The notes under the pieces are model-generated. The model was not told the DNA's origin, made no database searches, and saw only the letters and a list, made by a program, of their open reading frames with translations. Source: an uncultured Actinomycetes bacterium (GTDB taxonomy: Bacteria; Actinomycetota; Thermoleophilia; UBA2241). From it: a stretch of 64,000 nt of DNA. The stretch covers positions 29,694-93,693 of the forward strand of contig CAVTCH010000009.1 in assembly GCA_963733255.1 (NCBI GenBank), in the 5' to 3' direction. The position numbers were made by a program, and so were the translations under genes. Of the stretch, positions 1 through 64,000 are shown piece after piece (position 1 is the first letter of the stretch; every line of letters begins with the position of its first letter).

Positions 1-160
1 GCAGCGCCACGCGGGTCGTGTCGTAGCGCAGGCCGCGGAACGGTCGGATGTCAGCCAAGGGGGCTCGCCTCTCGCGGGGGGTACAGGGTCGGGAACGCAG
101 GCGGGGTCGGGACTGCAGGCAGTGTCGGGGACGCAGGTAAGTTCCGCACGTACGCCCCGC

Positions 161-1702
161 TTACGGCTTGATGATGATCGGCATGCCCACGGTGACCCAG
201 TCGTAGAGCTGTTCGACATCCCATTCGTGCATGCGGATGCAGCCGTGCGAGGCGTACGTGCCGATCGAGGAGTCCTCGGACGCCGGCACGCCGTGGATGC
301 CGACGCCCGAAAAGCCGGTGCCGATCCAGCGCATGCCGACGGGGTTGTCGGGCCCGGGCGCGACCGGCTTGGCGCCGGCCGCCCAGGGCGAGTCGGGCGG
401 CGTCCAGGTCGGGTCTTTGGTCATCCAGACAACGTAGGTCGTGCCGTTGGGCGTGGGGTAGGCCGCCTGGCCGGTGGCCACCGGGAACGTCTTCTTGAGC
501 TTGCCGTTCATGTAGAAGTAGAGCCGGTGCTCGGACTGCACGACGACGATGCGGCCCGACAGGCCGCCGAGCATCTGGGGGCCCACGACGCCGTCGACCG
601 GGATGCCGATCGCCGCCTGAAAGCGTTTGACCGCCTTCACCGTGCCCCTGCCGAGAACGCCGTTGGCGGGCCCGTGGTAGTAGCCCTGCGCGCGCAGCTT
701 GCGCTGCAGGTCGCGCACGTCGCGGCCGCGGGCGCCGTAGATGAGCGTTGCCTTGCCGAGCTTCTCGGTGCTGTTGACCAGGAACGTGCGCTTGTCGACC
801 GTCACGTGGTGACCGACGTCGGTGGCCGTGACCACCAGCGTGTGGAGACCTTCGGGCAGCTTGTCGAACGGGATCCTGACCTGCGAGGACGTCTTCTGGT
901 GGAGGATCGTGTGGCCGTCGAGTCTCATCGTCACTGTGGGGGCGGCGGCGGCGTCGGTGGCGGTCACGTCGGCCCTGGGTGTCGCGTGCTTTTCGACCTT
1001 GTCGATGCCGCTGACGGTGAGCTGGGGCGGCGTGGTGTCGACCACCAGGGCGCGATGCAGGCGAGTGGTGTTGCCGGCGCGGTCGGTCGCGGTGAGGGTG
1101 AGACGGGCGGGACCGTCGGCGAGGGGGATGCGGAGAGAGAAGGCGCCGTCGCTACCCGTCCGGGCCTGCGCCGTGTGCGTGCCGGACGTGGCCTTCACCG
1201 TGGCGCCCGGCTCGCTCGTGCCGGTGAGCGGCAGCGGGCTGGCCGTTGCGACGGAGCCGGTGCGCACGCCCCGCAGCACGAGCGTGGGGGGCACCGTGTC
1301 GACCGCGAAGCGCCAGCTCTTGGAGAGGCGCGGGCGCAACACGTCGGAGGTGCGCGCCGTGAGGGTGACGGAGTGACTGCCCTGCGCCAGACGGCCGGTC
1401 GGGAAGTAGAGGCCGTGGGCGGTGCTGAGCACCTTGAGGGTCACGTCGCGGTCGTCGAGGCGTACGGCGAGGTCGTGCAGATGCTCGACGCCGGGCAGAT
1501 CGATGGTGACCGTGAGCGAGTCGCGGCTCTGGTAGGAACCCGGGCCGGGGGTAACGGCCGCGATACGGGGAGCGGTGAGCAGCTCGAACCCGACGAAGGC
1601 GGCGACGACGGCCGCGGCGACGATCGCCACGATTCGAACGCGATGGCTGGCTGCGTGCGAGATTGCCGGTCCTTCAGGACTCCGTCTTGACGGTCGGGCC
1701 AA
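161..1702 (-). CDS. L,D-transpeptidase (YkuD domain) with peptidoglycan-binding domain and N-terminal Ig-like repeats
   Basis: C-terminal catalytic motif ...YASHGCIRM..., a PG_binding_1-like segment (LQRKLRAQGYYHGPANGVLGRGTVKAVKRFQ), and an N-terminal TM/signal region. Confidence 0.8.
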   Translation of the reverse strand: MARPSRRSPEGPAISHAASHRVRIVAIVAAAVVAAFVGFELLTAPRIAAVTPGPGSYQSRDSLTVTIDLPGVEHLHDLAVRLDDRDVTLKVLSTAHGLYFPTGRLAQGSHSVTLTARTSDVLRPRLSKSWRFAVDTVPPTLVLRGVRTGSVATASPLPLTGTSEPGATVKATSGTHTAQARTGSDGAFSLRIPLADGPARLTLTATDRAGNTTRLHRALVVDTTPPQLTVSGIDKVEKHATPRADVTATDAAAAPTVTMRLDGHTILHQKTSSQVRIPFDKLPEGLHTLVVTATDVGHHVTVDKRTFLVNSTEKLGKATLIYGARGRDVRDLQRKLRAQGYYHGPANGVLGRGTVKAVKRFQAAIGIPVDGVVGPQMLGGLSGRIVVVQSEHRLYFYMNGKLKKTFPVATGQAAYPTPNGTTYVVWMTKDPTWTPPDSPWAAGAKPVAPGPDNPVGMRWIGTGFSGVGIHGVPASEDSSIGTYASHGCIRMHEWDVEQLYDWVTVGMPIIIKP

Positions 1703-1858
1703 GGATATCAGGATTCACCGGCTCCGCCGAAGCGTCATGTCGCGCCGGTCCCACCGCGGTGTCAGGGGTGTCGTTGTGGCCCTCTGCTGGTGCGGGCACG
1801 GCCGTTTAGGGGTTATGCTCACGGCCAAGCACGACGTCCGGGCGACGAACGGAGCACT

Positions 1859-2647
1859 GTGAGCGACGACGACAGACGAGACGACGACCTGCGGACCATG
1901 CTGGCCGACGTCGCGGCGGGGCGCACGACCGTCGACGAGGCGGCCGATGCTCTTGCCCGGCTCGGCCTCACCCAGGTCGGCGATTTCGCCCGGCTCGACC
2001 TTGGCAGGGCGCGGCGCAAAGGGGTGCCCGAGATCGTCTTCGGCGACGGCAAGACCGTCGAGCAGTTCGTCGCCATCACCGCGGCCTTCCTCACACGCGC
2101 GAGCGCGGTGCTGGCCAGCAAGGTGACGCCCGAGCAGGCGGCCGCGGTGTCGGCTCCGCCCGGCGGCGCCATCGTATGGCACGAACGCGCGCGCCTGCTG
2201 GTCGTGTACCGCGAAGATCACCAGCCGGCGCCCGCCCGCGGCGTGGTCGGGGTGCTGGCCGGCGGCACGAGCGACACAGGGGTCGCCGACGAAGCCGCCG
2301 TCGTCTGTCGCGAGATGGGCGTCGAAGCGCTCACCGCCTACGACGTCGGCGTGGCCGGCGTGCACCGGCTGGCGGCGCCGCTGCGCGAGATGGTGGCGGC
2401 CGGCGCCGCCGCGCTGGTCGTGGCGGCCGGCATGGAGGGCGCCTTGCCGTCAGTGGTCTGCGGCCTTACGGACGTGCCCGTGATCGGTCTGCCGGTCTCG
2501 ACCGGCTACGGCCTCGGTGGACACGGCGAAGCGGCCCTGCTGGGCATGCTCCAGAGCTGCTCGCCCGGGCTCACCGTCGTCAATATAGACAACGGCGTCG
2601 GAGCCGGCGTCACCGCCGCGCTCATCGCCCGGGCGGCGGCCCGATGA
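1859..2647 (+). CDS. larB: LarB-like (PurE-family) nickel-pincer cofactor biosynthesis carboxylase/hydrolase
   Basis: PEIVFGDGKT...GTSD...LPSVV... PurE-like fold; GTG start at 1859 with GGAG 7 nt upstream and a TATGCT -10-like box further upstream. Confidence 0.6.
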   Translation: MSDDDRRDDDLRTMLADVAAGRTTVDEAADALARLGLTQVGDFARLDLGRARRKGVPEIVFGDGKTVEQFVAITAAFLTRASAVLASKVTPEQAAAVSAPPGGAIVWHERARLLVVYREDHQPAPARGVVGVLAGGTSDTGVADEAAVVCREMGVEALTAYDVGVAGVHRLAAPLREMVAAGAAALVVAAGMEGALPSVVCGLTDVPVIGLPVSTGYGLGGHGEAALLGMLQSCSPGLTVVNIDNGVGAGVTAALIARAAAR

Positions 2648-3114
2648 AGCAACTCGCCCTCATACTGCGCGACCGCCGCGACGAGCTCCACGGCTGCTGG
2701 ATCGCCCTGCTCAAGGGCACTGTCGGCGCGGAGTACCTCGACCTGCTGGCGAGCCCCCTGGGGGTGCGCCTCGTGCGCCGCATCGTCGACGACATGGTGA
2801 CGCTGTCGCAGGCCGAAGCCTACGAGGTGCCGGGCATCATCCGCCGCATCGAAAAGGAGACCGCGGGCGACGCCGCCCGCCGGGGCGCCCTCGGCTTCGA
2901 GCTCATGGACGTGGTCGCGGGGCTGCAGCAGGTGCGCGCGGCCATCTGGAAGGTCCTGATCGACGCGCTCGTGGTCGGCGACCTGCCGTCGTTCGGCGAG
3001 ACCATGGACGAGATGCAGCAACTCGACGGCTTCATGGACCTGCTGGTGCGCGTCGAGGTGAGGGGCTTTCTCGAAGGGCGCGACCGCCCCTCCGCCGCCG
3101 ACGACGACTGGTGA
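2644..3114 (+). CDS. hypothetical protein (156 aa), possibly a sensor-type alpha-helical domain; translationally coupled to larB (ATGA overlap)
   Basis: ORF in frame from ATG 2644 overlapping the larB stop; no recognisable catalytic motif. Confidence 0.45.
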   Translation: MKQLALILRDRRDELHGCWIALLKGTVGAEYLDLLASPLGVRLVRRIVDDMVTLSQAEAYEVPGIIRRIEKETAGDAARRGALGFELMDVVAGLQQVRAAIWKVLIDALVVGDLPSFGETMDEMQQLDGFMDLLVRVEVRGFLEGRDRPSAADDDW

Positions 3115-3172
3115 ACCGGCGGTAGCCCGCCGGGCGGTGCGCCTCTCGTCGCGCCCGCGGCGAGCCGGCCCT

Positions 3173-3652
3173 TTAGCTGTTCGTCACCGTCGCCTGGGGA
3201 TGCAGCATGCGGTGAAACCAGGGGCCGATACCCCAGGGCAGGTTCTCGAAGTAGTGGAACACGTAGGTGTGCGGCTGCTTCGTGGCGGTGATCGTGACCG
3301 TCGACTGCGACGGGCTCTGGATCGACGGCTGCAGCGTGCTTTCGGCCTTCAGCAGGATCGAGTTGTGGAGCTTCAGGAACGTCGAGGCGCTGTCCATGGC
3401 CATGTCGCGGCTCTCGGTCTGGACGAAGGTCGCGAGCGCCTGGTTGGCGGCGTCCGAGGCGTCCTGCCGCACGCCGAGCGAGGCGTGGACGACCGCCACG
3501 GCATCGAGACCCACCACGCCCACGATGACGATGATCGCGGCGAAGATCACCACCCCACGCAAAAAGCCGTCTTGTCGACGCCAGCGGGAGAGGTTCACAG
3601 TGCTGCTCCGGTCCACGGCGTTCCTCCGGTCGATACTCCATAGCTCTGCCAT
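3173..3652 (-). CDS. hypothetical membrane-anchored protein
   Basis: N-terminal hydrophobic helix (VVIFAAIIVIVGVVGL); alternative GTG start near 3598. Confidence 0.4.
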   Translation of the reverse strand: MAELWSIDRRNAVDRSSTVNLSRWRRQDGFLRGVVIFAAIIVIVGVVGLDAVAVVHASLGVRQDASDAANQALATFVQTESRDMAMDSASTFLKLHNSILLKAESTLQPSIQSPSQSTVTITATKQPHTYVFHYFENLPWGIGPWFHRMLHPQATVTNS

Positions 3653-3710
3653 GTGTCGCCTATATCGGCGCGCTTGCTCGAGTGCTGTAGCCCTTCGTTT
3701 CGGGCAGCGG

Positions 3711-4553
3711 TCAAGGCGGGCCCGGCGCGCCGGCCGGCTCCCTGTCGCGGCGGATCAGAACGAGGGCGACATCGTCGGCCGGCGGGTGGCCGCCGAACGC
3801 GGTGGCGTCGGCGATCAGGCCGTCGAGGAGGGCGCCGCCCGGCAGGTCGCGCAGCTCCTCGAGGGCCTGGTCTAAGCGCGCGTCTTCGTAGTAGCGGCCG
3901 GTGGCGTCGCGCACGTCGGAGAGCCCGTCGGTGTAGAGCAGCAGGGCCTCGCCGGGAGCCAGCTCGACGTAGTCGGTGGGCAGCGCCTGAAGCTCGGCTT
4001 CCTCGGTGACGCCGAGCGCCGGGTTGCCGAACAGCAGCGGCCGCTCAATGCGGTCGCGGCGCAGGACGATGGGGCTCGGGTGTCCCGCGGTGGCGAGGCC
4101 GACCACGCCGCTGCGGGCGTCGACCGAGGCGATGCAGACGGTGACGAAGTCGTGCGGCTCGTGAGGCACGGCGAGGAGGGCGTTGTGGATGTCGCGCAGC
4201 GCTTCGCCGGGTAGCAGGGGCCAGCGCTGCGCGGCGAGGATGGCCCGCACGATGTACTTGGCCATGATCGCGCGGGCCGCCGCCCCGACACCCTTGCCGC
4301 GGACGTCGCCGAGCGTCACCACGACCTGCGCCAGCCCGCCCTGGCCCAGAAAGTCGACGAAGTCGCCGCCGAAGCCGTCGATCTCGCGCAGCTCCGAGCG
4401 TTCGTCGTCGCCGCGCGTGCGGTAGAGGGTCTCGATCTCGAGCCCCGCCACCTCCGGTCGCTCCCCCGGCCCGAGCAGGTCACGAAAGTCCGAGATCAGG
4501 CGCCGCACGGCATCCGGGGTGTGGCGCCGGTCGCCGGTTTCGGGCGCGGTCAT
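3711..4553 (-). CDS. PP2C-family (SpoIIE/RsbU-like) serine phosphatase
   Basis: Conserved PP2C blocks (GDVRGKG, LLYTDG, DDVALVL); start ATG overlaps the gatD stop (ATGA). Confidence 0.8.
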   Translation of the reverse strand: MTAPETGDRRHTPDAVRRLISDFRDLLGPGERPEVAGLEIETLYRTRGDDERSELREIDGFGGDFVDFLGQGGLAQVVVTLGDVRGKGVGAAARAIMAKYIVRAILAAQRWPLLPGEALRDIHNALLAVPHEPHDFVTVCIASVDARSGVVGLATAGHPSPIVLRRDRIERPLLFGNPALGVTEEAELQALPTDYVELAPGEALLLYTDGLSDVRDATGRYYEDARLDQALEELRDLPGGALLDGLIADATAFGGHPPADDVALVLIRRDREPAGAPGPP

Positions 4554-5506
4554 CGCCGCTGCTCCGGTCGCGCCGCTCCGGCGCCCGAGCCGCGCCGGCG
4601 CCCGCGCCGTGCCGCGCCGGTGCCTGAGCTGCGCCGCGCCGCGTCGCGCTCGGCGACCAGCACGGCCTCGCGCTGGGCTGAGTCTTCGCGGGAGTGCGCG
4701 AGTGGTGCGAGTGCCCGGCCGCCGCCGGCGTGCTCGAGGGCGAGGGCCAGGAGATGGTCGGTGAGCCAGGCGTTCTTGGGCAGGACCGGACCGTGCAGGT
4801 AGGTGGCGATGACGTTGCCGGCGCGCACTCCCTCGCCGCCGTCGCGGCCGTTGTTACCGAACCCGCAGCGCACGCGCCCCAGGGGCTGGGCTTGGCCGAG
4901 GAACGTGCGGCCGCCGTGGTTTTCGAAACCGACCAGAAGATGGACCGCCTCGCCGCCGGTCTCGCCGGCGCCGCCCGCGCCATCGTCGCCGGTGTCGCCC
5001 GCACCGGTGTCGCGAGCCGCGGCGACCTCGTCTCCGGCGGGCCCGCCGAGGCCGGTGACGTTGGCTACGACGTTGCCGATCAGGCGCCACTCACCCGGCT
5101 TGGCGGCCAGGGTCTCGAGGTCGAGCAGGCCGAGGCCGGCCAGCTCACTGCCGTCGGCCGCCACGTAGCGGCGCCCCAGGAGCTGCAGCCCCGCGCAGAC
5201 GGCGAACACGACGGCGCCGTCGGCGATCACGCCCGCGATCCAGGGCCGCAGCCGGACCAGATCGGCCGCCAGCGCCTGCTGGACGCGGTCCTGGCCGCCG
5301 CCCATGAAGACGAGGTCGCAGCGCGCCGGCGGCTCGTCGCCGCGCTCGACCGCGTGCCAGTTCAGGGTGAGGCCGCGCAGCGCGGCGCGGCGGGTGAGGG
5401 CTGCGACGTTGCCGCGGTCGCCGTAGGTGTTCATCGTCGTCGGATACAGGTGGACCGCCTCGAGGATGGTGGGGGCGGCGTGGGTCGCCTCGCGGGCGCC
5501 GGTCAT
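4550..5506 (-). CDS. gatD: lipid II isoglutaminyl synthase glutaminase subunit GatD (CobQ/CobB-type glutamine amidotransferase), with low-complexity insert and tail
   Basis: GATase1-like motifs (FMGGGQD, CAGLQLLG, YLHGP); start ATG 5506 overlaps the murT stop (ATGA); listed ORF extends upstream only as a frame shadow. Confidence 0.75.
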   Translation of the reverse strand: MTGAREATHAAPTILEAVHLYPTTMNTYGDRGNVAALTRRAALRGLTLNWHAVERGDEPPARCDLVFMGGGQDRVQQALAADLVRLRPWIAGVIADGAVVFAVCAGLQLLGRRYVAADGSELAGLGLLDLETLAAKPGEWRLIGNVVANVTGLGGPAGDEVAAARDTGAGDTGDDGAGGAGETGGEAVHLLVGFENHGGRTFLGQAQPLGRVRCGFGNNGRDGGEGVRAGNVIATYLHGPVLPKNAWLTDHLLALALEHAGGGRALAPLAHSREDSAQREAVLVAERDAARRSSGTGAARRGRRRGSGAGAARPEQRR

Positions 5507-6882
5507 TGCCGGACCTCTTTCCAGTCCGCGAGCGCGCCGCGGACCTCCTTGAGCGCCGTATAGGTCGGCAGCAGGTAGACCGCGCGGGCGCCGCGCCGTG
5601 TCGCCAGCTCGAGCGCGGCGCTCACGGAGTCGACCGTCGCAAGGGCTTCGTCGGGCACGCCGGCGTAGCTCAGCCGGAGCGCCATCTCGTGCTTGCGCGT
5701 GCCGCTCGTCACGACCAGGCTCGCCGGCGGCAGCAACTCCTCCATGTCGACGTCCCAGATCCACGAGATGTCGCGGCCGTCGGCGATGTTGTCGTTCAGA
5801 ACGAAGACGAGCGCCTTCTCGCCCGGAACGTCCCCCAGCGCGCGCAGCGTCTGGTTCATGCCGGCCGGGTTCTTGACGAGATTGACCTGCACGGTGGTGT
5901 CGCCGCGGGCCACGAGACTCCAGCGCCCGAAGACCGGCTGATAGGCGGCCAGCGCGCGCAGCGTGCTCGCCGGCTCGACGCCGAGCCGCTGGGTGAGAGC
6001 GACCGCGCCCAGGGCGTTGTAGATGTTGTGCAGGCCGGGCACGCGGAGGCGCAGCTCGCCGGCGACGACGCCGGCGAGCTGCGCCTCCGCGTGCCCGGCG
6101 ACCGTGGCGAGCGCGCGCGCTTCGAGGTCGCGCGGCGGCCGGGCGAAGCTGCACGACGGGCAGCGGTAGTCGCCGAGCTGCGACAGCCAGCGCGACGAGT
6201 ACTCGAGCATCGTCGCGCAGCGCGGGCAGATGGCGACGTCGCTGACCTCGTGGTCGGCGCGTCCGTCGCGCACGTCGACGCCGAAGAAGACGGTCTCGCG
6301 ACCGGATTCCTGGGCGACCCAGGTCACGAGCGGGTCGTCGGCGTTGGCGACCAGCACAGAGGCGGGCAGATCGCGCAAGGCGGCGAGCCAGCCTTCGGCC
6401 AGGCGATTGACCTCGCCGTAGCGGTCGAGCTGGTCGCGGAACAAGTTCGTCAGCACGACGACCCGCGGCGCTCCCAGCAGGTCGATGGCCGCCGGCACGA
6501 TCGCCTCGTCGATCTCGAGCAGGGCGAACGGCGCCGCCGGGCGTCGCGAGAAGGCGGTGGCGATGCCCGAGAGCAGGTTGGCGCCTTCGGCGTTGGTGAC
6601 GAAGTCGCGGCCGGCGGCCGTGAGGGCGCCGGCGGCCATGTTGGCGGTCGTCGTCTTGCCGTTGGTGCCGGTGACCACCGCGAGGCCCTCGGTGAGCCGG
6701 TGACCGTGGCTTTCCAGGTAGCCCGGAAAGAGCGCGTTGGCGACCTTGCCGGGCATGCTGCTCGCCTGGCCGGCGCCGCTCAGGCGCACGGCGGCGGCGA
6801 CGGTTCGGGCGGTGAGGCGGGGAAGGAGCTCCATGTCGGGCTCATGATACTCGATGCGACAGCGCAGCCCCTTCATGGTCAC
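5503..6882 (-). CDS. murT: lipid II isoglutaminyl synthase ligase subunit MurT (Mur ligase family)
   Basis: Mur ligase P-loop GTNGKTTT, Cys4 zinc ribbon (CPRC...CPSC), and a DUF1727-like C-terminus. Confidence 0.8.
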   Translation of the reverse strand: MTMKGLRCRIEYHEPDMELLPRLTARTVAAAVRLSGAGQASSMPGKVANALFPGYLESHGHRLTEGLAVVTGTNGKTTTANMAAGALTAAGRDFVTNAEGANLLSGIATAFSRRPAAPFALLEIDEAIVPAAIDLLGAPRVVVLTNLFRDQLDRYGEVNRLAEGWLAALRDLPASVLVANADDPLVTWVAQESGRETVFFGVDVRDGRADHEVSDVAICPRCATMLEYSSRWLSQLGDYRCPSCSFARPPRDLEARALATVAGHAEAQLAGVVAGELRLRVPGLHNIYNALGAVALTQRLGVEPASTLRALAAYQPVFGRWSLVARGDTTVQVNLVKNPAGMNQTLRALGDVPGEKALVFVLNDNIADGRDISWIWDVDMEELLPPASLVVTSGTRKHEMALRLSYAGVPDEALATVDSVSAALELATRRGARAVYLLPTYTALKEVRGALADWKEVRQ

Positions 6883-6954
6883 GATGGCCAGCGTCTCGTG
6901 TCGCGGCCGGGCCCTACCAGCCGGCAGGTCTGCGAATCGCGCGTCCGTCCGCTG

Positions 6955-7137
6955 TCAGGACCGGATCGGGGAGCTGGTACTTTGCGTATTGGTCTGGAGC
7001 GATCTTGAAGGTGCCCGTGGCCACGTGATCGAAAGCTCGGTTTGAGCGGCGAGGCGGGAAGAGCGCTGTCTTTCAACATCCTTCAACGAATGGTACAGGT
7101 TGAAGCCGTCGACGATGAAGCAGACGCGCTTGGCCAT
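6955..7137 (-). pseudogene. short ORF whose first ~20 aa resemble a NYN/LabA-like domain N-terminus (MAKRVCFIVDGFNLYHSL), probable gene remnant
   Basis: Similarity confined to the N-terminal strand and DG motif; the rest is unlike NYN; local GC drops. Confidence 0.25.
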
Positions 7138-7147
7138 TCGCCCCCCC

Positions 7148-7182
7148 AAAGAAAAAACCCCCGGGATCGCAACCCCGGGGGG
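7148..7182 (-). terminator. intrinsic terminator for the minus-strand gene ending at 7287
   Basis: GC stem cccccggg / ccccgggg with a 7-nt loop, followed on the minus strand by TTTTTTCTTT. Confidence 0.45.
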
Positions 7183-7286
7183 CCCAGAGGGCCGTAGCCC
7201 GCTGGGGATGATCACGCAGTATTCAATACCCAGCCTGCCCAGGCGTCAAGCTCTCAGACGGCCAGGTCCGACTCGCTGTCGCTGCG

Positions 7287-7829
7287 TCAGGTGGCGCGGC
7301 CCGACAGGAAGGAGCCGAGGGCGGCCTGTACCACGAGGGCGATGATGCAGAGCAGCACCGCGGTCGTGAACGTGAAGTTGAAGACCAGCACGAGGACCGC
7401 CATGACGCCCGCCCACAGGAGCGTGCGCGGGATGAAGTCGCGCAGCACGCGCCGCCGAAAGCCGAGCCAGGCGAGCTGGCGGCCCATGACGGAGCTGCGC
7501 TCCTCGTTGTCCAGGTAGCTCGACTCCGCGGTGCGCAGCCGGGGTGTGAGGTCGGTGCCCTCGTCGGAGAACAGCCGGCACTGCAGCTCGAGGCCAAGGT
7601 TCTGGCGCATGAGCTTGCGCTGGCCGCGGCCGTAGAAGGCGACCAGCGAGAGAAAGCGTTCGTCGCCGGCCAGGCCGCTGTCGCGCACGGTGACGTCGAG
7701 CAGGAAACGCCGGGCGCGGTGATCGTACTGCACCCGCGATTGCCAGCGCTTGCGCGGAAAGAAGTCGCGCAAGAACCGGTCGAGGTCGCGCGGCAAACCT
7801 TCGACAACCTGGTCGGCACGGTCCGTCAC
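7287..7829 (-). CDS. hypothetical protein with C-terminal transmembrane helix
   Basis: ORF with C-terminal hydrophobic segment; GTG start at 7829 lies 7 nt after a TACAAT box (possible leaderless transcript). Confidence 0.4.
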   Translation of the reverse strand: MTDRADQVVEGLPRDLDRFLRDFFPRKRWQSRVQYDHRARRFLLDVTVRDSGLAGDERFLSLVAFYGRGQRKLMRQNLGLELQCRLFSDEGTDLTPRLRTAESSYLDNEERSSVMGRQLAWLGFRRRVLRDFIPRTLLWAGVMAVLVLVFNFTFTTAVLLCIIALVVQAALGSFLSGRAT

Positions 7830-7914
7830 GATTCGATTGTACCCCTGCGCAGCGGTGTCACGCGCCGCCGGCCGTGTCGCGACAGCCCGGTGCGGGTCGG
7901 CTACACTTTCCGGC

Positions 7915-9060
7915 ATGAGCGTTCCGGTCGTACTGTCCGTAGTCGGCAACCGCCCGCAGTACATCAAGGCGGCGATCGTCTCGCGCGCCGTGCGCGGGGT
8001 GGCCGCCGAGGTCCTGCTCGACACCGGCCAGCACTACGACCACGAGCTCGCCGGCGTGTTCTATGAGGAGCTCGACCTGCCGGTCCCCGACATCGAGCTC
8101 GGCGTCGGTTCAGACAGCCATGCCCGCCAGACGGCCGCCATGCTGACCGGCATAGCCGATGCCGTCGCGCGGGTGGCTCCGGCGCTCGTCTTAGTCTACG
8201 GCGACACGAACTCGACCCTCGCCGGGGCGCTCGCCGCGGCCAAGCTGCACGTGCCCGTCGCGCACGTCGAGGCGGGGCTGCGCTCCTTCGACAGGCGCAT
8301 GCCCGAAGAGATCAACCGCGTGCTGACCGACCACCTCTCGAGCCTGCTGTTCTGCCCCACCGACACGGCGGTCGCAAACCTTGCCGCCGAAGGCATCGTG
8401 GCCGGGGTCGAGCAGGTCGGCGACGTCATGAACGACCTCGCCATGGCGACGCTGACGGCCGCTCGCGAACAGGCGGTGCTCGCGCGCTTCGGGGTGCGCC
8501 CCGGCGGCTATGTGCTGGCCACGGCTCACCGACCGGCGACCACCGACGAGCCGGCCCACCTCGAAGCCGTGCTGCTGGCCCTCGGCGGCCGCGACGAGAC
8601 CGTGATCTTCCCGGCCCACCCGCGCACGGCGGCCAGCATCGACCGGTTCGGGCTGGCCGGTCTCGTCACGCCCAACATCAGGCTGGTCGAGCCGGTCGGC
8701 TACAGCGAGTCGCTGGCCCTGGTCAAGAACGCCCGCGTCGTGGCGACCGACTCCGGGGGCCTGCAGAAAGAGGCTTACTTCTTCTCGGTGCCGTGCGTGA
8801 CCATGCGCGACACGAGCGAGTGGGTCGAGACCATCGAAAGCGGCTGGAACATACTGGTCGGCACAGACCGCGAGGCGCTCGCCTCGGCCCTGGCCTCACC
8901 GCCGCGGGGTGCGCGGCACCCCGCGTTCTACGGCCGGGGCGACGCCGGCGAGCGTCTCGCGGTCGCCCTCGCCGCATTCCTCGAACAGACGAACACCGCC
9001 CCAGAGGCGGGCCGGCGCGGCGCCCCGTCGCCGTCCGGTCACCAAGGAGACAAGCCATGA
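7915..9060 (+). CDS. UDP-N-acetylglucosamine 2-epimerase (non-hydrolysing; WecB/WbpI-like)
   Basis: Full-length epimerase_2 motifs (VVGNRPQYIK, HVEAGLRS, DSGGLQKEA). Confidence 0.85.
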   Translation: MSVPVVLSVVGNRPQYIKAAIVSRAVRGVAAEVLLDTGQHYDHELAGVFYEELDLPVPDIELGVGSDSHARQTAAMLTGIADAVARVAPALVLVYGDTNSTLAGALAAAKLHVPVAHVEAGLRSFDRRMPEEINRVLTDHLSSLLFCPTDTAVANLAAEGIVAGVEQVGDVMNDLAMATLTAAREQAVLARFGVRPGGYVLATAHRPATTDEPAHLEAVLLALGGRDETVIFPAHPRTAASIDRFGLAGLVTPNIRLVEPVGYSESLALVKNARVVATDSGGLQKEAYFFSVPCVTMRDTSEWVETIESGWNILVGTDREALASALASPPRGARHPAFYGRGDAGERLAVALAAFLEQTNTAPEAGRRGAPSPSGHQGDKP

Positions 9061-10151
9061 GCGTGCCCTACCTCGAGATCGAAGCAAGCGGATCTCCCCG
9101 CGAGATCGGCCGCCAGATCGGCGAAGCCTCACGCCACCTGGTCGTCGCCGGCATCGCCTACTACGAGGAGTACCACGAGGAGATGGGCGGCCTGCCGTTC
9201 GCCGTGGCCGAACAGGAGTGTCTGGCCTTCCTGCCACCCGCCCGCCGGGCGCTGCCCAGGATCGTCGAGGAGCTCGAGGGCCTGGCCGAAGGCGCCGGCG
9301 TGCGGCTCAGCCAGGTGCTCGTGCCCAACCTCGGCGAGGAGCTCACCTGCAACGCCGACCCGGCCGCGAGCCCCGATGGCGCGCCGCCCGTGTCCCACGC
9401 CGATCACTGCACCTCGGTGGCCGTGCGCGCGGGCGGGTGCTGCCTGCTCGGCCACAACGAGGACTGGTGGGCCGGCGACGTCGACAAGAACGTCCTGCTG
9501 CGCCTGACGACCGACGACGGCACGCAGATCCTGGCCATGACGTCGGCCTGCCTGCTGCCGCCGACCGGCATCAACTCGCACGGTGTCGCCACGGCGGGCA
9601 ACACCCTGTACGCCGACGACCAGCGCGTCGGGGTGCCCAACAACTTCATCCGGCGTCACCTGCTCGAGTCGCGCTCGCTCGACGACGCCCGCCGGCGCGC
9701 CCTGATCGAGACCCGCGCCCGCGGTTCGAACCACCTGTTCGCCGACGCGGCGGGCGGCCTGCTCGACATCGAGGCTGCCGCGACCCACGAGGCGCTGATC
9801 GTGGGCGCCGACCGGCTGGTCCACACCAACCACTTCGTCGACCCGGCGATGACCGGCAGCGACCTCTCGACCTCCGAGGGCACCCGCCGCCGGCTGGCCC
9901 GGGCGACCGCGCTGCTCGACCAGGGTCTGGCCCGCGGCGACGACCCGCGCGACCTGCTGCAGGCCATCCTGAGCGACCACGACGGCTACGACGGGGCGAT
10001 GTCGATCTGCGGCCACCCTGACCTCTCGGTGCCGGTGGGCGAACGCGACATGACCACGGCGAGCATGATCTGGGACCTTCAGGAGCTCTCCGTCGAGGTC
10101 TGCGCCGGGCCGCCGTGCGAGAACGAGCGACGCCTGTTCAGACTGCGCTAG
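9057..10151 (+). CDS. peptidase C45 family Ntn-hydrolase (acyl-CoA:6-APA acyltransferase-like)
   Basis: CTSVAV nucleophile region and HNEDW motif; ATG overlaps the upstream stop (ATGA); AAGGAGA SD. Confidence 0.7.
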   Translation: MSVPYLEIEASGSPREIGRQIGEASRHLVVAGIAYYEEYHEEMGGLPFAVAEQECLAFLPPARRALPRIVEELEGLAEGAGVRLSQVLVPNLGEELTCNADPAASPDGAPPVSHADHCTSVAVRAGGCCLLGHNEDWWAGDVDKNVLLRLTTDDGTQILAMTSACLLPPTGINSHGVATAGNTLYADDQRVGVPNNFIRRHLLESRSLDDARRRALIETRARGSNHLFADAAGGLLDIEAAATHEALIVGADRLVHTNHFVDPAMTGSDLSTSEGTRRRLARATALLDQGLARGDDPRDLLQAILSDHDGYDGAMSICGHPDLSVPVGERDMTTASMIWDLQELSVEVCAGPPCENERRLFRLR

Positions 10152-10188
10152 CTCGGCGCTCGACTGTGTCGCCGCCGCTCAAGCCGGC

Positions 10189-10268
10189 GCGACGTCGTTG
10201 CGCACCTGGTCACGGTGCCGCTCAGACCGTCGCGATGTTGTTGCGCACCCGGTCACGCCGCCGACCGT
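10189..10268. repeat. two tandem ~40-bp direct repeats (core GTTGCGCACCYGGTCACG) in the dehydrogenase upstream region
   Basis: Seen directly: gcgacgtcgttgcgcacctggtcacggtgccgctcagaccgtc / gcgatgttgttgcgcacccggtcacgccgccgaccgtc. Confidence 0.5.
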
Positions 10269-10369
10269 CGCGACCGGCTACGGTCGGACCGGGCTGATGC
10301 GATACAATCTGTAGCTCGGTCGCCGCGGCGGCCCGCAACCCGACCGACACCTCGAACGGGAGCGCAGAA

Positions 10370-11635
10370 GTGAAGATCGCAGTCATCGGCATGGGCTACG
10401 TCGGCCTGCCCCTCGCAGTGACCTTCGCCCAGGCGGGCGTCGAGGTCGTCGGTATCGAGGCCGATCCCAATCGTTGCAGCGCCATCAAGGCCGGCGCCTC
10501 GTACATCGTCGACGTCGCCGACGAGGCGCTGGTGGCGGTCGTCGACCAGGGCCTGCTTACGGCCACCACCGACTATGCGGCCACCGAGGACTGCGCGGCC
10601 TGCATCATCTGCTTGCCGACGCCGCTGAACGCCAATCGCGAGCCCGACCTGACGCTCGTCAAGGACGCGACGGTCAAGCTGGCCGGCCATGTGCAGCGCG
10701 GCCAGCTCATCTGCCTCGAGAGCACCACGTACCCGGGCACGACCCGCGAGGTGCTCGCGCCGCTCCTCGAAGAGGGCTCGGGGCTCACCGCGGGCACCGA
10801 CTTCCATCTCGCCTTCTCGCCCGAGCGGGTCGATCCCGGGCGCACGGACTACACGACCAAGACGACGCCCAAGGTCGTGGGCGGCCTCACGCCGGCCTGC
10901 ACCGCCAAGGTCGTCGAGGTCTACGGCCAGGCGCTCGATCACCTCGTGCCGGTCACCACTCCCGAGGTGGCCGAAATGACCAAGCTGCTCGAAAACATCT
11001 TCCGCAGCGTCAACATCGCCCTGGTCAACGAGCTCGCCATGCTCTGCGACCGGCTCGGCATCGACATCTGGGAGGTCATCGAGGCGGCCGGCAGCAAGCC
11101 GTTCGGCTTCATGAAGTTCCAGCCCGGCCCGGGCCTCGGCGGCCACTGCATCCCGATCGACCCCTTCTACCTGTCGTGGAAGGCGCGCGAGGTCGACTTC
11201 TGGACCGAGTTCATCGAGCTGGCCGGCAAGGTCAACGAGAACATGCCGTACTTCTGCGTCGCCAAGGTCACGCGGGCCCTGAACTCGCACGGCAAGGCGC
11301 TCCAGGGCTCCAAGGCGCTCGTCCTGGGCGTCGCCTACAAGGCCGACATCGACGATCTGCGCGAGTCGCCGGCGCTCAAGATCATCCGCCAGCTCGACAA
11401 GCAGGGCGTGGCGGTCGACTACCACGACCCGTTCGTGCCGGCCCTGCCGGCCTTCCACATGCACTCGATCGACCTCACCAAGGGCGCCGGCATCAGCGCC
11501 TACGACGTCGTGATCGTGGTGACGGCGCACTCCTCCACCGACTACGCCGACGTCGTGAGCAAGGCGCAGCTCGTGGTCGACCTGCGCAACGCCACCGCCG
11601 GCCTCGACGGCGCCGGCAAGGTCTGGAAGCTGTGA
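10370..11635 (+). CDS. UDP-sugar 6-dehydrogenase (UDP-glucose/UDP-GlcNAc/ManNAc dehydrogenase family; WbpA/WecC-like)
   Basis: N-terminal Rossmann IAVIGMGYVGL and catalytic GGHCIPID. Confidence 0.85.
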   Translation: MKIAVIGMGYVGLPLAVTFAQAGVEVVGIEADPNRCSAIKAGASYIVDVADEALVAVVDQGLLTATTDYAATEDCAACIICLPTPLNANREPDLTLVKDATVKLAGHVQRGQLICLESTTYPGTTREVLAPLLEEGSGLTAGTDFHLAFSPERVDPGRTDYTTKTTPKVVGGLTPACTAKVVEVYGQALDHLVPVTTPEVAEMTKLLENIFRSVNIALVNELAMLCDRLGIDIWEVIEAAGSKPFGFMKFQPGPGLGGHCIPIDPFYLSWKAREVDFWTEFIELAGKVNENMPYFCVAKVTRALNSHGKALQGSKALVLGVAYKADIDDLRESPALKIIRQLDKQGVAVDYHDPFVPALPAFHMHSIDLTKGAGISAYDVVIVVTAHSSTDYADVVSKAQLVVDLRNATAGLDGAGKVWKL

Positions 11636-11677
11636 CGCGGCGGCCGCGGGCCGCCGTCGCCGGCAACGTTTCGAAGG

Positions 11678-12721
11678 ATGGTGACCAACGTGAGCCGTGA
11701 CCCCCTACGCATCGGCGTCGTGGGCCTCAACTACTGGGGCCCCAACCTGGCGCGCAACGTCGACCGGTCGCCCAACGCCGAGCTGGCCTGGTGCTGCGAC
11801 CTGGACGACAAGATCATCGCTCGCATGGGCGCCCAGTTCCCCGACGCGAGAACGACCACCGAGCTCGACGACGTGCTGGCCGACGACACGGTCGACGCCG
11901 TCATCGTGGCGACGTCGGTGCCCACCCACTACCTGCTTGGCAAGCGCGTCCTCGAAGCCGGCAAGCACGTCTTCATCGAGAAGCCGATGGCGGTCACGGC
12001 CCGCGACGCCGAGGACCTCGTGCGCACCGCCGAAGCGCACGACCGGCAGCTCATGGTCGGTCATCTGCTCGAATACCACCCCGCCGTGCGCAAGATGAAG
12101 CAGCTTCTAGACGACGGCGAGCTCGGGCGCATCTTCTACGTCTACTCGAACCGCCTGAACCTGGGCAAGGTGCGGCCCGACGAGAACGCCCTGTGGAGCC
12201 TTGGCCCGCACGACATCTCGGTCATCAACTTCCTCACCGGCGAAGAGCCCGAAGAGGTCTCGGCGCGCGGCGAGTGCTACCTGCAGCAGGGCGTCGAAGA
12301 CGTCGTCTTCGGCTACATCAAGTTCCCGTCGGGCATGACCGGGCATCTGCACGTGAGCTGGCTCGACCCCCACAAGACCCGCAAGATCACGGTCGTGGGC
12401 TCCGACAAGATGGCGGTCTTCGACGACATGGACGCCGACCGCAAGGTCACCGTCTACGACAAGAGCGCGGTGGTGCCGCAGTACCAGTCTTACGGCGAGT
12501 ACGTCACCCTGCGCTTCGGCGACATCCACATCCCGCACCTCGCCAACGACGAGCCGCTCAAGCTCGAGGTCGAGCACTTCGTCGAGTGCGCGCGCGACAA
12601 CCGCCGGCCGCTGTCCGACGGGCGCGACGGCCTGAACGTGGTGCGCGTGCTCGAAGCGATGGAACGTTCGCTGCGCGACGGCGGCCGTCCCGTCAGGACC
12701 GCCGACCTCACGGTCAACTAG
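11678..12721 (+). CDS. Gfo/Idh/MocA-family NAD-dependent oxidoreductase (WbpB-like UDP-sugar 3-dehydrogenase candidate)
   Basis: IGVVGLNYWGPNLARN Rossmann and EKP motif. Confidence 0.8.
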   Translation: MVTNVSRDPLRIGVVGLNYWGPNLARNVDRSPNAELAWCCDLDDKIIARMGAQFPDARTTTELDDVLADDTVDAVIVATSVPTHYLLGKRVLEAGKHVFIEKPMAVTARDAEDLVRTAEAHDRQLMVGHLLEYHPAVRKMKQLLDDGELGRIFYVYSNRLNLGKVRPDENALWSLGPHDISVINFLTGEEPEEVSARGECYLQQGVEDVVFGYIKFPSGMTGHLHVSWLDPHKTRKITVVGSDKMAVFDDMDADRKVTVYDKSAVVPQYQSYGEYVTLRFGDIHIPHLANDEPLKLEVEHFVECARDNRRPLSDGRDGLNVVRVLEAMERSLRDGGRPVRTADLTVN

Positions 12722-12723
12722 CG

Positions 12724-13437
12724 ATGGCCCTGCACCCCTCCGAGCACGGCCACAACCTCCTGGTCGGCTCAAATGTCGAGATCGGGGTCGGCGTGGTCTT
12801 CGGCGCCAACGTGATCGTCTACGACGACACCGAGATCGGCGAAGGCTGCTTCATTCAGGACGGCGCCGTGCTGGGCAAGGTGCCGTCACTGTCGCCGTCG
12901 TCGACCGCCAAGCGCAGCGCCCTGCCCGCGACGCGCCTCGGTGCCGGCTGCGTGATCTCGACCGGGGCGATCGTCTACCGCGGCGTGACGGCGGGAGCGG
13001 GCTGCATCGTGGGCGATCTGGCGAGCGTCCGCGAGCGCTGCGTGCTCGGTGAGCACGTGGTCGTGGGGCGCGGCACCTGCGTCGAGAACGACACCTCGAT
13101 CGGCGACTTCTCCAAGATCCAGTCGAACGCCTACATCACCGCCTACATGACGATCGAAGACCACGTCTTCGTGGCGCCCTGTGTACAGACCACGAACGAC
13201 AACTTCATGGGCCGCACCGAGAAGCGCCACGAGCTGATCAAGGGCGCGACCATCCGCCGCGGCGCCCGGGTGGGCGGCGGCGTCGTGCTCTGCCCCGGCA
13301 TCGAGATCGGCGCCGAGGCCTTCATCGCCGCGGGTGCGGTCGTCACCCGCGACGCGCCGGCCGGCAAGGTGCTCATGGGCGTGCCGGCGCGCGTCGTGCG
13401 CGACGTGTCCGCCGAAGAGCTGCTCGAAAACCAGTAG
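12724..13437 (+). CDS. hexapeptide-repeat (left-handed beta-helix) acetyltransferase, WbpD-like
   Basis: Repeated [LIV]G-x4 hexapeptides across most of the protein. Confidence 0.8.
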   Translation: MALHPSEHGHNLLVGSNVEIGVGVVFGANVIVYDDTEIGEGCFIQDGAVLGKVPSLSPSSTAKRSALPATRLGAGCVISTGAIVYRGVTAGAGCIVGDLASVRERCVLGEHVVVGRGTCVENDTSIGDFSKIQSNAYITAYMTIEDHVFVAPCVQTTNDNFMGRTEKRHELIKGATIRRGARVGGGVVLCPGIEIGAEAFIAAGAVVTRDAPAGKVLMGVPARVVRDVSAEELLENQ

Positions 13438-13529
13438 GCTCGCGCCGGCCGGCGCCGGGCGCTCCGACCGGTCGGCTCGAGAGTTCCGACCGGTGGGTCG
13501 CCAGGTTCCGACCGGCCGGCAGGGCTGCG

Positions 13530-14849
13530 CTACTCCCGGCCCAGCGCCGCCAGGTAGGTCTCGAGCCGCGGGCCGCCCTTGGGCAGGCCCAGCTTGCGGC
13601 GCACGTTGGCTCTGTGAAAGGCGACCGACGACGCCGAGATGTGCAACGTCTCGGCGATCTCGGCGCTGGTCTTGCCGAGGCGCACGAAGTTGGCCACCTC
13701 GGTCTCGCGACGGGTGAGCGGCCGGCCGCCGTTGGTGCCGGCGAGGTGGTGCCCGAACGGCCCGACGATCTCGCGCAGGTTCATGCGCACGGCCTCTATC
13801 TCGAGCCGCTCGGGTCTGTGGTGCAGCGCCCGGCTCAGGCGATCGAGCGTCGGGTCGATCAGGTGCTCAACGTTCTGTACGATGCGCTCCTCGAGCTCGC
13901 GGCGATCATGCTCACGCTGTTCGAGCAGGACCCGCAGCGCGGTGTTGCGCTCGTCTGAGATCGTCGCCTGGCGGCGCAGCGCGCGTTCCGAGCGGGAGAG
14001 CTCGTCCTGCATGGCGCGCTGCTCGGTGATGTCGGTGCCCAGCAGAAAGTAGCTGCGCTCGTCGCCCAGGTGAGCCGGGATGATCGTGAGGAGCAGCGTC
14101 TTGGGCCGGCCCCGCACCGTGCAGGTCACGTCGAGCTCGACGATCCTGTCGTCGGCGCCGGGCTCGCCGGACACCGCGGCGCACACGTCGGGCGGAAAGT
14201 CGTCGCGGATGGTCGCGGCGAGCATCTCGTCGCGGCTGCGCTCAAAGAAGGCGAGGGCGCGCTCGTCGGCGTCGAGGTAGGCTCCCGAGGCATCGACCTG
14301 CAGAGCCGGGCTGGGCAGGCGGAACAGGACCCGGTGCAGCTCGTTGGCTTCGCGCAAGGCGAGCTGCACCTCTCGCTCGTCTGTGACGTCGCGCATGGCG
14401 CCGATCATGTTCACGGGGTCGCCGGCCTCGTCGGCCAGGATGACTCCCTGATCGTGGATGGTCCTGAACGAACCGTCGCCGTGGCGCAGCCGGTAGTCGC
14501 ATCTGAACGGCGCGAGGCCGCCCACGCTCTGCGAGACCGCGTCACGGACCCGCTCGCTGTCGTCGGGGTGCAGTCGCTCGAACCAGCCTTCGACGTTGCG
14601 CGGGAAAGCGCCCGGTCGCAGCCCGAGCATGCGGTCGAGCTGCTCGCCGAAGTAGATCGCGCCGGTCCGGATGTTCCAGTCGTACACGACGTCGAAGGTG
14701 ACGGCGAGAAAGGCGCGCAACCGGGGGTCGCCGTAGGCGAGGGGCGGCGGTACGACGGTGCCGTCGATGCCGGCCGAGCGAAACAGCGCCCGCGGCCCCT
14801 TGAGTTTGAGGCTCCGTTTGAGCGTGGGCGGGATGCGTCTGCTAGGCAT
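13530..14849 (-). CDS. PAS-domain LuxR-family transcriptional regulator
   Basis: Two PAS-like segments and a C-terminal HTH (LTRRETEVANFVRLGKTSAEIAETLHISASSVAFHRANVRRKLG). Confidence 0.75.
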   Translation of the reverse strand: MPSRRIPPTLKRSLKLKGPRALFRSAGIDGTVVPPPLAYGDPRLRAFLAVTFDVVYDWNIRTGAIYFGEQLDRMLGLRPGAFPRNVEGWFERLHPDDSERVRDAVSQSVGGLAPFRCDYRLRHGDGSFRTIHDQGVILADEAGDPVNMIGAMRDVTDEREVQLALREANELHRVLFRLPSPALQVDASGAYLDADERALAFFERSRDEMLAATIRDDFPPDVCAAVSGEPGADDRIVELDVTCTVRGRPKTLLLTIIPAHLGDERSYFLLGTDITEQRAMQDELSRSERALRRQATISDERNTALRVLLEQREHDRRELEERIVQNVEHLIDPTLDRLSRALHHRPERLEIEAVRMNLREIVGPFGHHLAGTNGGRPLTRRETEVANFVRLGKTSAEIAETLHISASSVAFHRANVRRKLGLPKGGPRLETYLAALGRE

Positions 14850-15042
14850 TGCCTATCATTAGCCCCCCAAAAGATTGGCCTTGCCGCCGTCTATATTGTG
14901 GGTACTGTCGCAGTACGTCAACGATGGCGCGCCACTATGGCGCGTCGGCGGGCCGGCCGCCGCGAAAGGGGGTTGCCGCTGGCACAGGCGGTGTCGATCG
15001 TCCGATCGACGCATCCACCCTTGCTACACGGGGAGGCACGGT

Positions 15043-15390
15043 ATGGAGTCTCATCTCGTTTCCGCCGACGCGATCGCGACCGTTCCGCTCGACGTCGGAC
15101 CCGACAGCAAGCTCAACCTGGTCGACGTCATCGACCGCACACAGGGCGCCCCGTTCTGCGCCGGCATCTGCGAGGTCTTCCCGGGCTCGCCGGTCGACTT
15201 CGACTACGACGACGACGCGGCGGTCTGCTACATGCTCGAAGGGGAGGTCACGTTGGCCGAGGATGGCGAGACCCGTGCCTTCAAGCCCGGGGACATCGTC
15301 TACATCCCCCGCAAGAAGGGCCTGCTCGTCTACTGGAGCACCGATTCGTACGGCAAGTTCTTCTATGTGACCTATCCGCACTGGCGGTAG
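15043..15390 (+). CDS. small cupin-fold protein (EutQ/cupin_3-like)
   Basis: 115 aa with beta-barrel motifs (PGDIVYIP); GGAGG SD before ATG 15043. Confidence 0.6.
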   Translation: MESHLVSADAIATVPLDVGPDSKLNLVDVIDRTQGAPFCAGICEVFPGSPVDFDYDDDAAVCYMLEGEVTLAEDGETRAFKPGDIVYIPRKKGLLVYWSTDSYGKFFYVTYPHWR

Positions 15391-15440
15391 GCAGAGAGGG
15401 GGGCTCCTTGCCATCTGAACCAGAACACCACGGGCACCAC

Positions 15441-17099
15441 ATGTTCCACGACGAAGGCGACGCCCAGCACCGGCGCGACAGCGAGCAGTTGGCCAAGTTC
15501 GGCTACAGCCAGGAGCTGCGCCGCTCGCTCGGCTTCTTTTCGACGTTCGCCATCGCCTTCAGCTTCATCTCGGCGACCAACGGCTTCTATGCGCTCTTCT
15601 ACTACGGCCTCGACGTCGGCGGGCCGGCCGGCCTCATCTGGCAATGGCCGATCATAGTCTTCGGCCAGTTCATGGTCGCCCTCGTGTTCGCCGAGGCGGC
15701 CTCGCACTACCCGCTGGCCGGCGGCGTCTACCAGTGGGCCAAGCGCTTCATGGGCGGCACCTACGGCTGGTGGACGGCCTGGATGTTCGCCGTGGCGCTG
15801 GTCGTGACGGTGGCCGCGGTCGCCTTCGGCGTGACGCCGATCGTCTGCTCGCTCATGGGCTGGCAGACGACGCACGGTACCCTGCTGTGGATCGCCGTCT
15901 GCTTCACCGCGGGGCCGATGCTGCTCAACATCTACAGCGTCAGGGTGACGGCCTTCTTCAACAACATCGGAACGGTGACCGAGATGATCGGCCTCGTGGT
16001 GATCGGCACCGCCCTCTACATCGCGGTGATCACCGGCCACGGTCAGCACCAGGGACTGAGTGTGCTGTTCAACACGACGCCGGGCGCTGCGAAGGGCGCC
16101 ATCTTCGGGTACGGCAGTGTCTTCCTTGCCGCGATGCTCACCGGCGCCTGGGTGATGTACGGCTTCGACGCTGCGGGCGGCCTGGCCGAAGAGACGGTCA
16201 ACCCCACGCGTGAGGTGCCCCGCGCCATGCTGTTCGCCGTGGGCATAACGGCGGCCATCTCGGCCTTCTGGCTGGTGGCCATGGTGCTGGCGATACCGAA
16301 CGTCCCAAAGACGCAGGCACAGAGCACCGGCGCCATCGCCTACATCTTCCACGCGCACTTCCCGAACTGGGTGACCAACGCCTTCCTCATCTCGGTGTGC
16401 GTCGCCATCTTCGTGTGCTGCCTGGCCATCCAGGCGGCGACGACACGGCTGCTGTACGCCTACGGCCGCGACAAGATGATCCCTGGCCACAAGTTCTTCG
16501 GCTACGTGCATCCCAGGACCAAGACCCCGCTGACCTCGGCGATCTTCGTGGCCGTAGCGGCCATCGTCGTGCTGCTCTACGTCACCGTCGGCGGCGCCGA
16601 CCCGTTCGTCCAGATCGCCCGCGTCACCGCCTGGGCCACGGCCGGCACCTACATCGCCTACCAGATGGTGGTCTTCGGCGGCCTCGTCAAGCGCTCCAAG
16701 GGCTGGCCCACGGAGAGGGCCTACTTCAACCTGGGCAGGTGGGGCTGGCCGGTCAACATCATCGCCTTCGTCTACGGCGTCTTCATGATCGTGAACCTGG
16801 CCTGGCCGCGGCAATCCACGACCTGGCTCGACACCTACATCGTGATGCTTTCGCTCGGCGTGGTGGTCGTCGTCGGTGCGATCGTGTATGCGATCCAGCG
16901 CGCGCGGGGCGTCGATCTGAGCGCGACGATCCACGAGATCGACTTCTCGCCGGTCGACGCTCAGGCGGCCCTCGCCATGGCCGCCGGCGAAGCCGGCAAG
17001 ACGATCCCCGGCGACGGGCTCTCGGGCGAGACCGGCATGTCCGAGATGTCGGGGCCGCAGCGTCCCGAAGGACCTGAATCAGGAGGTTTTACAGACTAG
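15441..17099 (+). CDS. APC-superfamily amino acid/amine permease (12 TM)
   Basis: Characteristic APC N-terminal helices (FSFISATNGFY..., GGVYQWAKR); alternative TTG start at 15408 after GAGAGGGGGG. Confidence 0.8.
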   Translation: MFHDEGDAQHRRDSEQLAKFGYSQELRRSLGFFSTFAIAFSFISATNGFYALFYYGLDVGGPAGLIWQWPIIVFGQFMVALVFAEAASHYPLAGGVYQWAKRFMGGTYGWWTAWMFAVALVVTVAAVAFGVTPIVCSLMGWQTTHGTLLWIAVCFTAGPMLLNIYSVRVTAFFNNIGTVTEMIGLVVIGTALYIAVITGHGQHQGLSVLFNTTPGAAKGAIFGYGSVFLAAMLTGAWVMYGFDAAGGLAEETVNPTREVPRAMLFAVGITAAISAFWLVAMVLAIPNVPKTQAQSTGAIAYIFHAHFPNWVTNAFLISVCVAIFVCCLAIQAATTRLLYAYGRDKMIPGHKFFGYVHPRTKTPLTSAIFVAVAAIVVLLYVTVGGADPFVQIARVTAWATAGTYIAYQMVVFGGLVKRSKGWPTERAYFNLGRWGWPVNIIAFVYGVFMIVNLAWPRQSTTWLDTYIVMLSLGVVVVVGAIVYAIQRARGVDLSATIHEIDFSPVDAQAALAMAAGEAGKTIPGDGLSGETGMSEMSGPQRPEGPESGGFTD

Positions 17100-17195
17100 G
17101 CGCGCCACGAAGTCACGCTCGCCTGAGCGGCGACGACGAAGTCGCTCACCGGGGGCACTAGGCGCGTCACGATCGGAACAGAAGCGTCACAGGCG
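17094..17195. repeat. one and a half copies of a ~58-bp palindromic repeat beginning at the permease stop codon (gacTAGGCGCGCC...)
   Basis: Sequence identity with the tandem units at 17587-17762. Confidence 0.5.
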
Positions 17196-17220
17196 GGGCG
17201 GCCGCAAGGCCGCCCCGCCT
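17191..17220 (+). terminator. GC-rich stem-loop (13-bp stem, GCAA loop) without U-tract; terminator-like
   Basis: aggcggggcggcc gcaa ggccgccccgcct. Confidence 0.3.
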
Positions 17221-17297
17221 GCGCGAGTGCCGACCCTCGTGAGCGCTCCGCCGTTCCGCCGAGACGCTCCGCCGGGTCGCCGTGCCCGTCCGAACCC

Positions 17298-17328
17298 TTG
17301 ACGACGGGGGCCTGCGGTCTGGTCTAAT
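17298..17328 (+). promoter_or_regulatory. sigma70-like promoter candidate for rubredoxin (TTGACG, 19 nt, TCTAAT)
   Basis: Motif spacing read directly from sequence. Confidence 0.3.
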
Positions 17329-17422
17329 GGGACGTGACACCCAGCGATCGGGGTCGCTTCGCACGACCAGACGGCCGCGACCACCGGCGCCTCTCACGAT
17401 GCCCGCCACAAAGGAGTCATCC

Positions 17423-17590
17423 ATGCAGAAGTACGTGTGCACGCTTTGCGACTGGGTCTACGATCCCGAGATCGGCGATCCCGACAACGGCGTTGCGCCG
17501 GGCACGGCGTTCGACGACCTTCCCGACGACTGGGTCTGCCCCGACTGTGGCGCCGGCGTCGACATGTTCGAGCCCCTCGACGAAGACTAG
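17423..17590 (+). CDS. rubredoxin
   Basis: [10 protein letters not shown]...CPDCG two CxxC knuckles; AAAGGAG SD 7 nt before the ATG. Confidence 0.85.
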
Positions 17591-17762
17591 GCGCGCCGCG
17601 TAGTCACGCATGCCTGAGCGGCGATGACGAAGTCATTCGCCGGCACTAGGCGCGCCGCGTAGTCACGCATGCCTGAGCGGCGATGACGAAGTCATTCGCC
17701 GGCACTAGGCGCGCAGCGAAGCCACGCTCGCCCGAGCGGCGACGACGAAGTCGCTCGGCGGC
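17587..17762. repeat. three tandem copies of a ~58-bp palindromic repeat; first copy overlaps the rubredoxin stop codon TAG
   Basis: Units 17587-17644 and 17645-17702 are identical; the third is diverged; each contains a bulged hairpin (GGCGATGAC gaa GTCATTCGCC). Confidence 0.7.
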
Positions 17763-18794
17763 CTAAGGCACCAGAACCAGCTTGCCGAGCGCCGGACCCG
17801 CCATGATCTCGCGGTGCGCGGTGGCCGCCTCGGAGAGGGGCAGCTCGCGGGCGATCACCGGGTGAAGGCGGCCGGCGGAAAGCCCTTCGCCGATGGCGGC
17901 GTGGGCTTCGGCCAGGGCCACCGGCGCGGCGTTGAACAGCAGCATGCCGCGCACGTCGGCGTCGCGGCTCATGAGGTCGCGCGGCGTGATCTCGATCGGG
18001 CCCCGGCTGCCCACGACGACCACCCGGCCGCTGTGCGCGAGCAGACCCAGGTCGTCCGCGAGGCCGGCGTGGGCGGCCATCTCGACGATGACGTCGTAGC
18101 CGCGGCCGCCGGTCAGCGCGAGCAGCTCCGCGGCGTAGCCGGACGCCGTATGGTCGGCGACGTGGGCGGCGCCCTGTGCCGCTACCAGTTCCCGGCCGGC
18201 CGGCGAGCCTGCCGTGCCGTGCACCGTCGCTTCCGCCGCGACGGCGAACTGCACCGCGGCCAGCCCGACGCCGCCGCTCGCGCCGTGCACCAGCACCAGG
18301 TCGCCGGCGCGCGCCTGTCCGCGCTGGAACAGTGCGCGATAGGCCGAGGCATAGGGCACGCCGAGCGCAGCGCCGGCGGCGAACGTGATCATGGCGGGCA
18401 GGGGATGCACCTGGTCGACCGTGCACAGTGCGGTTTCGGCGTAGGTGCCCGTGAGTGAGCCCGAGGTGTAGACCCGGTCGCCGACCGACGGGTTCGGCGC
18501 CGGGCTTGTGGCGGCCGCCCCGGCCGCCACAGCCGAGCCGGGCTCCTCGGGCGCCGCGGCCCGCGGGGCGGGGCCGGTCGCCTCGATCACTCCGGCGCCG
18601 TCGCTACCCGGCGTGTAGGGCAACGGGGGCGTAGCGGCGTACTGGCCCGAACGCATGTAGGCCTCGACGGGGTTCACGCCGACGGCGTGCAGGCGGACGA
18701 GCACCTCGCCCGCGCCGGGCGGGCGCAGGTCGGTCACCTCGTCGAGCTGAAGGACTTCGGGGCCACCGAAACTGTGGACGCGAACGGCGCGCAT
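17763..18794 (-). CDS. zinc-type alcohol dehydrogenase / NADPH:quinone oxidoreductase (MDR family) with low-complexity Ala/Pro insert
   Basis: Nucleotide-binding GASGGVG and MDR core motifs. Confidence 0.8.
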   Translation of the reverse strand: MRAVRVHSFGGPEVLQLDEVTDLRPPGAGEVLVRLHAVGVNPVEAYMRSGQYAATPPLPYTPGSDGAGVIEATGPAPRAAAPEEPGSAVAAGAAATSPAPNPSVGDRVYTSGSLTGTYAETALCTVDQVHPLPAMITFAAGAALGVPYASAYRALFQRGQARAGDLVLVHGASGGVGLAAVQFAVAAEATVHGTAGSPAGRELVAAQGAAHVADHTASGYAAELLALTGGRGYDVIVEMAAHAGLADDLGLLAHSGRVVVVGSRGPIEITPRDLMSRDADVRGMLLFNAAPVALAEAHAAIGEGLSAGRLHPVIARELPLSEAATAHREIMAGPALGKLVLVP

Positions 18795-18894
18795 CGAACC
18801 TCCTCGTCTCTGCCCGTCTGCCCGGGCACGCCCCGGGCGGGTCCTTGAAGCTTCCCCGAACGGGCGAAAACGTAGAGTCCGGCGCGCCCGGAAC

Positions 18895-19566
18895 CTACTC
18901 GACCTTGGTCAGCTTGGCGCCCTGCGTGACGGTCACCGCGCCGCCCGACTTGGGCGTGCCCTGAACGGCGATCGCCAGCGTGCCGTGGTCGACCGTGAAG
19001 ACGACGCTGTAGGTCGTGAACACCAGGGCCAGCGCGTTCTTGGCGGCCGCGACGACCGCCGCCTGCCTGGCGTCGTGACCGACGTAGTCGTAGCTGGATT
19101 CGAGGTGACCCTTCGTGAGGGTGGCGCTGAACGGACCGACGGTGCGCCCGCCGGCGACCTGTGTGACCGTGTACAGCGCGCCGCTCCTGGCGATGGTCAC
19201 CGTGATGGCGGTGGCGCCGGTCGTGCCGGTCGAGGCGATCGTCGTGCCCTGCCAGGTGCCGAGGAACTGCGTGCCGGGCGCCGGCCTGAGAACGAAGAAC
19301 CAGACCCCGGCGACGGCCACGATGGCGACGATGGCGAGCAGCACGAGCCAGGGCAGCTTCGAGCCTTTCGATGTCTTGCCGGCGCGCAGCGGCTGGATGG
19401 TGGGAGCGGTCGTGCCGTAGGCGGTCGGCGCGTCGTAGTAGGCCTTGTCGTGAACCGGCTCCTGGTAGGCGTCCGCAGCCGGCTGTTGGCTGAGGGGAGA
19501 TCCGCAGGCGCCGCAGGTCCAGGCGCCGTCGCGTGCCTCAGTGCCGCAGCTCGGGCAGGTTGCCAC
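18895..19566 (-). CDS. zinc-ribbon, single-TM protein with extracytoplasmic domain (paralog of 21070-21603)
   Basis: CPSCG...CGACG zinc ribbon, TM helix, and GTWQG motif; GTG start after GAGGAGG. Confidence 0.5.
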   Translation of the reverse strand: MATCPSCGTEARDGAWTCGACGSPLSQQPAADAYQEPVHDKAYYDAPTAYGTTAPTIQPLRAGKTSKGSKLPWLVLLAIVAIVAVAGVWFFVLRPAPGTQFLGTWQGTTIASTGTTGATAITVTIARSGALYTVTQVAGGRTVGPFSATLTKGHLESSYDYVGHDARQAAVVAAAKNALALVFTTYSVVFTVDHGTLAIAVQGTPKSGGAVTVTQGAKLTKVE

Positions 19567-19710
19567 AGGTGTGCCTCCTCGGGTCCGGTGCGACCGCCTG
19601 CCCACGAGCGGGTGCCTCACTTCTCGCACCCGCGAAAGCCCGCGACGGCCGCCTTCACGGGCTATGTCGGCACGCGGGGGCCCGGACACGACCCCGCCCG
19701 GTGCGGCGCC

Positions 19711-21012
19711 CTAGAACGAGAGCTGCTCGAGGCGCCCGAAGATGACCTCGCGACCGGCCCGGTACTGGTCGGGGTCCATGGCCGCGTCGATCTCGGCCGG
19801 CGAGAGCACCTTCGCCGCCTCGGCGTCGCCTTTGATCAGCGCCCCGAAGTCGACCCCTTCACGCCAGGCCCGCATGGCGCAGTCCTGCACCACGCGGTAG
19901 GCGTCGTCGCGCAGCATGCCGTGGTCGACCAGGGCGAGGAGCACCGCGCCGCTGAACACCAGGCGTTGCGACAGCGCCAGGTTGCCGCGCATGCGGCCTT
20001 CGTCGACGACGAGCGTGTCGAAGAGCCTGGTCGCCTTGCGCAGCATGTAGTCGAGCAAAATGCAGGAGTCCGGAAAGACGATGCGTTCGGCCGAGCTGTG
20101 CGAGATGTCGCGCTCGTGCCAGAGCGCCATGTTCTCCATGCCCACCACGGCGTTGCCGCGCAGCACGCGGGCGCAGCCGGCCATGCGCTCGGAGAGGATC
20201 GGATTGCGCTTGTGGGGCATCGCCGACGAGCCCTTCTGGCCCTTGCCGAAGGCCTCCTCGGCCTCGCGCACCTCGGTGCGCTGCAGGTGGCGCACCTCCA
20301 CGGTGAACTTCTCGATCGAGGACCCCACGATGGCCAGCGCCGACAGGAAGGCGGCGTGGCGGTCGCGCTGCACCACCTGGTTGGCGATCGGCTCGCAGCC
20401 CAGGCCGAGCTCCGCCAGCACGAGCTCCTCGACGCGCGGGTCGATGTTGTTGTAGGCGCCGACGGCGCCGCTCAGCTTGCCCACGGCGGCGCCTGTGGTC
20501 ACGCGCCGCAGGCGCTCGAGGTCGCGGGCCACCTCGAAGGCCCACATGCCGAGCTTCATGCCGAAGGTGATGGGCTCGGCGTGGATACCGTGCGTGCGGC
20601 CGACCTGCACCGTGTCGCGAAACTCGAAGGCGCGCCGCTTGAGCACCTCGCCGAGCGCCGCGAGGTCGCTCTGCAGCAGCTCGCCGGCGCGCCTGATCTG
20701 CAGCGCCAGGCCGGTGTCGAGCATGTCGGAGCTCGTCATGCCGTAGTGGATGTACTTGGAGGCGTCGCCCACGTGCTCGGCCACGTTGGTCAGGAAGGCG
20801 ATGACGTCGTGGTTGGTGGTCTCTTCGATCTCGGCCACCCGGGCGGCCTCGAAGGCCGCCTTGGCCTCGATCTCGGCCAGCGCCTCGTCGGGCACCTTGC
20901 CGAGCCGGTTCCAGGCGCGCACCGCGGCGAGCTCGACATCGAGCCAGGCCTGCAGCTTGGCCTCTTCGGTCCAGATGGCGCCCATCTCGGGCAGCGTGTA
21001 GCGATCGATCAT
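19711..21012 (-). CDS. purB: adenylosuccinate lyase
   Basis: Full-length fumarate-lyase family with GSSAMPHKRNP signature. Confidence 0.9.
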   Translation of the reverse strand: MIDRYTLPEMGAIWTEEAKLQAWLDVELAAVRAWNRLGKVPDEALAEIEAKAAFEAARVAEIEETTNHDVIAFLTNVAEHVGDASKYIHYGMTSSDMLDTGLALQIRRAGELLQSDLAALGEVLKRRAFEFRDTVQVGRTHGIHAEPITFGMKLGMWAFEVARDLERLRRVTTGAAVGKLSGAVGAYNNIDPRVEELVLAELGLGCEPIANQVVQRDRHAAFLSALAIVGSSIEKFTVEVRHLQRTEVREAEEAFGKGQKGSSAMPHKRNPILSERMAGCARVLRGNAVVGMENMALWHERDISHSSAERIVFPDSCILLDYMLRKATRLFDTLVVDEGRMRGNLALSQRLVFSGAVLLALVDHGMLRDDAYRVVQDCAMRAWREGVDFGALIKGDAEAAKVLSPAEIDAAMDPDQYRAGREVIFGRLEQLSF

Positions 21013-21069
21013 GCGAGAGCCCTCCGTCGCGGCCGTCAGAGACGGGGAGATTCTCTCACAGCGCTCGGG

Positions 21070-21603
21070 TCATTGGCGCGTGAGCAGCGTCTCCACCGGC
21101 GGCCGGCCGTCGCCGTAGGTGATGGTGGCGTGGAGCTGTTCGCGGTCGGCGAACGACAGCGAGAGCTGCCAGGTCACCCCGTTCACGGAGCCGTTGGCCA
21201 CGAGCTGGTCGTCGCTCACGCGCCCGGTGGTCGCGCCTGCGCCCAGGGCGCGCGCGCCGGTGAGCGTGTAGGTGTCGCCGCCGGCCTTGGCGATGCGCAC
21301 GATCGAGCTGCCCAGGGCCGGGTCGGACAGACCCCAGGTGCCGACGTACGACTGGCCCGACGTGGTGATGCCGACGTACTGCAACAGGCTGAACCCGCCC
21401 AGAAGAAAGAAGCCTGCGACGACGACCGCCACGACCAGGATGAGCAGCGCCAGCAGGGGCGCGAGCCACCAGGCGTCGCGCAGGCGGCGGCGCCGCGCCT
21501 TGGGCGCGGCGCCGCCGGCCTCGGTTCGCGCGCCGGCTGGGTCAGGCAGCGCGCCGGCCGCCGCCGACCGGTAGATGGTCCTTCCGGGTCTTTGCTCGCT
21601 CAT
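21070..21603 (-). CDS. single-TM membrane protein with GTW-motif extracytoplasmic domain (paralog of 18895-19566)
   Basis: TM helix and shared motifs YVGTWG / IVRIAKAGGDTYTLTG. Confidence 0.5.
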   Translation of the reverse strand: MSEQRPGRTIYRSAAAGALPDPAGARTEAGGAAPKARRRRLRDAWWLAPLLALLILVVAVVVAGFFLLGGFSLLQYVGITTSGQSYVGTWGLSDPALGSSIVRIAKAGGDTYTLTGARALGAGATTGRVSDDQLVANGSVNGVTWQLSLSFADREQLHATITYGDGRPPVETLLTRQ

Positions 21604-21628
21604 GGTGTCCGGCGCATCGTGTCGGGCG

Positions 21629-22009
21629 TCACTCCCGCATGGCGATGGCTTCGATCTCGACCTTGACGCCCTTGGGCAGGGCGGTCACGGCGACCGTCGA
21701 GCGCGCCGGGTAGGGCTGCTCGAAGAACTCGGCGTAGACCTCGTTCACGGCGGCGAAGTCGTTCATGTCGGTCAGAAAGATGGTCGTCTTGACGATGGCG
21801 TGGCTCGTCATGGCGCCGGCCTGCAGCAGATGCTGGAGATTGCCCAGCGCCTGCCGGGCCTGTTCGGCCGCCGTCTCGCCGACCACGACGCCGTCCTTGT
21901 CGAACGGCACCTGGCCCGAGAAGAACACGAAGCCTTCGGCCTGCACCGCGGGCGAGTAGGGGCCGATGGCGGGCGCGGCCGCCGGCGAGGTCAGGGTCAT
22001 CTTCATCAT
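21629..22009 (-). CDS. RidA/YjgF-family reactive intermediate deaminase
   Basis: PYSPAV...FFSGQ...KTTIFL motifs. Confidence 0.8.
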   Translation of the reverse strand: MMKMTLTSPAAAPAIGPYSPAVQAEGFVFFSGQVPFDKDGVVVGETAAEQARQALGNLQHLLQAGAMTSHAIVKTTIFLTDMNDFAAVNEVYAEFFEQPYPARSTVAVTALPKGVKVEIEAIAMRE

Positions 22010-22046
22010 CTCAAGGCTCCTTGTGTGGTGAGTGCGCGGGCGGGCG

Positions 22047-22178
22047 TCACCCGATGAAGTGCAGGATCACGCCGATCAGGGCGAGCACGACGACGAAGGC
22101 CAGCCCGCTGATCGCCATGACGAGCATCTGGCGCTGGTATTCGGGCGGCATGCGCGACTTGCGGGGGCGGCCACTCAT
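22047..22178 (-). CDS. possible small membrane protein (43 aa)
   Basis: Unlisted ORF MSGRPRKSRMPPEYQRQMLVMAISGLAFVVVLALIGVILHFIG between ridA and purE. Confidence 0.3.
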   Translation of the reverse strand: MSGRPRKSRMPPEYQRQMLVMAISGLAFVVVLALIGVILHFIG

Positions 22179-22191
22179 CGTTTCGCCGGCC

Positions 22192-22641
22192 TCAGACGTC
22201 GAGGATCTTGGCGGCCAGGATGGCGGCGTTGCGGGCGCCGTTTATGGCGACGCAGGCGACGGGCACTCCCGGCGGCATCTGCACGATCGACAGCAGCGAG
22301 TCGAGGCCGCCCAGGTCGCTCGTCTTGATGGGCACGCCGATCACCGGCAGGTTCGTATACGAGGCGATCACGCCGGGCAGCGCGGCGGCCTTGCCGGCGC
22401 CGGCGATGAGCACCTTCAGCCCGCGGGCCTGCGCGGTGCGCGCGTAGTGTGAAACCTTGTCAGGGTCGCGATGAGCCGACATGACCTCGATCTCGTAGCG
22501 TATGTGGCGCTCGTCGAGCTCGCGCCCGGCGGCCGCCATGACCTCGCGGTCGGATTCGCTGCCCATCACGATACCCACAAGCACGGGTTCGAACTCGATG
22601 CCGACCAGCAGCGCGTCGACTTCGGTACTGGTCTTTTCCAC
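22192..22641 (-). CDS. purE: N5-carboxyaminoimidazole ribonucleotide mutase
   Basis: [10 protein letters not shown]...AHRDPD...AGKAAALPG motifs. Confidence 0.8.
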
Positions 22642-22714
22642 CGCTCACTCCCTTCGGGACTGTTGGCGCGCCGACCGCGGCACCTGCTGTCGGCCAGAGC
22701 TTAGCTTCGCCCGC

Positions 22715-24031
22715 CTAGCTCGCCCAGGCGGCCGGAAAAAGGACGATCTCGCCGTTCTGAGCCTTGACGGCACGCTCGGCGATGTCGGCACGCGTCTGCA
22801 CACCGGCGAACGAGATGCGCGCAAGCGCGCCGTAGGCGCGCTCGCGCGCCGCGGCGAAGTCGTTGCCCAGCGCGCTCACCGCCAGCACGCGGCCGCCGGA
22901 GGTCACGATGTCGTGGCCGTGCACCGCCGTGGCGGCGTGGTAGACCGTGACGTCGGGCATGCCGGCCGCTTCGGAGAGGCCCTCGATCACATCGCCCTTC
23001 GAGCTCGAGGCCGGGTAGCCGGCCGACGCGGCGACGATCGTCACGCAGTCTTCGGGCTTCCAGCGAAGCTGCACCGTGTCGAGCTCGCCGTCGGCGGTCG
23101 CCAGGCAGGCTTCGAGCAGGTCGCTGTCGAGGCGCGGCAGGATGGCCTGGGTCTCGGGGTCGCCGAACCGGCAGTTGAACTCGAGCAGCTTGATGCCGTG
23201 GTCGGTCACGATGAGGCCGCCGTAAAGCACGCCGCGGTACTCGATGCCGCGCCGCCGCAGGGCGTCGAGCACAGGCTGGTAGAGGTCCTCGACCACGGTC
23301 TCGGCGACGTCGGCGGCAAAACCGGGCACAGGGCAGTAGCTGCCCATGCCGCCGGTGTTGGGACCCTGGTCGCCGGCGAAGATGCGCTTGTAGTCTTGCG
23401 CCGGCGCCATGGGCACGATCCGGGTGCCGTCGCAGAGCGCCAGCAGTGAGACTTCGGAACCGCTCAGGAACTCCTCGATCAGCACCGTGCCCCCGGCCTC
23501 GCCGAAGGCGTGGTCGGCAAGGCAGAGGCGAACGGCCGCCCGCGCTTCGGCGGCATCCTGGCAGATGATCACGCCCTTGCCGGCGGCCAGGCCGTCGGCC
23601 TTCACGACGACCGGCCAGGTCTCCTGGGTGTCGACGTCGCGCAGGGCGGCGACCAGCTCGGTGTGGCGGCGGTAGTGGCCCGTGGCGACGTGGGCCTCGT
23701 TCATGATCTCCTTGGCGAAGGCCTTGCTGCCCTCGAGCCGGGCGCCGTCGGCGCGCGGGCCGAACACCCGCAGGCCGTGCTCGGCGAACAGGTCGGCGAC
23801 GCCGGCCACGAGCGGCACCTCGGGCCCCACGACGGTCAGCTCGATCTTCTCGCGGCGCGCGAAGGCCAGCAGGCCTGGCAGGTCGTCGGCCGCGATGTCG
23901 ACCGTGTCGGCCTCTTGCGCGATGCCGGCGTTGCCGGGTGCGCAGAACACCTGGGTCGCTTGCGGGGAGGCGCAGAAGGCATGGACGAGGGCGTGCTCGC
24001 GACCGCCGCCGCCGATCACCAGAACTCGCAT
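22715..24031 (-). CDS. purD: phosphoribosylamine--glycine ligase
   Basis: MRVLVIGGGGREHAL N-terminus and ATP-grasp core; GAGGAGGA SD. Confidence 0.9.
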   Translation of the reverse strand: MRVLVIGGGGREHALVHAFCASPQATQVFCAPGNAGIAQEADTVDIAADDLPGLLAFARREKIELTVVGPEVPLVAGVADLFAEHGLRVFGPRADGARLEGSKAFAKEIMNEAHVATGHYRRHTELVAALRDVDTQETWPVVVKADGLAAGKGVIICQDAAEARAAVRLCLADHAFGEAGGTVLIEEFLSGSEVSLLALCDGTRIVPMAPAQDYKRIFAGDQGPNTGGMGSYCPVPGFAADVAETVVEDLYQPVLDALRRRGIEYRGVLYGGLIVTDHGIKLLEFNCRFGDPETQAILPRLDSDLLEACLATADGELDTVQLRWKPEDCVTIVAASAGYPASSSKGDVIEGLSEAAGMPDVTVYHAATAVHGHDIVTSGGRVLAVSALGNDFAAARERAYGALARISFAGVQTRADIAERAVKAQNGEIVLFPAAWAS

Positions 24032-24126
24032 GGGTCCTCCTCGTGGCCTGGGGGTTGTCGTGGCCGTCGCACCGCGGGTCGTGCGAGGGGCAGGACAAGC
24101 ATACAACGCGGGGCGCTCCGGGCGGC

Positions 24127-24300
24127 GGTGACGCTCAGGGCGGGGCGAGGATCTCCAGGTCGGGGCTGTCTCGGTCGGCTTCGCGGCCTACTGCCCAAGC
24201 GCACCACCTCGCAGGCCGACCTCACGACCCTCACCCCGCCCTTCGCTCCGGCCAGCGCAGGCCGACCTTACGACCCTCACCCCGCCCTTCGCTCGGGCCG
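24127..24300. repeat. composite repeat set A: E1 (GGTGACGCTCAGGGCGGGGYGAGGRTCTCCAGGTCGGGGCTGTCTCGG) followed by two tandem E2 units (CGCAGGCCGACCTYACGACCCTCACCCCGCCCTTCGCTC)
   Basis: Copies recur at 26150-26353 and, in reverse complement, at 28733-28790; E2 core is the reverse complement of the E1 core (17-nt potential stem). Confidence 0.6.
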
Positions 24301-24538
24301 CCGCGGACTACCGCAGGCCGCGGCACGGCCGTTCGGGGATTCTGACTGGCTTCCCGACTGTAGCCTCGCCCAAAACGCCGTGCGCGGGCTGCAGCGGGGT
24401 GTTGCGAGTCGTGCAGCGGGCGCCTGGAGCCGGTCGTCGGTTGCCTCGGCGAGTGCTCTCCGAGGCACCGGCACGAAGGTTACGGCCAAGCGGGGTAGAC
24501 TTCCGCGGTCTGTCCGATTCGCCGAGGAGGCACGAGAC

Positions 24539-25978
24539 GTGGGCAACGACGTTCGCTACATCGTTCTCTCGGACCTGCATCTCGGGGCCGAGAACAGCAT
24601 CCTCACAAGCCTGCAGGCAGGCACGACGCTGGCCGACTCACAGCACACAAGCCCGGTCCTCATTTCACTGGTCGAGTGCCTGCGCCACATCGTCGCGGCC
24701 AACGAAGGCGGCGAGCTGCCGACCATGATCGTCGCCGGCGACCTGGTCGAGCTGGCCTTGGCCTCACCTGCCCTCAGCCTGCCGGTCGTGGCCCAGTTCG
24801 CGAAGGCACTGGCCGGTGGGGAGCCGGTTGTGCGCGACGAGGCCATCTTCGTTCCCGGCAACCACGACCACCATCTCTGGGAGATGAGCCGGGAGCGCGC
24901 TGCGGCGGAGTTCCTGCAGGCCGGCAAACCTCGCGAGCAGGAGCCCGCATCGTGGCATACCTCGTCGATGTTCCTGTCACAGTCACCCCACTATGGAGCA
25001 CCCCTGCTCGAAGACGCCGTGCATTACCTGCGTGACACCGAGCGCGCCCAGGTGCGCGTCGTCTATCCCGACCTCGCCCTCACCTCGGCCGACGGGCAGC
25101 GCGCCGTGTTTGTCACCCACGGCCATTACATGGAGCCGGTCGGCACGCTGTTCTCGGCGATGGCGCGCCTCGCCGACCCATCGTCGCCGCCGCTCGACAA
25201 CGTCGATCTGATCGAGCGCGAGAACTGGGCCTGGGTCGACTTCTTCTGGGGTTCCATGGGTCGTTCGACGCGGACCGGAGCTCTGATCGAGAAGCTCTAC
25301 GACTCGATGCAGGACCCGCGCGCCGTCCAGGCCATGCTGGGCGGTCTTGCTTTGAGCGTTACACAGCATCAGAGCCCCCTGCTTGCCCGCATCGAAGGCT
25401 GGGGCATCCGCCGCGTTGTCGGCCGTATCGTGACCAACAAGCTGCACGAGCGCGAGCGCAACAACGCCGACGAGGTCCTGGGCGGGGGCTCGCGCCGCGG
25501 CCTGGCGCAGTATCTTGCAGCGATGCGCAACACGTTCGAGCGGCAATGGGAGAATCCCCTGCCGAGTGACGTCACCATGGTAGTGGGTCATACCCACAAG
25601 CCCTTCAGCGAGTGGTGGGAAGAGCCGGCCTGGCCCGCGGGCGGTGTGCGCGTCTTCAACACCGGCGGCTGGGTGGTCGATCACGTGACGCCGCAGCCGC
25701 TCATGGGCGCTGCCGTGGTACTCGTGAGCGACGATCTCGACGTCGTCTCGCTGCGGATCTACCAGCAGGTGAGCAGACCCTCATCGTGGGAGGTCGTCGT
25801 CGAAACGGTGAAGCCCACGGCCGGCGGCGAACACTTCGCCGACCATATCAGGGGCCTCATCAAGCCCGCAGCGGAGCCCTGGTCTACCTTCGTGGCCGCC
25901 GTCGACGCACTCGTGAGAGAGCGCCGCGAGGACATGCGCAAGATCCTCGAGGGCGAGCTGGAGTTGCTGCGGGAGTAG
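24539..25978 (+). CDS. calcineurin-like metallophosphoesterase with ~130-aa unique C-terminal extension
   Basis: MPP motifs IVLSDLHLG, GDLVE, GNHDHH, VTHGH, VVGHTHKP; GTG start after GAGGAGG. Confidence 0.7.
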   Translation: MGNDVRYIVLSDLHLGAENSILTSLQAGTTLADSQHTSPVLISLVECLRHIVAANEGGELPTMIVAGDLVELALASPALSLPVVAQFAKALAGGEPVVRDEAIFVPGNHDHHLWEMSRERAAAEFLQAGKPREQEPASWHTSSMFLSQSPHYGAPLLEDAVHYLRDTERAQVRVVYPDLALTSADGQRAVFVTHGHYMEPVGTLFSAMARLADPSSPPLDNVDLIERENWAWVDFFWGSMGRSTRTGALIEKLYDSMQDPRAVQAMLGGLALSVTQHQSPLLARIEGWGIRRVVGRIVTNKLHERERNNADEVLGGGSRRGLAQYLAAMRNTFERQWENPLPSDVTMVVGHTHKPFSEWWEEPAWPAGGVRVFNTGGWVVDHVTPQPLMGAAVVLVSDDLDVVSLRIYQQVSRPSSWEVVVETVKPTAGGEHFADHIRGLIKPAAEPWSTFVAAVDALVRERREDMRKILEGELELLRE

Positions 25979-26149
25979 GAGCGGTGGGAGTCGCCAGGCG
26001 CGTTGCAGCCTAGCTCAGGCGGCAGCAGGAGCCTGCCTCGGCGTGCAGCTCCATCCAAAGCGTGAGGATGCCAACCAAGACTCGGGCTTTACCGGCCGGT
26101 GGCGTGAGCGGCGAGCGGCTGCCCCACTCGAGGCGTGCGCTGCCTTCGG

Positions 26150-26353
26150 AGCGAGAGGCGGGGTGGGGGTCTCCAGGTCGCGGCTGTCTCGGGGTGACGC
26201 TCAGGGCGGGGTGAGGGTCTCCAGGTCGGGGCTGTCTCGGTCAGCCGCGCGTCCTACTATCCGAGCGCGCCACCTCGCAGGCCGACCTTACGACCCTCAC
26301 CCCGCCCTTCGCTCCGGGCCAGCGCGGGGCCACCGCAGGCGACCTTACGCGGC
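26150..26353. repeat. composite repeat set B (partial E1, full E1, E2, partial E2)
   Basis: Near-identical to set A at 24127-24300. Confidence 0.6.
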
Positions 26354-26403
26354 CCTCGCTCCTGCGCGGCCGGCGGGCGGCCTTGTCGCCGCCTGCGCGC
26401 TGC

Positions 26404-27759
26404 TCAGGGCGCCGGGGTTGGGAACTGCACCGTGATCGCGTTGACGTGCCGGTCGGTCGTGGACCGCAGCCATCCGACGACGATCGGGCCCGACGGGCTG
26501 AGGGCGCTGGCCTCGGCGAATTCGTCGTATAGCGGCGTCTCGTGGAGCATCGGCTCCCCGCGCGATCCGCTCGCGGAGTAGGGCACCACGACCAGCCGAT
26601 CCACGTCGGGGCCAAAGCTCGTGCCGCAGACGAAGATGCTGCCGTCGGCCGCGCACTCGAGCCCGTTCGCCTGGGCGATGGCGCCTTTGCCGGGCGACCA
26701 TGCGGCGCGAAAGACGGGGGAGCCGTGAGTGGTGAACTTGGCGACCAGGAAGGTCGTGGGCGTGTCGCCTCCCAGGCCGCCCGCACAGATCACGTTGCCG
26801 CCGGCGTCGAGTCTTATCCGCGTGAATCCACCGGCGCGACCTTGCGGGCTCACGCGCCGGCCCCAAAGCAGGCGGCCACTCGGGCTGTAGGCGCGCACCA
26901 GGGCGGTGTGGTGGGTCGCCCCGGCTCTCGCGCACAGGTAGACGGCCCCGGACCGAGCGGCGACCAGGTCGCTGCCCGCGACGGTGGCAGACAACGCGGA
27001 CCATCTCTTCGTTCCACTCGGGGTGTACGAGACGAACAGCCCCAGGTCACGGACGACCCCGCAGGCGTACACGTCGTCGTTGCGCCCGACCGCCACCGTC
27101 CAGAGCCCGTCCAATCGACCCGGGCCTCCGGCGATCCTGCGCTGCCAGAGCACCTGTCCGGTGGGGGCGAGCTTCACGAGGATCGCGTCCGAGCCGGTGC
27201 GGCGCCCGATCGAGCCGGCGACGTAGGCGGCGCCACGTGAGTCGATGGCGACGTCGTCTGCCCCGCTGCCCGTTCTTACGTGGCTCATCACTTTGGTCGC
27301 CCAGAGCCGTGTGCCGTCGGTCCGGTACCGTACGATCAGGATGCCGGCTCCTCGCGTGCCGGTCTGACCCCAGGCCAGCAGGTCGCCGTTGGGCATCGCC
27401 GTCACGCCGCCGAACTGTCCGTTGGCGACGACGCCGGACGGCGATCTCTCCCAGACGAGAGAACCGTCGGCCGCGTACTTGACGAGCCAGGGTACGGCCG
27501 GGCTGTCGCCGAACTTGTGAGCGTACGCGGCGCCGGCGACGTACGAGGAGCCCGCGGCGTCCACGGCGACTCCCAGCGCGAGTCGGTTCTGAGTCCCCGC
27601 GGGTCCGTCGTAGACGCCCGCCCACAGCGGATCGGCGGCCAAAGCCGCCGCCGGAGTCGCCGTCGTCACCCCCGAGGCCACGGCCGTAGCCGCGACTGCT
27701 GCCGCCAGTGACGCGGTGAACACGAAGACCAGCACTCCGGACCAGACGTGCTTTCTCAT
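26404..27759 (-). CDS. secreted beta-propeller repeat protein (SBBP-like)
   Basis: Signal peptide MRKHVWSGVLVFVFTASLAAAVA and repeated ~45-aa blades (AGS.YV.G, GS..WA); GGGGGAGGGG SD. Confidence 0.6.
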   Translation of the reverse strand: MRKHVWSGVLVFVFTASLAAAVAATAVASGVTTATPAAALAADPLWAGVYDGPAGTQNRLALGVAVDAAGSSYVAGAAYAHKFGDSPAVPWLVKYAADGSLVWERSPSGVVANGQFGGVTAMPNGDLLAWGQTGTRGAGILIVRYRTDGTRLWATKVMSHVRTGSGADDVAIDSRGAAYVAGSIGRRTGSDAILVKLAPTGQVLWQRRIAGGPGRLDGLWTVAVGRNDDVYACGVVRDLGLFVSYTPSGTKRWSALSATVAGSDLVAARSGAVYLCARAGATHHTALVRAYSPSGRLLWGRRVSPQGRAGGFTRIRLDAGGNVICAGGLGGDTPTTFLVAKFTTHGSPVFRAAWSPGKGAIAQANGLECAADGSIFVCGTSFGPDVDRLVVVPYSASGSRGEPMLHETPLYDEFAEASALSPSGPIVVGWLRSTTDRHVNAITVQFPTPAP

Positions 27760-28020
27760 GACGTGACCCCTCCCCCTTGGCCGGCCGCGGCGACTCACTG
27801 CGAGACTCGCTGCGACTATACCAGTGACACCTCCTTCGACCGCGGTGACCCGGCGTTCTTTCACGCCTGATGGTCGGAGTCCCTCCGCCGGCACGAGCAA
27901 GGACCAGCGAACGCGACTAGGGGTCTCACGTGAAGGCCACAACCAAGAACTACCGCCTCGGGACCGTCGGCGGGAGCAAGCACAGTGCGCCGTCGGGCCG
28001 ACCAGGCCAAGGAGCAGCCG

Positions 28021-28716
28021 ATGACAGGCGAGCAAGGCAAACGCGATGACGATGTCTCTGTGTTTCCGGTGGAGCGCGAGCTGGTGACTCCACGAGCCGC
28101 GGGGGTGGCCGGCATCGTCTTTGCGGGGCTGTTCGTGGGCTCGATCCTCGCTCTGCGCACCGCGACGGGACGCTCGCTCAGCGTCCAGACGGTGATCCGC
28201 AACATTTCCGGCCACCACTCCACGCTGGCCGTGGTGGGCCTGTACCTGACGTTCTTCGCAGGGGTGGCCTTCCTGTGGTTCATGGCCGTGCTGCGCGATC
28301 GCATCGGACGCCGCGAGGACAAGTTCTTCGCGACCGTGTTCATGGGCAGCGGACTACTCTTCGTCGGCCTCTTTCTGGCGGGGGCCGCCGCCACCGGTGG
28401 CCTCGCCGCCGGATTCCGGTTTGGCACAGACGCCTCGCTCGACGCGGCCGTGGTGGGCTATGCGCGCTCGATCGGCTACGCGTTTCTGCTGGTGTTCGCC
28501 ACCAAGGCGGCGGGCGTGTTCACGATCGTCACCTCGACGATGCTGCTCCGTCTGGCACACTGGCCGCGCTGGACCGCGTTCTCGGGCTACGCCGCCGCGC
28601 TCGTGCTGGTGTTCAGCGTCACCTTCTTCGAGCCGGTCATTCTGGTGTTCCCGGCTTGGGTCACGGCCATGAGCGTCTACGTCCTGCTCACAGGTGGAAG
28701 CAGGGAAGCCGCGTGA
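28021..28716 (+). CDS. hypothetical polytopic membrane protein (5-6 TM)
   Basis: Hydrophobic helices throughout; AAGGAG SD before ATG 28021. Confidence 0.5.
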   Translation: MTGEQGKRDDDVSVFPVERELVTPRAAGVAGIVFAGLFVGSILALRTATGRSLSVQTVIRNISGHHSTLAVVGLYLTFFAGVAFLWFMAVLRDRIGRREDKFFATVFMGSGLLFVGLFLAGAAATGGLAAGFRFGTDASLDAAVVGYARSIGYAFLLVFATKAAGVFTIVTSTMLLRLAHWPRWTAFSGYAAALVLVFSVTFFEPVILVFPAWVTAMSVYVLLTGGSREAA

Positions 28717-28732
28717 GTCTCCGCCGGCCTGC

Positions 28733-28790
28733 GCCGCCCTGAGCGTCACCCGAGACAGCCCCGACCTGGAGACTCTCACCCTGGCCGGAG
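28733..28790. repeat. reverse-complement partial E1 repeat (junction of tandem E1 units)
   Basis: Reverse complement matches ...GGTCTCCAGGTCGGGGCTGTCTCGGGTGACGCTCAGGGCGG. Confidence 0.5.
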
Positions 28791-28799
28791 CGTCACTCG

Positions 28800-30470
28800 C
28801 TACGCTGTGAATCCCTCCGCTCGGTACACCTCGTCGCCGCCGAAGACGGTGAGCAGGACGCTGGCCTCGCCGATCTGCTCGGGCGGCGCCGTGAGGATGT
28901 TGGTGTCGAGCACGATCAGGTCGGCCGACTTGCCGGGCGCGAGCGAGCCGGTCTCGCTGTCCAGACGGTGGGCGCGGGCGCCGGCGATCGTGAAGCTGTC
29001 GATCATCTGCTCGACCGAGACCCGCTCCTCGGGCCAGAGGACGTCGCCGGGGGCGGCTTCGCCGGCGGCCCAGCGCATGACCCCGACCTGGATGCCGACC
29101 AGCGGGTCGGGCGGCACCGTCACGGGGAAGTCGCTGGCAGAAGCGACGGGTACGCCGGCCGCGAAGAAGCTCGCCATGGGGTACTCGCGCTCGGCGCGCT
29201 CGAGGCCAAGGTAGGGCACCTGGAGGTCGTAGAAGTAGTCGTCGCGCAGGAACCAGTAGGGGTTGAGCACGGCGGTCACGCCGAGGGCGGCGAAGCGCTC
29301 TATGTCGCCGGGGCGCGTGAGCTGCACGTGGGTGATCGCCGGGCGGTCGCCGCCCAGGCCGGCGGCGCGGGCGGCGGCGATGGCGTCGAGCGCGGCCGCT
29401 GTGCCGGCGTCGCCGATGGCGTGGTAGTGGAGCTCGAAGCCGGCGGCGGACGCCGCGACCGACGCCGCCTCGAGCGCGCCCTGCGGCCATTCCGGAAAGC
29501 CGCGGTCGTCGGGCGTGTCGGCGTAGGGTTCGTCCAGGTAGGCGGTGTGGCCCTCGATGACGCCGTCGGCGAAGAACTTGACGGTGTCGGCGGCAAACAG
29601 CGCGCCGGTGTGGCGACGGCGCTCGGTCGCCGCGGCCCGCAGCTGCTCGTCGACGGGCAGGTCGGAGCGCAGCCAGAAGCCGGCCCTGAAGCGCGCCGTG
29701 AGCTCGCCGTCGCGCTGCAGCCGTTCGAAGGCGTCGAAGCCCGGCTCGCCGGCCACGAGCATGGGGTCGAAGACCGTCGTCAGGCCCAGCGGGCCGGCGA
29801 CCTTGCGCTGATAGAAGCGGATGCCCTCGGCGAACTGGTCGGCCGTGAACGCCGTGACGGCTCCCCGCACGAGCTGCTGGGCGCCCTCGCGCAACGTGCC
29901 GCTGGGGGCGCGGGTCGCGGGGTCGCGCTCGATCACGCCGTTGGCCGGGTCGGGGGTGTCGGGCCCGATGCCGGAGAGCCGCAGTGCCGCGCTGTTGACC
30001 CACAGCGAGTGGCCGTCCTCGGACACGAGAAGGGCCGGCCGGTCGGCCACGACGGCGTCGAGGGCGGCCGCCGTGGGTCCGTGGCCGGGCACGACGACGT
30101 TGCTCCAGCCCGCGCCGAAGACGACGGGCAGCTCGGGGTGGGAGGCGCTGAAGTCGCGCACGGCCGCGAGGTACTGCTCGCTCGAGGTGAGCCCCTTGAG
30201 GCGCACGCCGAAGAGGTCGCCGGTGGTCTCGCTGGCGTGGGCGTGGCTGTCGATGAACCCGGGCAGCACGAGGCGTCCCTCGAGGTCGACGACCCGGGTG
30301 GCGCTGCCGCCGAGCCGCCGCACCACGCCGGCCGGGCCCACGGCGGCGATGCGGCCGCCGGTGACGGCCAGCGCCTCCGCGACGCTGCGGTCGCCGTCGG
30401 CGGTGTAGATCACGCCGTTCACATAGACGGTGTCGACCGCGCGCGGGCCGTCCTGCTCAGTCGCGCTCAT
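28800..30470 (-). CDS. amidohydrolase-family metal-dependent hydrolase (amidohydro_3/YtcJ-like)
   Basis: PGFIDSHAH metal-binding motif near the N-terminus, HYHAIGD and ASDFP motifs. Confidence 0.75.
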   Translation of the reverse strand: MSATEQDGPRAVDTVYVNGVIYTADGDRSVAEALAVTGGRIAAVGPAGVVRRLGGSATRVVDLEGRLVLPGFIDSHAHASETTGDLFGVRLKGLTSSEQYLAAVRDFSASHPELPVVFGAGWSNVVVPGHGPTAAALDAVVADRPALLVSEDGHSLWVNSAALRLSGIGPDTPDPANGVIERDPATRAPSGTLREGAQQLVRGAVTAFTADQFAEGIRFYQRKVAGPLGLTTVFDPMLVAGEPGFDAFERLQRDGELTARFRAGFWLRSDLPVDEQLRAAATERRRHTGALFAADTVKFFADGVIEGHTAYLDEPYADTPDDRGFPEWPQGALEAASVAASAAGFELHYHAIGDAGTAAALDAIAAARAAGLGGDRPAITHVQLTRPGDIERFAALGVTAVLNPYWFLRDDYFYDLQVPYLGLERAEREYPMASFFAAGVPVASASDFPVTVPPDPLVGIQVGVMRWAAGEAAPGDVLWPEERVSVEQMIDSFTIAGARAHRLDSETGSLAPGKSADLIVLDTNILTAPPEQIGEASVLLTVFGGDEVYRAEGFTA

Positions 30471-32410
30471 GCCTCCTCCGCCGTCAGCCGCCGGCGGCGC
30501 GTCGTCCACACGATGAGGCCGGCCGCGACGACGATCACGACCACGGCGACGACGATCCACACGCCCTTGGCGCCGCCGCTGCTCGAGCCGCTGCTCGTGT
30601 TCGGCATCAGGTTGACGTACGAATCGACGGTGGCGGTCGTCACAAAGGCCGGGCCGCGGCCGTGGAACATCGGGGTCCAGCCGGTCCAGCGAGAGGTGTT
30701 GTAGGCCTCGAGGTACTGCGGGTAGACGAGCACGAGCTGCGGGGACTGCTGGTAGAAGATCTGCTGCATCTGCCAGATGAGGTGCTGACGGGTGGTCGGG
30801 TCGAGCGCGGCCGACTGCTCGACATTCAGCTTGTCGAAGGCGGCGTTCGACCAGGCGGGCTCGTTGGTGCCGCCGATCTGCGGCGTCGTGAATGAGGTCA
30901 GTGTCTCGCCGGGGTCGCCGTAGCCGGCCCAGTCGCTCAGGGCCATGTCGAAGTCGGGGGCGAACGTCGTGCCCTTGTAGTTGAACATGCGGGCCAGGAA
31001 GGCGCCGTCGTCCATCACCTGCAGGGTGATCTTGAGGCCGAGCTGCTGGAACCAGCCGGCGATCAGCTTGGCTTCGACCTGGCCCTGCTGAAAGTCGGTC
31101 GTGGTCGCCAGGCGCAGGGTGATCGGCTTGCCCTTGTAGAGACGCAGGCCGTTGGCGCCGCGCGTGTAGCCGGCCGCGTCCAGCATCTGGTTGGCCTTGG
31201 CAATGTCGAAGGTGTAGGTCTCGCCGGCCGGTGGCTGCCAGTGGTAGTCGGGGTCCGACCAGGTGTCGGGCGGCATGATGGTGGTGGCCGGCGCCGCGAG
31301 GCCGTCGTAGGCGACCTTGGCCAGTGTGGCGCGGTTGATCGCGTAGTTCAGGGCGGTGCGAAAGCTCGCGTCGCGCAGCACCGGGTTACCGGTCGAGCTC
31401 GACAGCGTCGAGCAGTTCAGGTCGAGGTAGTCCCAGTTGAAGAAGTTGTAGGCGATCGTGTGGATGCTGCTCATCGCCTTGAGCTGTGAGAACTGGGCCA
31501 CGGGAATGCCCCAGGCTCCGTCGAGCACGCCCGACTTCAGGTCCTGCACCATCGTGTCGGGATTCTGGTACATCTCGAAGTAGATCTGGTCGACGGTCGG
31601 CTTCTTGCCCCAGTAGTAGGGGTTGCGCTTCATCTCGACGTAGGCGCCCTTCCTGAAGGCCACGGTGTAGAAGGGGCCGCTGCCGACGATCGGCGGTGAG
31701 TTCAGGAAGGTCGTGGCTGCCGCCTGCGGTGAGACGTGCTCCCAGACGTGCTTGGGCAGGATCGGCAGGAAGATGTTCTCCATGTTGGCCTTGGGCTGCG
31801 AGCAGTCGATCTCGACGGTGGTCGGGTCGATCTCCTTGGCGCCGGTGATGCCCGTGGTGGTGAGGGCCAGGTTGGCCATGTGGTTCTTGACGATGTAGTT
31901 GTAGGTGAAGGCCACGTCGGCGGCGGTGAGCGGCTGGCCGTCGGACCACTTCACGCCGGGCCGCAGGTGGATCGTCCAGACCTTGCCGTCGGCCGAGATG
32001 CCGCCGTTGGCCTTGGTCGGGTACTGCGCCGCCAGGCTGAGCGTCGGCCGCATCGACTGGCCGTCGAAGCCGAACAGGAAGTTGTAGTTGATCGTCCAGA
32101 TCTCGTAGGTCGTGGTGGCCCAGCCGACGAACGGGTTGAGGTTGTCGGGCTCAGACGTCCAGCCGATCTTGAGGACGACGTTGTTCGACGCGGGCGAGGG
32201 TGACGACGATGCGGCGAGCGCCGCCGCGAGGCCCCAGATCAGGCCGCAGACGAGCACCACCGCGACGATCAGCGCAAGACGGCGGGTGACCCGCCTCGAG
32301 CCCCGGGACCCGCCCGCGCCCCGAGACCGGCTGGAGGCTCGAGACTCGCTGGGGCCCCCGGACCCGCTGGAGCCTCGCGACGTGCCCGAACTACCAGAGC
32401 TGCGCTTCAT
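30467..32410 (-). CDS. ABC transporter substrate-binding protein, family 5 (peptide/nickel type), with N-terminal signal/anchor and predicted C-terminal TM helix
   Basis: SBP_bac_5 N-terminal signature (KIGWTSEPDNLNPFVGWATTTYEIW); C-terminal hydrophobic stretch VWIVVAVVVIVVAAGLIVW. Confidence 0.75.
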   Translation of the reverse strand: MKRSSGSSGTSRGSSGSGGPSESRASSRSRGAGGSRGSRRVTRRLALIVAVVLVCGLIWGLAAALAASSSPSPASNNVVLKIGWTSEPDNLNPFVGWATTTYEIWTINYNFLFGFDGQSMRPTLSLAAQYPTKANGGISADGKVWTIHLRPGVKWSDGQPLTAADVAFTYNYIVKNHMANLALTTTGITGAKEIDPTTVEIDCSQPKANMENIFLPILPKHVWEHVSPQAAATTFLNSPPIVGSGPFYTVAFRKGAYVEMKRNPYYWGKKPTVDQIYFEMYQNPDTMVQDLKSGVLDGAWGIPVAQFSQLKAMSSIHTIAYNFFNWDYLDLNCSTLSSSTGNPVLRDASFRTALNYAINRATLAKVAYDGLAAPATTIMPPDTWSDPDYHWQPPAGETYTFDIAKANQMLDAAGYTRGANGLRLYKGKPITLRLATTTDFQQGQVEAKLIAGWFQQLGLKITLQVMDDGAFLARMFNYKGTTFAPDFDMALSDWAGYGDPGETLTSFTTPQIGGTNEPAWSNAAFDKLNVEQSAALDPTTRQHLIWQMQQIFYQQSPQLVLVYPQYLEAYNTSRWTGWTPMFHGRGPAFVTTATVDSYVNLMPNTSSGSSSGGAKGVWIVVAVVVIVVAAGLIVWTTRRRRLTAEEA

Positions 32411-33819
32411 GTCGTCCTCCTTGGCCGGTCAGGCCGGTCGGCTGAGGTCGCATACCAGGGATGAGCACGTTCGAAGGCGGTGGCGGCGGCGAAGACGCTG
32501 ACGTCGTCGAACGTCCGCCCCACGATCTGCAGGCCGATGGGCACGCCGCTCGCGGCGCGGGCCGCCGGCACCACGAGGACGGGGCAGCGGCTGCACATGT
32601 TGAACGGGAACGTGAGGGCGCGGTCGAAGACCACGTCGATGTCGTAGTCGCCGGCGGCCGGCAGGGCCGGTTCGGTGAAGGTCGGGCAGATCAGCAGGTC
32701 GTGGTCTTCGAACACGGCCGCCAGGTGACCGTAGGTCTCGCCTTCGACGGCGAGCGACTCGAAGTAGCCCATCGTCTCGCGGCGCACGGCGTCTTCGGCG
32801 AACTCGATCGCGTAGGCCGTGAGCAGCTCGCGATGCTGGGCCAGGATCTCGCCGATCCAGGCGCCGAAGATGATCGACAGGTGGGCGCGGGCCGCTTCGC
32901 GCATGGCGTCGAGCGACCAGCCCAGCCCGACCTCGTCGACGGTGGCGCCCAGCCCGCGGAACGTGTCGGCGGCGGCGCGCGCGGCGGCCGCGACCTCGTC
33001 GCTGACGTCGAAGCCGCCGAGGTCGACGCTGCAGGCGATCCTCATGCCGGCCACCGGCGGCAGCTCCGCCGGGATGGTGAGCTTGGGCCGCAGCGAGGCG
33101 ATGTCTTCGGGGTGCGGCCCGGCCATGACGTTCTCGAGCACGCGGCAGTCGTCGACCGAGCGCGCCAGCGGCCCCTCGTGACAGTAGTGATCGAGGTTGA
33201 AGGGCGGAAGCTGTGGCACCCGGCCGTAGGGCGGCTTGAAACCGACCACCCCGCAAAACGAGGCGGGAATGCGGATGGACCCGCCGATGTCGGAGCCGGT
33301 GGCGAGGGTCGCCATGCCGGCCGCCAGCGCGGCGCCCGAGCCGCCCGACGAGCCGCCCGGGCTGAAGTCGAGGTTCCAGGGGTTGCGCGTCACGCCCCAT
33401 AGCCGCGACTCGGTGATCGCCGCGCAGCAGAACTCGGGGGTCGTGGTGCGCACGTGGATGATGCCGCCGGCGTCGATCACCCGCTGCACGCTGCCGGCCG
33501 TGATCTCGGCGATCTCGTCCTTGAAGACGAGCGAGCCGGCGGTGCAGGGCTGGCCGGCCACTTCGACCTCGTCCTTGACGGCGACGGGGATGCCTTCGAG
33601 CGGCCGCGGCTCGCCGCCCTTGCCGGCGAAGCGCGCCTCGGCCCGCCGGGCCGCCTGCAAGGCGTCGTCGAAGAAGCGGATGGGAACGGCGTTGACCTCG
33701 GGGTCGACCGCCTCGATGCGGGCGATCGTCGCCTCCATGAGCTCGACTGGCGAGAGTTCACGGTTAACAAACAGCCGGCGTGCCTCGCCGGCTGTCAGGT
33801 AGTGCAGCTCGTCGGCCAC
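32407..33819 (-). CDS. amidase (amidase-signature family)
   Basis: GGSSGGSGAALAAGMATLATGSDIGGSIRIPA AS motif; GTG start after AAGGGGGGG. Confidence 0.8.
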   Translation of the reverse strand: MADELHYLTAGEARRLFVNRELSPVELMEATIARIEAVDPEVNAVPIRFFDDALQAARRAEARFAGKGGEPRPLEGIPVAVKDEVEVAGQPCTAGSLVFKDEIAEITAGSVQRVIDAGGIIHVRTTTPEFCCAAITESRLWGVTRNPWNLDFSPGGSSGGSGAALAAGMATLATGSDIGGSIRIPASFCGVVGFKPPYGRVPQLPPFNLDHYCHEGPLARSVDDCRVLENVMAGPHPEDIASLRPKLTIPAELPPVAGMRIACSVDLGGFDVSDEVAAAARAAADTFRGLGATVDEVGLGWSLDAMREAARAHLSIIFGAWIGEILAQHRELLTAYAIEFAEDAVRRETMGYFESLAVEGETYGHLAAVFEDHDLLICPTFTEPALPAAGDYDIDVVFDRALTFPFNMCSRCPVLVVPAARAASGVPIGLQIVGRTFDDVSVFAAATAFERAHPWYATSADRPDRPRRTT

Positions 33820-33901
33820 CTGGGCCCCCCTTGTCGACGCGGACGAGTGCTGTCTCTGCGGACAGCGTAAACCTTCGCCCGGGGCGAAGGTCAAGGGGCG
33901 G

Positions 33902-34738
33902 TTACGCGGCGTCCGACCCCCGGGGCTGCACGGGCCAGGTGATCTCGGTCACGTAGCGCTGGGGATCGTCGGTGTCGCGCTCGTCGACCAGGTACGACTC
34001 GCGTACCGGGCCGCTGACGTCATAGCCGCGGCGCGCGATCTCGGCCAGCATCGCCGAATAGGCTTGCCAGATGGTGTCCCACGGTCCGCGAAAGAGGGTC
34101 TGCATGGCGCCGCCGCCGGGGAGCTGCCGGCCGCCGTGCGCCGCGGCCACCGCCTGCTCGACGGGCAGGCAGACCTCGAGGTCGAGCCCCTGATACCACT
34201 GCAGGGCGTTGTAGTAGAGGACGAACTCGCGGCCGGCGGCGCGAGCGCCGCCGTCCGCGAGTTCGTCCGCGAGCGTCACGAGACAGCTCTCGATCACCTC
34301 GTCGAGCCGCGGACGCACCGCCTGTGTCCGGCGGCTGACGACCCAGCCCGGCTTGAGCGCGACCACACCGATCTCGTAGGGCAGCAGGCCGCGCTCCTCG
34401 TGGAGGGCCGCGTCGATGCGGGCCAGGACGCCTTCGAGCTCGCTGCGTCGCTCGACGATGCGTTCGCGGTGATGAGTCAGCACCGCCTTCAGCTCGTGGG
34501 GACCGCCGGAGCCGAGCAGCGCCCTGATCTCGTCGAGCGGCACGTCGAGGTCGCGCAGCAGTCCGATCAGCAGGCCGGTGTCGAGCTGCTCTATGGCGTA
34601 CAGGCGATAGCCGGTGAACGGGTCGGTGAAGGCCGGCGAGAGCAGGCCGCTCTCGTCGTAGCGGCGCAGGGTGTTGGCCGAGATGCCGGTCAGCCCGGCG
34701 AACCTGCCGATGGAGATGTGGTGACCGTGGTCGACCAT
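33902..34738 (-). CDS. MerR-family transcriptional regulator with GyrI-like effector-binding domain (BmrR/TipA-like)
   Basis: N-terminal HTH ISIGRFAGLTGISANTLRRYDESGLL and a coiled coil followed by a ligand-binding domain. Confidence 0.75.
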   Translation of the reverse strand: MVDHGHHISIGRFAGLTGISANTLRRYDESGLLSPAFTDPFTGYRLYAIEQLDTGLLIGLLRDLDVPLDEIRALLGSGGPHELKAVLTHHRERIVERRSELEGVLARIDAALHEERGLLPYEIGVVALKPGWVVSRRTQAVRPRLDEVIESCLVTLADELADGGARAAGREFVLYYNALQWYQGLDLEVCLPVEQAVAAAHGGRQLPGGGAMQTLFRGPWDTIWQAYSAMLAEIARRGYDVSGPVRESYLVDERDTDDPQRYVTEITWPVQPRGSDAA

Positions 34739-34899
34739 CGCCGTCCTGACCGGGGGAACATCGCTTCGCCTTGTGGACAGCGATGTGGGCTCAGGAATCG
34801 CCGTCGTTCTTAGCGGTGGCCACAGTGTACTACCGGTCAGGACTCGGTAGAGGAGGACGGGGCCGGCGGCTTTGCCGCCGGCCCCGTCCGCTCGCCGGT

Positions 34900-36687
34900 C
34901 TATACCTCGCAGGTCCCCAGGACCTCGTCGCAGGGCTGCGCGCGGCCCTCGGTGACGACCGAGCTTAGACGCCAGTGTCCGGTCCAGGTCGTGATGAGCG
35001 CGACCACGAAGCCTGTCAGCACCATGGCGCCGGCCACTCTGAAGCCGGTCGAGAAGCCGGTCGTCAGGGCCTCGTTCACGATGTGGACGGGCAGGCCCGG
35101 GATGGCGCTCGCCGTCGAGCCGGCGGCCGCTGCCGCTGTGCTACTGCCGGCGCCGGCGGCCGCGCCGCTCGCCGCGCCGCTGCCGGCTCCCGTCGCCGCG
35201 ACGGCCGCCACCTGGCTCGCGGCGCTGTGGGCGACCTGTGTCCAGGCGATCGTGCCGACCGCGGCGAGGCCTATGGCGCCGCCGAGCTGCTGGCCTATGT
35301 TGATCCCGCTCGACGCGACGCCGGCCTCCTGGGGCGCGACGCGCGACACGACCGTGAGCGTGAGCGGCACCATCATGCAGCCCATGCCGGCGCTGACCAG
35401 CAGCATCCCGGGCAGCAGGTTTGGCCAGTAGTGTCCGTCGGGGTTGAGTCGCGACAGCCACAGAAAGCCGAGACCGGCCAGCAGCGGCCCCAGCATGAGC
35501 AGCGGCCGCACGCCCACGCGCGCGACCAGGACCCGGGCCACGAGTGTGCTGACGATGATGATCGTGATGGGGAAGGGCACCCAGGCGAGCCCGGTGCGCA
35601 CGGCGCTGTAGCCGTACACCTCCTGGATGTAGATGGTGAGGAAGAAGAACACCGAAAAGACGCCGGTGAACAGCAGCAGCATCATGATGTAGGCGCCTGC
35701 GCGACGGCGCGATTGGAGCAGATGCAGCGGCAGCTCGGGGTGGCTGCTGCGACGCTCGATCGCCACGAAGGTGACGAGCAGCGCCGCGGCCGCGACCAGC
35801 GCGCCGATGGTGACGGGGCTGCCCCAGTGCGAGACCCCGTTGCTGCCGGCGGCGGCGTGCGTCAGGCCGTAGACCAGCAGCGCGAGACCGGCGCAGCTCG
35901 TCAGCACTCCCGGTATGTCGAGACGCAGTCGTGAACGCGGCGTCGACACGAGGGCGATCGGCGCCAGGGCGACCACGACGATGCCGATGGGCACGTTGAC
36001 GAAGAACACCCAGCGCCACGATTCGTAGGTCGTGAGGATGCCGCCGAGCAGCAGGCCCACGGCGCCGCCGGCGCCGCTCATGGCGGCGTAGACGCCGAAG
36101 GCCCGGTTGCGCGGCGGTCCGGCCGGGAACGTCGTGGCGATCAGCGCGAGCGCGGTCGGCGCGGCCAGCGCGCCGCCGGCGCCTTGCACCACGCGGGCTG
36201 CCAGGATCCACCACTCGCCCGTGGCGAGGCCGCCGGCCAGCGAGCCCAGCGAGAAGACGACGATGCCGGCGATGAACACGCGGCGGCGGCCGTAGATGTC
36301 GCCCAGACGGCCGCCGAGCAGCAGCAGGCTGCCGAAGGCCAGCGAGTACGCCGTGACGACCCACTCCAGACCGGTGCCGCTGAAATTGAGGGCGCGCTGA
36401 ATGTGCGGCAGCGCGACGTTCACGATGGTGGCGTCGAGCACGATCATGAGCTGCGCCGCGGCGATCACCACCAGTGCGAGGCCCAGGCTGCGCGGCGCGC
36501 GGGCGGCGGGTGGCGCCGGCGCGACGCGTGGTGCGGGCGGCGCGCTGCGTGGCGCGGGTGACGCGTTCGCGACGGGCGCGTCGGCTCTCAGCGAGGATTG
36601 CGCCGCGGGCGATGCGTACCTTGCGGGCGACGCGGGTGGATCGGGTGGCGATCCGCCGGCAGCGCTCGGCAGGGGTTCTGAGGACAT
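34900..36687 (-). CDS. MFS drug:H+ antiporter (DHA2/EmrB family, 14 TM) with Pro/Ala-rich N-terminal extension
   Basis: LDATIVNVALP...GRLGDIYGRRR motifs; GGAGGAG SD. Confidence 0.85.
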   Translation of the reverse strand: MSSEPLPSAAGGSPPDPPASPARYASPAAQSSLRADAPVANASPAPRSAPPAPRVAPAPPAARAPRSLGLALVVIAAAQLMIVLDATIVNVALPHIQRALNFSGTGLEWVVTAYSLAFGSLLLLGGRLGDIYGRRRVFIAGIVVFSLGSLAGGLATGEWWILAARVVQGAGGALAAPTALALIATTFPAGPPRNRAFGVYAAMSGAGGAVGLLLGGILTTYESWRWVFFVNVPIGIVVVALAPIALVSTPRSRLRLDIPGVLTSCAGLALLVYGLTHAAAGSNGVSHWGSPVTIGALVAAAALLVTFVAIERRSSHPELPLHLLQSRRRAGAYIMMLLLFTGVFSVFFFLTIYIQEVYGYSAVRTGLAWVPFPITIIIVSTLVARVLVARVGVRPLLMLGPLLAGLGFLWLSRLNPDGHYWPNLLPGMLLVSAGMGCMMVPLTLTVVSRVAPQEAGVASSGINIGQQLGGAIGLAAVGTIAWTQVAHSAASQVAAVAATGAGSGAASGAAAGAGSSTAAAAAGSTASAIPGLPVHIVNEALTTGFSTGFRVAGAMVLTGFVVALITTWTGHWRLSSVVTEGRAQPCDEVLGTCEV

Positions 36688-36832
36688 GTGGCTCCTCCAC
36701 GGATAGACGGTCGGCGCGGGCCACGATGGAGACTCGGGTTTCGCGCGACCGCAGAAGAACGAGATGGTTTCTGGTCAGGTTCCTCGCCGTGAGCCGGGCA
36801 AAACCAGCAGATCCGCCGGCGGGCGCGCGGGC

Positions 36833-37477
36833 CTACGCGGGCGTTGAGCTCATCTCTACGAGCGTCTTGACGGTGCGCCAGTTCCTGGTGGTGGCCGGCG
36901 TGCGCAGGACGCGCTCGAAGTAGGCGTTGTTCAGCTTCGAGCGCCCGTAGCCGTGGGGAAGCCGCAGGTAGACGACGCGATCGTGCAGGACGGCCTGCTC
37001 GCCTTCCTGAGCGGGCAGCTTCAGGGCTGCGAAGGCGGCTTCGGTGTCGGCTCCGGCTTTGGCCCCGGCCTCGGTTTCGGCCCCGGCTGCCTGCTCAGCG
37101 AGGAACGTGACGTGCAGCGTCTTCTCGTCGGCGCCGCTCGCCGCGAACGGGTTCGCGGCCGCGATCCCGGCGAACTCCGCCGCCGTGAGGACGAGCACGG
37201 TGACGTCGAGACCGGCCTGGTCGGCGATCAGGCTCGCGATGGTCGCCGCGTGCGCCCGCGCCGTCTGCACCGGCGACCTGTGCGCGAGCACAGCCTTCGC
37301 CGGCGCCGCCTTCGCCGGCGGGTCGTCGGCGGCGGCGCGGAACACGACGTTGCCGCTCTGCACGTAGGTCTGCACACCCTCAAAGCCGAGACCGGTCAGC
37401 CCGCCGCGCAGGGCGGCCATGTCGACCTTGTTGCCGGCGACGTTCACGGCTCGCAGCAGGGCGACGAAGGTGCTCAT
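36833..37477 (-). CDS. DUF1697-family protein
   Basis: MSTFVALLRAVNVAGNKV conserved N-terminus. Confidence 0.6.
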   Translation of the reverse strand: MSTFVALLRAVNVAGNKVDMAALRGGLTGLGFEGVQTYVQSGNVVFRAAADDPPAKAAPAKAVLAHRSPVQTARAHAATIASLIADQAGLDVTVLVLTAAEFAGIAAANPFAASGADEKTLHVTFLAEQAAGAETEAGAKAGADTEAAFAALKLPAQEGEQAVLHDRVVYLRLPHGYGRSKLNNAYFERVLRTPATTRNWRTVKTLVEMSSTPA

Positions 37478-37548
37478 CGCTGGGCCGCCTCGGCTCCGAG
37501 CGGGGCAACGGACATCGTCATCAAGGCGCCACCTCGGATCGCGCCCCT

Positions 37549-38037
37549 TCAGATCACCGGCGGCCGGTGCCGCGCCGGCGGGCGGTGCGCCGCGAACCAC
37601 TCCTGGTGCGGCGGCACGGGGCGATCGATCGTCCACAGGAACAGGTAGGCGCCGTTGTCGCCCACGAAGCGAAACTCGCGCCGCAGCCCGGCGACCGTCT
37701 CCTCGAACGAGTCGAACGAGTCGAGCCAGCCGGCAAAGCCGCCGGGCTCGCCGTCGAGCTCGAGCAGACGCTCGGCGTTCTGGATCGTCGCCTCGAGCTT
37801 CTTGCGGTTGCGGATCACGCGCGGATCGTCGACCAGGCGCTCGACGTCGTCGGGCGTCATGGCGGCCACCTCGGCCGGGTCGAAGCCGTGAAAGGCCGCG
37901 CTGATGTCGGTCCACTTCGCCTCGACGACCCGGTAGCTCATGCCCGTCGAAAAGACCGGGCGGCTCAGCGCTTCGAGGTAGCCGGTCAGCGAGGTCGGCC
38001 TGGCGGGGCTCCAGCCCGGGGCTGCGGTCGGACTCAT
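37549..38037 (-). CDS. tag: DNA-3-methyladenine glycosylase I
   Basis: Adenine_glyco family motifs (VIRNRKKLEATIQNA, WTIDRPVP). Confidence 0.65.
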   Translation of the reverse strand: MSPTAAPGWSPARPTSLTGYLEALSRPVFSTGMSYRVVEAKWTDISAAFHGFDPAEVAAMTPDDVERLVDDPRVIRNRKKLEATIQNAERLLELDGEPGGFAGWLDSFDSFEETVAGLRREFRFVGDNGAYLFLWTIDRPVPPHQEWFAAHRPPARHRPPVI

Positions 38038-38328
38038 CTCACCCTCCGTTTCGTTCGGTGTCGCCCCGAGTCTTCCCACCAGACGGCAACCAAACGTCCA
38101 ACGGGCTTCGCCGGGAGAGGGTCGGGAACGTTCTTGCCATCTCACAAAGGGAGATCGACCTGGCAACCGCCAAGAAGGTCGCTTACCGGGCGCCGGGCGC
38201 GTAAGGCTTCAAGCAGATCGACGGCTGAGACGTGGGGCGCGGGCGGCAAAGCCGCCCGCGCCCCACGACGCCTGGTGTATGCGTGTCAGACCGCGTGTGC
38301 CGGCCGGTGCGTGTCGGCTTCGTGCGGG

Positions 38329-39876
38329 TCAGCCGACGCCCTGATTGCGCTCGTCGTCAACCCTCACCGGCATGAGAGCCGGCTCGCCAGGCCGGCCGGC
38401 GCTGAAGCCTGACCGATCGTGACCGGGCTCGCCGAAGCGCGCTCCGGCTCCCCCGATCTCCGCGTCCGATCTGTCGCTCTCGCCGGGCAGGTACGAGACC
38501 GAGTCGACCACGTCCTGCTTGGGCGGGATGGCCACGGCCGCGATGGTGGCGACGCCCACAGCCGCCGCGCCGACCCACAGGGCCGCCGTCAGGCCGTTCA
38601 CGAACGAGATCGGCGTGAGGTAGCTCCCGGCGGCCGAGAACACGCTGGCCAGTACGGCGACGCCGAACACGCCGCCGACCTCGCGCACGGTGTTGTTCAC
38701 GCCCGAGGCCTTGCCCTCTTCATCGCGCCGCACGCTCGACAGCACCAGGTTGGCGACCGGCGCGAAGTAGAGCGACATGCCCACGCCGGCCATCACGAAC
38801 GACGGCACCAGGTCGGCGTAGGGGACGGTAGGCGACGAGATCACGGCCATCCAGCCGAGCGCGCTCGCCATCAGGGCCATGCCGGCGATCAGCAGCGGGC
38901 GGCTGCCGATGCGGTCCGAGAGGATGCCGGCGATGGGCGCCACCAGGATCGGCATCGCCGTCCAGGGCAGGGTGCGCAGGCCGGCCTGCAGCGGCGTGTA
39001 GTGCTGCACGATCTGGAAGAACTGCGCCAGCAGGAAGATCGAGCCGAACATGCCGAAGCTCATGAACACCGAGGTCAGGTTGGCGGCCGCAAAGGACCGC
39101 CGGCGGAAGAAGCGCATGGGGACCATCGGCTCGCGGGCGCGCAGCTCCCAGGCGACGAAGGCGACGACCAGCAGCGCGCCGGCGATCATCGGGATGAGCA
39201 CGCCGGGGCTGGTCCAGCCGTGGGCGTTGCCGCGCACCAGACCCCAGACGATGCCGAACAGGCCGGTGCTGGCCAGGGCCAGGCCGGGCAGGTCGAGCGA
39301 GCGGTTGGGCCCCTTGGTCTCGGTCAGGCGGAAGTACGCGACGGGCAGCAGGGCCAAGCCGATCGGCACGTTGACCCAGAAGATGAACTGCCAGGAGAAG
39401 CCGTCGACGATGGCGCCGCCGATGACCGGCCCGAGCGCCACGGCCAGACCTGCGGTGCCGCTCCAGATGCCCAGCGCCAGACCGCGGCGGGCGGGCGGCA
39501 CGGCCGCCGAGAGAATGGTCAGGGTCAGCGGCGTGACGATGGCGCCGCCCACGCCCTGCAGGGCGCGCGCCGCGATCAGGGCGCCGATGCTGGGCGCCAC
39601 GGCCGCGGCGGCCGAGCCCACCGTGAAGATGGCCAGGCCGACCAGGAACATGCGCTTGCGCCCGAACCGGTCACCCAGGGCGGCGCCGGTCAGCAGCAGC
39701 ACGGCGAAGGTCAGGGTGTAGGCGTTGACGGTCCATTCGAGACCCGAGAGCCCAGCTCCCAGGTCGTGCTTGATCACGGGCAGGGCGGTCGTCACGACCA
39801 GGTTGTCGAGCGACACCATGAACACGGCGACCGACGTCACGACGAACGTCCAGATCGTCATGGCTCTCTTGCTCAT
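38329..39876 (-). CDS. MFS transporter (DHA2 family, 14 TM) with C-terminal extension
   Basis: SLDNLVVTTALP...GDRFGRKR motifs; AAAGGAG SD. Confidence 0.85.
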   Translation of the reverse strand: MSKRAMTIWTFVVTSVAVFMVSLDNLVVTTALPVIKHDLGAGLSGLEWTVNAYTLTFAVLLLTGAALGDRFGRKRMFLVGLAIFTVGSAAAAVAPSIGALIAARALQGVGGAIVTPLTLTILSAAVPPARRGLALGIWSGTAGLAVALGPVIGGAIVDGFSWQFIFWVNVPIGLALLPVAYFRLTETKGPNRSLDLPGLALASTGLFGIVWGLVRGNAHGWTSPGVLIPMIAGALLVVAFVAWELRAREPMVPMRFFRRRSFAAANLTSVFMSFGMFGSIFLLAQFFQIVQHYTPLQAGLRTLPWTAMPILVAPIAGILSDRIGSRPLLIAGMALMASALGWMAVISSPTVPYADLVPSFVMAGVGMSLYFAPVANLVLSSVRRDEEGKASGVNNTVREVGGVFGVAVLASVFSAAGSYLTPISFVNGLTAALWVGAAAVGVATIAAVAIPPKQDVVDSVSYLPGESDRSDAEIGGAGARFGEPGHDRSGFSAGRPGEPALMPVRVDDERNQGVG

Positions 39877-39965
39877 CCCGCTCATCTCCTTTCGATTTTC
39901 GCTGGGCCTGAGGCCCGGACTTTTGTGGGGCATCCGCCTCGAACTTGCTGCCGAATTGCGCTCTG

Positions 39966-39989
39966 GTGAGTTAGTAATCACTTAGTTAC
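39966..39989. promoter_or_regulatory. candidate TetR operator in the MFS promoter region (GTGAGTTAGTAATCACTTAGTTAC)
   Basis: AT-rich imperfect palindrome; a related motif lies upstream of the tetR gene. Confidence 0.25.
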
Positions 39990-39994
39990 GCGGC

Positions 39995-40068
39995 GAAAAA
40001 AAGAGACGTCTCCCCACGCGCGAGCGCATGCGGCGGCGTCTGACTCGCGCTTCGCTTCAGACGCCGCC
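39995..40068 (-). terminator. terminator for tetR: 12-bp hairpin overlapping the stop codon, then GAGACGTCTC palindrome followed by T7
   Basis: ggcggcgtctga...tcagacgccgcc; on the minus strand ...gagacgtctcttttttt. Confidence 0.45.
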
Positions 40069-40698
40069 CCCCTTTGCCTTGGCGTGGACGCCATCCTTCA
40101 GCGCCAGTCCCTTCTTGTGCATCTCGGCGACGTGCTCGAGCAGCCAGCGGCCGGTGCACATGCGGGCCCAGTCCTCCTGGACTTCGACGAGGCCCAGGGC
40201 GGCCGCGACGGTCATGAGCATGCCCTCGGCCAGCCAGGGCCGGATGGCGTCGTCGGGCGCGCCCGAGGCCGACTGCACGAAGCGCACGAGGCGCAGGAAC
40301 TCCTCGCGCACGGCTAGGCGGACCTCCTCGTCTTCGGAGGCTGCGTACGCCTGAAGCTGCATGAGCAGGATCTCGCGATCGCTTTCGAGCAGGTTCGCGT
40401 AGGCGACGCCCATGGCCATCAGGATCTCCTCGGTGCCGGCCTCGGGGCCGGCCTCGGCTGCCGCCTGGCGGAAGACCGCCACGGTGCGCTGAAAGCCGCG
40501 CCGCATGGCCGCGATGTAGAGATCCTTTTTGGTGCCGAAGAGCTGGAACAAGTAGGGCTGCGAGACGCCGACCCTCTTGGCGATCGCCTCGACCGGCGTG
40601 CCGTACAGACCATAGACGGCGAACTCGCGCATGGCCGCCTCGACGATCTCGCGGCGGCGCTCCTCTTTGGTCGATCTGGTGGTCGTCTTCTCACTCAT
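40057..40698 (-). CDS. TetR-family transcriptional regulator
   Basis: N-terminal HTH (VEAIAKRVGVSQPYLFQLFGTKKDLY). Confidence 0.8.
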   Translation of the reverse strand: MSEKTTTRSTKEERRREIVEAAMREFAVYGLYGTPVEAIAKRVGVSQPYLFQLFGTKKDLYIAAMRRGFQRTVAVFRQAAAEAGPEAGTEEILMAMGVAYANLLESDREILLMQLQAYAASEDEEVRLAVREEFLRLVRFVQSASGAPDDAIRPWLAEGMLMTVAAALGLVEVQEDWARMCTGRWLLEHVAEMHKKGLALKDGVHAKAKGGGV

Positions 40699-40699
40699 G

Positions 40700-40745
40700 G
40701 CGCGGAGTATACCATAAGTGAGTGCTAAGTAAACGATTTGTCTTC
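40700..40745 (-). promoter_or_regulatory. tetR promoter/operator candidate (TATACT -10-like; TTACTTAGCACTCACTTA)
   Basis: AT-rich patch immediately upstream of the tetR start. Confidence 0.3.
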
Positions 40746-40832
40746 TGCAGCCGCCGTGACACCGCATGCACAGCGGCATAGGCTTCGTCGCACGTTGCGC
40801 AATCTACAGAATCACCGCCTTACGGAGTACGA

Positions 40833-41867
40833 GTGCTGATCCGCCCTATGAGCGAAGGCGATGTTGCCGCAGTCGTCGATCTGACGCTGGCCAACTACGA
40901 CGGTGTCCTGGCCAAGCACCACACCGCCGGTATCCTCGCCGGCTTTCGCGCCGACATCACGCCGCAGTTCTTCCGCGAGCAGCTGGCCTGGAAGCAGGTC
41001 TTCGCCGTCGAGGAGGCAGGCGAGGTCGTTGCCACCGGCGCCCTCGCTGATTTCGGCACGCCCGACGAGCCCAGGTACACGGTGTCGCAGTTCTATGTGT
41101 GCTCCGACCTTCACGGTCGCGGCATCGGCAGGAGACTGCTCGAGCACCTTGTCGCGACTACACGCGAGCTCGGCGTTGACAGCCTCCACGTTCCCAGCAG
41201 CCGCAACGCGATTCCCTTCTACCGGCACGCCGGCTTCTCTGTGGACGTTCTCCAGCCCGACGCGGCGACCGAGATCACCTGGATGACGATGCCGCTGTAC
41301 GGGCGGCCCGAAGTGCAGGCTGTGCCACCAGTGAGCGACGGCCGAGCTGCACAGGTGGATGACGAGAGAACTGCGCATGGGGTCCCGTTGGAAACGACGG
41401 TGCGTGCTTTTCGGGCCGCAGACCTTGAACCTGTGGAGGCCCTGATCCACACGACGATCGACGCCTCCTACACCGGCGCCTATCCACCCCGTGCCGTACG
41501 CTTCTTCAAGGACTACCACACGCCTGATCGTATTTTGGAGCGCCAAGCCACGGGTGAGGTCGTGGTCGCGGAGCGCGACGGTGATCTCGTCGCCACCGGG
41601 GCAATCGTCGGCGACCGCATCGTCGCGGTCTTCGTCCATCCTCAGCTCCAGCGCCGCGGTATCGGAGCACGGGTCATGGATGCCCTCGAAGGAGCTGCTC
41701 GCGCCGCCGGACAACTGAGCATCCAGCTTGACGTGTCGCTGCCCTCCGAGGGTTTCTATCGGCGTCGCGGCTATCGGCTGCTGGAGAGTCGCTGGATCGA
41801 CGTCGGCGATGGCGAACGGCTCGACTACTGGACGGCGGAGAAGAGCCTTGGTGTTGGCGAATCCTAA
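40833..41867 (+). CDS. tandem-GNAT N-acetyltransferase (two acetyltransferase domains)
   Basis: Two Q/RxxGxG/A motifs (LHGRGIGRRL, LQRRGIGARV). Confidence 0.7.
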   Translation: MLIRPMSEGDVAAVVDLTLANYDGVLAKHHTAGILAGFRADITPQFFREQLAWKQVFAVEEAGEVVATGALADFGTPDEPRYTVSQFYVCSDLHGRGIGRRLLEHLVATTRELGVDSLHVPSSRNAIPFYRHAGFSVDVLQPDAATEITWMTMPLYGRPEVQAVPPVSDGRAAQVDDERTAHGVPLETTVRAFRAADLEPVEALIHTTIDASYTGAYPPRAVRFFKDYHTPDRILERQATGEVVVAERDGDLVATGAIVGDRIVAVFVHPQLQRRGIGARVMDALEGAARAAGQLSIQLDVSLPSEGFYRRRGYRLLESRWIDVGDGERLDYWTAEKSLGVGES

Positions 41868-41910
41868 CGGGCGCATGCGGCGACATCGTGATCGCCGTCA
41901 ACCACGCGAG

Positions 41911-42963
41911 CTACGTCTCGTCCGCGCTCCTACGCGCCCCGACGAGCCCTAGCCGCACCAGACTGTCCGCCGTCGCCAGGATCGCCTCTTCATTCGAGCG
42001 CGGCTCCCAGCCGAGCACCCGCCGGGCCTTCTCGTTGCTGGCCCGGCGCACCTGGCCCAGGTCGCCCACGATCCCCCGCGCCTCGGGGTTGACCAAGGCG
42101 AGAGCTCGCACCAGGAAGTCGGGCACTTCCCTGGTCGGCACGCGCGCGGCAGCCTCGCCGAGGTGCGCTCGCAGCACGTCGCAGACGTCCCTGATCGACA
42201 CCGGGCCGTTCGCCACGGCCAGGAACCGCTCACCCTTGGCGGCAGGATCGGTCATGGCGCGCAGGTGCAAATCGGCCACGTCGCGCACGTCGACGACGTT
42301 GAAGTAGAGGCGCGGCGCTCCTGGCATGGCGCCGTCGAGCGCCTGCTTGACGAGCCGGATCGAGCTCGACAGGTCGGGACCGAGCACGGGCCCGACCACG
42401 CCGACCGGGTTGACGACGGACAGCTCGAGCGCGCCTCCTTCGCCGGCGACGAACTCCCAAGCGGCGCGCTCGGCCAGCGTCTTCGACTTCACGTAGGGGC
42501 TCGCCGAGTCGTCGAGCTCGGTCCAGTCCTCCTCGGTGAAGGGCCGGTCGGTCGGCTCATGGCCGTGGCCGATGGCGGCAAACGACGAGGTCAGCACGAC
42601 GCGCTCGACGCCGGCGTCGCGCGCTGCGCGCAGTACGCGCAGCGCGCCCTGACGCGCCGGTACGATCAGCTCGAACTGGTTGCGCGGCTGGCGCTCCGGA
42701 AACGGCGAGGCGACGTGCAGCACGAAGCGGCAGCCGGCCACGGCTTCGGCCCAGCCGGCGTCGGCCAGCAGGTCGGCCTCGACAACCTCGAGCGCCGCAC
42801 CCGGCTCGGCGCCGCCCACTTTGAGCATGGCGCGCACGTCGGCCTCGCGAGCGAGCGAGCGCACCGTCGTGCGCACCCGGTAGCTCGCGTCCAACAAGCG
42901 CAGGATGCAGTGCACGCCGATGAACCCCGAGCCTCCCGTCACCAGCACCAGGTCGTCGCTCAT
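41911..42963 (-). CDS. NAD(P)-dependent epimerase/dehydratase-family SDR (cinnamoyl-CoA/aldehyde reductase-like)
   Basis: VLVTGGSGFIG Rossmann and YxxxK (YVKSK). Confidence 0.8.
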   Translation of the reverse strand: MSDDLVLVTGGSGFIGVHCILRLLDASYRVRTTVRSLAREADVRAMLKVGGAEPGAALEVVEADLLADAGWAEAVAGCRFVLHVASPFPERQPRNQFELIVPARQGALRVLRAARDAGVERVVLTSSFAAIGHGHEPTDRPFTEEDWTELDDSASPYVKSKTLAERAAWEFVAGEGGALELSVVNPVGVVGPVLGPDLSSSIRLVKQALDGAMPGAPRLYFNVVDVRDVADLHLRAMTDPAAKGERFLAVANGPVSIRDVCDVLRAHLGEAAARVPTREVPDFLVRALALVNPEARGIVGDLGQVRRASNEKARRVLGWEPRSNEEAILATADSLVRLGLVGARRSADET

Positions 42964-43252
42964 CGTGGCCTCCCAATCCTCGTGGCCGAGCTCCGCTTCG
43001 GAGGATACCCCCGCGCTGACGGTGCCGGCCCGCGGCTTCGCGCCACGTTTCCGCGTACCCGGCCCTGCCCCACGCTCCAACAGGCATTTCGAACCGACTT
43101 GTCGAATCTGAAGATCATGTGGATCCTGGTGATCGCGCTGACGCATCTGATCGGGGCGTTGATCCACTACTTCGTGCGGCGTCCGCAGAGAATGCAGTTG
43201 CACGGAGCGTAGTGGCATTGCGCTCAAGATCCGCGCACCACATGGTGGCACC

Positions 43253-44422
43253 GTGGTGACGAACCTGAAGACTACGCTCGCGCGACGCCCGCTCGTCTGG
43301 TTTCTCGTGCTCGCCGCGGCCGCGTACGTCGCGTACACCGCGTTCGGGCTCCTCGTCACGCGGTGGTCCTTGAACGACCCCCTCTGGGAGCATCGGTTCC
43401 GCAGCGTGAGCGTCGCGGTCGTCGGCCTCATCGCGCTCGTGTGCTGCTGGGCGGTCAGCAGCCCGCGCAGTCGACCGCCTCGCCGTCGCGCTCAGCTCTA
43501 CATCGTCGTCGGCGTCGCGGTCCTGACCATGACCGCGCTGTGCGTGCAAGTCTGGCTCCTCTGGCGTGCGGAGGTAGCCGAATTCCCAGACTACGCTACG
43601 CTTGGCATCACGCTCGCTCGCGAGATCCACAACGCGCTGGTCAGCGCGCCTACGTGGCTGCTCGCGCTCGTCGCCGGGCTGGTGCTGGCCGGCGTCGAGT
43701 CGCGGTTCTCGGTCGTGCGCCGAACCTCGCGCGCCCTCGTGGCTTGGCGCGGACCGAGGGTCTGGCTGTTCGCCGCCGTGGCCGTTCTCCTACCTGCCGC
43801 ATGCTTTTTGGTCGCCACCGTGGGTACGCGCCTTGGGTCGGGCGGCGGACGCAGGATCGACATGTTCCACACGTTCCACGCTCCGTACCAGGGCGTGAGC
43901 TTCGTTGCGCTGCTGCTGACGAACGTGCCGCTCGTCTTCGCCTGGTATGGGTTCGTGGCGGAGCGGCTGGCGCGCAGGGCTTCGCCGCTCGTTGCCGGTC
44001 TCGTGATCGGCCTGGCGGTCACCCTGCCGTACCAGCTTGTGATCCAGCTCGCCGCTCTCCGGTCGGGCGGTGGGCTCGCCCTGGCCGACGCACGGTACGA
44101 TCTTCAGATCGCGGGCGCGATCGCGATCGCCGTTCCTGCGGTCTGGCTGGTGCGCAAGGCCCGCGGGAGCCTGGTGCCGACGGCGCTGCTGCTGGCGATT
44201 GTTTCGGTGGGGAGCAGCATCGCGGGCTGGAATGCTTCGTCTGCGCAGGGTTGGATCAGGGCAGAGGAGCTCTACCAGGGCAGCGTCGTCGCGGCCGCTG
44301 TGCTGATCACCGTCGCCGGTCGCCTATGGCGCAGGACCGAAGCGGCTCCGCCGCTACCTGCGCCCGACGAGTCGCACCCCGCCGGCGGCGGCGCCGACCT
44401 CGAACCCACGCGCGTCTGGTAG
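43253..44422 (+). CDS. hypothetical polytopic membrane protein
   Basis: Multiple hydrophobic helices; no recognisable family signature. Confidence 0.45.
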   Translation: MVTNLKTTLARRPLVWFLVLAAAAYVAYTAFGLLVTRWSLNDPLWEHRFRSVSVAVVGLIALVCCWAVSSPRSRPPRRRAQLYIVVGVAVLTMTALCVQVWLLWRAEVAEFPDYATLGITLAREIHNALVSAPTWLLALVAGLVLAGVESRFSVVRRTSRALVAWRGPRVWLFAAVAVLLPAACFLVATVGTRLGSGGGRRIDMFHTFHAPYQGVSFVALLLTNVPLVFAWYGFVAERLARRASPLVAGLVIGLAVTLPYQLVIQLAALRSGGGLALADARYDLQIAGAIAIAVPAVWLVRKARGSLVPTALLLAIVSVGSSIAGWNASSAQGWIRAEELYQGSVVAAAVLITVAGRLWRRTEAAPPLPAPDESHPAGGGADLEPTRVW

Positions 44423-44473
44423 CGCGGCGGCGGCCGGCGGTCGCGGCTCACTCCGCTATCGTCGCCCCCGCCT

Positions 44474-45040
44474 TCACCACGCCGGCTCGTAGCGCAGGAA
44501 CACGTTCCCGTTGGCGAAGTCCCGGGTCTCGGTCAGCTCGACGCTCAGCTTCTCCCGGATCCCCTCGAACATCGTCCGGCCCGCCCCAAGCACGACGGGG
44601 ACCACCACGACCTGGTATTCGTCGATCAGGTGCTCCTGCGTGAGCTGCGCGACGATGCTGCCGCTGCCCAGGATCGCCATGTCGTTGCCGGGCTCGCTCT
44701 TCTGCGTGCGGATCTCCCCCGCCAGGTCGCCGCTCACCAGCCTGGTGCGGTTCCACGGCGCCTCGCCGAGCGTCTTGGAGAACACGAGCTTGGGCCGGTT
44801 GTTCATGCGCTCGGCCACGACGGGATCGGTCTCCATGGCGGCCGGGGTGGGCCAGTAGCTTGCCATGAGCTCGTAGGTGATCCTGCCGAACACCAGCAGG
44901 CCGCCGCCGCTGGCGTTGCCGGCGACGAACTCGTCCCACTCTTCGTCCAAGGCGTCGTTGTGAGCCCAGCGCATGTCGCCGTGCGCGTCGACGAAGTAGC
45001 CGTCGAGCGAGATCGAGTTGAAAACGACGAGGCTTCCCAT
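44474..45040 (-). CDS. dihydrofolate reductase-like (RibD C-terminal domain family) protein
   Basis: RibD_C-like core (LVVFNSISLDGYF, VVVVPVVLG). Confidence 0.7.
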   Translation of the reverse strand: MGSLVVFNSISLDGYFVDAHGDMRWAHNDALDEEWDEFVAGNASGGGLLVFGRITYELMASYWPTPAAMETDPVVAERMNNRPKLVFSKTLGEAPWNRTRLVSGDLAGEIRTQKSEPGNDMAILGSGSIVAQLTQEHLIDEYQVVVVPVVLGAGRTMFEGIREKLSVELTETRDFANGNVFLRYEPAW

Positions 45041-45195
45041 CTGTCATCTCCTTGTAGTAGCCGCGCGGCAGCGCCGCACCGCTCGCGACCGAGCATACCG
45101 GCTGCCGGGCGCTTGGTCATACCGGCCGGCAGCCGCCCCGCCGGGGGTCTGCGCGGAACGCCTCGCGGTGCCGTCGATCGCCCCGGCGCCGGAAC

Positions 45196-46215
45196 TTATC
45201 CGGAACGCACCGCGGCGTCGCCCGTCGCCTCAGCTACGCTGACGACCACCTTTCCCCGGGCGCGACCGGCGTGCAGGTAGCGGATCGCCTCGGGGACATC
45301 CTCCAGCGGGTATGTGCGGTCGACGACCGGCTTGACCCGGCCGTCCTCGATGAAGCCGTTCAGGACCTCGAGGTCGCCGGCGGTCACCTTGGCGTTGAGC
45401 GGCACCAGCTTCTGGCCCACGAACAGCGACAGCAGCGGCGCTCGCAGCATCTGCCGCCCGAACCCGCCCGACCAGCGGTTGCCCCCTTCGCCGCCCACGA
45501 TCACGAGGATCCCGCTGGGAGCCAGTGCGCGGCGCAGCTGTGACACGGGCCTGTTGCCGGCGGTGTCGAGGATGACGTCGTAGCGCTGCGTGCCGCCGGC
45601 GAAGTCTTCGCGGGTGCGGTCGATCACGCGGTCCGCGCCGAGCGACCGGACCAGGTCGACCTTGGCCGTGTCGCAGACGCCGGTCACCTCTGCGCCGAAC
45701 GCCTTGGCGAGCTGCACCGCGAACGTTCCCACGCCGCCGCCCGCGCCGATCACCAGCACCGTCTGCCCGGGCTGCACGTGTCCCTTGTCGCGCAGGCCCT
45801 GCAGGGCGGTGCACGCCGAGACGGGCACGGCCGCCGCCTGCTCGAAGGTGAGGCCGGCCGGCTTGGGCGCCAGGCGGTCGGCGGGAGCCGACACGTACTC
45901 GGCGAAGGGACCGTCGCCGGATGGCTTACGACCATAGACCTCGTCGCCCGGTCGGAACCGTGTCACGTTCTTGCCCACAGCGTCGGCCCGCCCGGCGAGG
46001 TCGTTCCCCGGCACGCGTGCTTTCGGCGCGCGCAGGCCCATCCCCATGAGGCGCACCAGGTAGGGCAGGCCGGCGGTCAGATGCCAGACGCCCGGGTCGA
46101 CGCCGGCCGCCTGCACGCGTACCAGCACGTCGTCGTCGCCCACCTCCGGCTGGTCGATGTCGGCCAGATGCAGGGCGTTGGGCGAGCCGTACGCGTTCTG
46201 GACGATCGCCTTCAT
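45196..46215 (-). CDS. zinc-binding alcohol dehydrogenase / quinone oxidoreductase (MDR family)
   Basis: IGAGGGVGTFAVQLAK nucleotide-binding motif. Confidence 0.8.
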   Translation of the reverse strand: MKAIVQNAYGSPNALHLADIDQPEVGDDDVLVRVQAAGVDPGVWHLTAGLPYLVRLMGMGLRAPKARVPGNDLAGRADAVGKNVTRFRPGDEVYGRKPSGDGPFAEYVSAPADRLAPKPAGLTFEQAAAVPVSACTALQGLRDKGHVQPGQTVLVIGAGGGVGTFAVQLAKAFGAEVTGVCDTAKVDLVRSLGADRVIDRTREDFAGGTQRYDVILDTAGNRPVSQLRRALAPSGILVIVGGEGGNRWSGGFGRQMLRAPLLSLFVGQKLVPLNAKVTAGDLEVLNGFIEDGRVKPVVDRTYPLEDVPEAIRYLHAGRARGKVVVSVAEATGDAAVRSG

Positions 46216-46275
46216 GGCTCTCTCCTGTGGTCTATGAGTTTGCGCTGGCCCCGGTTAGGCTACGTGCTCTCCACG

Positions 46276-46863
46276 ATGACCGACCAGCGTTCACAAGCAG
46301 CCACGGCGAATGGACCTGCCGACCCGGCCGGCGCGCCGCTGCGCCTCGAACTGGTCGCCAGCCCGGCGACCTCCGCGCCGCTGCGCGCTCTGCTCAGCGA
46401 GTACCTGAGCTGGGTCGCCGGTCTCGCTCACGAGCGCTTCGGCCTCTCGTGGGACGTGGCGGCGATGGTCGACTCCGACCTACACGACGCCGCCAAGTTC
46501 TCTGCGCCGGCCGGTCGCTGCTACCTCGTCGGCCGCGGCGACGCCTACGTTGGCGTCGGCTGCCTCATGCGGCTCGCCCCGGGTGTCGCCGAGATCCAGC
46601 GCATGTACGTACGACCGCGCAGCCGGGGCGCCGGCGCGGGCCGCCTGCTGGTGGAACGGCTCGTCGACGACGCGCGGGCGATCGGCTACCGCGCGGTGAG
46701 GCTCGAGAGCCTCAAGATCCTGGCCCCGGCGCACGAGCTCTACCGGTCGGCGGGTTTCGTCGAGATACCGGCCGACACCACCAGCGACATGGCCGCCTAC
46801 CAGCCGGCCGCCGACATGGAGCGTTACCGCGACAGCGTGCTGTTCATGGAAATGACCCTGTGA
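46276..46863 (+). CDS. GNAT N-acetyltransferase
   Basis: VRPRSRGAGAGRLLV motif A; alternative ATG at 46234. Confidence 0.6.
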   Translation: MTDQRSQAATANGPADPAGAPLRLELVASPATSAPLRALLSEYLSWVAGLAHERFGLSWDVAAMVDSDLHDAAKFSAPAGRCYLVGRGDAYVGVGCLMRLAPGVAEIQRMYVRPRSRGAGAGRLLVERLVDDARAIGYRAVRLESLKILAPAHELYRSAGFVEIPADTTSDMAAYQPAADMERYRDSVLFMEMTL

Positions 46864-47357
46864 GCGCGGCGCACATCGTCGAGCCCACTACTCCGGAGCA
46901 GCTCGACGCGTTCCGCGGCCTGCTGCGCGAGTGGTTCGACTTTCTGGTGAACGACTGCGGCATCGACATGGGCTATCAGTCCGTGGATGCCGAGCTCGCG
47001 GGGCTGCCGGGAGCCTACGGTCCGCCAAAGGGCGGCGTCTGGCTGGCCTACGACGAGGCCGGCGAGCTCGTAGGCTGCGTCGCGCTGCGGCCCATGCCCG
47101 ACGACGGCGTGTGCGAGCTCAAGCGCCTCTACGTGAGGCCGGCGCACAGGGGCGCCGGAACGGGCCGGGCGCTGACCGTAGAGGCGATCGCCGCGGCCCG
47201 CGACCTGGGTTACCGGCTGATGCGGCTCGACACGGGGACCTTCCTCGACGCGTCGCGCAGGCTGTACGCTTCGCTGGGCTTCGTCGAGAGGGGGCCGTAC
47301 TACGACGTGCCGCCCGACGTGCTGCGCGTCACGGTGTTCATGGAGCTGGCGTTGTGA
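46860..47357 (+). CDS. GNAT N-acetyltransferase
   Basis: VRPAHRGAGTGRALT motif A; GTG overlaps the upstream stop (GTGA). Confidence 0.65.
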   Translation: MSAAHIVEPTTPEQLDAFRGLLREWFDFLVNDCGIDMGYQSVDAELAGLPGAYGPPKGGVWLAYDEAGELVGCVALRPMPDDGVCELKRLYVRPAHRGAGTGRALTVEAIAAARDLGYRLMRLDTGTFLDASRRLYASLGFVERGPYYDVPPDVLRVTVFMELAL

Positions 47358-47506
47358 GCCGGATGAGCAACGACGTCGACGGAGGGAGCGACATGGAAAC
47401 GCTGTCAGGAACACACCATCTTCGGTGTCATGTTCATCGTGGCCGGGCTCGCGCTGCTGATCGTCCCGCAGCTCGTCAAGGCAAGGGCTGAGGAGTCGCA
47501 GAGGAC

Positions 47507-48475
47507 TTGATGCACGACGAGGGCCACTTCACCGGGGCCGGCGGCCTCGAGCTCCTCTGGCAGTGTTGGCTGCCCGACGGCGAGGCGCCTGGCGGCGGGC
47601 CGCACCGCGGCGGGCCGCACCGTGCCGGGCCGCGCAGCGCTTCGCCGCGCGCGGTGGTCGCGCTCGTCCACGGCGTCGGCGAGCACAGTGGCCGGTACGG
47701 CAACCTCGTCACCCCGCTCGCGAGCGCCGGCTACCCAGTCTACGGCTACGACCAGCGCGGTCATGGGCGGTCCGCGGGGCCGCGCGTGCACATCGACCGC
47801 TGGACAGACTATCGCGACGACCTCGGCGCCTTTCTCGGCCTGGTCGCCGAGCACGAGCCCGACCGGCCGATCGTGCTCTACGGTCACAGCATGGGCTCGC
47901 TGGTCGTGCTCGACTACCTGCTGGGGTGGAGCCGCGCGCCGCAAGGCCGGCCGCGGCTCGCCGGCGCCATCGTGAGCGGCGTGGCGCTGCAGCCGGCCGG
48001 GGTCGGCAAGCCGTATCAGGCGGTGATGGCCCGGATTCTCTCGCGCGTGACGCCCAGGCTGTCGGTCGACCTGGGGATCGGTGCCGACTCGCTGACCCGC
48101 GACTCGCAGGCGCTCGAGGCGGCGCGCGCCGACCCGTGGCTCACCTCGCGCGCGACGGTGCGCTGGGGGGCCGAAAGCATCGCGACCGTGCGCCGCGTGA
48201 ACGACGGCCTGGCGGTCATCGACCTGCCGCTGCTCGTGCTGCACGGCGGCGCCGACCCGCTCAACCGTCCCGCGGGAGCGCAGGCGCTGTTCGACACCGT
48301 GTCCAGCGCCGACAAGACGCTGCGCATCTACCCCGGCGTTCGCCACGAGCCGCACAACGACCTCGGCCACGAACAGGTGGCCGCCGACGTGACGGAGTGG
48401 CTGGCCCACCTCACGGGAACCCACAGTGCGGCAACGAAGAAGACCGAGCCGTCAACGAGGGAGACCATCCCATGA
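47507..48475 (+). CDS. alpha/beta hydrolase (lysophospholipase/monoacylglycerol lipase-like)
   Basis: GHSMGS nucleophile elbow and HG oxyanion motif. Confidence 0.8.
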   Translation: MMHDEGHFTGAGGLELLWQCWLPDGEAPGGGPHRGGPHRAGPRSASPRAVVALVHGVGEHSGRYGNLVTPLASAGYPVYGYDQRGHGRSAGPRVHIDRWTDYRDDLGAFLGLVAEHEPDRPIVLYGHSMGSLVVLDYLLGWSRAPQGRPRLAGAIVSGVALQPAGVGKPYQAVMARILSRVTPRLSVDLGIGADSLTRDSQALEAARADPWLTSRATVRWGAESIATVRRVNDGLAVIDLPLLVLHGGADPLNRPAGAQALFDTVSSADKTLRIYPGVRHEPHNDLGHEQVAADVTEWLAHLTGTHSAATKKTEPSTRETIP

Positions 48476-48849
48476 TCGACACGACCGACGTCGAGCACTG
48501 GCTCGAGCGCTATCGCGCCGCCTGGCTGTCCGACGAGCCCGCGCAGATCGCGGCTCTCTTCACCGACGACGTGCGCTACTTCACCGCGCCGTACCGTGAG
48601 CCGCTCGTCGGCATCGAGGCGGTGACCGCCTTCTGGCTCGCGCAGGGCGAGTCGCTCCTGCCCTGGACGTTCGAGTACGAGGTCGTCGCCCGCGAGGGCG
48701 ACCTGCACGTGGTGCGGGCCGTCACGCGCTATCCCGAAGGGATGAGCGACGAGCCGGAGCCGGTGGTGTTCCACAACCTCTGGCTGATGACGCTCACAGG
48801 CGACGGCCGCGTCCGCGAGTTCGTCGAGTACTTCATGCAGGTGGAGTGA
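48472..48849 (+). CDS. NTF2/SnoaL-like small protein
   Basis: 125 aa; ATG overlaps the upstream stop (ATGA). Confidence 0.6.
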   Translation: MIDTTDVEHWLERYRAAWLSDEPAQIAALFTDDVRYFTAPYREPLVGIEAVTAFWLAQGESLLPWTFEYEVVAREGDLHVVRAVTRYPEGMSDEPEPVVFHNLWLMTLTGDGRVREFVEYFMQVE

Positions 48850-48907
48850 GCGGCGGCGCCGCCCGACCGGTCGGGCGGCGCCACTCGGACCGGGCCGCTG
48901 CCCGGAC

Positions 48908-49306
48908 TTACATCTGCGGCGGCTTGTGCACGCCGATGCGGTTGCCTTCCGAGTCCTTGAACATGCCTATGGAGCCGACCATCTCGCCCATGTCGGACAC
49001 CGGCATGATCACTTCGCCGCCGGCCTCCACGGCGCGCTGGATCATCCCTTCAGGGTCGCCGTAGCTGTTCAGGTAGATGGTGCAGCCGGTCGTGCTGGGC
49101 TGGTTGTTCTGCGTCTGCGCCAGGTCGAAGCTCACCGGAAACGAGCCCGCCGGCATGTCCGCGGCGTTCTCGGGCGGCGCCTCGATGGCGATCCCCTCCA
49201 TGCCTTCGGCCTTGACGAACGTGCGCTGCAGGACGGCGCCGTAGAACTTGATGGCGCGGTCGAGATCGGTGACCGGGATGTCCGCCCAGACGATGGTGTT
49301 CTCCAT
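48908..49306 (-). CDS. VOC (glyoxalase/bleomycin-resistance) family protein
   Basis: 132 aa beta-alpha-beta-beta-beta module; AAAGGAG SD. Confidence 0.7.
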   Translation of the reverse strand: MENTIVWADIPVTDLDRAIKFYGAVLQRTFVKAEGMEGIAIEAPPENAADMPAGSFPVSFDLAQTQNNQPSTTGCTIYLNSYGDPEGMIQRAVEAGGEVIMPVSDMGEMVGSIGMFKDSEGNRIGVHKPPQM

Positions 49307-49487
49307 GGTCTGCTCCTTTTGGTGATCTGGTCTTCTGGCTCGCCGCCCTGGCGGCGACTGACGTGACAGCGGGAGCATGCCCGTGTGCCCGCGCTCACCT
49401 AACCGTGTCGGTCCGCTTCCGCTGGAGTGCCGGGGTGGGCGGTGTGGCCGGCGTTGCGGGCGGTCCGCGCTCCCAGCCTCTTCGCCC

Positions 49488-49877
49488 TCACCTGGCTTCG
49501 ACGACATACAGCCGGTTGCCGTCGGGGTCGCGCAGGCCGAACATCGGCGGCACGCCGGGCCACCGCAGGATCTCGGGGTCGACATCGACGCCGCCGGCCA
49601 GCAGGTTCGCATGGTCGGTCTCAGCGTCGGCGGTCGTGAAGCGGATGCCGGTGTCGACGCCGGCCGACGCGCCCGGGCCCGGGGGAACGAGGGCGATGGT
49701 CGTCGCGGCTCCCGCCGGCGCCACCTCGATCCAGCGCTGGCCGTCGCCGTAGGGGGCCTCCAGACGCTTCTCGAAGCCGAGCTTGCCGATGTAGAAGGCG
49801 AGCGCGCGGTCCTGGTCTGCGACGGGCACGCTCACCGTCCTTACGCCGGTGATCTGCGTACCGGTCTTTGCGGCCAT
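49488..49877 (-). CDS. VOC family protein
   Basis: 129 aa; GAAGGAGG SD. Confidence 0.7.
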   Translation of the reverse strand: MAAKTGTQITGVRTVSVPVADQDRALAFYIGKLGFEKRLEAPYGDGQRWIEVAPAGAATTIALVPPGPGASAGVDTGIRFTTADAETDHANLLAGGVDVDPEILRWPGVPPMFGLRDPDGNRLYVVEAR

Positions 49878-50211
49878 GTCGTCCTCCTTCATCGTCCTGT
49901 TCGTCAGGGCTCGCCGGGGCCGCCGGCCGGGTGCTGGGGGTGCATCATTGAGTCCGGCGCGGCGTACCCCCCGACGGTTCCCGGTGCGTCGTCGCCTCAC
50001 GCCCATTGTCCGGCGACTGCCGGCCCGCACGGCCGGCTCAGGTCGTTGCGGACATGACTGGGCAGGGTCGACCGCCGTAGACTGAGATCCCACGACAATC
50101 TGCCGTGCGACGACCGCTGTGGCGCGGGGCAGACGATGCGGTGGACGTCGCGCCGAACGACACGAACGGCATAGCGAACGATACGACGAAGGGCGACAGA
50201 AGGCGGCAGCC

Positions 50212-51261
50212 ATGACCACGAAGCGTGATGCCTGTCCGGGGTCCGGCGACCGTTCGGAGGACCTCACCTACAGGCTCGCCGAACCATCCGACGCCGACGC
50301 CGCCTCGCGCATCCTCACGGCCGCCTTGAGCGATCTGGCCGTGCGGCAGGGACGGCCGCCGTTCGCCGCGCCGGCCGACCACGCCGCGCCGTCGCTGCGC
50401 CATGTGCGCGAGACCGACGGCGGCCGCTTCTGGGTGGCCGTCTTCGACGGCCGTCCGGTGGCGTTCTGCTCCGGCTGGGAGCGCGGCGGCGAGAGCCTGC
50501 GCCTGGGCTACTGCGGCGGACTGTTCGTGTTGCCCGAGTGGCAGGGCAAGGGCGTCGGTCGCCGTCTGTTCGAGCTCGCCATGGACGGGCTGCCGGCGGC
50601 CGGCGGCATCACCGCCCTCACGTCGAGCGCCGCCAACCCGGTCTCGAACGGCCTCTACGCGCGCCACGGCATCTACCAGCTGCATGCTCTGCTGTACCTC
50701 ACCGGCCCGCTCGCGCCGTTTGCCGATGGGCGCGCGGCCGGCGGACGTGCCGCTGCCTCGCACGCGGCCGGCGAGCTGGATGCCGGCGGGCGCACGATCG
50801 GAGGGCGCACGGCCGGCGGGCTCGACACCGAGCCGCTCGACGCCGGCCGTCTCGACGAGCTGCGCGCCGTCGACGAGGCCGTGCTCGGCCTCGACCGCAC
50901 CCTCGAGCATCGCTGGTTTCTGAGCCGGGCGGAGAACCCCGGCTGGCTGTTCCGGCGTCGGGAGCGGGCGGTCGGCTATGCGTACCTCGGTGGCGATGGG
51001 ACCGAGGGCGCGAGCGCCCTCGGTCCCATCGCCACCCTGCGCCCTCAGGACCAGCCCGCCGCGCTGCGCTTCGCCCTGGCCGAGCTCGCCGCTCGAGGCG
51101 CCGCCCAGGCGACGGTGGCGCTGCCGGGCCCGAACATCGCCGCCCAGCGCCTGCTGTGGAGCGCCGGCTTCGCGTTCACCGGCGCGACGGGCCTGCTGTG
51201 CACATCGCGGCCGTTCGGCCGCTTCGACCGCTACCTGCTCGCCGGAGACTGTCTGCTGTAG
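50212..51261 (+). CDS. GNAT-family acetyltransferase with C-terminal extension domain
   Basis: WQGKGVGRRL motif A. Confidence 0.6.
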   Translation: MTTKRDACPGSGDRSEDLTYRLAEPSDADAASRILTAALSDLAVRQGRPPFAAPADHAAPSLRHVRETDGGRFWVAVFDGRPVAFCSGWERGGESLRLGYCGGLFVLPEWQGKGVGRRLFELAMDGLPAAGGITALTSSAANPVSNGLYARHGIYQLHALLYLTGPLAPFADGRAAGGRAAASHAAGELDAGGRTIGGRTAGGLDTEPLDAGRLDELRAVDEAVLGLDRTLEHRWFLSRAENPGWLFRRRERAVGYAYLGGDGTEGASALGPIATLRPQDQPAALRFALAELAARGAAQATVALPGPNIAAQRLLWSAGFAFTGATGLLCTSRPFGRFDRYLLAGDCLL

Positions 51262-51364
51262 CGGCAGATCGTGCCGCGGCCGGACTGTGTACGGTCGCGC
51301 CGTACGGGTGACACTGGGTGAACGACACCCGCGCCGCGCACCCTGCGCGAAAGGACGATGCCGC

Positions 51365-51769
51365 ATGGAATGGAAGCTCGAAGTGGTGGTCATCCCGGTC
51401 TCGGACGTGGACCGGGCCAAGCGTTTCTACAGCGAGCAGGTCGGTTTTACGCTCGACCACGACAACCGCATGGGTGAGAAGGCGCGCGTAGTACAACTCA
51501 CGCCGCCCGGCTCCGGCTGTTCGATCGCCTTTGGCACCGGTCTCGTCGAGATGCCGCCCGGATCGATGAAGGGCCTGCAGCTCGTCGTGACCGACATCGA
51601 GGCCGCCCGGGCGCAGCTCGCCGCCGGGGGCGTCGAGGTCAGTGCCGTCAAGCATTTCGAGGACGGTGTGCCGCTCGACGGACCTGCCGGCGACTGGAAC
51701 TCGTTCGTCTTCTTCAGCGATCCCGACGGCAACGGCTGGGCGGTGCAGCAGGTGCCCACTCGCGGCTGA
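51365..51769 (+). CDS. VOC family protein
   Basis: 134 aa glyoxalase-like fold (VIPVSDVDRAKRFY). Confidence 0.7.
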   Translation: MEWKLEVVVIPVSDVDRAKRFYSEQVGFTLDHDNRMGEKARVVQLTPPGSGCSIAFGTGLVEMPPGSMKGLQLVVTDIEAARAQLAAGGVEVSAVKHFEDGVPLDGPAGDWNSFVFFSDPDGNGWAVQQVPTRG

Positions 51770-51902
51770 CGGTCGCGAGCGGCGAGTGGCGAGCGGCGGT
51801 CGCGGTCGGAGGCGGCGCACCTACGGCGGCGGCGCACTTGCGCCGGATCGCGACGGCGGTCGCGCTATGCGGCGCCGATCGAATCGGGGCCGGCAAGCGG
51901 GC

Positions 51903-51938
51903 GGGCCCGCCGCCTCGCCTGCGAGAGGCGGCGGGCCC
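51903..51938 (+). terminator. 14-bp perfect GC hairpin downstream of VOC gene (no U-tract)
   Basis: gggcccgccgcctc gcctgcga gaggcggcgggccc. Confidence 0.3.
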
Positions 51939-52094
51939 TTACAGATCCCCGGGTCGGAGGGATCTGGAGGCGAGGCGCGGGGGGACACGCCTCGGTCAGG
52001 GGGTCAGCCCTATCCTGCCTGCAGCTCTATCCTGCCCGCCGTTCATGAGGACTTCGTGAGCGTCGGCTTTGGTTTTCGCGAGTGAGTGACGCGC

Positions 52095-52271
52095 TCACCA
52101 GCGTGTGTGGTCGCGATACTCGCGCGGCTCGTTTTGGCCCGGCCGCTCGTGGTCGGTCGGCACCCGGGCGGGGGAGCGGGCCGGCATGGTGTGGCTCTTG
52201 ACGGTCGCCGCGATCGCCGCCAGCGCGGGCAGCGCGACGACGACGAGCGCCACGATGATGAAGGTGTTCAT
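52095..52271 (-). CDS. small membrane protein (58 aa)
   Basis: MNTFIIVALVVVALPALAAIAATV... preceded by GGAGGA SD; nested in a longer listed ORF. Confidence 0.35.
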   Translation of the reverse strand: MNTFIIVALVVVALPALAAIAATVKSHTMPARSPARVPTDHERPGQNEPREYRDHTRW

Positions 52272-52296
52272 GACATCCTCCGTTCGGTCGCGCCGG

Positions 52297-52962
52297 CTAG
52301 GCCGCGCCGTCGTTTTCGTTGCTGGGCGGTGTTTCGGTCTGCGGTGAAGCTTCGGTCTCGGTCTGCGGTGACGCTTGGGGCTCGGTCTGCGGTGAAGCAG
52401 GAGTCTCTGGTGACGCCGGGGTCGCCGGGCGGGTGGCGATCGGTGCGCTCGGCGGCGCCGTCGCCGGCGGCTCGCCCGGGCCGGCGCCGTGCATCTGACG
52501 GTGCCACTGCTCGAACTGTCGCCATTGCTCGTACTGTTGCCACTGCCCGTACTGCTGCCACTGCGGGTCATAGGGTCCGCCCGCGCCCGGGGCTGCACCT
52601 GGAGCCGCGGCGGAGCCTGCGACTGAGCCCGGGGCCGCGGCATAGCCTGCCGCTGCGCCGGGGCCCGTGGCGGGTACGGTGGCCGGGCGCCGGCCCGGGT
52701 TCACGAGGTAGACGATCGCCGCGCCGACGCCGCCGGCCAGAAGCAGCGCCACGAACACGCCGAGGCCGGGAAAGCCGACCTCGCGGCGCACGACGCCGTT
52801 GCCGAACACGAAGTTGCGCACCGGTGTCCGGGCACCGATCCGCACGACGCCGCGAACGCCGCCGTGGTTGAAACCGACGTGGTAGGAGACGATACCGACT
52901 GCCGCGACGAGGGCCGCGGCCAGCACGCCGATCACGATCCAGATGATGGTCTTGCGATTCAT
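52297..52962 (-). CDS. membrane protein (two TM helices) with Gln/Trp-rich segment and ASPQTE-type tandem repeats
   Basis: TM helices at the N-terminus and around residue 90; DNA tandem repeats 52330-52420 encode ASPQTEP/ASPQTET. Confidence 0.5.
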   Translation of the reverse strand: MNRKTIIWIVIGVLAAALVAAVGIVSYHVGFNHGGVRGVVRIGARTPVRNFVFGNGVVRREVGFPGLGVFVALLLAGGVGAAIVYLVNPGRRPATVPATGPGAAAGYAAAPGSVAGSAAAPGAAPGAGGPYDPQWQQYGQWQQYEQWRQFEQWHRQMHGAGPGEPPATAPPSAPIATRPATPASPETPASPQTEPQASPQTETEASPQTETPPSNENDGAA

Positions 52963-53196
52963 GCGCGCATCCTCCTCGACACCGCTCGCGGACGGCGTGA
53001 CACGACCGTCGACTACGAGTATGGCCCGCGTGCGTGAGTTTAGACTAGGAGATGGCTGTGAAACGACTGTGAGAGCCGCGCCCCTCGAGCGTGACGCCCT
53101 CTGGATCGCTGTGCTCCTGGAGCATCGCGCTCCCTGAGCTTATCGCCCTCCGGACAGCCCCGCCTTGGACGGCGACGCCTCTGTCCGCCGGTGCCC

Positions 53197-55935
<2,739 letters not shown>

Positions 55936-56016
55936 CTAGGCCGCACGGGCCGCCAACTCAACTGTCGAGCGGGCTCTGCTACGATGTCGGCCCGACCATC
56001 TCTGAGAGGAGGGCTC

Positions 56017-56520
56017 GTGCACGACCCCGTCATGGCGCGCCGCAGCATTCGCGCCTACACTGCCGAACCGGTCTCGGACGAGCACGTCGAGCGGCTGCTG
56101 CGGGCCGCGATGGCGGCGCCCTCGGCCGGCAACCAGCAGCCCTGGCGGTTCGTGGTCGTCACCGATGCCGCGACCCGCGCCCTCATCCCGACCGTGCATC
56201 CTTACGCCGCCATGGTCGAGCAGGCCCCGCTCGTGATCGTCGTCTGTGGCGTCGAAGCCGGCGCGCGCTGGCCGCAGTTCTGGGTCCAGGACTGTGCGGC
56301 GGCCACCGAGAACATCCTGATCGAAGCCGTGCAGCTCGGCCTCGGCGCCGTGTGGCTCGGCGTCTACCCGCTCGAGGAGCGGGTGACGGGGCTGCGCGGC
56401 CTGCTGGGTGTGCCCGACGACGTCACGCCGTTCGCCGTCGTGCCCGTCGGTCATCCGGTCGACCGCAAGCAGCCCGCCGACCGCTACCAGCCGGAGCACG
56501 TCCACCGCGAACGCTGGTAG
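56017..56520 (+). CDS. nitroreductase-family protein
   Basis: RRSIRAY...PSAGNQQPW motifs; GTG after GAGGAGGG. Confidence 0.75.
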   Translation: MHDPVMARRSIRAYTAEPVSDEHVERLLRAAMAAPSAGNQQPWRFVVVTDAATRALIPTVHPYAAMVEQAPLVIVVCGVEAGARWPQFWVQDCAAATENILIEAVQLGLGAVWLGVYPLEERVTGLRGLLGVPDDVTPFAVVPVGHPVDRKQPADRYQPEHVHRERW

Positions 56521-56694
56521 GGCGGCGCGCGGGACGGCGGCTTGGGCGCGCGCCGGCCGCGGGGAGCCGCGACGGATCGCACACCGCGAACGGTGGCAGG
56601 GCGAACGACGTCAGGCTCCGTTGGGGCGTGGTAAGGTCGCCTCTGCGCGGCGGGTCCGGCGACCTGCCGCCTGCCCGACGACGATCGACAAGGA

Positions 56695-57009
56695 GTGTAC
56701 GTGCCCGATTCCTGGGTCAAGGTGGCCGACGAGGGCGCGCTGGCCGACGGCCGGGCGCTGCCCGTCTACCCGCGGGGGCTCGGACTGCTGCTGGTCAAGG
56801 CCGGCGGCGACGTCTACGCGATCGCCAACCGCTGCGCGCACATGGGCTGCCCCCTCGAAGCCGGCGCCTGCGACGAGTTCATCGTCACCTGTCCTTGCCA
56901 CGACTGGCGTTTCGACGTGCGCAGCGGCGCCTTCGTGACGGCGCCCGAGATCAGCATCCCCACCTATCCCGTCCGTGTGACCTCCGGCGAGGTCTTCGTT
57001 CAGCTGTAG
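56695..57009 (+). CDS. Rieske [2Fe-2S] ferredoxin-like protein
   Basis: CAHMGCPL...CPCHDWRF; probable true start is the second GTG at 56701 (7 nt after AAGGAG). Confidence 0.75.
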   Translation: MYVPDSWVKVADEGALADGRALPVYPRGLGLLLVKAGGDVYAIANRCAHMGCPLEAGACDEFIVTCPCHDWRFDVRSGAFVTAPEISIPTYPVRVTSGEVFVQL

Positions 57010-57021
57010 CCAGGAGGCCGC

Positions 57022-57282
57022 ATGAGCGATCCGATATTCGTCTACGCGCTGAGCACCTGCCCCTGGTGTCGCAAGGCCAAGCAGTACTTCGAAGAGAAGG
57101 GCGTCGAGTTCGAGGCCGTCGACGTCGACCTGCTGCCCGACGACGAAAGCGACCGGCTGGCCGGCGAGGCCTTCGAGCTTTCGGGCTCGCGGGCCTACCC
57201 CGTGGTCAGGATCGGCGACGAGGTCGTCGTCGGCTATCTGCCGGAGCGCTTCGACGAGCTTCTGCAGGCCGGCGCCCAATGA
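57022..57282 (+). CDS. glutaredoxin-like thioredoxin-fold protein (CPWC active site)
   Basis: YALSTCPWCRKAKQYF... 86 aa. Confidence 0.7.
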   Translation: MSDPIFVYALSTCPWCRKAKQYFEEKGVEFEAVDVDLLPDDESDRLAGEAFELSGSRAYPVVRIGDEVVVGYLPERFDELLQAGAQ

Positions 57283-57617
57283 GCCACGAGGCCCGCAAAG
57301 CGGCGCTGCGCGAGTTCTACACCCCGCTCGTCACGGCGATGGGCTACAAGTTCACGCCCGACGACGATCTCGCCGACTTCCTGCTCGAACAGGAGGCCGT
57401 CCTCGAAGAGAGCAAAGGCGCGCCGTACTGCCCCTGCCAGGTCCGCACCCGCGAGCGCGAGCACGACATGAAGATCGTCTGTCCCTGCATCCCCTATCAC
57501 CGGGCCCACTTCGACGCCATGCGGCGCTGCTGGTGCGGTCTGTTCGTCCATCTCGACGTGACCGACCCCGGCATACTGCCGCAGATCGCGGCGAGCGAGC
57601 TCGGCATAGAGGAGTGA
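57279..57617 (+). CDS. ferredoxin-thioredoxin reductase catalytic-subunit-like protein (FtrC family)
   Basis: CPC...CPC...CWC cysteine pattern matches the FTR catalytic chain CPC/CPC/CHC; ATGA overlap with the upstream gene. Confidence 0.65.
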   Translation: MSHEARKAALREFYTPLVTAMGYKFTPDDDLADFLLEQEAVLEESKGAPYCPCQVRTREREHDMKIVCPCIPYHRAHFDAMRRCWCGLFVHLDVTDPGILPQIAASELGIEE

Positions 57618-57623
57618 GGCGCG

Positions 57624-58010
57624 GTGTGGACTGAGGTCGGCACGACCGGCGACATCGCCGCCGGTGGCATGAAGTTCGTCAAGCTCGGCGGCGCGCAGGG
57701 CGTGCTGTGCAACTGCGACGGCGAGTTCTACGCGGTCGGCCGGCGCTGCGGCCACATGAACGCTCCGCTCGACCAGGGCTCGCTCAGCGGCCACGTTCTC
57801 ACCTGCCCGCTGCACTTTGGCCAGTTCGACGTGCGCGACGGCGCCGTGCTCGCCTACCCGCTCGACCGCCACTTCGGCGACGAGCCGCTGCCGGCCGCCG
57901 CCCAGCGCGTGCTCGGCGTCGAGGCGCGTCTGCAGCGCAAGATCCGGGTCGACGGCCTGCGCACCTGGCCGGTCAGGGTGACCGGGGAATCGATCGAAGT
58001 CGATATCTGA
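57624..58010 (+). CDS. Rieske [2Fe-2S] ferredoxin-like protein
   Basis: CGHMNAPL...CPLHFGQF. Confidence 0.7.
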   Translation: MWTEVGTTGDIAAGGMKFVKLGGAQGVLCNCDGEFYAVGRRCGHMNAPLDQGSLSGHVLTCPLHFGQFDVRDGAVLAYPLDRHFGDEPLPAAAQRVLGVEARLQRKIRVDGLRTWPVRVTGESIEVDI

Positions 58011-58091
58011 ACACCGCGCGACGGCGCCGACAGCGCGACGTCCGGCGCACACCGAGCGACTACGAAGCAACCAATGAACAAGGAGGGATCG

Positions 58092-58685
58092 ATGCCTTTC
58101 GAACTGCCGCCCCTGCCGTGGGCCGAAGACGCGCTCGAGCCGGTCACGTCGGCGCGCACCATCAGCTTTCACTACGGCAAGCACCACCGGGCCTATGTCG
58201 ACAACCTGAACAAGCTCGTCGCGGGTACCGACCTCGACGGTCGCAGCCTCGAAGAAGTGATCGCGGCGGTGGCCGGCGACTCGGCCAAGGCGGGCGTCTT
58301 CAACAACGCCGCCCAGGTCTGGAACCACAGCTTCTTCTGGCAGTCGATGAAGCCGGGCGGCGGCGGCGCGCCGAGCGGCGCGCTGGCCGCCAGGATCGAC
58401 GCCACCTTCGGCGGGCTACCGGCCTTCGTCGAGCAGTTCAAGGCGGCCGCGGTCGGTCGCTTCGGCAGCGGCTGGGCCTGGCTTGTCGACGACGGTGGCA
58501 CGCTGAAGATCGTCACCACGGCCAACGCCGAGATGCCGGCCCCGCCGGTCAAGCCGCTGCTGACCTGCGACGTCTGGGAGCACGCCTACTATCTCGACTT
58601 CCAGAACCGTCGCCCCGACTTCGTCCAGGCCTTCTGGGACAGCCTGGTGAACTGGGACTTCGCGGCGCGCAACTTCGGCGCCTGA
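58092..58685 (+). CDS. Fe/Mn superoxide dismutase
   Basis: ISFHYGKHH, DVWEHAYYLD motifs; AAGGAGGG SD. Confidence 0.9.
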   Translation: MPFELPPLPWAEDALEPVTSARTISFHYGKHHRAYVDNLNKLVAGTDLDGRSLEEVIAAVAGDSAKAGVFNNAAQVWNHSFFWQSMKPGGGGAPSGALAARIDATFGGLPAFVEQFKAAAVGRFGSGWAWLVDDGGTLKIVTTANAEMPAPPVKPLLTCDVWEHAYYLDFQNRRPDFVQAFWDSLVNWDFAARNFGA

Positions 58686-58694
58686 GAGCCTGAC

Positions 58695-58735
58695 GGGCGG
58701 GGGCCGGCGGGCTGAAAGCCCGCCGGCCCCCGCCC
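58695..58735 (+). terminator. 19-bp perfect GC hairpin with GAAA loop downstream of SOD (no clear U-tract)
   Basis: gggcgggggccggcgggct gaaa agcccgccggcccccgccc. Confidence 0.45.
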
Positions 58736-58800
58736 GCTCTACCAACGAGAATCGCGACGGCAGGTTCGGGTAAGCTGGCCAGTACGTCTGAGCGGAGGGG

Positions 58801-59757
58801 TTGGCCATCGATCGACGGACGTCCGTGGCGGTCGAAAGAGACGAGAGTGTCGGGCGCCGGGGTCCGAGCCGTCTGGCTGCCCTGGTCGACCTGTCGCGCA
58901 CCCGGCAGGCCCTGCTGTCCGTCGCTCAGCCGGGTCTCGGAGCCGTACTCGCGCTCGGCGGACTGCCTTCGCTTCGAGTCTCGCTGGTAGGCCTGGTGGC
59001 CGCCGCGGCGGGCTTTCTCGCGGTGTTCTCGCTGAACGACGTCCTCGACAGGCGGGTCGATGCCGCCGCCTTGCGGGCGGGCAAGGGCGAGTTCGCCGGC
59101 TTCGACATCGACACGGCCTTCGAGCGCCATCCCCTCGCGCGCGGCGACCTCAGCCTGCGCTTCTCGCTGGCCTGGGTCCTGTCGCTCGCCGCGCTGTCCG
59201 CCGTGCTCGCCTTCACCCTGGCGCCGATCTGCCTGCTGCTGTTCGCGGCCGCCGTCGGCCTCGAGGTCGTCTACTGCGCCTTGCGGTCCGTGACGCCCTG
59301 GAAGACCGTCGTCTCGGGGGTCATGGTCGGCCTCGGCGGCGTGGCGGGCTGGGCGGCGGTGGCGCCGCTCTCGTGGCGTGCCCTGAGCGTGTTCGGGTTC
59401 CTCGCCCTGTGGGAGATCGGCGGCCGCAACATCGCCAACGACCTGGCCGACATCGACGCCGATCGCAGCGTGGGCGTGAAGACGGTGGCCACGGTGTACG
59501 GTCCCGCCGTCGCCGCTCGTGCCGCCTGCATCGTCGGTTTCGCGACCCTCGCCTCGACTGTGACCCTGCCCATGAGCGGCGGTCTGCTGAGCGACCTGGC
59601 GCTGGTGGCCGGCGTGTTCGTCGTCGCCTGGCCGGGAGCCAAGCTCTGGTACCGTCCGACGAGCGCCGAAGCCGCCTCGTACTTCAATGTCGCGAGCCTC
59701 TACCCGGCGGTGGTCCTGGTCGTCGCCCTGCTGCCGGCCGTGTTTGGAGCGCTCTAG
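58801..59757 (+). CDS. UbiA-family aromatic prenyltransferase (4-HB/MqnP/MenA-like)
   Basis: NDVLDRRVD first Asp-rich motif, DLADIDAD second motif, 8-9 TM; TTG start after GGAGGGG. Confidence 0.8.
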   Translation: MAIDRRTSVAVERDESVGRRGPSRLAALVDLSRTRQALLSVAQPGLGAVLALGGLPSLRVSLVGLVAAAAGFLAVFSLNDVLDRRVDAAALRAGKGEFAGFDIDTAFERHPLARGDLSLRFSLAWVLSLAALSAVLAFTLAPICLLLFAAAVGLEVVYCALRSVTPWKTVVSGVMVGLGGVAGWAAVAPLSWRALSVFGFLALWEIGGRNIANDLADIDADRSVGVKTVATVYGPAVAARAACIVGFATLASTVTLPMSGGLLSDLALVAGVFVVAWPGAKLWYRPTSAEAASYFNVASLYPAVVLVVALLPAVFGAL

Positions 59758-59759
59758 CG

Positions 59760-60854
59760 GTGTCGAGCCCCGCTCGCCCGCCCGCCTCGCTCGCTTCGTC
59801 CGCGTCGCTCGCTTCGCCCGCCCCGCCCGCCTCGTCCGACGTGGCGCTCTTCGAGGCTCACGCCGCCACCTATGACCGGATCAACACAGTCATCACGTTC
59901 GGCCAGGACGCCCGCTGGCGCCGCTGGGCGGCCGGCGAAGCGGTAAGGCGAGGCGCGGTTGTTGCCGCGGCGACAGTACCGGGGACGGCCGCGGCGGGCG
60001 CACCGGTGACCGCCCCGACGACCGCACCGGCGTCTGCCGCGGCGCCGAGTCCGCGAGCGCCGCGGCTGCTCGACGCCTGCGCCGGCACCGGGCTCGTGGG
60101 GCTGGCGGCTGCCGAGCTGGGCGCCCGGGTGACACTGGCCGACGCCAGCCCCCTCATGCTGGCGCGGGCCCGAGGCAGAGCGGCGGCCCGACGCCTTGCG
60201 GTCGACGACGTGGTGGTCGATCTGGCCGCGCTGTCGCCGCCCGCCGCGACCGGCGTGAGCGCGTCGCAGCCGGGAGCATCGCCCGGCGAAGCGGCTCCGC
60301 TTGCCCCCGCGAGCTTCGACGCGGTGACTCTGGCGTTCGGCCTGCGCTATCTGCCCGATCCGGTCGCCACGCTGCGCGCGCTCGCCGCGATGCTGCGGCC
60401 AGGCGGGGTCGTGGTGGCGCTGGAGGCGGTCGTGCCGACCGCCTCCAGCGCCACCACCCCGACGCCCGGCGCAGGCGCCACCACGACGCGAGCCGCGTCC
60501 CTCGGCATGCGCATCGCTTCCGCCGCCGCCGGGCTCTACTTCTTTCGGGTGGCGCCCCGGATCGGCGCCTTGCTGGCCGGCCGGCGCGACCTCTACATCC
60601 GGCTCACCGGGAGCGTCCGCGACCTGGGCGACGGCGACGACCTCGCCGGCCTGTTCACCAGCGCCGGCCTCACAGTGGTGAGCCGCCGCGCCTGGGTGTT
60701 CGGGCTCGTCGAGGGCCTCGTCGCCGAGCGGCCTCCGGCGCCTGTCGAAAGCGGCGTCGAGCAGCCATCGCCCCCACCGGTCCCGGGCGTCCTCGACGGG
60801 CGGTCGCGTGGTAGTGTCTGCGAACGACCGGCCCCTCCGCCCCCAGGGCAGTGA
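59760..60854 (+). CDS. class I SAM-dependent methyltransferase (UbiE/MenG-like) with low-complexity inserts
   Basis: LDACAGTG motif I, YDRIN, and post-I FD..TLAFGLRYLPDP; alternative GTG start at 59841. Confidence 0.7.
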   Translation: MSSPARPPASLASSASLASPAPPASSDVALFEAHAATYDRINTVITFGQDARWRRWAAGEAVRRGAVVAAATVPGTAAAGAPVTAPTTAPASAAAPSPRAPRLLDACAGTGLVGLAAAELGARVTLADASPLMLARARGRAAARRLAVDDVVVDLAALSPPAATGVSASQPGASPGEAAPLAPASFDAVTLAFGLRYLPDPVATLRALAAMLRPGGVVVALEAVVPTASSATTPTPGAGATTTRAASLGMRIASAAAGLYFFRVAPRIGALLAGRRDLYIRLTGSVRDLGDGDDLAGLFTSAGLTVVSRRAWVFGLVEGLVAERPPAPVESGVEQPSPPPVPGVLDGRSRGSVCERPAPPPPGQ

Positions 60855-62662
60855 AGGAAGGATACGGCGTGCCGCTCCTGCGCTTAGACGAAGACCCCGA
60901 CCAGCTCGTCCTGCACTCCCGGGGCGCCGTCTGCGCGAGTACGCGCGAGGTGGTCGAAAGCGAGCCCTTCGAGCGCGTCCTCGGGCTCTATCTCGATCAT
61001 CTGGCCGAGCACGACGGGCCGCTGCTCGAGGCGCTCGGCTTCGAGCCGCGCGACGCCGCGGCGCGCGCGAGCCTCGTCGACCTGTTGCGGCTGCTGGCTC
61101 ACAACCCGCTCGAGCGCATCGTGCGCACGTCGCCCGAACGGGGGCCGCTGCTCGAGCGCCGGGCTGCGCTGCATCGCTTCGTCGAGGGCCTCTACGACTT
61201 CTGGCGCGGCTTCGACCGGTTCCTGGTCGACCACGCCGGCGCGGGCCGGGTCGGACCCGGCGACGGCGTCGACCGGGTCTTCAACGCCAGCCTCGAGACG
61301 CTGGCGGAGCTCATCCGCGACCTGTATCGCGACGTGGCCGAGAACGTCACCGGCACGCATCCGCACGTCTACCGGCAGGTGCACGCCGGCGCCGAGCTGG
61401 GCGCGGTCGTAGGTCCGCGGCGGTGGCCGGCGCCGGCCGCCTATCGCGCCCAGCTCGAAGACATCCCCTTCGTGCGCCGTGTGCTCATGTATCCGCCGCT
61501 CATCCTGAACCCGCCGGCCACGACGCGCGCCGGCAGCTTCACCGAGGTGAGCGACGATCCGCTCGCCGGCCTGCGGCTCGACCCTGAGCGCTGGGTCTGC
61601 TACCCGGCGGTCGTCGGGCGCCTCGTCGTGTTCGTCTACATCGAGCAGCGCTTCTTTGGGCTGGGCCTTTCGCTGTCGAACCTCTTCGAGCTGGCCAGTG
61701 AGGCGCAGGTGGCGGCCGGGCCCGACGCTCTGCTGGTCTACGGCGCGCCGGCCAAAGGGCTCGCACGTTTCGGAGAGCAGCCCACCGTGTTCTTCGACGA
61801 CACGGCCAACGGGCTGCTCGTGGGCGCTCTGCCGCTCGACGATCGCTATGCCTACTTCGGCTATCTGAAGAAGATGATCCTGACGCTGCACAACGTGGCG
61901 GCCATGAAGCGCGGTCTGATGCCGTTTCACGGCGCCTTCTCGCGGCTGGTGTTGCCGGGCGGCGCCGAGGCCGGCGTGCTGCTGATCGGCGACACGGCGA
62001 CCGGCAAGTCGGAGACCCTCGAGGCGCTGCGGCTCATGGCCGGGGAGCGGGTCGCCGAGGTGCACGTCGTGGCCGACGACATGGGCTCGCTCGAGGTGCG
62101 CGAGCACGAGGGCCGCCCGCGCGTGCTCGGCTACGGCACCGAGATCGGCGCCTTCGTGCGCCTCGACGACCTGCAGCAGGGCTACGCCATAGGCCAGATC
62201 GACCGCGCCATCATCATGAACCCCCAGAAGGTGAATGCTCGCGTGGTCCTGCCGGTGACCTCCATCGACGAGGTGCAGCATGGCTACCCCGTCGACGTGC
62301 TGCTCTACGCCAACAACTTCGAGGAGGTCGACGACGGCCACCCTCTGGTCGAGCGCTTCGCCGACGCCGAGGCGGCGCTCGCGGTCTTTCGCGAGGGCCG
62401 CGCCATGTCGAAGGGCACGACCGCGGCGAGTGGCCTCGTGGCCAACTACTTCGCTAACATCTTTGGACCGGCGCAGCGGCCGGCGCAGCACGACACTCTG
62501 GCCGAGCGCACGTTCGCGGCGCTCTTTGGCGACGACGGGTTCGTCGGTCAGCTTCGCACGAGGCTCGCGCTGCCGGGTTACGCCGGCGAGGGGCCTCGGG
62601 CCGCCGCCGCGGCGCTGCTCGAACTGATAGCCCAGACAACGAGAGGAGAGGCACCCAGGTGA
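60851..62662 (+). CDS. large protein (603 aa) with C-terminal HPr-kinase/phosphorylase-like P-loop domain; N-terminal ~340 aa of unknown function
   Basis: FHGAFSRLVLPGGAEAGVLLIGDTATGKSETLEALRLMAGERVAEVHVVADD resembles HprK C-terminal block G-x-S-G-x-GKSE...ADD; GTGA overlaps on both sides. Confidence 0.55.
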   Translation: MKEGYGVPLLRLDEDPDQLVLHSRGAVCASTREVVESEPFERVLGLYLDHLAEHDGPLLEALGFEPRDAAARASLVDLLRLLAHNPLERIVRTSPERGPLLERRAALHRFVEGLYDFWRGFDRFLVDHAGAGRVGPGDGVDRVFNASLETLAELIRDLYRDVAENVTGTHPHVYRQVHAGAELGAVVGPRRWPAPAAYRAQLEDIPFVRRVLMYPPLILNPPATTRAGSFTEVSDDPLAGLRLDPERWVCYPAVVGRLVVFVYIEQRFFGLGLSLSNLFELASEAQVAAGPDALLVYGAPAKGLARFGEQPTVFFDDTANGLLVGALPLDDRYAYFGYLKKMILTLHNVAAMKRGLMPFHGAFSRLVLPGGAEAGVLLIGDTATGKSETLEALRLMAGERVAEVHVVADDMGSLEVREHEGRPRVLGYGTEIGAFVRLDDLQQGYAIGQIDRAIIMNPQKVNARVVLPVTSIDEVQHGYPVDVLLYANNFEEVDDGHPLVERFADAEAALAVFREGRAMSKGTTAASGLVANYFANIFGPAQRPAQHDTLAERTFAALFGDDGFVGQLRTRLALPGYAGEGPRAAAAALLELIAQTTRGEAPR

Positions 62663-63531
62663 AGGCGCTCTACGAGACCAACGAGACCGACCTGCAGCTC
62701 GTCAGTCGCGGCAAGGTGCGCGACGTCTACGCCCTGAGCGACGACACCCTGGTGATCGTCGCCACCGACCGCATCTCGGCCTTCGACGTGATCCTGCCCA
62801 CGCCCATCCCCGGCAAGGGCGAGGTGCTCACCCAGCTTTCGAACTTCTGGTTCGAGCGCACCGGCGACATCATCGCAAACCACGTCGTCGATCCCGAGCC
62901 GTTCGCCGGCCGCCCCGCCAAGGCGCACCTGCAGGGTCGTTCAGTGGCGGTGCGTCGCTGCGAGGCGCTGCCCGTCGAAGCCATCGTGCGCGGGTATCTC
63001 ACCGGCTCCGGCCTGAAGGACTACGAGCGCAGCGGCATGGTCTGTGGCATCGAGCTGCCGTCCGGCCTCGTCGACGGCAGCCGGCTGCCCGACACGATCT
63101 TCGCGCCGTCCACCAAGGCCGCCGTGGGCGCCCACGACGAGAACATCTCCTACGAGGGCGTCGTGAGCCTGCTGGGCCCCGCGCTGGCGGCCGAGGTGCG
63201 CGCCGCGGCGATCGCCCTGTACGAGTTCGGGGCGGCCTACGCTCGCGAGCGCGGCATCATCATCGCCGACACGAAGTTCGAGTTCGGGCTGCTCGACGGC
63301 GAGCTCATCCTGATCGACGAGGCGATGACCCCGGATTCCTCGCGCTTCTGGCCGGTCGACGGGTACGAGTCGGGCCACGCGCAGCCGAGCTTCGACAAGC
63401 AGTTCGTGCGCGACTACCTCGAGACGCTCGACTGGGGCAAGAAGGCGCCCGGTCCCGAGCTGCCGCCGGACATCGTCGACAAGACGGCGGCGAAGTACGC
63501 CGAGGCCCGGCGACTGCTCACCGCGAGGTAG
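62659..63531 (+). CDS. purC: phosphoribosylaminoimidazole-succinocarboxamide synthase
   Basis: SAICAR synthetase motifs (GKVRDVY, ATDRISAFD, ADTKFEFG); GTG after GAGAGGAGAGG. Confidence 0.9.
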   Translation: MKALYETNETDLQLVSRGKVRDVYALSDDTLVIVATDRISAFDVILPTPIPGKGEVLTQLSNFWFERTGDIIANHVVDPEPFAGRPAKAHLQGRSVAVRRCEALPVEAIVRGYLTGSGLKDYERSGMVCGIELPSGLVDGSRLPDTIFAPSTKAAVGAHDENISYEGVVSLLGPALAAEVRAAAIALYEFGAAYARERGIIIADTKFEFGLLDGELILIDEAMTPDSSRFWPVDGYESGHAQPSFDKQFVRDYLETLDWGKKAPGPELPPDIVDKTAAKYAEARRLLTAR

Positions 63532-63603
63532 GAGAGGCGGCGGAGGCGACGATGGCGACGGGCGGGCGGGGGCGACGATGGCGACAGGCGGACTGAGGCG
63601 GCG

Positions 63604-64000
63604 ATGAGACGGGCGCTCTTCTGGGCGGGCGTCGCGCTGACGATCGCGCTGGTCGCCTTCGGCATCTGGTACTACGTGCGCGACGACTACCCGTTCCAGC
63701 TCTCCCCCGACCAGATCGCCGGTCTTTCGTATCATTCGGTCGCTGCTCCCGGTTCGGGCGCCGCCTCGGTCTCGGGCTACATCTCAGAGCCTCCCCCGGA
63801 CCTCGCCGACTGGGTCAGCAGCATGGAGAAGGACTCGAGCGACGAGACGGTGACGGTGACGACCGTCGCGACGGTGGTGCTGACCGACGGGCGTCAGTTG
63901 CGCCTTTACCTCGGTGGCTCACGGGGCTTCGGACGCTGGGTCGAGCCCGGCGGGGCCCAGTCGACGCCGGTCGGCGTGCAGTTGAACCAGCCCTTCGTGT
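63604..64000 (+). CDS. hypothetical membrane-anchored protein (3' partial at window edge)
   Basis: N-terminal TM helix ALFWAGVALTIALVAFGIWYYV; runs off the window. Confidence 0.4.
   Translation, partial: MRRALFWAGVALTIALVAFGIWYYVRDDYPFQLSPDQIAGLSYHSVAAPGSGAASVSGYISEPPPDLADWVSSMEKDSSDETVTVTTVATVVLTDGRQLRLYLGGSRGFGRWVEPGGAQSTPVGVQLNQPFV

Follow-up and report, generated by a model that had tools for sequence, protein, structure and literature searches.

Genes and repeats at the locus

The window, a 64,000-nucleotide stretch of DNA from an uncultured Actinomycetes bacterium of the Thermoleophilia, carries an amino-acid permease gene followed in the same orientation by a gene for a small rubredoxin, with which a zinc-type alcohol dehydrogenase gene is convergent. 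Copies of a short repeat adjoin the 3′ ends of all three, and a further site is present at lower coordinates. The features are listed with their evidence in brackets.

10149-10290, minus strand: third site, a degenerate inverted unit with a 43-nt internal sub-duplication (TRF, 10174-10274; nhmmer, E=2.5e-9)
15441-17099, plus strand: amino-acid permease gene (ORF list; Pfam AA_permease_2/AA_permease on the identical gene in the stretch L001)
17095-17155, plus strand: left repeat unit (ACTAG...GGGGGC), a diverged full copy 85% identical to the right copies (repeat search, 17095-17153; nhmmer, E=8e-18)
17157-17180, plus strand: truncated second-unit restart (ACTAGGCGCGTCACGATCGG...) (repeat search, 18 nt at 17154-17171, and direct sequence reading)
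17190-17221, plus strand: G+C hairpin with a perfect 14-bp stem and a GCAA loop, lacking a U tract and distinct from the repeat (repeat search)
17298-17328, plus strand: putative weak promoter-like pair, TTGACG (17298-17303), 19-nt spacer, TCTAAT (17323-17328), conserved in L004 and L005
17423-17590, plus strand: rubredoxin gene, 55 amino acids (Pfam PF00301)
17586-17644, plus strand: right array unit 1, 59 nt (TRF, repeat search, nhmmer)
17645-17703, plus strand: right array unit 2, 100% identical to unit 1 (TRF, repeat search, nhmmer)
17704-17766, plus strand: right array unit 3, ending CTAA, 83% identical to unit 1 (repeat search, 17704-17762; nhmmer)
17763-18794, minus strand: zinc-type alcohol dehydrogenase/quinone reductase (ADH) gene (ORF list; Pfam ADH_N/ADH_zinc_N; homologs)

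A repeat search places four in-register copies of the unit around the rubredoxin gene, with three head-to-tail on its 3′ side and one, followed by the short restart, on the 3′ side of the permease gene. TRF reports a period of 59 nt at 17586-17752 (2.8 copies, 93% matches, score 285), so that the tandem of two identical copies and one diverged, described in the initial annotation as following the rubredoxin stop codon, stands, with its unit length revised from about 58 to 59 nt. The unit string typed out there itself has 59 letters. The diverged copy and half copy it reported after the permease stop codon are likewise present from 17095 onward; the restart resembles a half-unit with an internal deletion, and comparable half-units occur in the relatives L004 and L005. 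The units of the right array abut directly at spacings of 59 and 59, in agreement with the earlier view that this is not a CRISPR array. The 19-nt core GAGCGGCGAYGACGAAGTC occurs exactly four times, compared with 0.24 occurrences expected even when three mismatches are permitted. The third site adjoins the TAG stop codon (10149-10151) of a plus-strand gene of the AAT family, and one intact unit is present at the corresponding gene end in L004 and L005.

The repeat reaches into the reading frames. The final GAC codon and TAG stop of the permease gene (stop at 17097-17099) are inside the left unit and those of the rubredoxin gene (stop at 17588-17590) inside unit 1 of the right array, and so both proteins do end, as had been proposed, with an Asp and a stop given by the repeat. 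For the convergent ADH gene it is the other end of the array that supplies the stop (CTA at 17763-17765, the complement of TAG), while ADH in L004 and L005 ends at its own TGA some 40 nt past the last full unit.

Between the left repeat and the rubredoxin gene the strong GNRA-loop hairpin noted previously is present as listed. It is kept in L004 and L005, in the latter with one C-G pair replaced by T-A through compensatory change, is also present in L109, and is likely a terminator-type structure for the permease transcript; a terminator scan of 16900-17900 in which a T run was required found none. The sigma70-like promoter suggested for the rubredoxin gene survives in part, as the TTGACG/TCTAAT pair exists but with its 19-nt spacer does not qualify as a consensus promoter, and a consensus scan of 16900-17900 with 16-18 nt spacing gave no match.

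Two hairpins per unit

The unit, of 58-59 nt, can be written (A)CTAG-GCGCGCGAC-GAA-GTCACGC-CTGCC-TGAG-CGGCGACGAC-GAA-GTCG-A-TCGACGG(C). Where a single palindrome had been envisaged, it consists of two related imperfect hairpins placed head to tail. Both have a GAC-GAA-GTC apex, and the first is preceded by the tag CTAG, the second by CTGAG. The bulged hairpin GGCGA-TGAC-GAA-GTCA-T-TCGCC and the internal half-site duplication ACGAAGTC that were read by eye are both there. Units occur singly or as two to five direct copies with CTAG at the array boundaries, and the sequence CCTGAGC is invariant in 150 of them.

The folding of the unit, recommended earlier as a check, gives a divided answer, with pair counts and covariation favoring two hairpins and single-unit energies no better than those of shuffled sequence on either strand (z -0.4 to -1.3; the fold of a three-unit array reaches only z -2.0). 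RNAalifold found no consensus structure in 150 units, with only 2 bp predicted, and for that reason the hairpins were tested through explicit pair counts. With the two-hairpin model 87.3% of cells pair in 150 distinct units, versus 20-39% when the partners are slid, and there are 69 cells with double changes versus 23 ± 3.5 in shuffles, none of 500 shuffles reaching 69. The changes at individual pairs are G-C to A-U (11), A-U to G-C (18), and G-C to A-U (9) plus G-U (16). Two GAA-loop hairpins per unit are backed by modest covariation, in both stems. Counts of G-U and A-C intermediates are balanced and uninformative as to whether pairing is at the RNA or DNA level and on which strand.

Dispersal and turnover

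A pattern scan of genome contigs with a 28-nt degenerate core found matches in 98 stretches of about nine Thermoleophilia MAGs, and so the unit is far from confined to this locus, the outcome that was to have told against a dispersed element. All but two of the 98 stretches are from MAGs labelled Thermoleophilia or ‘uncultured Actinomycetes’. A match in a Terriglobia MAG (L089) was rejected as a chance match within coding sequence; L069 has a real unit, on a contig of 70.6% G+C binned as Acidobacteriaceae. A profile search yielded 193 units, grouped into 116 arrays (64 single, 32 double, 16 triple, three of four and one of five), and the units are head-to-tail in all 52 multi-unit arrays. There are at least 20-32 units per MAG. 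Units of one MAG have a mean identity of 0.84 and units of different MAGs 0.83, and the consensus does not differ, which led to the rejection of genome-specific homogenization. The consensus is also the same in genomes where the ADH proteins are only 66-78% identical and ordinary intergenic DNA is unalignable. Rfam at E≤10 returned only two chance miRNA/lncRNA matches for 16000-19000, and none for three other loci.

Copy number and presence nevertheless change. After the rubredoxin gene there are two units in L004 versus one in L005, with flanks that are 98-100% identical, and the copy number of orthologous arrays differs between GTDB species. Both window sites, that between the rubredoxin and ADH genes and that at the AAT gene, are unit-free in L104, L105 and L107, yet the genome of L105 (CAVWDG) has at least 32 units elsewhere. 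At an sdh-like site L037 is empty and L044 filled.

Gene ends and stop codons

Among 100 arrays away from block edges, 72 start with TAG, CTAG being present at the 5′ side in the same number, and in 60 this first TAG is the stop codon of a co-oriented upstream gene (a long ORF with high GC3). The codon before an element TAG is NAC in 70 of 74 cases, in contrast to TAG stops lacking the element, which follow diverse codons. In three further arrays the TAG is mutated and the frame runs nine codons to an in-frame TGA of the unit. The 5′ boundary is sharp, with C at -1 in 81 of 82 and A at -2 in 79 of 82, and AC-TAG forms it in 95% of arrays. On the 3′ side CTAG is present in 38 of the 100 and a one-base variant in 29 more (together about two thirds), past which the sequence for the most part bears no relation to the unit; in 18 arrays the terminal CTA(G) stops a convergent gene, at an offset of -1 to +1.

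The surroundings were classified for 91 arrays: 46 are between convergent genes, 30 are co-directional and sense, eight co-directional and antisense, and seven divergent. Clustering at gene 3′ ends, raised initially as a point to check, is pronounced, with 84 of the 91 arrays at such ends and none overlapped by a predicted gene, while antisense copies and copies away from any gene end also exist (25 of 100 arrays). A relation of array orientation to local GC skew (64 to 31, p=0.0009) was rejected as a replication signal, since coding strands skew negative.

The element may target NAC-TAG ends that already exist, or it may overwrite gene ends. The acyl-CoA dehydrogenase has a terminal D in nearly all homologs, with D-TGA in outgroups versus D-TAG with the element. 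For the sdh-like gene it is K-TGA without versus H-TAG with the element, and for ADH L-TGA versus P-TAG, and the L109 permease ortholog without a unit ends AGC-TAG (S-TAG) versus D-TAG with it. TAG or TAA is at the same position in three of five empty orthologous sites, and the other two have TGA and no TA. That the element is a stop-codon-seeking mobile module, overwriting the host gene end with its own AC-TAG by an insertion mechanism undescribed for REPs or MITEs, is an unlikely extension of these observations; if true, such gene-end replacement would fix the last residue as Asp, His, Tyr or Asn and the stop as TAG, and bring a built-in back-up TGA at +27.

Interpretation

The repeats are probably a lineage-specific, non-coding interspersed element of the REP kind, belonging to uncultured Thermoleophilia. 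The earlier suggestion that the element is dispersed, resembles those of REP/BIME or MITE type and has an unusual unit structure is in its general form supported by the 98 stretches in about nine MAGs. At the 5′ end, AC completes the final codon of the co-oriented upstream gene and TAG is its stop, while the terminal CTAG, being palindromic, can serve as the stop of a convergent gene. The tagged hairpins may be recognized by an enzyme that moves units in trans, for which the leading candidate would be a single-strand HUH/Y1 transposase, as for REPs. A RAYT-motif regular expression gave no match in about 0.93 Mb of DNA, nor did tblastn there with approximate IS608 TnpA and Escherichia coli RAYT queries, and clustering of all predicted proteins neighboring arrays revealed ordinary paralog families and no recurrent transposase. 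Slippage or unequal recombination, involving whole units as well as the two half-sites, presumably lengthens and shortens the arrays. Most copies are expected to be transcribed within the 3′ UTR of the upstream gene, where their stem-loops would work as those of REPs, by 3′-end protection or as barriers to read-through. A role in sense RNA cannot hold for every copy, since eight of the 38 co-directional arrays lie antisense to the gene before them.

A role in the transcript could alternatively be primary. The unit would then be a selected cis-acting 3′-UTR RNA module, such as a terminator, stabilizer or protein-binding site, held by purifying selection and spread by rare recombination. Constancy of the consensus at protein identities of 66-78%, the covariation in both stems, the invariance of CCTGAGC, the sense bias behind upstream genes and the use of the in-frame TGA as a back-up stop in three arrays all point this way. 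The turnover in presence and copy number, the antisense copies and those off gene ends, and the absence of Rfam matches argue against it, as does the separate strong hairpin that follows the permease unit, which is accordingly not the sole 3′ structure there. As a replacement for the REP-type explanation this is doubtful; it is, however, compatible with that explanation rather than exclusive of it.

The stop codons might also be accounted for by target choice. If the element were a MITE whose parent was a DDE transposon with TA or CTAG as its target (IS630/Tc1- or IS5-like), the CTAG on both sides would be a target-site duplication, and the rarity of that tetranucleotide at 70% G+C, where it survives mainly at NNC-TAG stops, would cause insertions to accumulate there. 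CTAG does occur only 19 times in the window versus about 175 expected from composition, with six of the 19 within elements. The 3′ CTAG or its one-base variant at two thirds of arrays, with sequence beyond that is mostly unlike the unit, fits this, as do the abutment to stop codons in both orientations and the TAG or TAA at three of the five empty sites. Several features fit poorly, however. Terminal inverted repeats are lacking (the consensus 5′ end matches the reverse-complemented 3′ end at about seven of 15 positions), the A at -2 has no symmetric T after the 3′ CTAG, and two empty sites have TGA and no TA. A palindromic target predicts random orientation, yet co-directional arrays are 30 sense to eight antisense, and no transposase was found nearby. 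An origin of this type is considered quite unlikely.

The rubredoxin gene merits separate consideration since it, with its promoter, had been thought an autonomous inserted unit or mini-cassette, for which integron-like (attC-like) recombination sites or a composite element could be invoked. Repeats of the same family do flank this very small gene on both sides, and the unit has the 59 nt from which attC sites took their former name, ‘59-base element’. The rubredoxin gene is, however, convergent with the same ADH gene in every relative examined, L104, L105, L107 and L109 included, and at the rubredoxin-ADH loci of the first three there is no repeat unit on either side of it. Orthologous loci without the rubredoxin gene, the empty sites that were to be sought, were not encountered among these relatives. 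In L104, L105 and L107 it is 39-50 nt after a hexapeptide-transferase gene, and a block comprising a PAS/GerE regulator, a cupin and the permease is absent whole; it is this upstream block and not the rubredoxin gene that is the variable segment. The repeats are on both sides because the rubredoxin and permease genes both end in GAC-TAG plus element, and dozens of unrelated genes end likewise. The unit consensus has no GTT and so no GTTRRRY core, the units are in direct tandem with no ORF between, and there is no integrase among Pfam-annotated genes within ±10 kb. A cassette origin is very improbable, and judged by gene order the rubredoxin gene is an ordinary resident of the chromosome and a bystander of the repeats. 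A purely local tandem duplication (VNTR) with no dispersed family has almost no chance of being correct, as the identity of two of the three right-hand copies is all that favors it over 98 stretches in about nine genomes and 116 arrays found by profile.

On the REP-type reading, a sizeable set of genes in this lineage owes its stop codons, and in some cases its last codons too, to a selfish or semi-domesticated repeat, which can act in this way on both sides of a convergent pair. The cassette reading is corrected, the rubredoxin gene here being a conserved chromosomal gene. Strains of uncultured soil Thermoleophilia can be typed with the arrays as ready-made VNTR markers, and the arrays are a warning to annotators with regard to gene ends and assembly collapse. 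With no RAYT evident, the family is also a clean case in which to look for the enzyme that moves tagged hairpins.

Comparison with known systems

Bacterial MITEs with TA or CTAG targets, such as those of the IS630/Tc1 type and the Correia elements of Neisseria, are small, non-autonomous and dispersed. Presence or absence between relatives and short TA-containing direct repeats at both ends are shared with them; the missing terminal inverted repeats, biased orientation and direct tandem arrays are not. A literature search on CTAG-targeting MITEs at stop codons and on actinobacterial stop-codon repeats turned up nothing specific. The attC sites of integrons, the ‘59-base elements’ of the older literature, resemble the unit in being of about 59 nt, in their imperfect hairpins and in immediately following the stop of a small ORF. 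The unit differs in having no R or L boxes or GTTRRRY core, no integrase and no ORFs between tandem copies, and the genes flanked are conserved chromosomal ones.

MIRU-VNTRs (mycobacterial interspersed repetitive units) are also actinobacterial, with tandem intergenic units (of 40-100 bp; here 58-59 nt) of strain-variable copy number, and both kinds of element connect with the reading frames of the genes beside them. MIRUs are described as inserting at start codons, with an ORF of their own that is coupled in translation to the gene downstream (PMC12548453). The present unit attaches instead to stop codons, and 46 of 91 arrays are between convergent genes. Its 59 nt are not a multiple of three, and its opening stop is followed in the same frame, 27 nt (nine codons) later, by a TGA.

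The closest known kind is the tagged palindromic repeats of REP type, the GTAG and CGTC super-families. REPs are found mostly between convergent and unidirectional ORFs, adjoining 3′ ends, and the GTAG ends of tagged repeats are known to donate TAG stops (Di Nocera et al. 2013, PMC3733652). They are mobilized by RAYT/TnpA-REP Y1 transposases (PMC3333891, PMC2817692). The likeness extends to the short G+C-rich imperfect hairpins with a conserved xTAG tag at the foot, the extragenic location with clusters reiterated in tandem, copy numbers per genome in the tens or above (here no fewer than 20-32 units per MAG), the preference for 3′ ends between convergent or unidirectional ORFs (84 of 91 arrays at 3′ ends) and the frequent donation of a TAG stop by the tag. 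The tags here, however, are CTAG and CTGAG rather than GTAG or CGTC; a reverse-strand CCGTC was rejected as a CGTC tag, that family being described as having stems starting with AT and a CCA tail. No RAYT was found in the roughly 0.93 Mb searched by motif and by tblastn, and the host is of the Actinomycetota, a phylum that goes unmentioned in the survey of REPs (PMC3733652), where the word ‘Actinobacteria’ occurs zero times. In CGTC families head-to-tail dimers are described as negligible (PMC3733652). By contrast two different hairpins, always placed head to tail, make up the unit repeated here, and all 52 multi-unit arrays are head-to-tail rather than the inverted dimers typical of REPs, BIMEs and REPINs. 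The AC before the TAG is conserved and CTAG is at both array ends, as a result of which one array can stop both genes of a convergent pair. With this family the REP-type repeats, charted mostly in Proteobacteria, gain an actinobacterial variant with a CTAG tag and direct tandem arrays.

Repeat copies around the rubredoxin gene

The repeats beside the rubredoxin gene are members of a real, dispersed, lineage-specific REP-like family whose unusual unit is two-hairpin, CTAG-bounded and tandem and supplies stop codons. The tandem repetition reported in the initial annotation is confirmed by TRF (59-nt period at 17586-17752, 2.8 copies, 93% matches, score 285), by alignment of the copies and by counts of a 19-nt core, with four exact occurrences versus 0.24 matches expected with three mismatches permitted. 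The unit is however 59 nt long, not 58, and is not one palindrome but contains two imperfect hairpins. Both the permease gene (15441-17099) and the rubredoxin gene (17423-17590) do end in GAC-TAG with the TAG within the repeat, and the last unit of the right array also adjoins CTA 17763-17765, the stop of the convergent zinc-type alcohol dehydrogenase/quinone reductase (ADH) gene. A third site had been missed; beyond the sites listed, a profile search of the window found no further unit in the 64 kb.

Repeat copies in the window
17095-17153, in-register copy, 85% identity to reference
17154-17171, 18-nt restart of the unit
17586-17644, in-register copy, 100% identity to reference
17645-17703, in-register copy, 100% identity to reference
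17704-17762, in-register copy, 83% identity to reference
10149-10290, third site, where a degenerate copy in inverted orientation carries a 43-nt duplication within it and borders the TAG stop of an AAT-family gene

A 46-nt unit (CGCAGGCCGACCTCACGACCCTCACCCCGCCCTTCGCTCCGGCCAG) present twice in tandem at 24210-24299, with 95% identity, is not kin to the 59-nt family.

A dispersed family

That the repeat is a dispersed element rather than a local duplication is established by a search of GTDB species-representative genomes with a degenerate 28-nt pattern, built to match every copy known by then, which matched 98 stretches. The MAGs concerned are labelled Thermoleophilia or 'uncultured Actinomycetes' and are mostly from Microflora Danica, with two exceptions: the match in locus L089 is fortuitous and lies in coding DNA, and L069 has a true unit (3814-3860) on a 46-kb contig of 70.6% G+C assigned to an Acidobacteriaceae MAG, probably a mis-binned Thermoleophilia contig, which is more likely than transfer. 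An nhmmer profile run over the window and the fetched 8-kb blocks gave 116 arrays with 193 units (64 single, 32 double, 16 triple, three of four and one of five), head-to-tail in all multi-unit cases, and 20-32 distinct units per MAG as lower bounds. The consensus is gAC-TAG-GCGCGCGACGAAGTCACGCCTGCCTGAGCGGCGACGACGAAGTCGATCGACGG(C)(A)CTAG, with most columns more than 90% conserved and CCTGAGC essentially invariant.

Position at gene ends

Clustering at gene 3′ ends was assessed on the 100 arrays not at block edges. TAG opens 72 of them, and in 60 of these 72 that TAG terminates a long ORF of high GC3 that extends into the array, so that the array provides the upstream gene's stop in 60 of the 100. 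Every unit has an in-frame TGA 27 nt past its TAG, and in the three arrays where the TAG is mutated to CAG or CCG (L048 3592-3647, compared with L100 6507-6615, and also L025 and L098) the upstream ORF extends nine codons to it, as in ...GHQARDVVTPA*. In 70 of 74 cases GAC, CAC, TAC or AAC precedes the TAG as last codon, the flank having C at position -1 in 81 of 82 and A at -2 in 79 of 82; element-free TAG stops have diverse preceding codons. At their 3′ end 38 arrays have CTAG and 29 a one-base variant, past which the DNA is mostly unrelated to the unit, and in 18 a convergent gene takes its stop from the terminal CTA. By gene context 46 arrays are convergent, 30 co-directional sense, eight co-directional antisense and seven divergent, with no predicted gene overlapping any array so classed. 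In the whole window CTAG occurs 19 times where ~175 are expected, a deficit of about nine-fold, and the elements hold six of the 19.

Among the 51 predicted genes of the window, stop usage is TAG 21, TGA 24 and TAA 6, a TAG share (21/51) that seems high for a 70% G+C genome when set against high-G+C actinobacteria. A number of zinc-ADH/quinone-reductase genes that are paralogs or orthologs and end ...(I/L)VLVP take their stop from an array's terminal CTA(G/A) (L039, L041, L059 and window 17763-17790). Elsewhere the unit's terminal ACTA joins TAAT to give CTATAAT (L027 ~3030-3040, L032 ~5685-5695, L087 ~7085-7095 minus strand); in L027 and L032 an ATG follows it after 7 nt, the downstream sequence is conserved between both MAGs, and the motif looks like the -10 box of a leaderless gene formed in part by the repeat end. 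Rfam gave no RNA family at the CTATAAT sites.

Comparison of empty and filled sites suggests that the element may either target stop codons or overwrite them, both being compatible with the endings found.

Gene ends at empty and filled sites
permease: empty AGC-TAG; filled GAC-TAG
rubredoxin: empty ...PLA-TAG; filled ...PLDED-TAG
AAT (antisense unit): empty CGG-TAG or CGC-TAA; filled CGC-TAG
sdh-like: empty AAG-TGA; filled CAC-TAG
ADH (3′ side): empty CTC-TGA; filled CCT-TAG

Nearly all homologs of an acyl-CoA dehydrogenase share its ...NPFKD end, and so its Asp is native; its outgroups have a TGA stop and, as they are distant, could owe it to stop-codon drift.

Turnover between genomes

L004 has two units after rubredoxin and L005 one, with flanks 98-100% identical. 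Copy number of orthologous arrays differs between species in many cases, and one site is filled in L044 and empty in L037. Half-units at array ends are joined between both GAAGTC half-sites. In more remote relatives, with ADH 73-77% identical, neither the rubredoxin nor the AAT gene is followed by a unit, yet L105 (genome CAVWDG), unit-free at those two sites, carries at least 32 units elsewhere. Its rubredoxin-ADH spacer (7000-7095), without a 59-nt unit, has its own ~30-nt direct repeat (CACGCACACACGCCGCGCGACGGCCGC / CACCCACACCTGCCGCGCGCGACCGTCGC). Identity between units is 0.83 across genomes and 0.84 within one genome, whereas ordinary spacers between the same genes are unalignable, which points to selection on each copy or to continued seeding from constrained masters.

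Two hairpins

The two hairpins of each unit are related and share a GAC-GAA-GTC apex; the first takes in the G after TAG, which pairs with GCCTG, and the second is ~10 bp long with a one-base bulge. Covariation among 150 distinct units lends the structure modest support: 87.3% of cells are paired as against 20-39% with the partners slid, and double-change cells number 69 versus 23 +/- 3.5 in shuffles, the observed value being reached in none of 500. Mismatches are also conserved, C.A at columns 15/27 and G.A at columns 43/62. In folding, single units do not outdo shuffled sequence, the three-unit array reaches z -2.0, RNAalifold predicted no consensus structure on the unit alignment and the repeat loci have no Rfam match. 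G-U and A-C intermediates are balanced and so fit RNA and single-stranded DNA alike.

After the permease unit, window 17190-17221 forms a hairpin with a perfect 14-bp G+C stem and a GCAA loop but no T run, kept in L004 and L005 with a compensatory change and also present in L109. The true 3′ structure of the permease transcript is probably this hairpin.

The rubredoxin gene is not a cassette

An integron-type cassette is dismissed, there being no integrase among the Pfam-annotated neighbours within +/-10 kb, no attC core and no spacers. The proposal that rubredoxin is an inserted unit fails as well: sought at orthologous loci, the gene is present in all those compared, and in all four further loci found via ADH homologs it is convergent to ADH. 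In L104, L105 and L107 it lies 39-50 nt after a hexapeptide-transferase gene, and the PAS/GerE regulator-cupin-amino-acid permease block (window ~13530-17099), present in the window, L001-L005 and L109, is absent (L104 7263-7302, L105 7256-7306, L107 7317-7356). As the block is missing where rubredoxin stays, the indel between species is the block (~3.7 kb) and not rubredoxin, and the 'cassette' results by chance from two adjacent genes whose ends both bear the element.

Comparison with known families

The element lacks the terminal inverted repeats expected of a MITE. With MIRUs it shares an actinobacterial VNTR character, but their description as start-codon-coupled, ORF-bearing units (PMC12548453) does not fit it. 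The best match in kind is to REP-type tagged palindromic repeats, which occupy extragenic positions beside 3′ ends where neighbouring genes are convergent or unidirectional, and whose GTAG termini 'often provide the ... stop codon (TAG)' (PMC3733652). From the GTAG/CGTC super-families it differs in its CTAG tag and head-to-tail units, features that place it outside them. A search for a RAYT gene in ~0.93 Mb of fetched DNA, by motif regex and by tblastn with TnpA and RAYT sequences, had no hits. We infer that the element would function as a REP-like 3′-UTR structure and would be moved by a mobilising enzyme.

Follow-up and report, generated by a model that had tools for sequence, protein, structure and literature searches.

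The window, i.e., the whole stretch of 64,000 nt (64 kb) from an uncultured Actinomycetes bacterium that was analysed, contains between purD and an amidohydrolase gene a variable segment in which accessory genes lie among copies of a composite inverted repeat. The genes that flank and occupy this segment are the following:

22715–24031, minus strand: purD, encoding phosphoribosylamine-glycine ligase (Pfam GARS_N/A/C, E 1e-27 to 1e-71)
24539–25978, plus strand: metallophosphoesterase gene, 479 aa (Pfam Metallophos, 25.5 bits against a cutoff of 21.5)
26404–27759, minus strand: gene of a secreted propeller-like protein, 451 aa (signal-peptide-like N-terminus in the translation)
28021–28716, plus strand: membrane protein gene, 231 aa (no Pfam family)
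28800–30560, minus strand: amidohydrolase gene (Pfam Amidohydro_3, E 5e-89)
30467–32410, minus strand: SBP_bac_5 solute-binding protein gene (Pfam SBP_bac_5)
32407–33894, minus strand: amidase gene (Pfam Amidase)

The purD gene is the first gene of a conserved purD-purE-...-purB cluster and the fixed anchor of the locus, and the synteny downstream of it is conserved in the related loci L015 to L022. The amidohydrolase gene, which follows the amidase and SBP_bac_5 genes, all on the minus strand in the window, is the second fixed flank. The metallophosphoesterase gene is accessory cargo, missing at the purD locus of L001 and L015, and its homologues (80–88% identity) are found in other contexts, the homology of L012 being limited to 24490–26019. 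The propeller-like gene is also cargo, present in L015 (where positions 1–958 correspond to 27351–26394 of the window) and missing in L001. Its best Pfam hint was the DUF5122 beta-propeller (E 0.088) and a PDB sequence search gave no match, the beta-propeller label of the 451-aa protein being weakly supported. The membrane protein gene is also found at the purD locus of L001, and homologues 79–84% identical occur in unrelated contexts. No recombinase, integrase or transposase was found within ~13 kb of the repeat units, in agreement with the first-pass annotation as to transposases. A tRNA/tmRNA scan detected no tRNA or tmRNA in the window, and with no integrase nearby a tRNA-linked integrative island was discarded. 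A second small repeat family, of 59 nt, is present in the same genomes at intergenic sites that differ between the window and L015; in the window it includes the upstream stop codon.

The repeat unit is composed of two arms, E1 (~48 nt) and E2 (~46 nt), joined by a spacer. Both arms are represented at three sites (sets A, B and C), all of them between purD and the amidohydrolase gene:

24110–24126, plus strand: partial extra E1 head GGGGCGCTCCGGGCGGC, read from the sequence
24127–24174, plus strand: set A, E1 arm, with the core AGGGCGGGGCGAGGATC (two mismatches to the consensus) and then the conserved tail TCTCCAGGTCGGGGCTGTCTCGG
24175–24209, plus strand: set A, spacer of 35 nt, A-type, starting with TCGGCT and carrying the loop motif CCTACTG (unit alignment)
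24210–24255 and 24256–24301, plus strand: set A, two tandem E2 arms with a 46-nt period
24302–24343, plus strand: degenerate E2-like tail that includes CGCAGGCCG; the homology with L015 stops at 24343
26147–26192, plus strand: set B, outer degenerate E1' with the head GGAGCGAG, read from the sequence
26193–26321, plus strand: set B, complete E1-spacer-E2 unit (nhmmer E 8e-37), made of E1 (26193–26240), a B-type spacer (26241–26275; TCAGC...) and E2 (26276–26321)
26322–26364 (start and end approximate), plus strand: set B, degenerate outer E2' CGCGGGGCCACCGCAGGCGACCTTACGCGGCCCTCGCTCC
28750–28796, minus strand: set C, reverse-complemented E1 arm whose end lies 3 nt from the stop codon of the amidohydrolase gene
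28723–28749, minus strand: set C, remnant in which a truncated E1 head (28733–28749) is fused to the first 9–10 nt of E2 (28723–28732)

All the elements that the first-pass annotation had placed together, in the same order and with tandem duplication, at sets A and B were found. The reverse-complement E1 that it had reported at 28733–28790 is also present, with slightly shifted limits, the arm itself occupying 28750–28796 and a truncated head 28733–28749. The E2 tandem of set A was detected by TRF (period 46, 2.0 copies, 95% matches), and the tandem copy number varies from one to three for E1 and from one to 2.7 for E2. The partial head at 24110–24126, which has counterparts in L001 and L015, appears to be a slippage-type duplicate of the E1 start. 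At set B, the E1' head is complementary to the E2' tail, adding an outer palindrome layer, and the set C remnant looks like a deletion scar that extends into the 3' end of the membrane gene; in L001 the corresponding position is occupied by a full unit. Between units A and B (125 nt each) the identity is 91%, and the 47-nt E1 of set C is 91% complementary to that of set B. Since the copies are only 90–94% identical, they must have diverged along with the surrounding genes. Orientation is mixed in the window (A and B on the plus strand, C on the minus strand), and the propeller-like and membrane genes follow each other without an intervening unit. Coding arrays were ruled out by the E2 period of 46 nt, which is not a multiple of 3, and by stop codons on the reverse strand, and CRISPR arrays by tandem copies without unique spacers.

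The 17-nt core was matched six times with up to three mismatches, against 0.64 expected, and none of 100 shuffles reached six; the 23-nt E1 tail was matched four times against 0.00 expected (0 of 100 shuffles). Scans with the core, the tail and the profile gave no further copies anywhere in the 64-kb window, the purD-purE-purB cluster included. The cores of E1 and E2 are exact reverse complements, as the first-pass annotation had stated, provided that the consensus E1 core is taken. The 17-bp stem that it had proposed was also retained, but not its ~70-nt loop: the unit is predicted to form 17 bp, a 3-nt internal loop, a further 7 bp (AGGTCGG/CCGACCT) and some weaker pairs, leaving ~52 nt unpaired. 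In the set B unit the 17-bp stem is perfect and is accompanied by the 7-bp stem. Secondary-structure prediction returned this long hairpin with z-scores of −5 to −6 for unit B on both strands (−5.5 as DNA, −6.2 as RNA) and −5.0 for unit A on the minus strand. Single arms fold poorly (z −1.32 for E1 alone, +0.69 for E2 alone). The spacer varies among units and yet keeps a small hairpin of its own. The inverted repeat begins ~10 nt inside the unit, its outer ends, GGTGACGCTC... and ...TTCGCTCNGGCC, not being complementary.

Two compensatory stem changes in L019 maintain the pairing. The one-sided stem changes comprise four G-U and four A-C pairs, with no strand bias, and thus give no positive evidence for an RNA role. 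The arm sequences themselves, and not only their pairing, are conserved between distant lineages, which could instead mean that they are recognized by a protein. On neither strand is the hairpin followed by a U-tract or T-run, none of the three arrays contains the attC core sites GTTRRRY/RYYYAAC, and a search for sigma-70-type promoters found none. Rfam 15 gave no match at the gathering score in the whole window, and at E ≤ 5 the region gave only chance miRNA-like matches (E ≥ 0.1).

We have compared the window with 22 related loci, and those that carry the unit include Thermoleophilia. In the closest relatives the flanking genes share ~91–92% nucleotide identity with the window. Each of the three closest genomes has its own set of genes between the units. 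The window carries the metallophosphoesterase, propeller-like and membrane genes; L001 carries the membrane gene and an FG-GAP gene and lacks the metallophosphoesterase and propeller-like genes; L015, which also lacks the metallophosphoesterase gene, has a segment of 553 nt containing an 81-aa ORF and, after it, the propeller-like gene. Moreover, unit B is inverted in L015 with respect to the window while the orientation of the adjacent gene is unchanged. The enclosed genes are therefore variably present, as the first-pass annotation had anticipated, and five of the six alignment breakpoints fall inside a repeat array or at most 45 nt from one (rough chance probability 5e-4; by BLAST, L015 1696–4989 matches window 24343–21070). 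The remaining breakpoint, at 27955, is away from any unit.

Set A had been taken as one boundary of an inserted module, and this did not hold. In L019, L020 and L021, Thermoleophilia relatives whose PurD is 84% identical, an E1-spacer-E2x2 element lies upstream of purD in the same orientation, and the genes that it immediately follows, for an amidase and an SBP_bac_5 protein, match the flank genes of the window. In these relatives no other gene stands between purD and the upstream operon (amidase and solute-binding protein, the amidohydrolase being included or not). The same position beside a different upstream neighbour indicates that set A is an ancestral element linked to purD, and not the boundary of an inserted module. 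Orthologues of its E1 are found in L001, L015, L017 (half only) and L019–L021, and the core stands ~93–105 nt from the purD ATG in the window, L001, L017 and L019, the intervening sequence being unalignable. In L017 the amidohydrolase gene directly adjoins purD with an E1-like half only (nhmmer E 3e-4) at the boundary; in L016 the two genes also adjoin, with no unit. The neighbouring genes differ too at these two boundaries, and neither is a clean empty site. No such element was found at purD in L016 (92% aa identity) or L022 (78%). L019 has its own 73-nt E2 duplication, showing that the arms slip recurrently. Units or halves lie 0–82 nt past the stop codons of minus-strand genes at window C, window B, L001 C, L015 B', L017 and L019, set A being placed between divergent genes in the window, L001 and L015.

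A profile built from seven units was run on 301.5 kb (the window and the 22 related loci), and the significant matches adjoin purD only, with none outside the purD locus. The genome collections were scanned with a strict pattern of 24 specified bases (core plus second stem), which catches one of ~8 arms in the matched locus, and yielded only the same locus in one MAG. The metagenome scan used the 20-nt E1 tail, one base too long for the L015 variant, and gave three chance 20-nt matches only. Strict-pattern scans of plasmids, phages and, twice, viral contigs produced chance matches or none. A dispersed repeat family, for which the first-pass annotation had proposed to look, was not recovered in the sequences searched. 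The window covers 64 kb of a source contig of at least 403 kb, a weak test for low copy numbers, and this coverage and the strictness of the scans may be compatible with a low-density dispersed family. Homologues of the membrane protein (L005–L011) and of the metallophosphoesterase (L012–L014) in other contexts have no repeats beside them; the possibility that the repeats travel with the cargo genes was thus ruled out, and it is the locus, not its cargo, to which the repeats belong.

The reading that we favor, at about even chances, is that a hairpin at an operon boundary, which probably serves as a terminator or insulator, underwent local duplication in a hotspot of insertion and deletion. 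The E1-spacer-E2 unit would be a lineage-specific, GC-rich palindromic intergenic element whose original single-copy site was the boundary between two co-directional operons, flanked by the 3' end of the amidase/solute-binding(/amidohydrolase) operon and by the promoter region of the purD operon. RNA made from either strand of the unit would fold into a very stable hairpin able to end or insulate transcripts, either as a terminator or by stabilising 3' ends. This boundary would have become an insertion/deletion hotspot in the sublineage of the window, with local copying of whole units, in one orientation or the other, and tandem amplification of half-units, probably by slippage or template switching at the hairpin and by recombination between copies. 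The result would be units at the 3' ends of resident genes, separating accessory genes that vary among close relatives.

SPRITEs, which are terminator-like interspersed repeats, carry a strong stem near the 3' end of a coding sequence and lie between genes that converge or run in the same direction (PMC3049150), and the units likewise place a strong stem close to coding-sequence 3' ends; in contrast with SPRITEs and intrinsic terminators, they have no U-rich tract and their stem-loop is far longer (~125 nt). In Actinobacteria it is disputed whether termination can proceed without a U-tract, and the mycobacterial RNA polymerase requires one for intrinsic termination (PMC3993855), so that a pure intrinsic-terminator role is doubtful. 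Set A, being located between divergent genes in the window, L001 and L015, needs no terminator there. Neither slippage nor recombination between the cores predicts in any simple way the clean inverted whole-unit copies (L001 C and L015 B'). Recombination between the E1/E2 cores of two units predicts chimeric units with identical outer flanks, and since L001 C and L015 B' are clean whole units, it was ruled out as the sole mechanism of inversion. A simple deletion between the direct units A and B was also ruled out as the origin of L015, which has a different 553-nt insert and an inverted unit B.

The MIRUs of mycobacteria are direct tandem intergenic repeats found at about 40 dispersed loci. 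They resemble the present units in their actinobacterial host, tandem units of 46–48 nt, strain-variable copy number and location at operon junctions, but, unlike E1/E2, they are not built as two complementary palindrome arms. The 59-nt family of the window recalls them as well, since it includes the upstream stop codon.

Alternatively, the unit might be a non-autonomous mobile element, similar to MITEs, REPINs or BOX elements, mobilised in trans by a transposase encoded elsewhere, which we consider rather unlikely. Sets B and C, L001 C and L015 B' would then be independent insertions or local hops in either orientation, and unit pairs may move the genes between them. The REPINs or REP doublets associated with RAYTs, e.g., those of Pseudomonas fluorescens SBW25, are intergenic and often lie downstream of genes (PMC3337134; PMC3116915; PMC3733652). 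The unit has a REPIN-like architecture (PMC3337134), with inverted arms that form a long hairpin (~90–130 nt) and a variable spacer that keeps a small hairpin. Clean whole-unit copies in both orientations, including the unit B flipped in L015 beside an unflipped gene, also favor mobility, and the different sites of the 59-nt family in the window and L015 indicate that small repeats do spread in this lineage. However, the single arms are not short palindromes (z −1.3 and +0.7), no RAYT (Y1 transposase) or other transposase was seen within ~13 kb, the arm ends show no unpaired GTAG or CGTC tag (GTAG occurs in the loop only, on the reverse strand), and here half-units are amplified in tandem. The copies sit at one locus, with none elsewhere in 301 kb, against hundreds dispersed for REPINs, 64 kb of the source genome being covered. 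In contrast with MITEs, the unit has no terminal inverted repeats at its very ends, since the outer 10 nt of both ends are not mutual inverted repeats, and no target-site duplication at L001 C, L015 B' or window C. The strict genome and metagenome scans likewise argue against mobility, as does the purD-proximal copy, which is orthologous in position across deep relatives.

The BOX elements of Streptococcus pneumoniae, with the structure boxA-boxB(n)-boxC, have ~45-nt tandem internal modules, an end-paired stem-loop and a strain-variable copy number (PMC3049150). The modular tandem half-units recall the boxB arrays, and the likeness is one of architecture only (modular composite repeat, tandem modules of ~45 nt, paired ends): the sequences are presumably unrelated, the BOX family is streptococcal and dispersed through the pneumococcal genome whereas the units are at one locus, and both arms amplify here instead of the central module. 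Transposon-type mobility of the unit is unproven. Of the repeat-delimited module suggested by the first-pass annotation, the delimitation stands as a description; no target-site duplication, recombinase or transposase was found, so that any specific recombination or mobile role of the repeats would be an inference, and there is no evidence that the repeats are the ends of a self-mobile element.

It is less probable still that the arms are cis-regulatory sites of the purD operon, as an operator, an upstream element or a leader RNA, the extra copies being by-products of rearrangement. Position (~93–105 nt to the ATG) and orientation are kept in four lineages across unalignable flanking intergenic sequence, and the core is conserved beyond its pairing. 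Nevertheless, the element is missing in L016 and L022 (purD 92% and 78% identical in aa) and is only half present in L017, no other core exists in the window, purD-purE-purB cluster included, no Rfam riboswitch or leader matched, and copies B and C lie at the 3' ends of genes unrelated to purines.

We give slightly less weight to the idea that uncultured Thermoleophilia possess a gene-exchange mechanism not yet described, for which the ~130-nt palindromic units would serve as working sites. The units might resemble REPINs and be moved by a transposase that has escaped recognition, or they might be recombination sites that act as folded DNA and are used by a recombinase whose gene lies elsewhere. 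If this were true, single accessory genes (secreted propeller proteins, small membrane proteins, a phosphoesterase) would be captured, inverted and swapped at the 5' limit of the purD operon, and unit B, inverted in place between the window and L015, would record such activity.

Integron attC sites are imperfect palindromes of 57–141 nt that follow single accessory genes, and integrons are rare in Actinomycetota. Cassette-type gene capture, with the units as attC- or Xer-like recombination sites for a recombinase encoded elsewhere, appears very improbable. As in attC arrays and CALINs, structured imperfect palindromes (~130 nt) stand at the 3' ends of single genes, the gene content between them varies among close relatives, and A and B are direct repeats around the metallophosphoesterase gene, as after the integration of a circle. 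In contrast, the units have no R'/R'' core sites (GTTRRRY/RYYYAAC) and are not co-oriented (B plus, C minus), no tyrosine or serine recombinase or integrase lies within ~13 kb, the breakpoint at 27955 lies away from the units, one A x B event is not enough to interconvert the contents of L015 and the window, and cargo homologues elsewhere have no adjoining unit.

Lastly, an assembly artefact or chance similarity in GC-rich DNA is hardly credible: the window and most relatives do come from metagenome assemblies (JGI for L015) and inverted 125-nt repeats can confuse assemblers, but shuffles gave 0 of 100 for both motifs, the same elements recur in independent ENA, NCBI and JGI assemblies (L001, L015, L019, L020 and L021), and the copies are not identical to each other.

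The locus is a modest example of small intergenic repeats that mark a place of gene gain and loss, and this case alone opens no major question. To our knowledge, work on small palindromic intergenic repeats such as REP, BOX, ERIC and MIRU has been confined almost entirely to Proteobacteria, Firmicutes and mycobacteria, and the present case comes from an uncultured soil lineage of Thermoleophilia in which the history of the repeat is partly readable: a single operon-boundary hairpin is kept beside purD in fairly deep relatives and has multiplied locally in one sublineage, at the very place where the gene content changes. It is a small, concrete case in which to ask how new repeat families arise, and whether hairpins of this kind provoke local insertion/deletion hotspots or are taken up as insulators once foreign genes have arrived beside an essential operon.

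Upstream of purD, a conserved hairpin-forming element marks an operon boundary and has been multiplied locally where gene content turns over. Each unit comprises an E1 arm (~48 nt), a spacer and an E2 arm (~46 nt). Direct reading of 23900-29100, together with a repeat finder, confirmed the composite E1/E2 repeats that the first-pass annotation had described at three arrays, here called sets A, B and C, which lie among the following genes:

22715-24031, minus strand: purD
24110-24126, plus strand: set A, partial E1 head (read from the sequence)
24127-24174, plus strand: set A, E1 (sequence reading and repeat finder)
Between E1 (24127-24174) and the first E2, plus strand: set A, 35-nt spacer
24210-24255 and 24256-24301, plus strand: set A, two tandem E2 arms (TRF: period 46, 2.0 copies, 95% matches)
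24539-25978, plus strand: metallophosphoesterase
26147-26192, plus strand: set B, degenerate outer arm E1' (sequence reading)
26193-26240, plus strand: set B, E1, followed by the spacer (sequence reading)
26276-26321, plus strand: set B, E2 (sequence reading and repeat finder)
Extending to ~26364, plus strand: set B, degenerate outer arm E2' (sequence reading)
26404-27759, minus strand: secreted propeller-like protein
28021-28716, plus strand: membrane protein without a Pfam family
28733-28749, minus strand: set C, truncated second E1 head fused to the first E2 bases
28750-28796, minus strand: set C, E1 (sequence reading and repeat finder)
28800-30560, minus strand: amidohydrolase
30467-32410, minus strand: SBP_bac_5 solute-binding protein
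32407-33894, minus strand: amidase

For the propeller-like protein, the only domain signal is a weak one to DUF5122 (E 0.088), and a search of PDB sequences matched nothing. Neither a tRNA nor an Rfam family turned up in the window. The names carried by homologues assign the lineage to Thermoleophilia, Actinomycetota.

The 125-nt units of sets A and B are 91% identical, and the E2 core, when reverse-complemented, is indeed identical to the consensus E1 core. The proposed 17-bp stem was recovered, but the fold is longer than had been claimed: the predicted structure runs through 17 bp, a 3-nt internal loop and 7 bp (AGGTCGG/CCGACCT) to weaker pairs, which enclose a small hairpin in the spacer. 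Units fold with z-scores of -5 to -6, and E1 alone or E2 alone folds no better than shuffled sequences. Nearly all of the 39 pairs of the consensus fold are invariant; compensatory changes occur in two, both contributed by the deeper relative L019, and one-sided stem changes show no strand preference (4 G-U versus 4 A-C). In set B, the outer E1' head GGAGCGAG is complementary to the E2' tail CTCGCTCC, while head and tail of the inner unit are not complementary, so the palindrome has grown by addition of a symmetric outer layer. The repeat scan of the whole window also returned two other palindromes: at 6034-6099, one of 31 bp that is perfect and has a 4-nt loop, and at 60398-60470, one of 35 nt whose arms are 86% complementary across a 3-nt loop.

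An E1-spacer-E2 element also lies upstream of purD in three deeper relatives whose purD is 84% identical (L019, the NCBI Thermoleophilia MAG GCA_035517975.1; L020, from JGI; L021, from ENA), where E2 carries its own 73-nt tandem duplication. It has the orientation of set A, its core stands ~93 nt from the purD ATG (~105 nt in the window, 99 and 102 nt in the relatives L001 and L017), and it directly follows the 3' end of amidase and SBP_bac_5 genes of the same Pfam families as those flanking the window locus. The stretch from element to ATG cannot be aligned between lineages. Since orientation, distance and neighbours all agree, set A is, judged by these comparisons, the ancestral element at the boundary of the amidase/SBP_bac_5 and purD operons. 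In L017 (purD 91% identical in amino acids) an amidohydrolase gene adjoins purD across a 157-nt spacer that holds an E1-like half only (nhmmer E 3e-4). In L016 (92%) another amidohydrolase paralogue takes this place, and the junction carries a nearly perfect GC hairpin (2540-2600, GCGCGGGGGGCGGGGGCATCAATGCCACCCGCCCCCCGCGC) unrelated to E1/E2; a strong hairpin thus recurs at the amidohydrolase/purD junction despite its different sequence. In L022 (78%) purA lies 81 nt upstream. In seven lineages compared, the gene upstream of purD is a different one each time, and the downstream cluster from purE to purB is conserved.

The content between units differs in each of the three multi-unit genomes. 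The window order is purD, A(+), metallophosphoesterase, B(+), propeller-like gene, membrane gene, C(-) and amidohydrolase. In L001 (~92% nucleotide identity) it is purD, A(+) with 2.9 copies of E1 and 2.7 of E2, membrane gene, FG-GAP_2 gene, a full unit C(-) and amidohydrolase. In L015 (purD 98% identical in amino acids), A(+) is followed by a 553-nt stretch containing an 81-aa ORF, then by a complete inverted unit (B') and the propeller-like gene, and the metallophosphoesterase gene is absent from the locus. The L001 FG-GAP_2 repeat-protein gene (3744-5406), which stands there in place of the window cargo, consists of two overlapping ORFs (3744-5033 and 4936-5406); the split reflects either an error in sequencing or a frameshift, in which case the gene is a pseudogene. 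The earlier notion of a repeat-delimited accessory module holds as a description, and a mobile or recombination-site role for the repeats is unproven. Set C of the window has the appearance of a deletion scar: it consists of E1, a cut-off E1 head and the beginning of E2, and it extends into the membrane gene at its 3' end; at this position L001 has its full unit and an additional gene.

Two spacer types were distinguished in the unit alignment, the A-type (TCGGCT...) in set A of the window and of L015 and the B-type (TCAGC...) in window B(+), L015 B'(-) and L001 C(-). Because these last three share the B-type spacer, the second unit copy arose once, before the window, L001 and L015 split, and its positions and orientations now differ. 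Unit copies diverge by 6-10% between genomes, similar to the flanking genes, and a private change common to both L015 units (TCTACAGG) suggests gene conversion within that genome. When the window is aligned with L001 or L015, five of the six breakpoints fall inside an array or within 45 nt of one, for which the rough chance probability of 5e-4 is to be read with the breakpoints being non-independent and the repeats themselves ending alignments.

Homologues of the intervening genes occur in unrelated contexts with no units nearby, both for the membrane protein (79-84% identity, L005-L011) and for the metallophosphoesterase (80-88%, L012-L014); at L012, homology to the window is limited to 24490-26019. 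The repeats belong to the purD boundary and not to this cargo. The 231-aa membrane protein represents a family without a Pfam domain that has hundreds of soil-metagenome homologues, with L005-L011 and L013 (6965-7663) among the loci compared; several homologues, in differing contexts, are near SHOCT, DUF6325 or PLDc_N genes. These homologies all stop ~22 nt short of the window stop codon, so its C-terminal tail is variable. In two of the three relatives, the metallophosphoesterase gene lies directly 3' of an SfLAP-family (PF11139) membrane gene (L012, 9371-9949; L013, 9160-9951), and in L014 the SfLAP gene (13282-13944) lies ~1.8 kb downstream instead. The window gene has lost this partner, which fits relocation of the metallophosphoesterase gene alone.

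A second, unrelated repeat family of 59 nt (ACTAGGCGCGCC...) is present at 17095-17153, 17586-17762 (three tandem copies) and 10160-10210 (reverse), bracketing a rubredoxin gene (17424-17589), and the first bases of every copy form the stop codon of the gene before it. In L015 two copies follow a zinc-ribbon gene stop (7237-7349), a site whose window equivalent (~18880-18897) has none; the intergenic positions of this family thus differ between close relatives, in the manner of MIRUs.

For E1/E2, we infer with moderate confidence a hairpin that acts at transcript ends, whether as terminator, as insulator or by stabilising the 3' end, combined with instability of the boundary, where palindromy and recombination between copies would favour slippage, duplication, deletion and inversion. 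Units or halves lie 0-82 nt 3' of minus-strand stop codons at six places, and sets B and C sit between convergent genes. A classical terminator is disfavoured, because no U-tract was found at the units, mycobacterial RNA polymerase needs one (PMC3993855) and the genes on either side of set A are now divergent.

A REPIN- or MITE-like mobile element is suggested by the architecture, by clean units in both orientations, by the in-place inversion of unit B and by the shifting sites of the 59-nt family, yet it is unlikely, given that position A is orthologous across relatives, the arms are non-palindromic, and neither target-site duplications nor a recombinase or transposase (within ~13 kb on either side) were found. 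Dispersal, too, was not borne out in the sequence searched, where copies occur at the purD locus only: the 64-kb window has no further copies, and all significant matches of a profile HMM built from seven units, run with every filter disabled on 301.5 kb (the window and 22 related-genome loci), adjoin purD. Scans of genome, metagenome, viral, plasmid and phage collections returned chance matches, or the same locus in one MAG only; the genome and metagenome patterns were too strict and coverage of the source genome was the 64-kb window, part of a contig of at least 403 kb, so a family numbering a few tens per genome could still exist. A cis-regulatory site of purD seems less probable still. Cassette-type recombination sites are a very improbable reading, as attC core sites are absent and unit orientations are mixed. 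The 17-nt core (up to 3 mismatches) occurs six times against 0.64 expected and the 23-nt E1 tail four times against 0.00, counts reached by no shuffle, and we give practically no credit to the repeats being an artefact.

In form the element is close to REPINs (PMC3337134) and to the modular BOX elements (PMC3049150), and in placement to terminator-like repeats such as SPRITE; the 46-48-nt units, arranged in tandem in an actinobacterial host, are reminiscent of MIRUs. The element differs from REPINs in arm palindromes and in copy number (as judged on 64 kb of the source genome and related loci), from MITEs in having no terminal inverted repeats with target-site duplication, from attC sites in core sites and co-orientation, and from intrinsic terminators in the U-tract. 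Among small palindromic intergenic repeats, a broad and known class, it would thus be a new, lineage-specific member, unusual mainly for its confinement to one locus in the sequence searched and its traceable single-copy ancestral state.

Follow-up and report, generated by a model that had tools for sequence, protein, structure and literature searches.

The window analysed here is a 64,000-nucleotide stretch of DNA from an uncultured Actinomycetes bacterium. Positions 56701 to 58010 of its plus strand hold a four-gene cassette coding for a Rieske protein (Rieske-1), a glutaredoxin-like (Grx-like) protein, a protein resembling the catalytic subunit of ferredoxin:thioredoxin reductase (FTRc-like) and a second Rieske protein (Rieske-2). 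The genes and features of the region are:

54495-56048, minus strand: divergent FAD-dependent oxidoreductase gene (Pfam Pyr_redox_2 / FAD-depend_C)
56017-56520, plus strand: nitroreductase-family gene (PF00881, E 4e-29)
56602-56637, plus strand: promoter/operator-like block, an inverted repeat followed by CGTGGTAAGGT
56701-57009 (alternative start 56695), plus strand: Rieske-1 (PF00355, E 1e-17; CAHMGC...CPCH)
57022-57282, plus strand: Grx-like gene, 86 aa (PF00462, E 4.8e-14; active site T-C-P-W-C)
57279-57617, plus strand: FTRc-like gene, 112 aa (PF02943, E 1.6e-23; CPC...CPC...CWC)
57624-58010, plus strand: Rieske-2, 128 aa (PF00355, E 1.5e-16; CGH...CPLH)
58092-58685 (ORF from 58074), plus strand: Fe/Mn superoxide dismutase (SOD) gene (Sod_Fe_N and Sod_Fe_C domains)
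58686-58739, plus strand: terminator-like GC-rich hairpin with no T-run (folding energy compared with shuffles)

As read from the sequence, 12 nt containing an AGGAGG ribosome-binding site separate Rieske-1 from the Grx-like gene, the Grx-like and FTRc-like genes overlap by 4 nt (ATGA), and 6 nt lie between the FTRc-like gene and Rieske-2. The cassette is an operon. The nitroreductase gene ends ~175-180 nt upstream of Rieske-1 and the SOD gene begins ~64-81 nt downstream of Rieske-2, with 56701 and 58092 being the likely starts of Rieske-1 and SOD on the basis of orthologue comparison and ribosome-binding sites. The preliminary description of the locus had counted five tightly packed genes; given these larger gaps, only the middle four are tight.

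The families previously assigned to the cassette genes held in Pfam/NCBIfam profile searches, with each match (PF02943, PF00462 and, twice, PF00355) lying above its Pfam cut-off. It had been left open whether the CWC-containing protein would match FTR catalytic models, and it did so well (83.2 bits in PF02943 vs. a cut-off of 22). Its cysteines form the motifs C51-P-C53, C68-P-C70 and C84-W-C86. Five of them were identical in all 81 FTRc-like sequences and C70 in 80/81, with W85, H74, R75 and H77 being likewise invariant. The six Cys align with those of 4tpu, 7pwe and 2pvg, and the nearest solved relatives by sequence were 4tpu (FDR, E 7e-7), 7pwe and then classical FTRc (E ~1e-3). The AF2 model (pLDDT 76.9, pTM 0.71, low confidence in the cluster-binding loops) matched only 7pwe, 4tpu and FTRc chains (7c2b, 2pu9, 1dj7) in the PDB at a probability of at least 0.94, with TM values of 0.51-0.62. 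[quoted passage not shown]

The catalytic His of the third motif (CHC) is absent, the position being occupied by Trp (CWC) in 81/81 sequences. Because an invariant Trp replaces this His, the chemistry may differ from that of plant FTR. The protein ends shortly past the third motif and has no fused C-terminal rubredoxin domain. The annotated genes around the cassette, in the window as well as in related loci, included none for the variable subunit (FTRv). The earlier view that FTRc-like proteins are mostly photosynthetic did not stand, the FDR family being widespread in anaerobic bacteria and archaea according to PMC6262447.

The Grx-like protein scored 52.7 bits in PF00462 (cut-off 22.9). Its C13 and C16 were identical in 81/81 sequences, W15 in 80/81 and T12 in 80-81/81. 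Three subfamily assignments were rejected: YruB (TIGR02196), which was the nearest, at 65.8 bits against a cut-off of 88.55, NrdH (TIGR02194) at 38 against 85.75, and Grx3 at 37.5 against 90.

The Rieske proteins scored 64.2 and 60.5 bits in PF00355 (cut-off 20.3), and a motif scan of the 64-kb window found their two Rieske motifs only. That two small Rieske proteins flank the Grx-like and FTRc-like proteins had been recognized before; that they belong to different types had gone unnoticed. Rieske-1 is a small soluble protein (102-104 aa) with respiratory-type loops (CxHxGC...CPCH), in which the ligands C47, H49, C66 and H69 and the extra pair C52 and C68 were invariant in 79-80 of 80 orthologues. 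These loops align column for column with those of the Thermus bc-complex Rieske (1nyk/3fou) and the arsenite oxidase Rieske (1g8j), and C52/C68 are, by this alignment, the two extra Cys of the respiratory (bc1-type) disulfide. In respiratory Rieske proteins of high potential, such a pair forms the disulfide (PMC2946596). Rieske-1 has no N-terminal anchor or signal extension, and no cytochrome b or molybdoenzyme partner gene was found near it. Its assignment as QcrA, PetC or AioB was rejected (NCBIfam 21-25 bits vs. cut-offs of 95-275). Rieske-2 is of the ferredoxin type: it is devoid of both disulfide Cys, has a ~35-residue insertion near the C-terminus, and finds its nearest solved relative in TodB (3dqy, E 3e-15). 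All 76 Rieske-2 sequences share the ligands C42, H44 and H64, and 75 of them also C61. The NCBIfam scores of Rieske-1 were 51.9 bits for AndAb (cut-off 150), 50.4 for HcaC (cut-off 150) and 51.5 for NirD (TIGR02378, cut-off 74.65), with those of Rieske-2 being lower. The suspicion that the two might be NirD proteins or dioxygenase ferredoxins was not borne out, all scores being far below these cut-offs and no oxygenase or NirB gene lying nearby.

The gene order Rieske-1, Grx, FTRc, Rieske-2 was found in about 75 of the 80 related genome loci examined, and Grx and FTRc occurred together with at least one Rieske gene in all 80. These loci span more than 10 phyla, bacterial and archaeal, including four archaeal lineages; the bacterial lineages comprise Actinomycetota, Chloroflexota, Elusimicrobiota, Acidobacteriota, Myxococcota/delta, Spirochaetota, Betaproteobacteria, Ignavibacteria, Fibrobacteres and Dethiobacter. 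Across loci, the intergenic distances within the cassette were mostly overlaps (-4, -1 or -8 nt), and no flanking gene family common to several phyla was found in the neighbourhoods. Such a gene arrangement is far beyond chance. In the reverse test, which took the best 80 metagenome matches to Rieske-1 (mostly close kin of the window), Grx and FTRc followed downstream wherever the flank sufficed, locus L146 excepted. Most lineages retain two different Rieske types. The variants included Methanolobus and Methanomethylovorans loci, with two to three Rieske-1-type paralogues, Grx, FTRc and a nitroreductase and without Rieske-2, and locus L170, with Grx and an FTRc-Rieske fusion and without Rieske-1. 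What these lineage variants have in common is Grx, FTRc and one or more Rieske genes, which therefore make up the constant set.

Natural fusions join the same partners. Grx is fused to FTRc in P0121 (CWC), P0159 and PDB entry 7pwe, and a CWC-type FTRc is fused to a Rieske domain of the Rieske-2 type in P0130 and P0134; in both cases, a stand-alone Grx gene lies immediately 5'. These fusion proteins support a direct partnership of Grx, FTRc and Rieske. The functional coupling of the three, first proposed from the single locus, is now strongly backed by the synteny conserved in bacteria and archaea together with the fusions.

We have compared the cassette with the closest known systems. The Methanosarcina acetivorans FDR (4tpu) is the nearest by sequence, and shares the fold, the CPC...CPC...CxC pattern and the lack of FTRv; its reported substrates are atypical Trx and Grx-like proteins. 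It differs in being a 173-aa protein with a fused C-terminal rubredoxin and a CYC third motif, whereas the FTRc-like protein of the window has 112 aa, the invariant Trp (CWC) and separate Rieske proteins instead of rubredoxin. The top structural match to the AF2 model was the Desulfotalea psychrophila glutaredoxin/FDR fusion (7pwe), in which Grx and FDR-type domains have been shown to work together; the window has this same pair, as neighbouring genes with a 4-nt overlap. The Desulfotalea protein differs in joining the two domains in one chain and in its CYC third motif, and its entry gives no sign of a Rieske partner. In Methanosarcina barkeri, reportedly studied by Wei et al. in 2015, an FDR-family enzyme is said to reduce an adjacently encoded NrdH/Grx-like redoxin for class III ribonucleotide reductase, with ferredoxin as the donor and NrdD as the client. 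Plant/cyanobacterial FTR (1dj7, 2pvg) belongs to the same Pfam family and has the same fold and six Cys, but it is remote (E ~1e-3), has CHC with the catalytic His, is an FTRc/FTRv heterodimer, spaces its motifs by 17 and 9 residues (15 and 14 in the window protein), and takes electrons from plant-type [2Fe-2S] ferredoxin to thioredoxin.

On the Rieske side, the dioxygenase ferredoxins (TodB 3dqy, NDO 2qpz, BphF 1fqt), which are small soluble one-electron carriers, are the nearest solved kin of Rieske-2 and, overall, of Rieske-1. Unlike them, the cassette has no oxygenase or dioxygenase-type ferredoxin reductase nearby, Rieske-1 has CxHxGC/CPCH loops and Rieske-2 bears its extra insertion. ARF of Sulfolobus solfataricus is also a small cytoplasmic Rieske-type ferredoxin, encoded beside DPSL, tied to oxidative-stress defence by its genomic context and its expression, and among the most H2O2-induced genes (PMC2739297). 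It differs in lacking the disulfide Cys (PMC2946596) and in having no reported Grx or FTRc-like partner.

The genes surrounding the cassette are much less constant. The nitroreductase, FAD oxidoreductase and SOD genes are conserved beside it only in the actinobacterial clade, the FAD oxidoreductase adjoining it only in Actinomycetota/Thermoleophilia loci. The nitroreductase-family gene codes for a 167-aa FMN protein whose nearest structures (3e10, 3m5k, 3kwk) are all uncharacterised and labelled "putative NADH oxidase/nitroreductase"; it precedes the cassette in most loci of this clade. In Methanolobus and Methanomethylovorans, the gene immediately 3' of FTRc codes for a distant paralogue (28% identity), and the two genes overlap by 4 nt in loci L051 and L066. 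The SOD, with Fe-SOD as nearest NCBIfam model (245 bits, below the 348 cut-off), is encoded 3' of Rieske-2 in the majority of actinobacterial-clade loci and, among the related loci, in none from another phylum. No significant hairpin was detected between Rieske-2 and SOD (z -0.45), while the one directly 3' of SOD was very stable (-55.1 kcal/mol, z -8.96, 0/200 shuffles as stable); a terminator scan requiring a T-run does not call this hairpin (58686-58739). In the window, SOD is probably co-transcribed with the cassette.

Among 22 distinct actinobacterial-clade sequences of the nitroreductase/Rieske-1 intergenic region, the sole conserved stretch was the block formed by the inverted repeat CGAACG-N11-13-CGTT(C)G and, after it, the invariant CGTGGTAAGGT, which is an extended -10-like motif. 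Within the whole window CGTGGTAAGGT has a single occurrence, and the full pattern was present at the same position 5' of Rieske-1 in 13 related loci. This conservation suggests a promoter/operator role for the 56602-56637 block.

Other lineages have neighbours of their own: a catalase gene immediately 5' of the cassette in loci L081-L084, genes for an ECF sigma factor and a zf-HC2 anti-sigma factor 5' of it in L085-L087, an FMN reductase gene 3' of it in Ferrigenium (L040) and a pirin gene 5' of it in L016. A stress context thus arose independently in unrelated lineages, through SOD, catalase or ECF sigma/anti-sigma, although these lineage-specific neighbours could be coincidental. The oxidative-stress neighbourhood pointed out earlier is real as regards the genes present, but their conservation with the cassette is confined to the actinobacterial clade. 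In the neighbourhoods, neither a reductase serving the Rieske proteins nor a client of the Grx-like protein was found to be conserved, and no nrd gene was associated with the cassette in the related loci.

On balance, we consider it more likely than not that the cassette is a self-contained thiol-disulfide module, a Rieske-linked variant of the FDR/FTR family with the Grx-like protein as dithiol partner. From family chemistry, the catalytic core would be the 112-aa CPC/CPC/CWC protein, in which the [4Fe-4S] cluster beside the redox-active disulfide would turn a pair of single-electron transfers into a two-electron disulfide/dithiol exchange. Synteny, fusions and family precedent point to the CPWC Grx-like protein as the dithiol partner. 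The Wei (2015) and Prakash (2018) studies reportedly provide biochemical precedent in the FDR family for a Grx/NrdH-type disulfide acceptor, and by analogy the acceptor role suggested for the Grx-like protein from the outset is in line with this. The one-electron partners would be the Rieske proteins, replacing plant-type ferredoxin or the FDR rubredoxin domain, as synteny and the FTRc-Rieske fusions suggest. The likeliest flow would run from a reductant through Rieske, the FTRc-like protein and the Grx-like protein to cellular disulfides. A clade-specific flavoprotein may serve as this reductant, the nitroreductase-family protein being one candidate, and the role is probably thiol repair or redox homeostasis under oxygen/oxidant exposure. 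Rieske-type ferredoxins have potentials of ~-150 mV and respiratory-type Rieske clusters positive ones, with Grx, NrdH and Trx couples at ~-200 to -290 mV and the FTR active-site disulfide at ~-320 mV. Therefore, electron transfer from Rieske to disulfide would be uphill, unless the potentials have shifted in this clade or the Rieske pool is kept highly reduced. Precedents for the module are the reduction of atypical thioredoxins by FDR enzymes, stated in PMC6262447, and the H2O2 induction of ARF in S. solfataricus. We found no description of a Rieske-linked cassette in the searchable literature, a coverage that leaves out key FTR/FDR bioinformatics papers, and a Rieske-using version of this known disulfide-reducing system is apparently undescribed so far.

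The same synteny, conserved residues and fusions would fit equally well a flow in the opposite direction, with the FTRc-like protein oxidizing the Grx-like dithiol, and ultimately cellular thiols, and passing single electrons via Rieske to an acceptor of higher potential or to some Rieske-dependent enzyme whose gene lies elsewhere. Such a flow would be downhill, Rieske potentials generally lying above those of thiol/disulfide couples, and the respiratory-type loops of Rieske-1, like those of the Thermus and arsenite-oxidase proteins, are compatible with it. We nevertheless regard it as unlikely: every characterised family member is a reductase according to PMC6262447, the surroundings of the cassette contain no conserved gene for an acceptor or oxygenase, and the generation of disulfides in the cytoplasm would bring no obvious benefit.

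The proposed role of the Rieske proteins as electron carriers has also to be weighed against their being clients. The FTRc-like protein would then be a regular FDR, taking electrons from ferredoxin to reduce the Grx-like protein, which in turn would keep reduced, or reset, the Rieske-1 Cys pair as a redox switch or damage site. [quoted passage not shown] Yet Rieske-2, which lacks these Cys, is equally conserved and is the type fused to FTRc; L170 still keeps Grx without Rieske-1; and the covalent joining of FTRc to Rieske points to electrons passing between clusters, not to an enzyme and its client. We find this account improbable.

More speculative, and in our view quite improbable, is that the FTRc-like centre couples the two-electron couple of the CPWC redoxin to two unlike one-electron carriers, the respiratory-type Rieske-1 with its disulfide Cys and the ferredoxin-type Rieske-2, either with one step for each or by splitting or merging electrons between a higher- and a lower-potential Rieske. 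If so, the cassette would either mirror quinol-type bifurcation on a thiol basis or run FTR in reverse, with thiol electrons entering the Rieske carriers. Thiol redox chemistry and iron-sulfur electron transfer would then be linked in a new way, in anaerobic and microaerophilic bacteria and archaea alike.

Finally, that the Rieske genes code for ordinary dioxygenase-type ferredoxins or NirD-like subunits, with partners elsewhere and a position due to coincidence, is very improbable: AndAb, NirD and HcaC are indeed the top NCBIfam matches and dioxygenase ferredoxins the nearest solved relatives, but all these matches fall far under the cut-offs (52 vs. 150; 51.5 vs. 74.65 bits), there is no oxygenase, NirB or further Rieske motif in the window and none conserved in the flanks, and the gene order conserved in bacterial and archaeal loci, with its overlapping stop/start codons, and the FTRc-Rieske fusions effectively refute it.

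The redox cluster at 56017-58685 comprises six genes, all on the + strand. The preliminary description had proposed these six genes and had taken five of them to be tightly packed. The gene calls, families and motifs agree with the first part of that account; judged by the gap lengths, only four genes are tightly packed. These four, here called the cassette, encode a first Rieske protein (Rieske-1), a glutaredoxin-like (Grx-like) protein, a protein resembling the catalytic subunit of ferredoxin:thioredoxin reductase (FTR; FTRc-like) and a second Rieske protein (Rieske-2).

Genes of the redox cluster and its flanks in the window
54495-56048, - strand, divergent FAD oxidoreductase flanking the six-gene block
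56017-56520, + strand, small nitroreductase-family protein
56695/56701-57009, + strand, Rieske-1, cluster loops C47-A-H49-M-G-C52 and C66-P-C68-H69
57022-57282, + strand, Grx-like protein, active site CPWC
57279-57617, + strand, FTRc-like protein (PF02943, E 1.6e-23), motifs CPC, CPC and CWC
57624-58010, + strand, Rieske-2, motifs CGH and CPLH
58074/58092-58685, + strand, Fe/Mn superoxide dismutase (SOD)
58801-59757, + strand, UbiA-family prenyltransferase flanking the six-gene block, 3' of the SOD terminator

The cassette genes are spaced by +12, -4 (ATGA) and +6 nt and their products are small (86-128 aa) and soluble. The nitroreductase gene lies ~175 nt 5' of the cassette and the SOD gene ~64-81 nt 3' of it. 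Across the whole 64-kb window, whose DNA is ~70% G+C, Rieske motifs were found in Rieske-1 and Rieske-2 only.

We have scanned an FTRc-like alignment against one genome per prokaryotic species, which gave 349 loci with relatives, and examined the best 80. When the window proteins were used in tblastn searches, Rieske-1, Grx and FTRc occurred in that order in essentially all of these best 80 of 349 loci, and Rieske-2 lay directly 3' of FTRc in about 75 of the 80. The bacterial hosts belong to Actinomycetota, Chloroflexota, Elusimicrobiota, Acidobacteriota, Myxococcota/deltaproteobacteria, Spirochaetota, Betaproteobacteria (Rhodocyclaceae, Burkholderiales and Candidatus Ferrigenium straubiae), Ignavibacteria, Fibrobacteres and Dethiobacter, and the archaeal ones to Methanomassiliicoccaceae, Bathyarchaeota, Nanoarchaeia, Methanolobus and Methanomethylovorans. 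The junctions between cassette genes were mostly overlaps of 4, 1 or 8 nt, which fits a translationally coupled operon. The four-gene module is deeply conserved, its genes being coupled at the operon level in both bacteria and archaea.

The closest loci, in which FTRc is 80-88% identical to that of the window, belong to metagenome-assembled genomes with the labels Actinomycetota, Actinomycetes or Thermoleophilia; several of these genomes were recovered from peatland samples (palsa, bog, fen). At the related locus L003, the FAD oxidoreductase and the SOD are each 92% identical to their window counterparts. Just upstream of the window's FAD oxidoreductase there is a PurA (adenylosuccinate synthetase)-like translation (~53197-54480, - strand), which starts from an internal Met of the ORF at 53197-55704 (- strand). 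This PurA-like gene and the UbiA gene look like housekeeping neighbours, kept among close relatives only.

When every ORF in the 80 loci was clustered against every other, no further gene family common to several phyla emerged, and the flanks yielded no cross-phylum donor reductase, client enzyme or regulator. The neighbours were clade-specific only (SnoaL-like, pirin, LysE, SDR, luciferase-like, LigB, FMN reductase, DUF2252 and a Cys-rich protein). In the reverse search, metagenome contigs were queried with the Rieske-1 motifs as seed. Grx and FTRc were present 3' of Rieske-1 wherever the flank sufficed, except at locus L146; most of the hits were close relatives of the window, and the search says little about distant Rieske-1-type genes. 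L146 carries the sole stand-alone Rieske-1-type gene (84-404), with neither Grx nor FTRc 3' of it. Past this gene both base composition and gene content shift abruptly, which may point to a chimeric contig.

Conservation extends to the residues expected to matter. Five of the six FTRc cysteines are identical in 81 of 81 sequences and C70 in 80 of 81, and W85, H74, R75 and H77 are invariant among the 81 orthologues. The T-C-P-W-C of the Grx-like protein is kept in 80-81 of 81 sequences, and the four cluster ligands of both Rieske proteins in all or all but one of the orthologues (76-81 compared). Actinomycetota and methanogen FTRc share 62-67% identity. FTRc conservation is unusually high for such a taxonomic spread, and in the representative library the subfamily accordingly falls into only a handful of clusters at 50% identity.

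The FTRc-like protein is nearer in sequence to ferredoxin:disulfide reductase (FDR; E 7e-7) than to plant/cyanobacterial FTRc (E ~1e-3). Unlike FDR, it has no rubredoxin domain and, unlike plant/cyanobacterial FTR, its gene has no variable-subunit (FTRv) gene in the neighbourhood looked at. The inner residue of the third motif is Trp, whereas it is the catalytic His in FTR and Tyr in FDR. The best structural match of its AF2 model was the Desulfotalea psychrophila Grx/FDR fusion (7pwe), followed by the Methanosarcina acetivorans FDR (4tpu) and classical FTRc chains. FDR reportedly reduces NrdH and methanoredoxin. FDR-family enzymes are widespread in archaea and bacteria and reduce atypical thioredoxins (PMC6262447). 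Pairing of a Grx with an FTRc thus has precedent. Among NCBIfam models, the FTRc-like protein matched only NF041072, "FtrB family double-selenoprotein", and the Grx-like protein several "UXX-star" Grx-like selenoprotein families, which implies that selenocysteine versions of both partners exist in other organisms.

We have searched 1.84 billion representative proteins for fusions, followed by Pfam scans and sequence inspection. One match (P0121) is a natural Grx-FTRc fusion with the CWC motif, and two others (P0130 and P0134) are natural FTRc(CWC)-Rieske fusions, each with a Rieske-2-type domain. FTRc is therefore tied covalently to both Grx and Rieske domains. A separate Grx gene stands directly 5' of the FTRc-Rieske fusions (loci L169 and L170), and L170 has no Rieske-1 gene. 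Two sets of candidates were set aside: the Elusimicrobia "Grx-FTRc fusion" ORFs of 181-184 aa, in which the FTRc frame is extended upstream and overlaps the Grx gene in another frame, and P0143 (235 aa), a seeming FTRc-Rieske fusion with a frameshifted and garbled sequence. Further fusions in the FTRc-like family join it to thioredoxin (P0164, 209 aa), to a CoA-binding domain (P0193, 251 aa) and, as Grx-FTRc-DUF3422, to two partners (P0214, 637 aa); these three suggest a small Fe-S disulfide reductase wired to several partners.

In Methanolobus/Methanomethylovorans the arrangement differs. Here Grx and FTRc are preceded by a tandem array of two or three Rieske-1-type paralogues, each bearing the extra Cys pair; a nitroreductase-family gene overlaps the FTRc end, and there is no Rieske-2.

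Archaeal variant cassette in Methanolobus/Methanomethylovorans loci
L049, 3753-5953
L051, 3828-5926
L066, 3746-5926

Taken with the fusion loci, these variants leave an invariant core: Grx and FTRc, plus one or more Rieske proteins of whichever type. The archaeal nitroreductase-family proteins are only 28% identical to the upstream neighbour in Actinomycetota, and the association looks to have arisen independently in the two groups. The nitroreductase is a candidate reductase for the system.

The two Rieske proteins are of differing types, which the preliminary description had missed. Rieske-1 always has two additional cysteines (C52 and C68) in the orthologues compared, so that its loops read CxHxGC and CPCH, the respiratory Rieske signature. 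Searched as a segment, the loops aligned column for column with their top matches, the Thermus bc-complex Rieske (1nyk/3fou) and the arsenite-oxidase Rieske. PMC2946596 describes a disulfide between those two loop cysteines in respiratory Rieske proteins. Rieske-1 (102-104 aa) has no anchor or signal extension and is presumably cytoplasmic. Rieske-2 lacks the extra cysteines and has an insertion of ~35 residues; among solved structures it comes closest to the toluene dioxygenase ferredoxin TodB (E 3e-15).

Family chemistry points to a mechanism in which the FTRc-like protein would hold a [4Fe-4S] cluster beside a redox-active disulfide and interconvert single electrons and a dithiol/disulfide couple. 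The CPWC protein would be its dithiol partner and the Rieske clusters its one-electron partners, standing in for the ferredoxin of FTR or the rubredoxin centre of FDR. Rieske ferredoxins, at about -150 mV, are weaker reductants than Grx and thioredoxin couples require. Flow from Rieske to Grx would thus require that potentials be shifted or that the Rieske pool be kept strongly reduced, and the reverse flow, from thiol to Rieske, is a serious rival. Rieske-1 might instead be a client, its Cys pair being serviced by the Grx-like protein; the FTRc-Rieske-2 fusions and the lineages without Rieske-1 make this reading less likely. That the Rieske genes are chance neighbours, or encode dioxygenase ferredoxins, is effectively excluded; the NirD, AndAb and HcaC model cut-offs were reached by neither Rieske-1 nor Rieske-2.

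Judged from sequence, the cassette is real and more than an annotation curiosity, and it adds dedicated Rieske partners to the FDR/FTR family. Disulfide cleavage by an iron-sulfur cluster has its textbook example in the FTR-type enzymes. To our knowledge, electrons have so far been seen to enter through plant-type ferredoxin (FTR) or through a rubredoxin domain and ferredoxin (FDR). If an FTR-type version has co-evolved with Rieske proteins of its own, the chemistry would gain a new class of one-electron partner, and the thermodynamic question would arise of how, or which way, a Rieske cluster and a thiol/disulfide couple trade electrons. Our full-text literature searches gave no description of the Rieske/FTRc-like cassette, which earlier comparative papers on the FTR/FDR family may nevertheless mention, and the Rieske association is also absent from the reviews of thioredoxin-reductase diversity that we covered. 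As the proteins are few, small and soluble, the hypothesis is directly testable by reconstitution. Conservation from peat Actinomycetota to methanogens means that the cassette could mark a widespread, unnamed thiol-redox/oxidant-defence module of wetland, sediment and subsurface microbes.

An alignment of the actinobacterial clade revealed a block at 56602-56637, 5' of Rieske-1, in which an invariant CGTGGTAAGGT comes after the inverted repeat CGAACG-N11-13-CGTT(C)G. It is the sole conserved part of a variable intergenic region and occurs once in the window. The invariant element looks like an extended -10 element, and the block is probably a promoter with a putative regulator-binding site. 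Its spacing is unsuited to an actinobacterial LexA box (TCGAAC-N4-GTTCGA) and to a SigH/SigR-type ECF promoter (GGAAC-N16-18-GTT). Sigma-70 and terminator consensus scans of the + strand gave nothing useful. Folding located a GC-rich hairpin straight after the SOD stop (58686-58739, -55 kcal/mol, z -9, no T-run) and no significant hairpin in the Rieske-2/SOD gap (z -0.45). The likely transcript would thus run through Rieske-1, Grx, FTRc, Rieske-2 and SOD, which suggests that SOD is its last gene in the window's lineage.

Other lineages place different stress or redox genes beside the cassette. Directly 5' of it, metagenomic lineages carry a catalase gene (loci L081-L084, 5886-7391) or, at other loci, ECF sigma and zf-HC2 anti-sigma genes (L085-L087, 5145-7354). 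These are independent links to oxidant-response genes in unrelated lineages. Ferrigenium has an NADPH-dependent FMN reductase 3' of the cassette, and pirin or SnoaL-like genes stand 5' of it at some loci. Together with hosts that are mostly anaerobes or microaerophiles, such recurrent non-homologous contexts make it plausible, though not proven, that the cassette helps cells to cope with oxidants. A loose precedent is the small Rieske ferredoxin that is among the most H2O2-induced genes of Sulfolobus solfataricus (PMC2739297).
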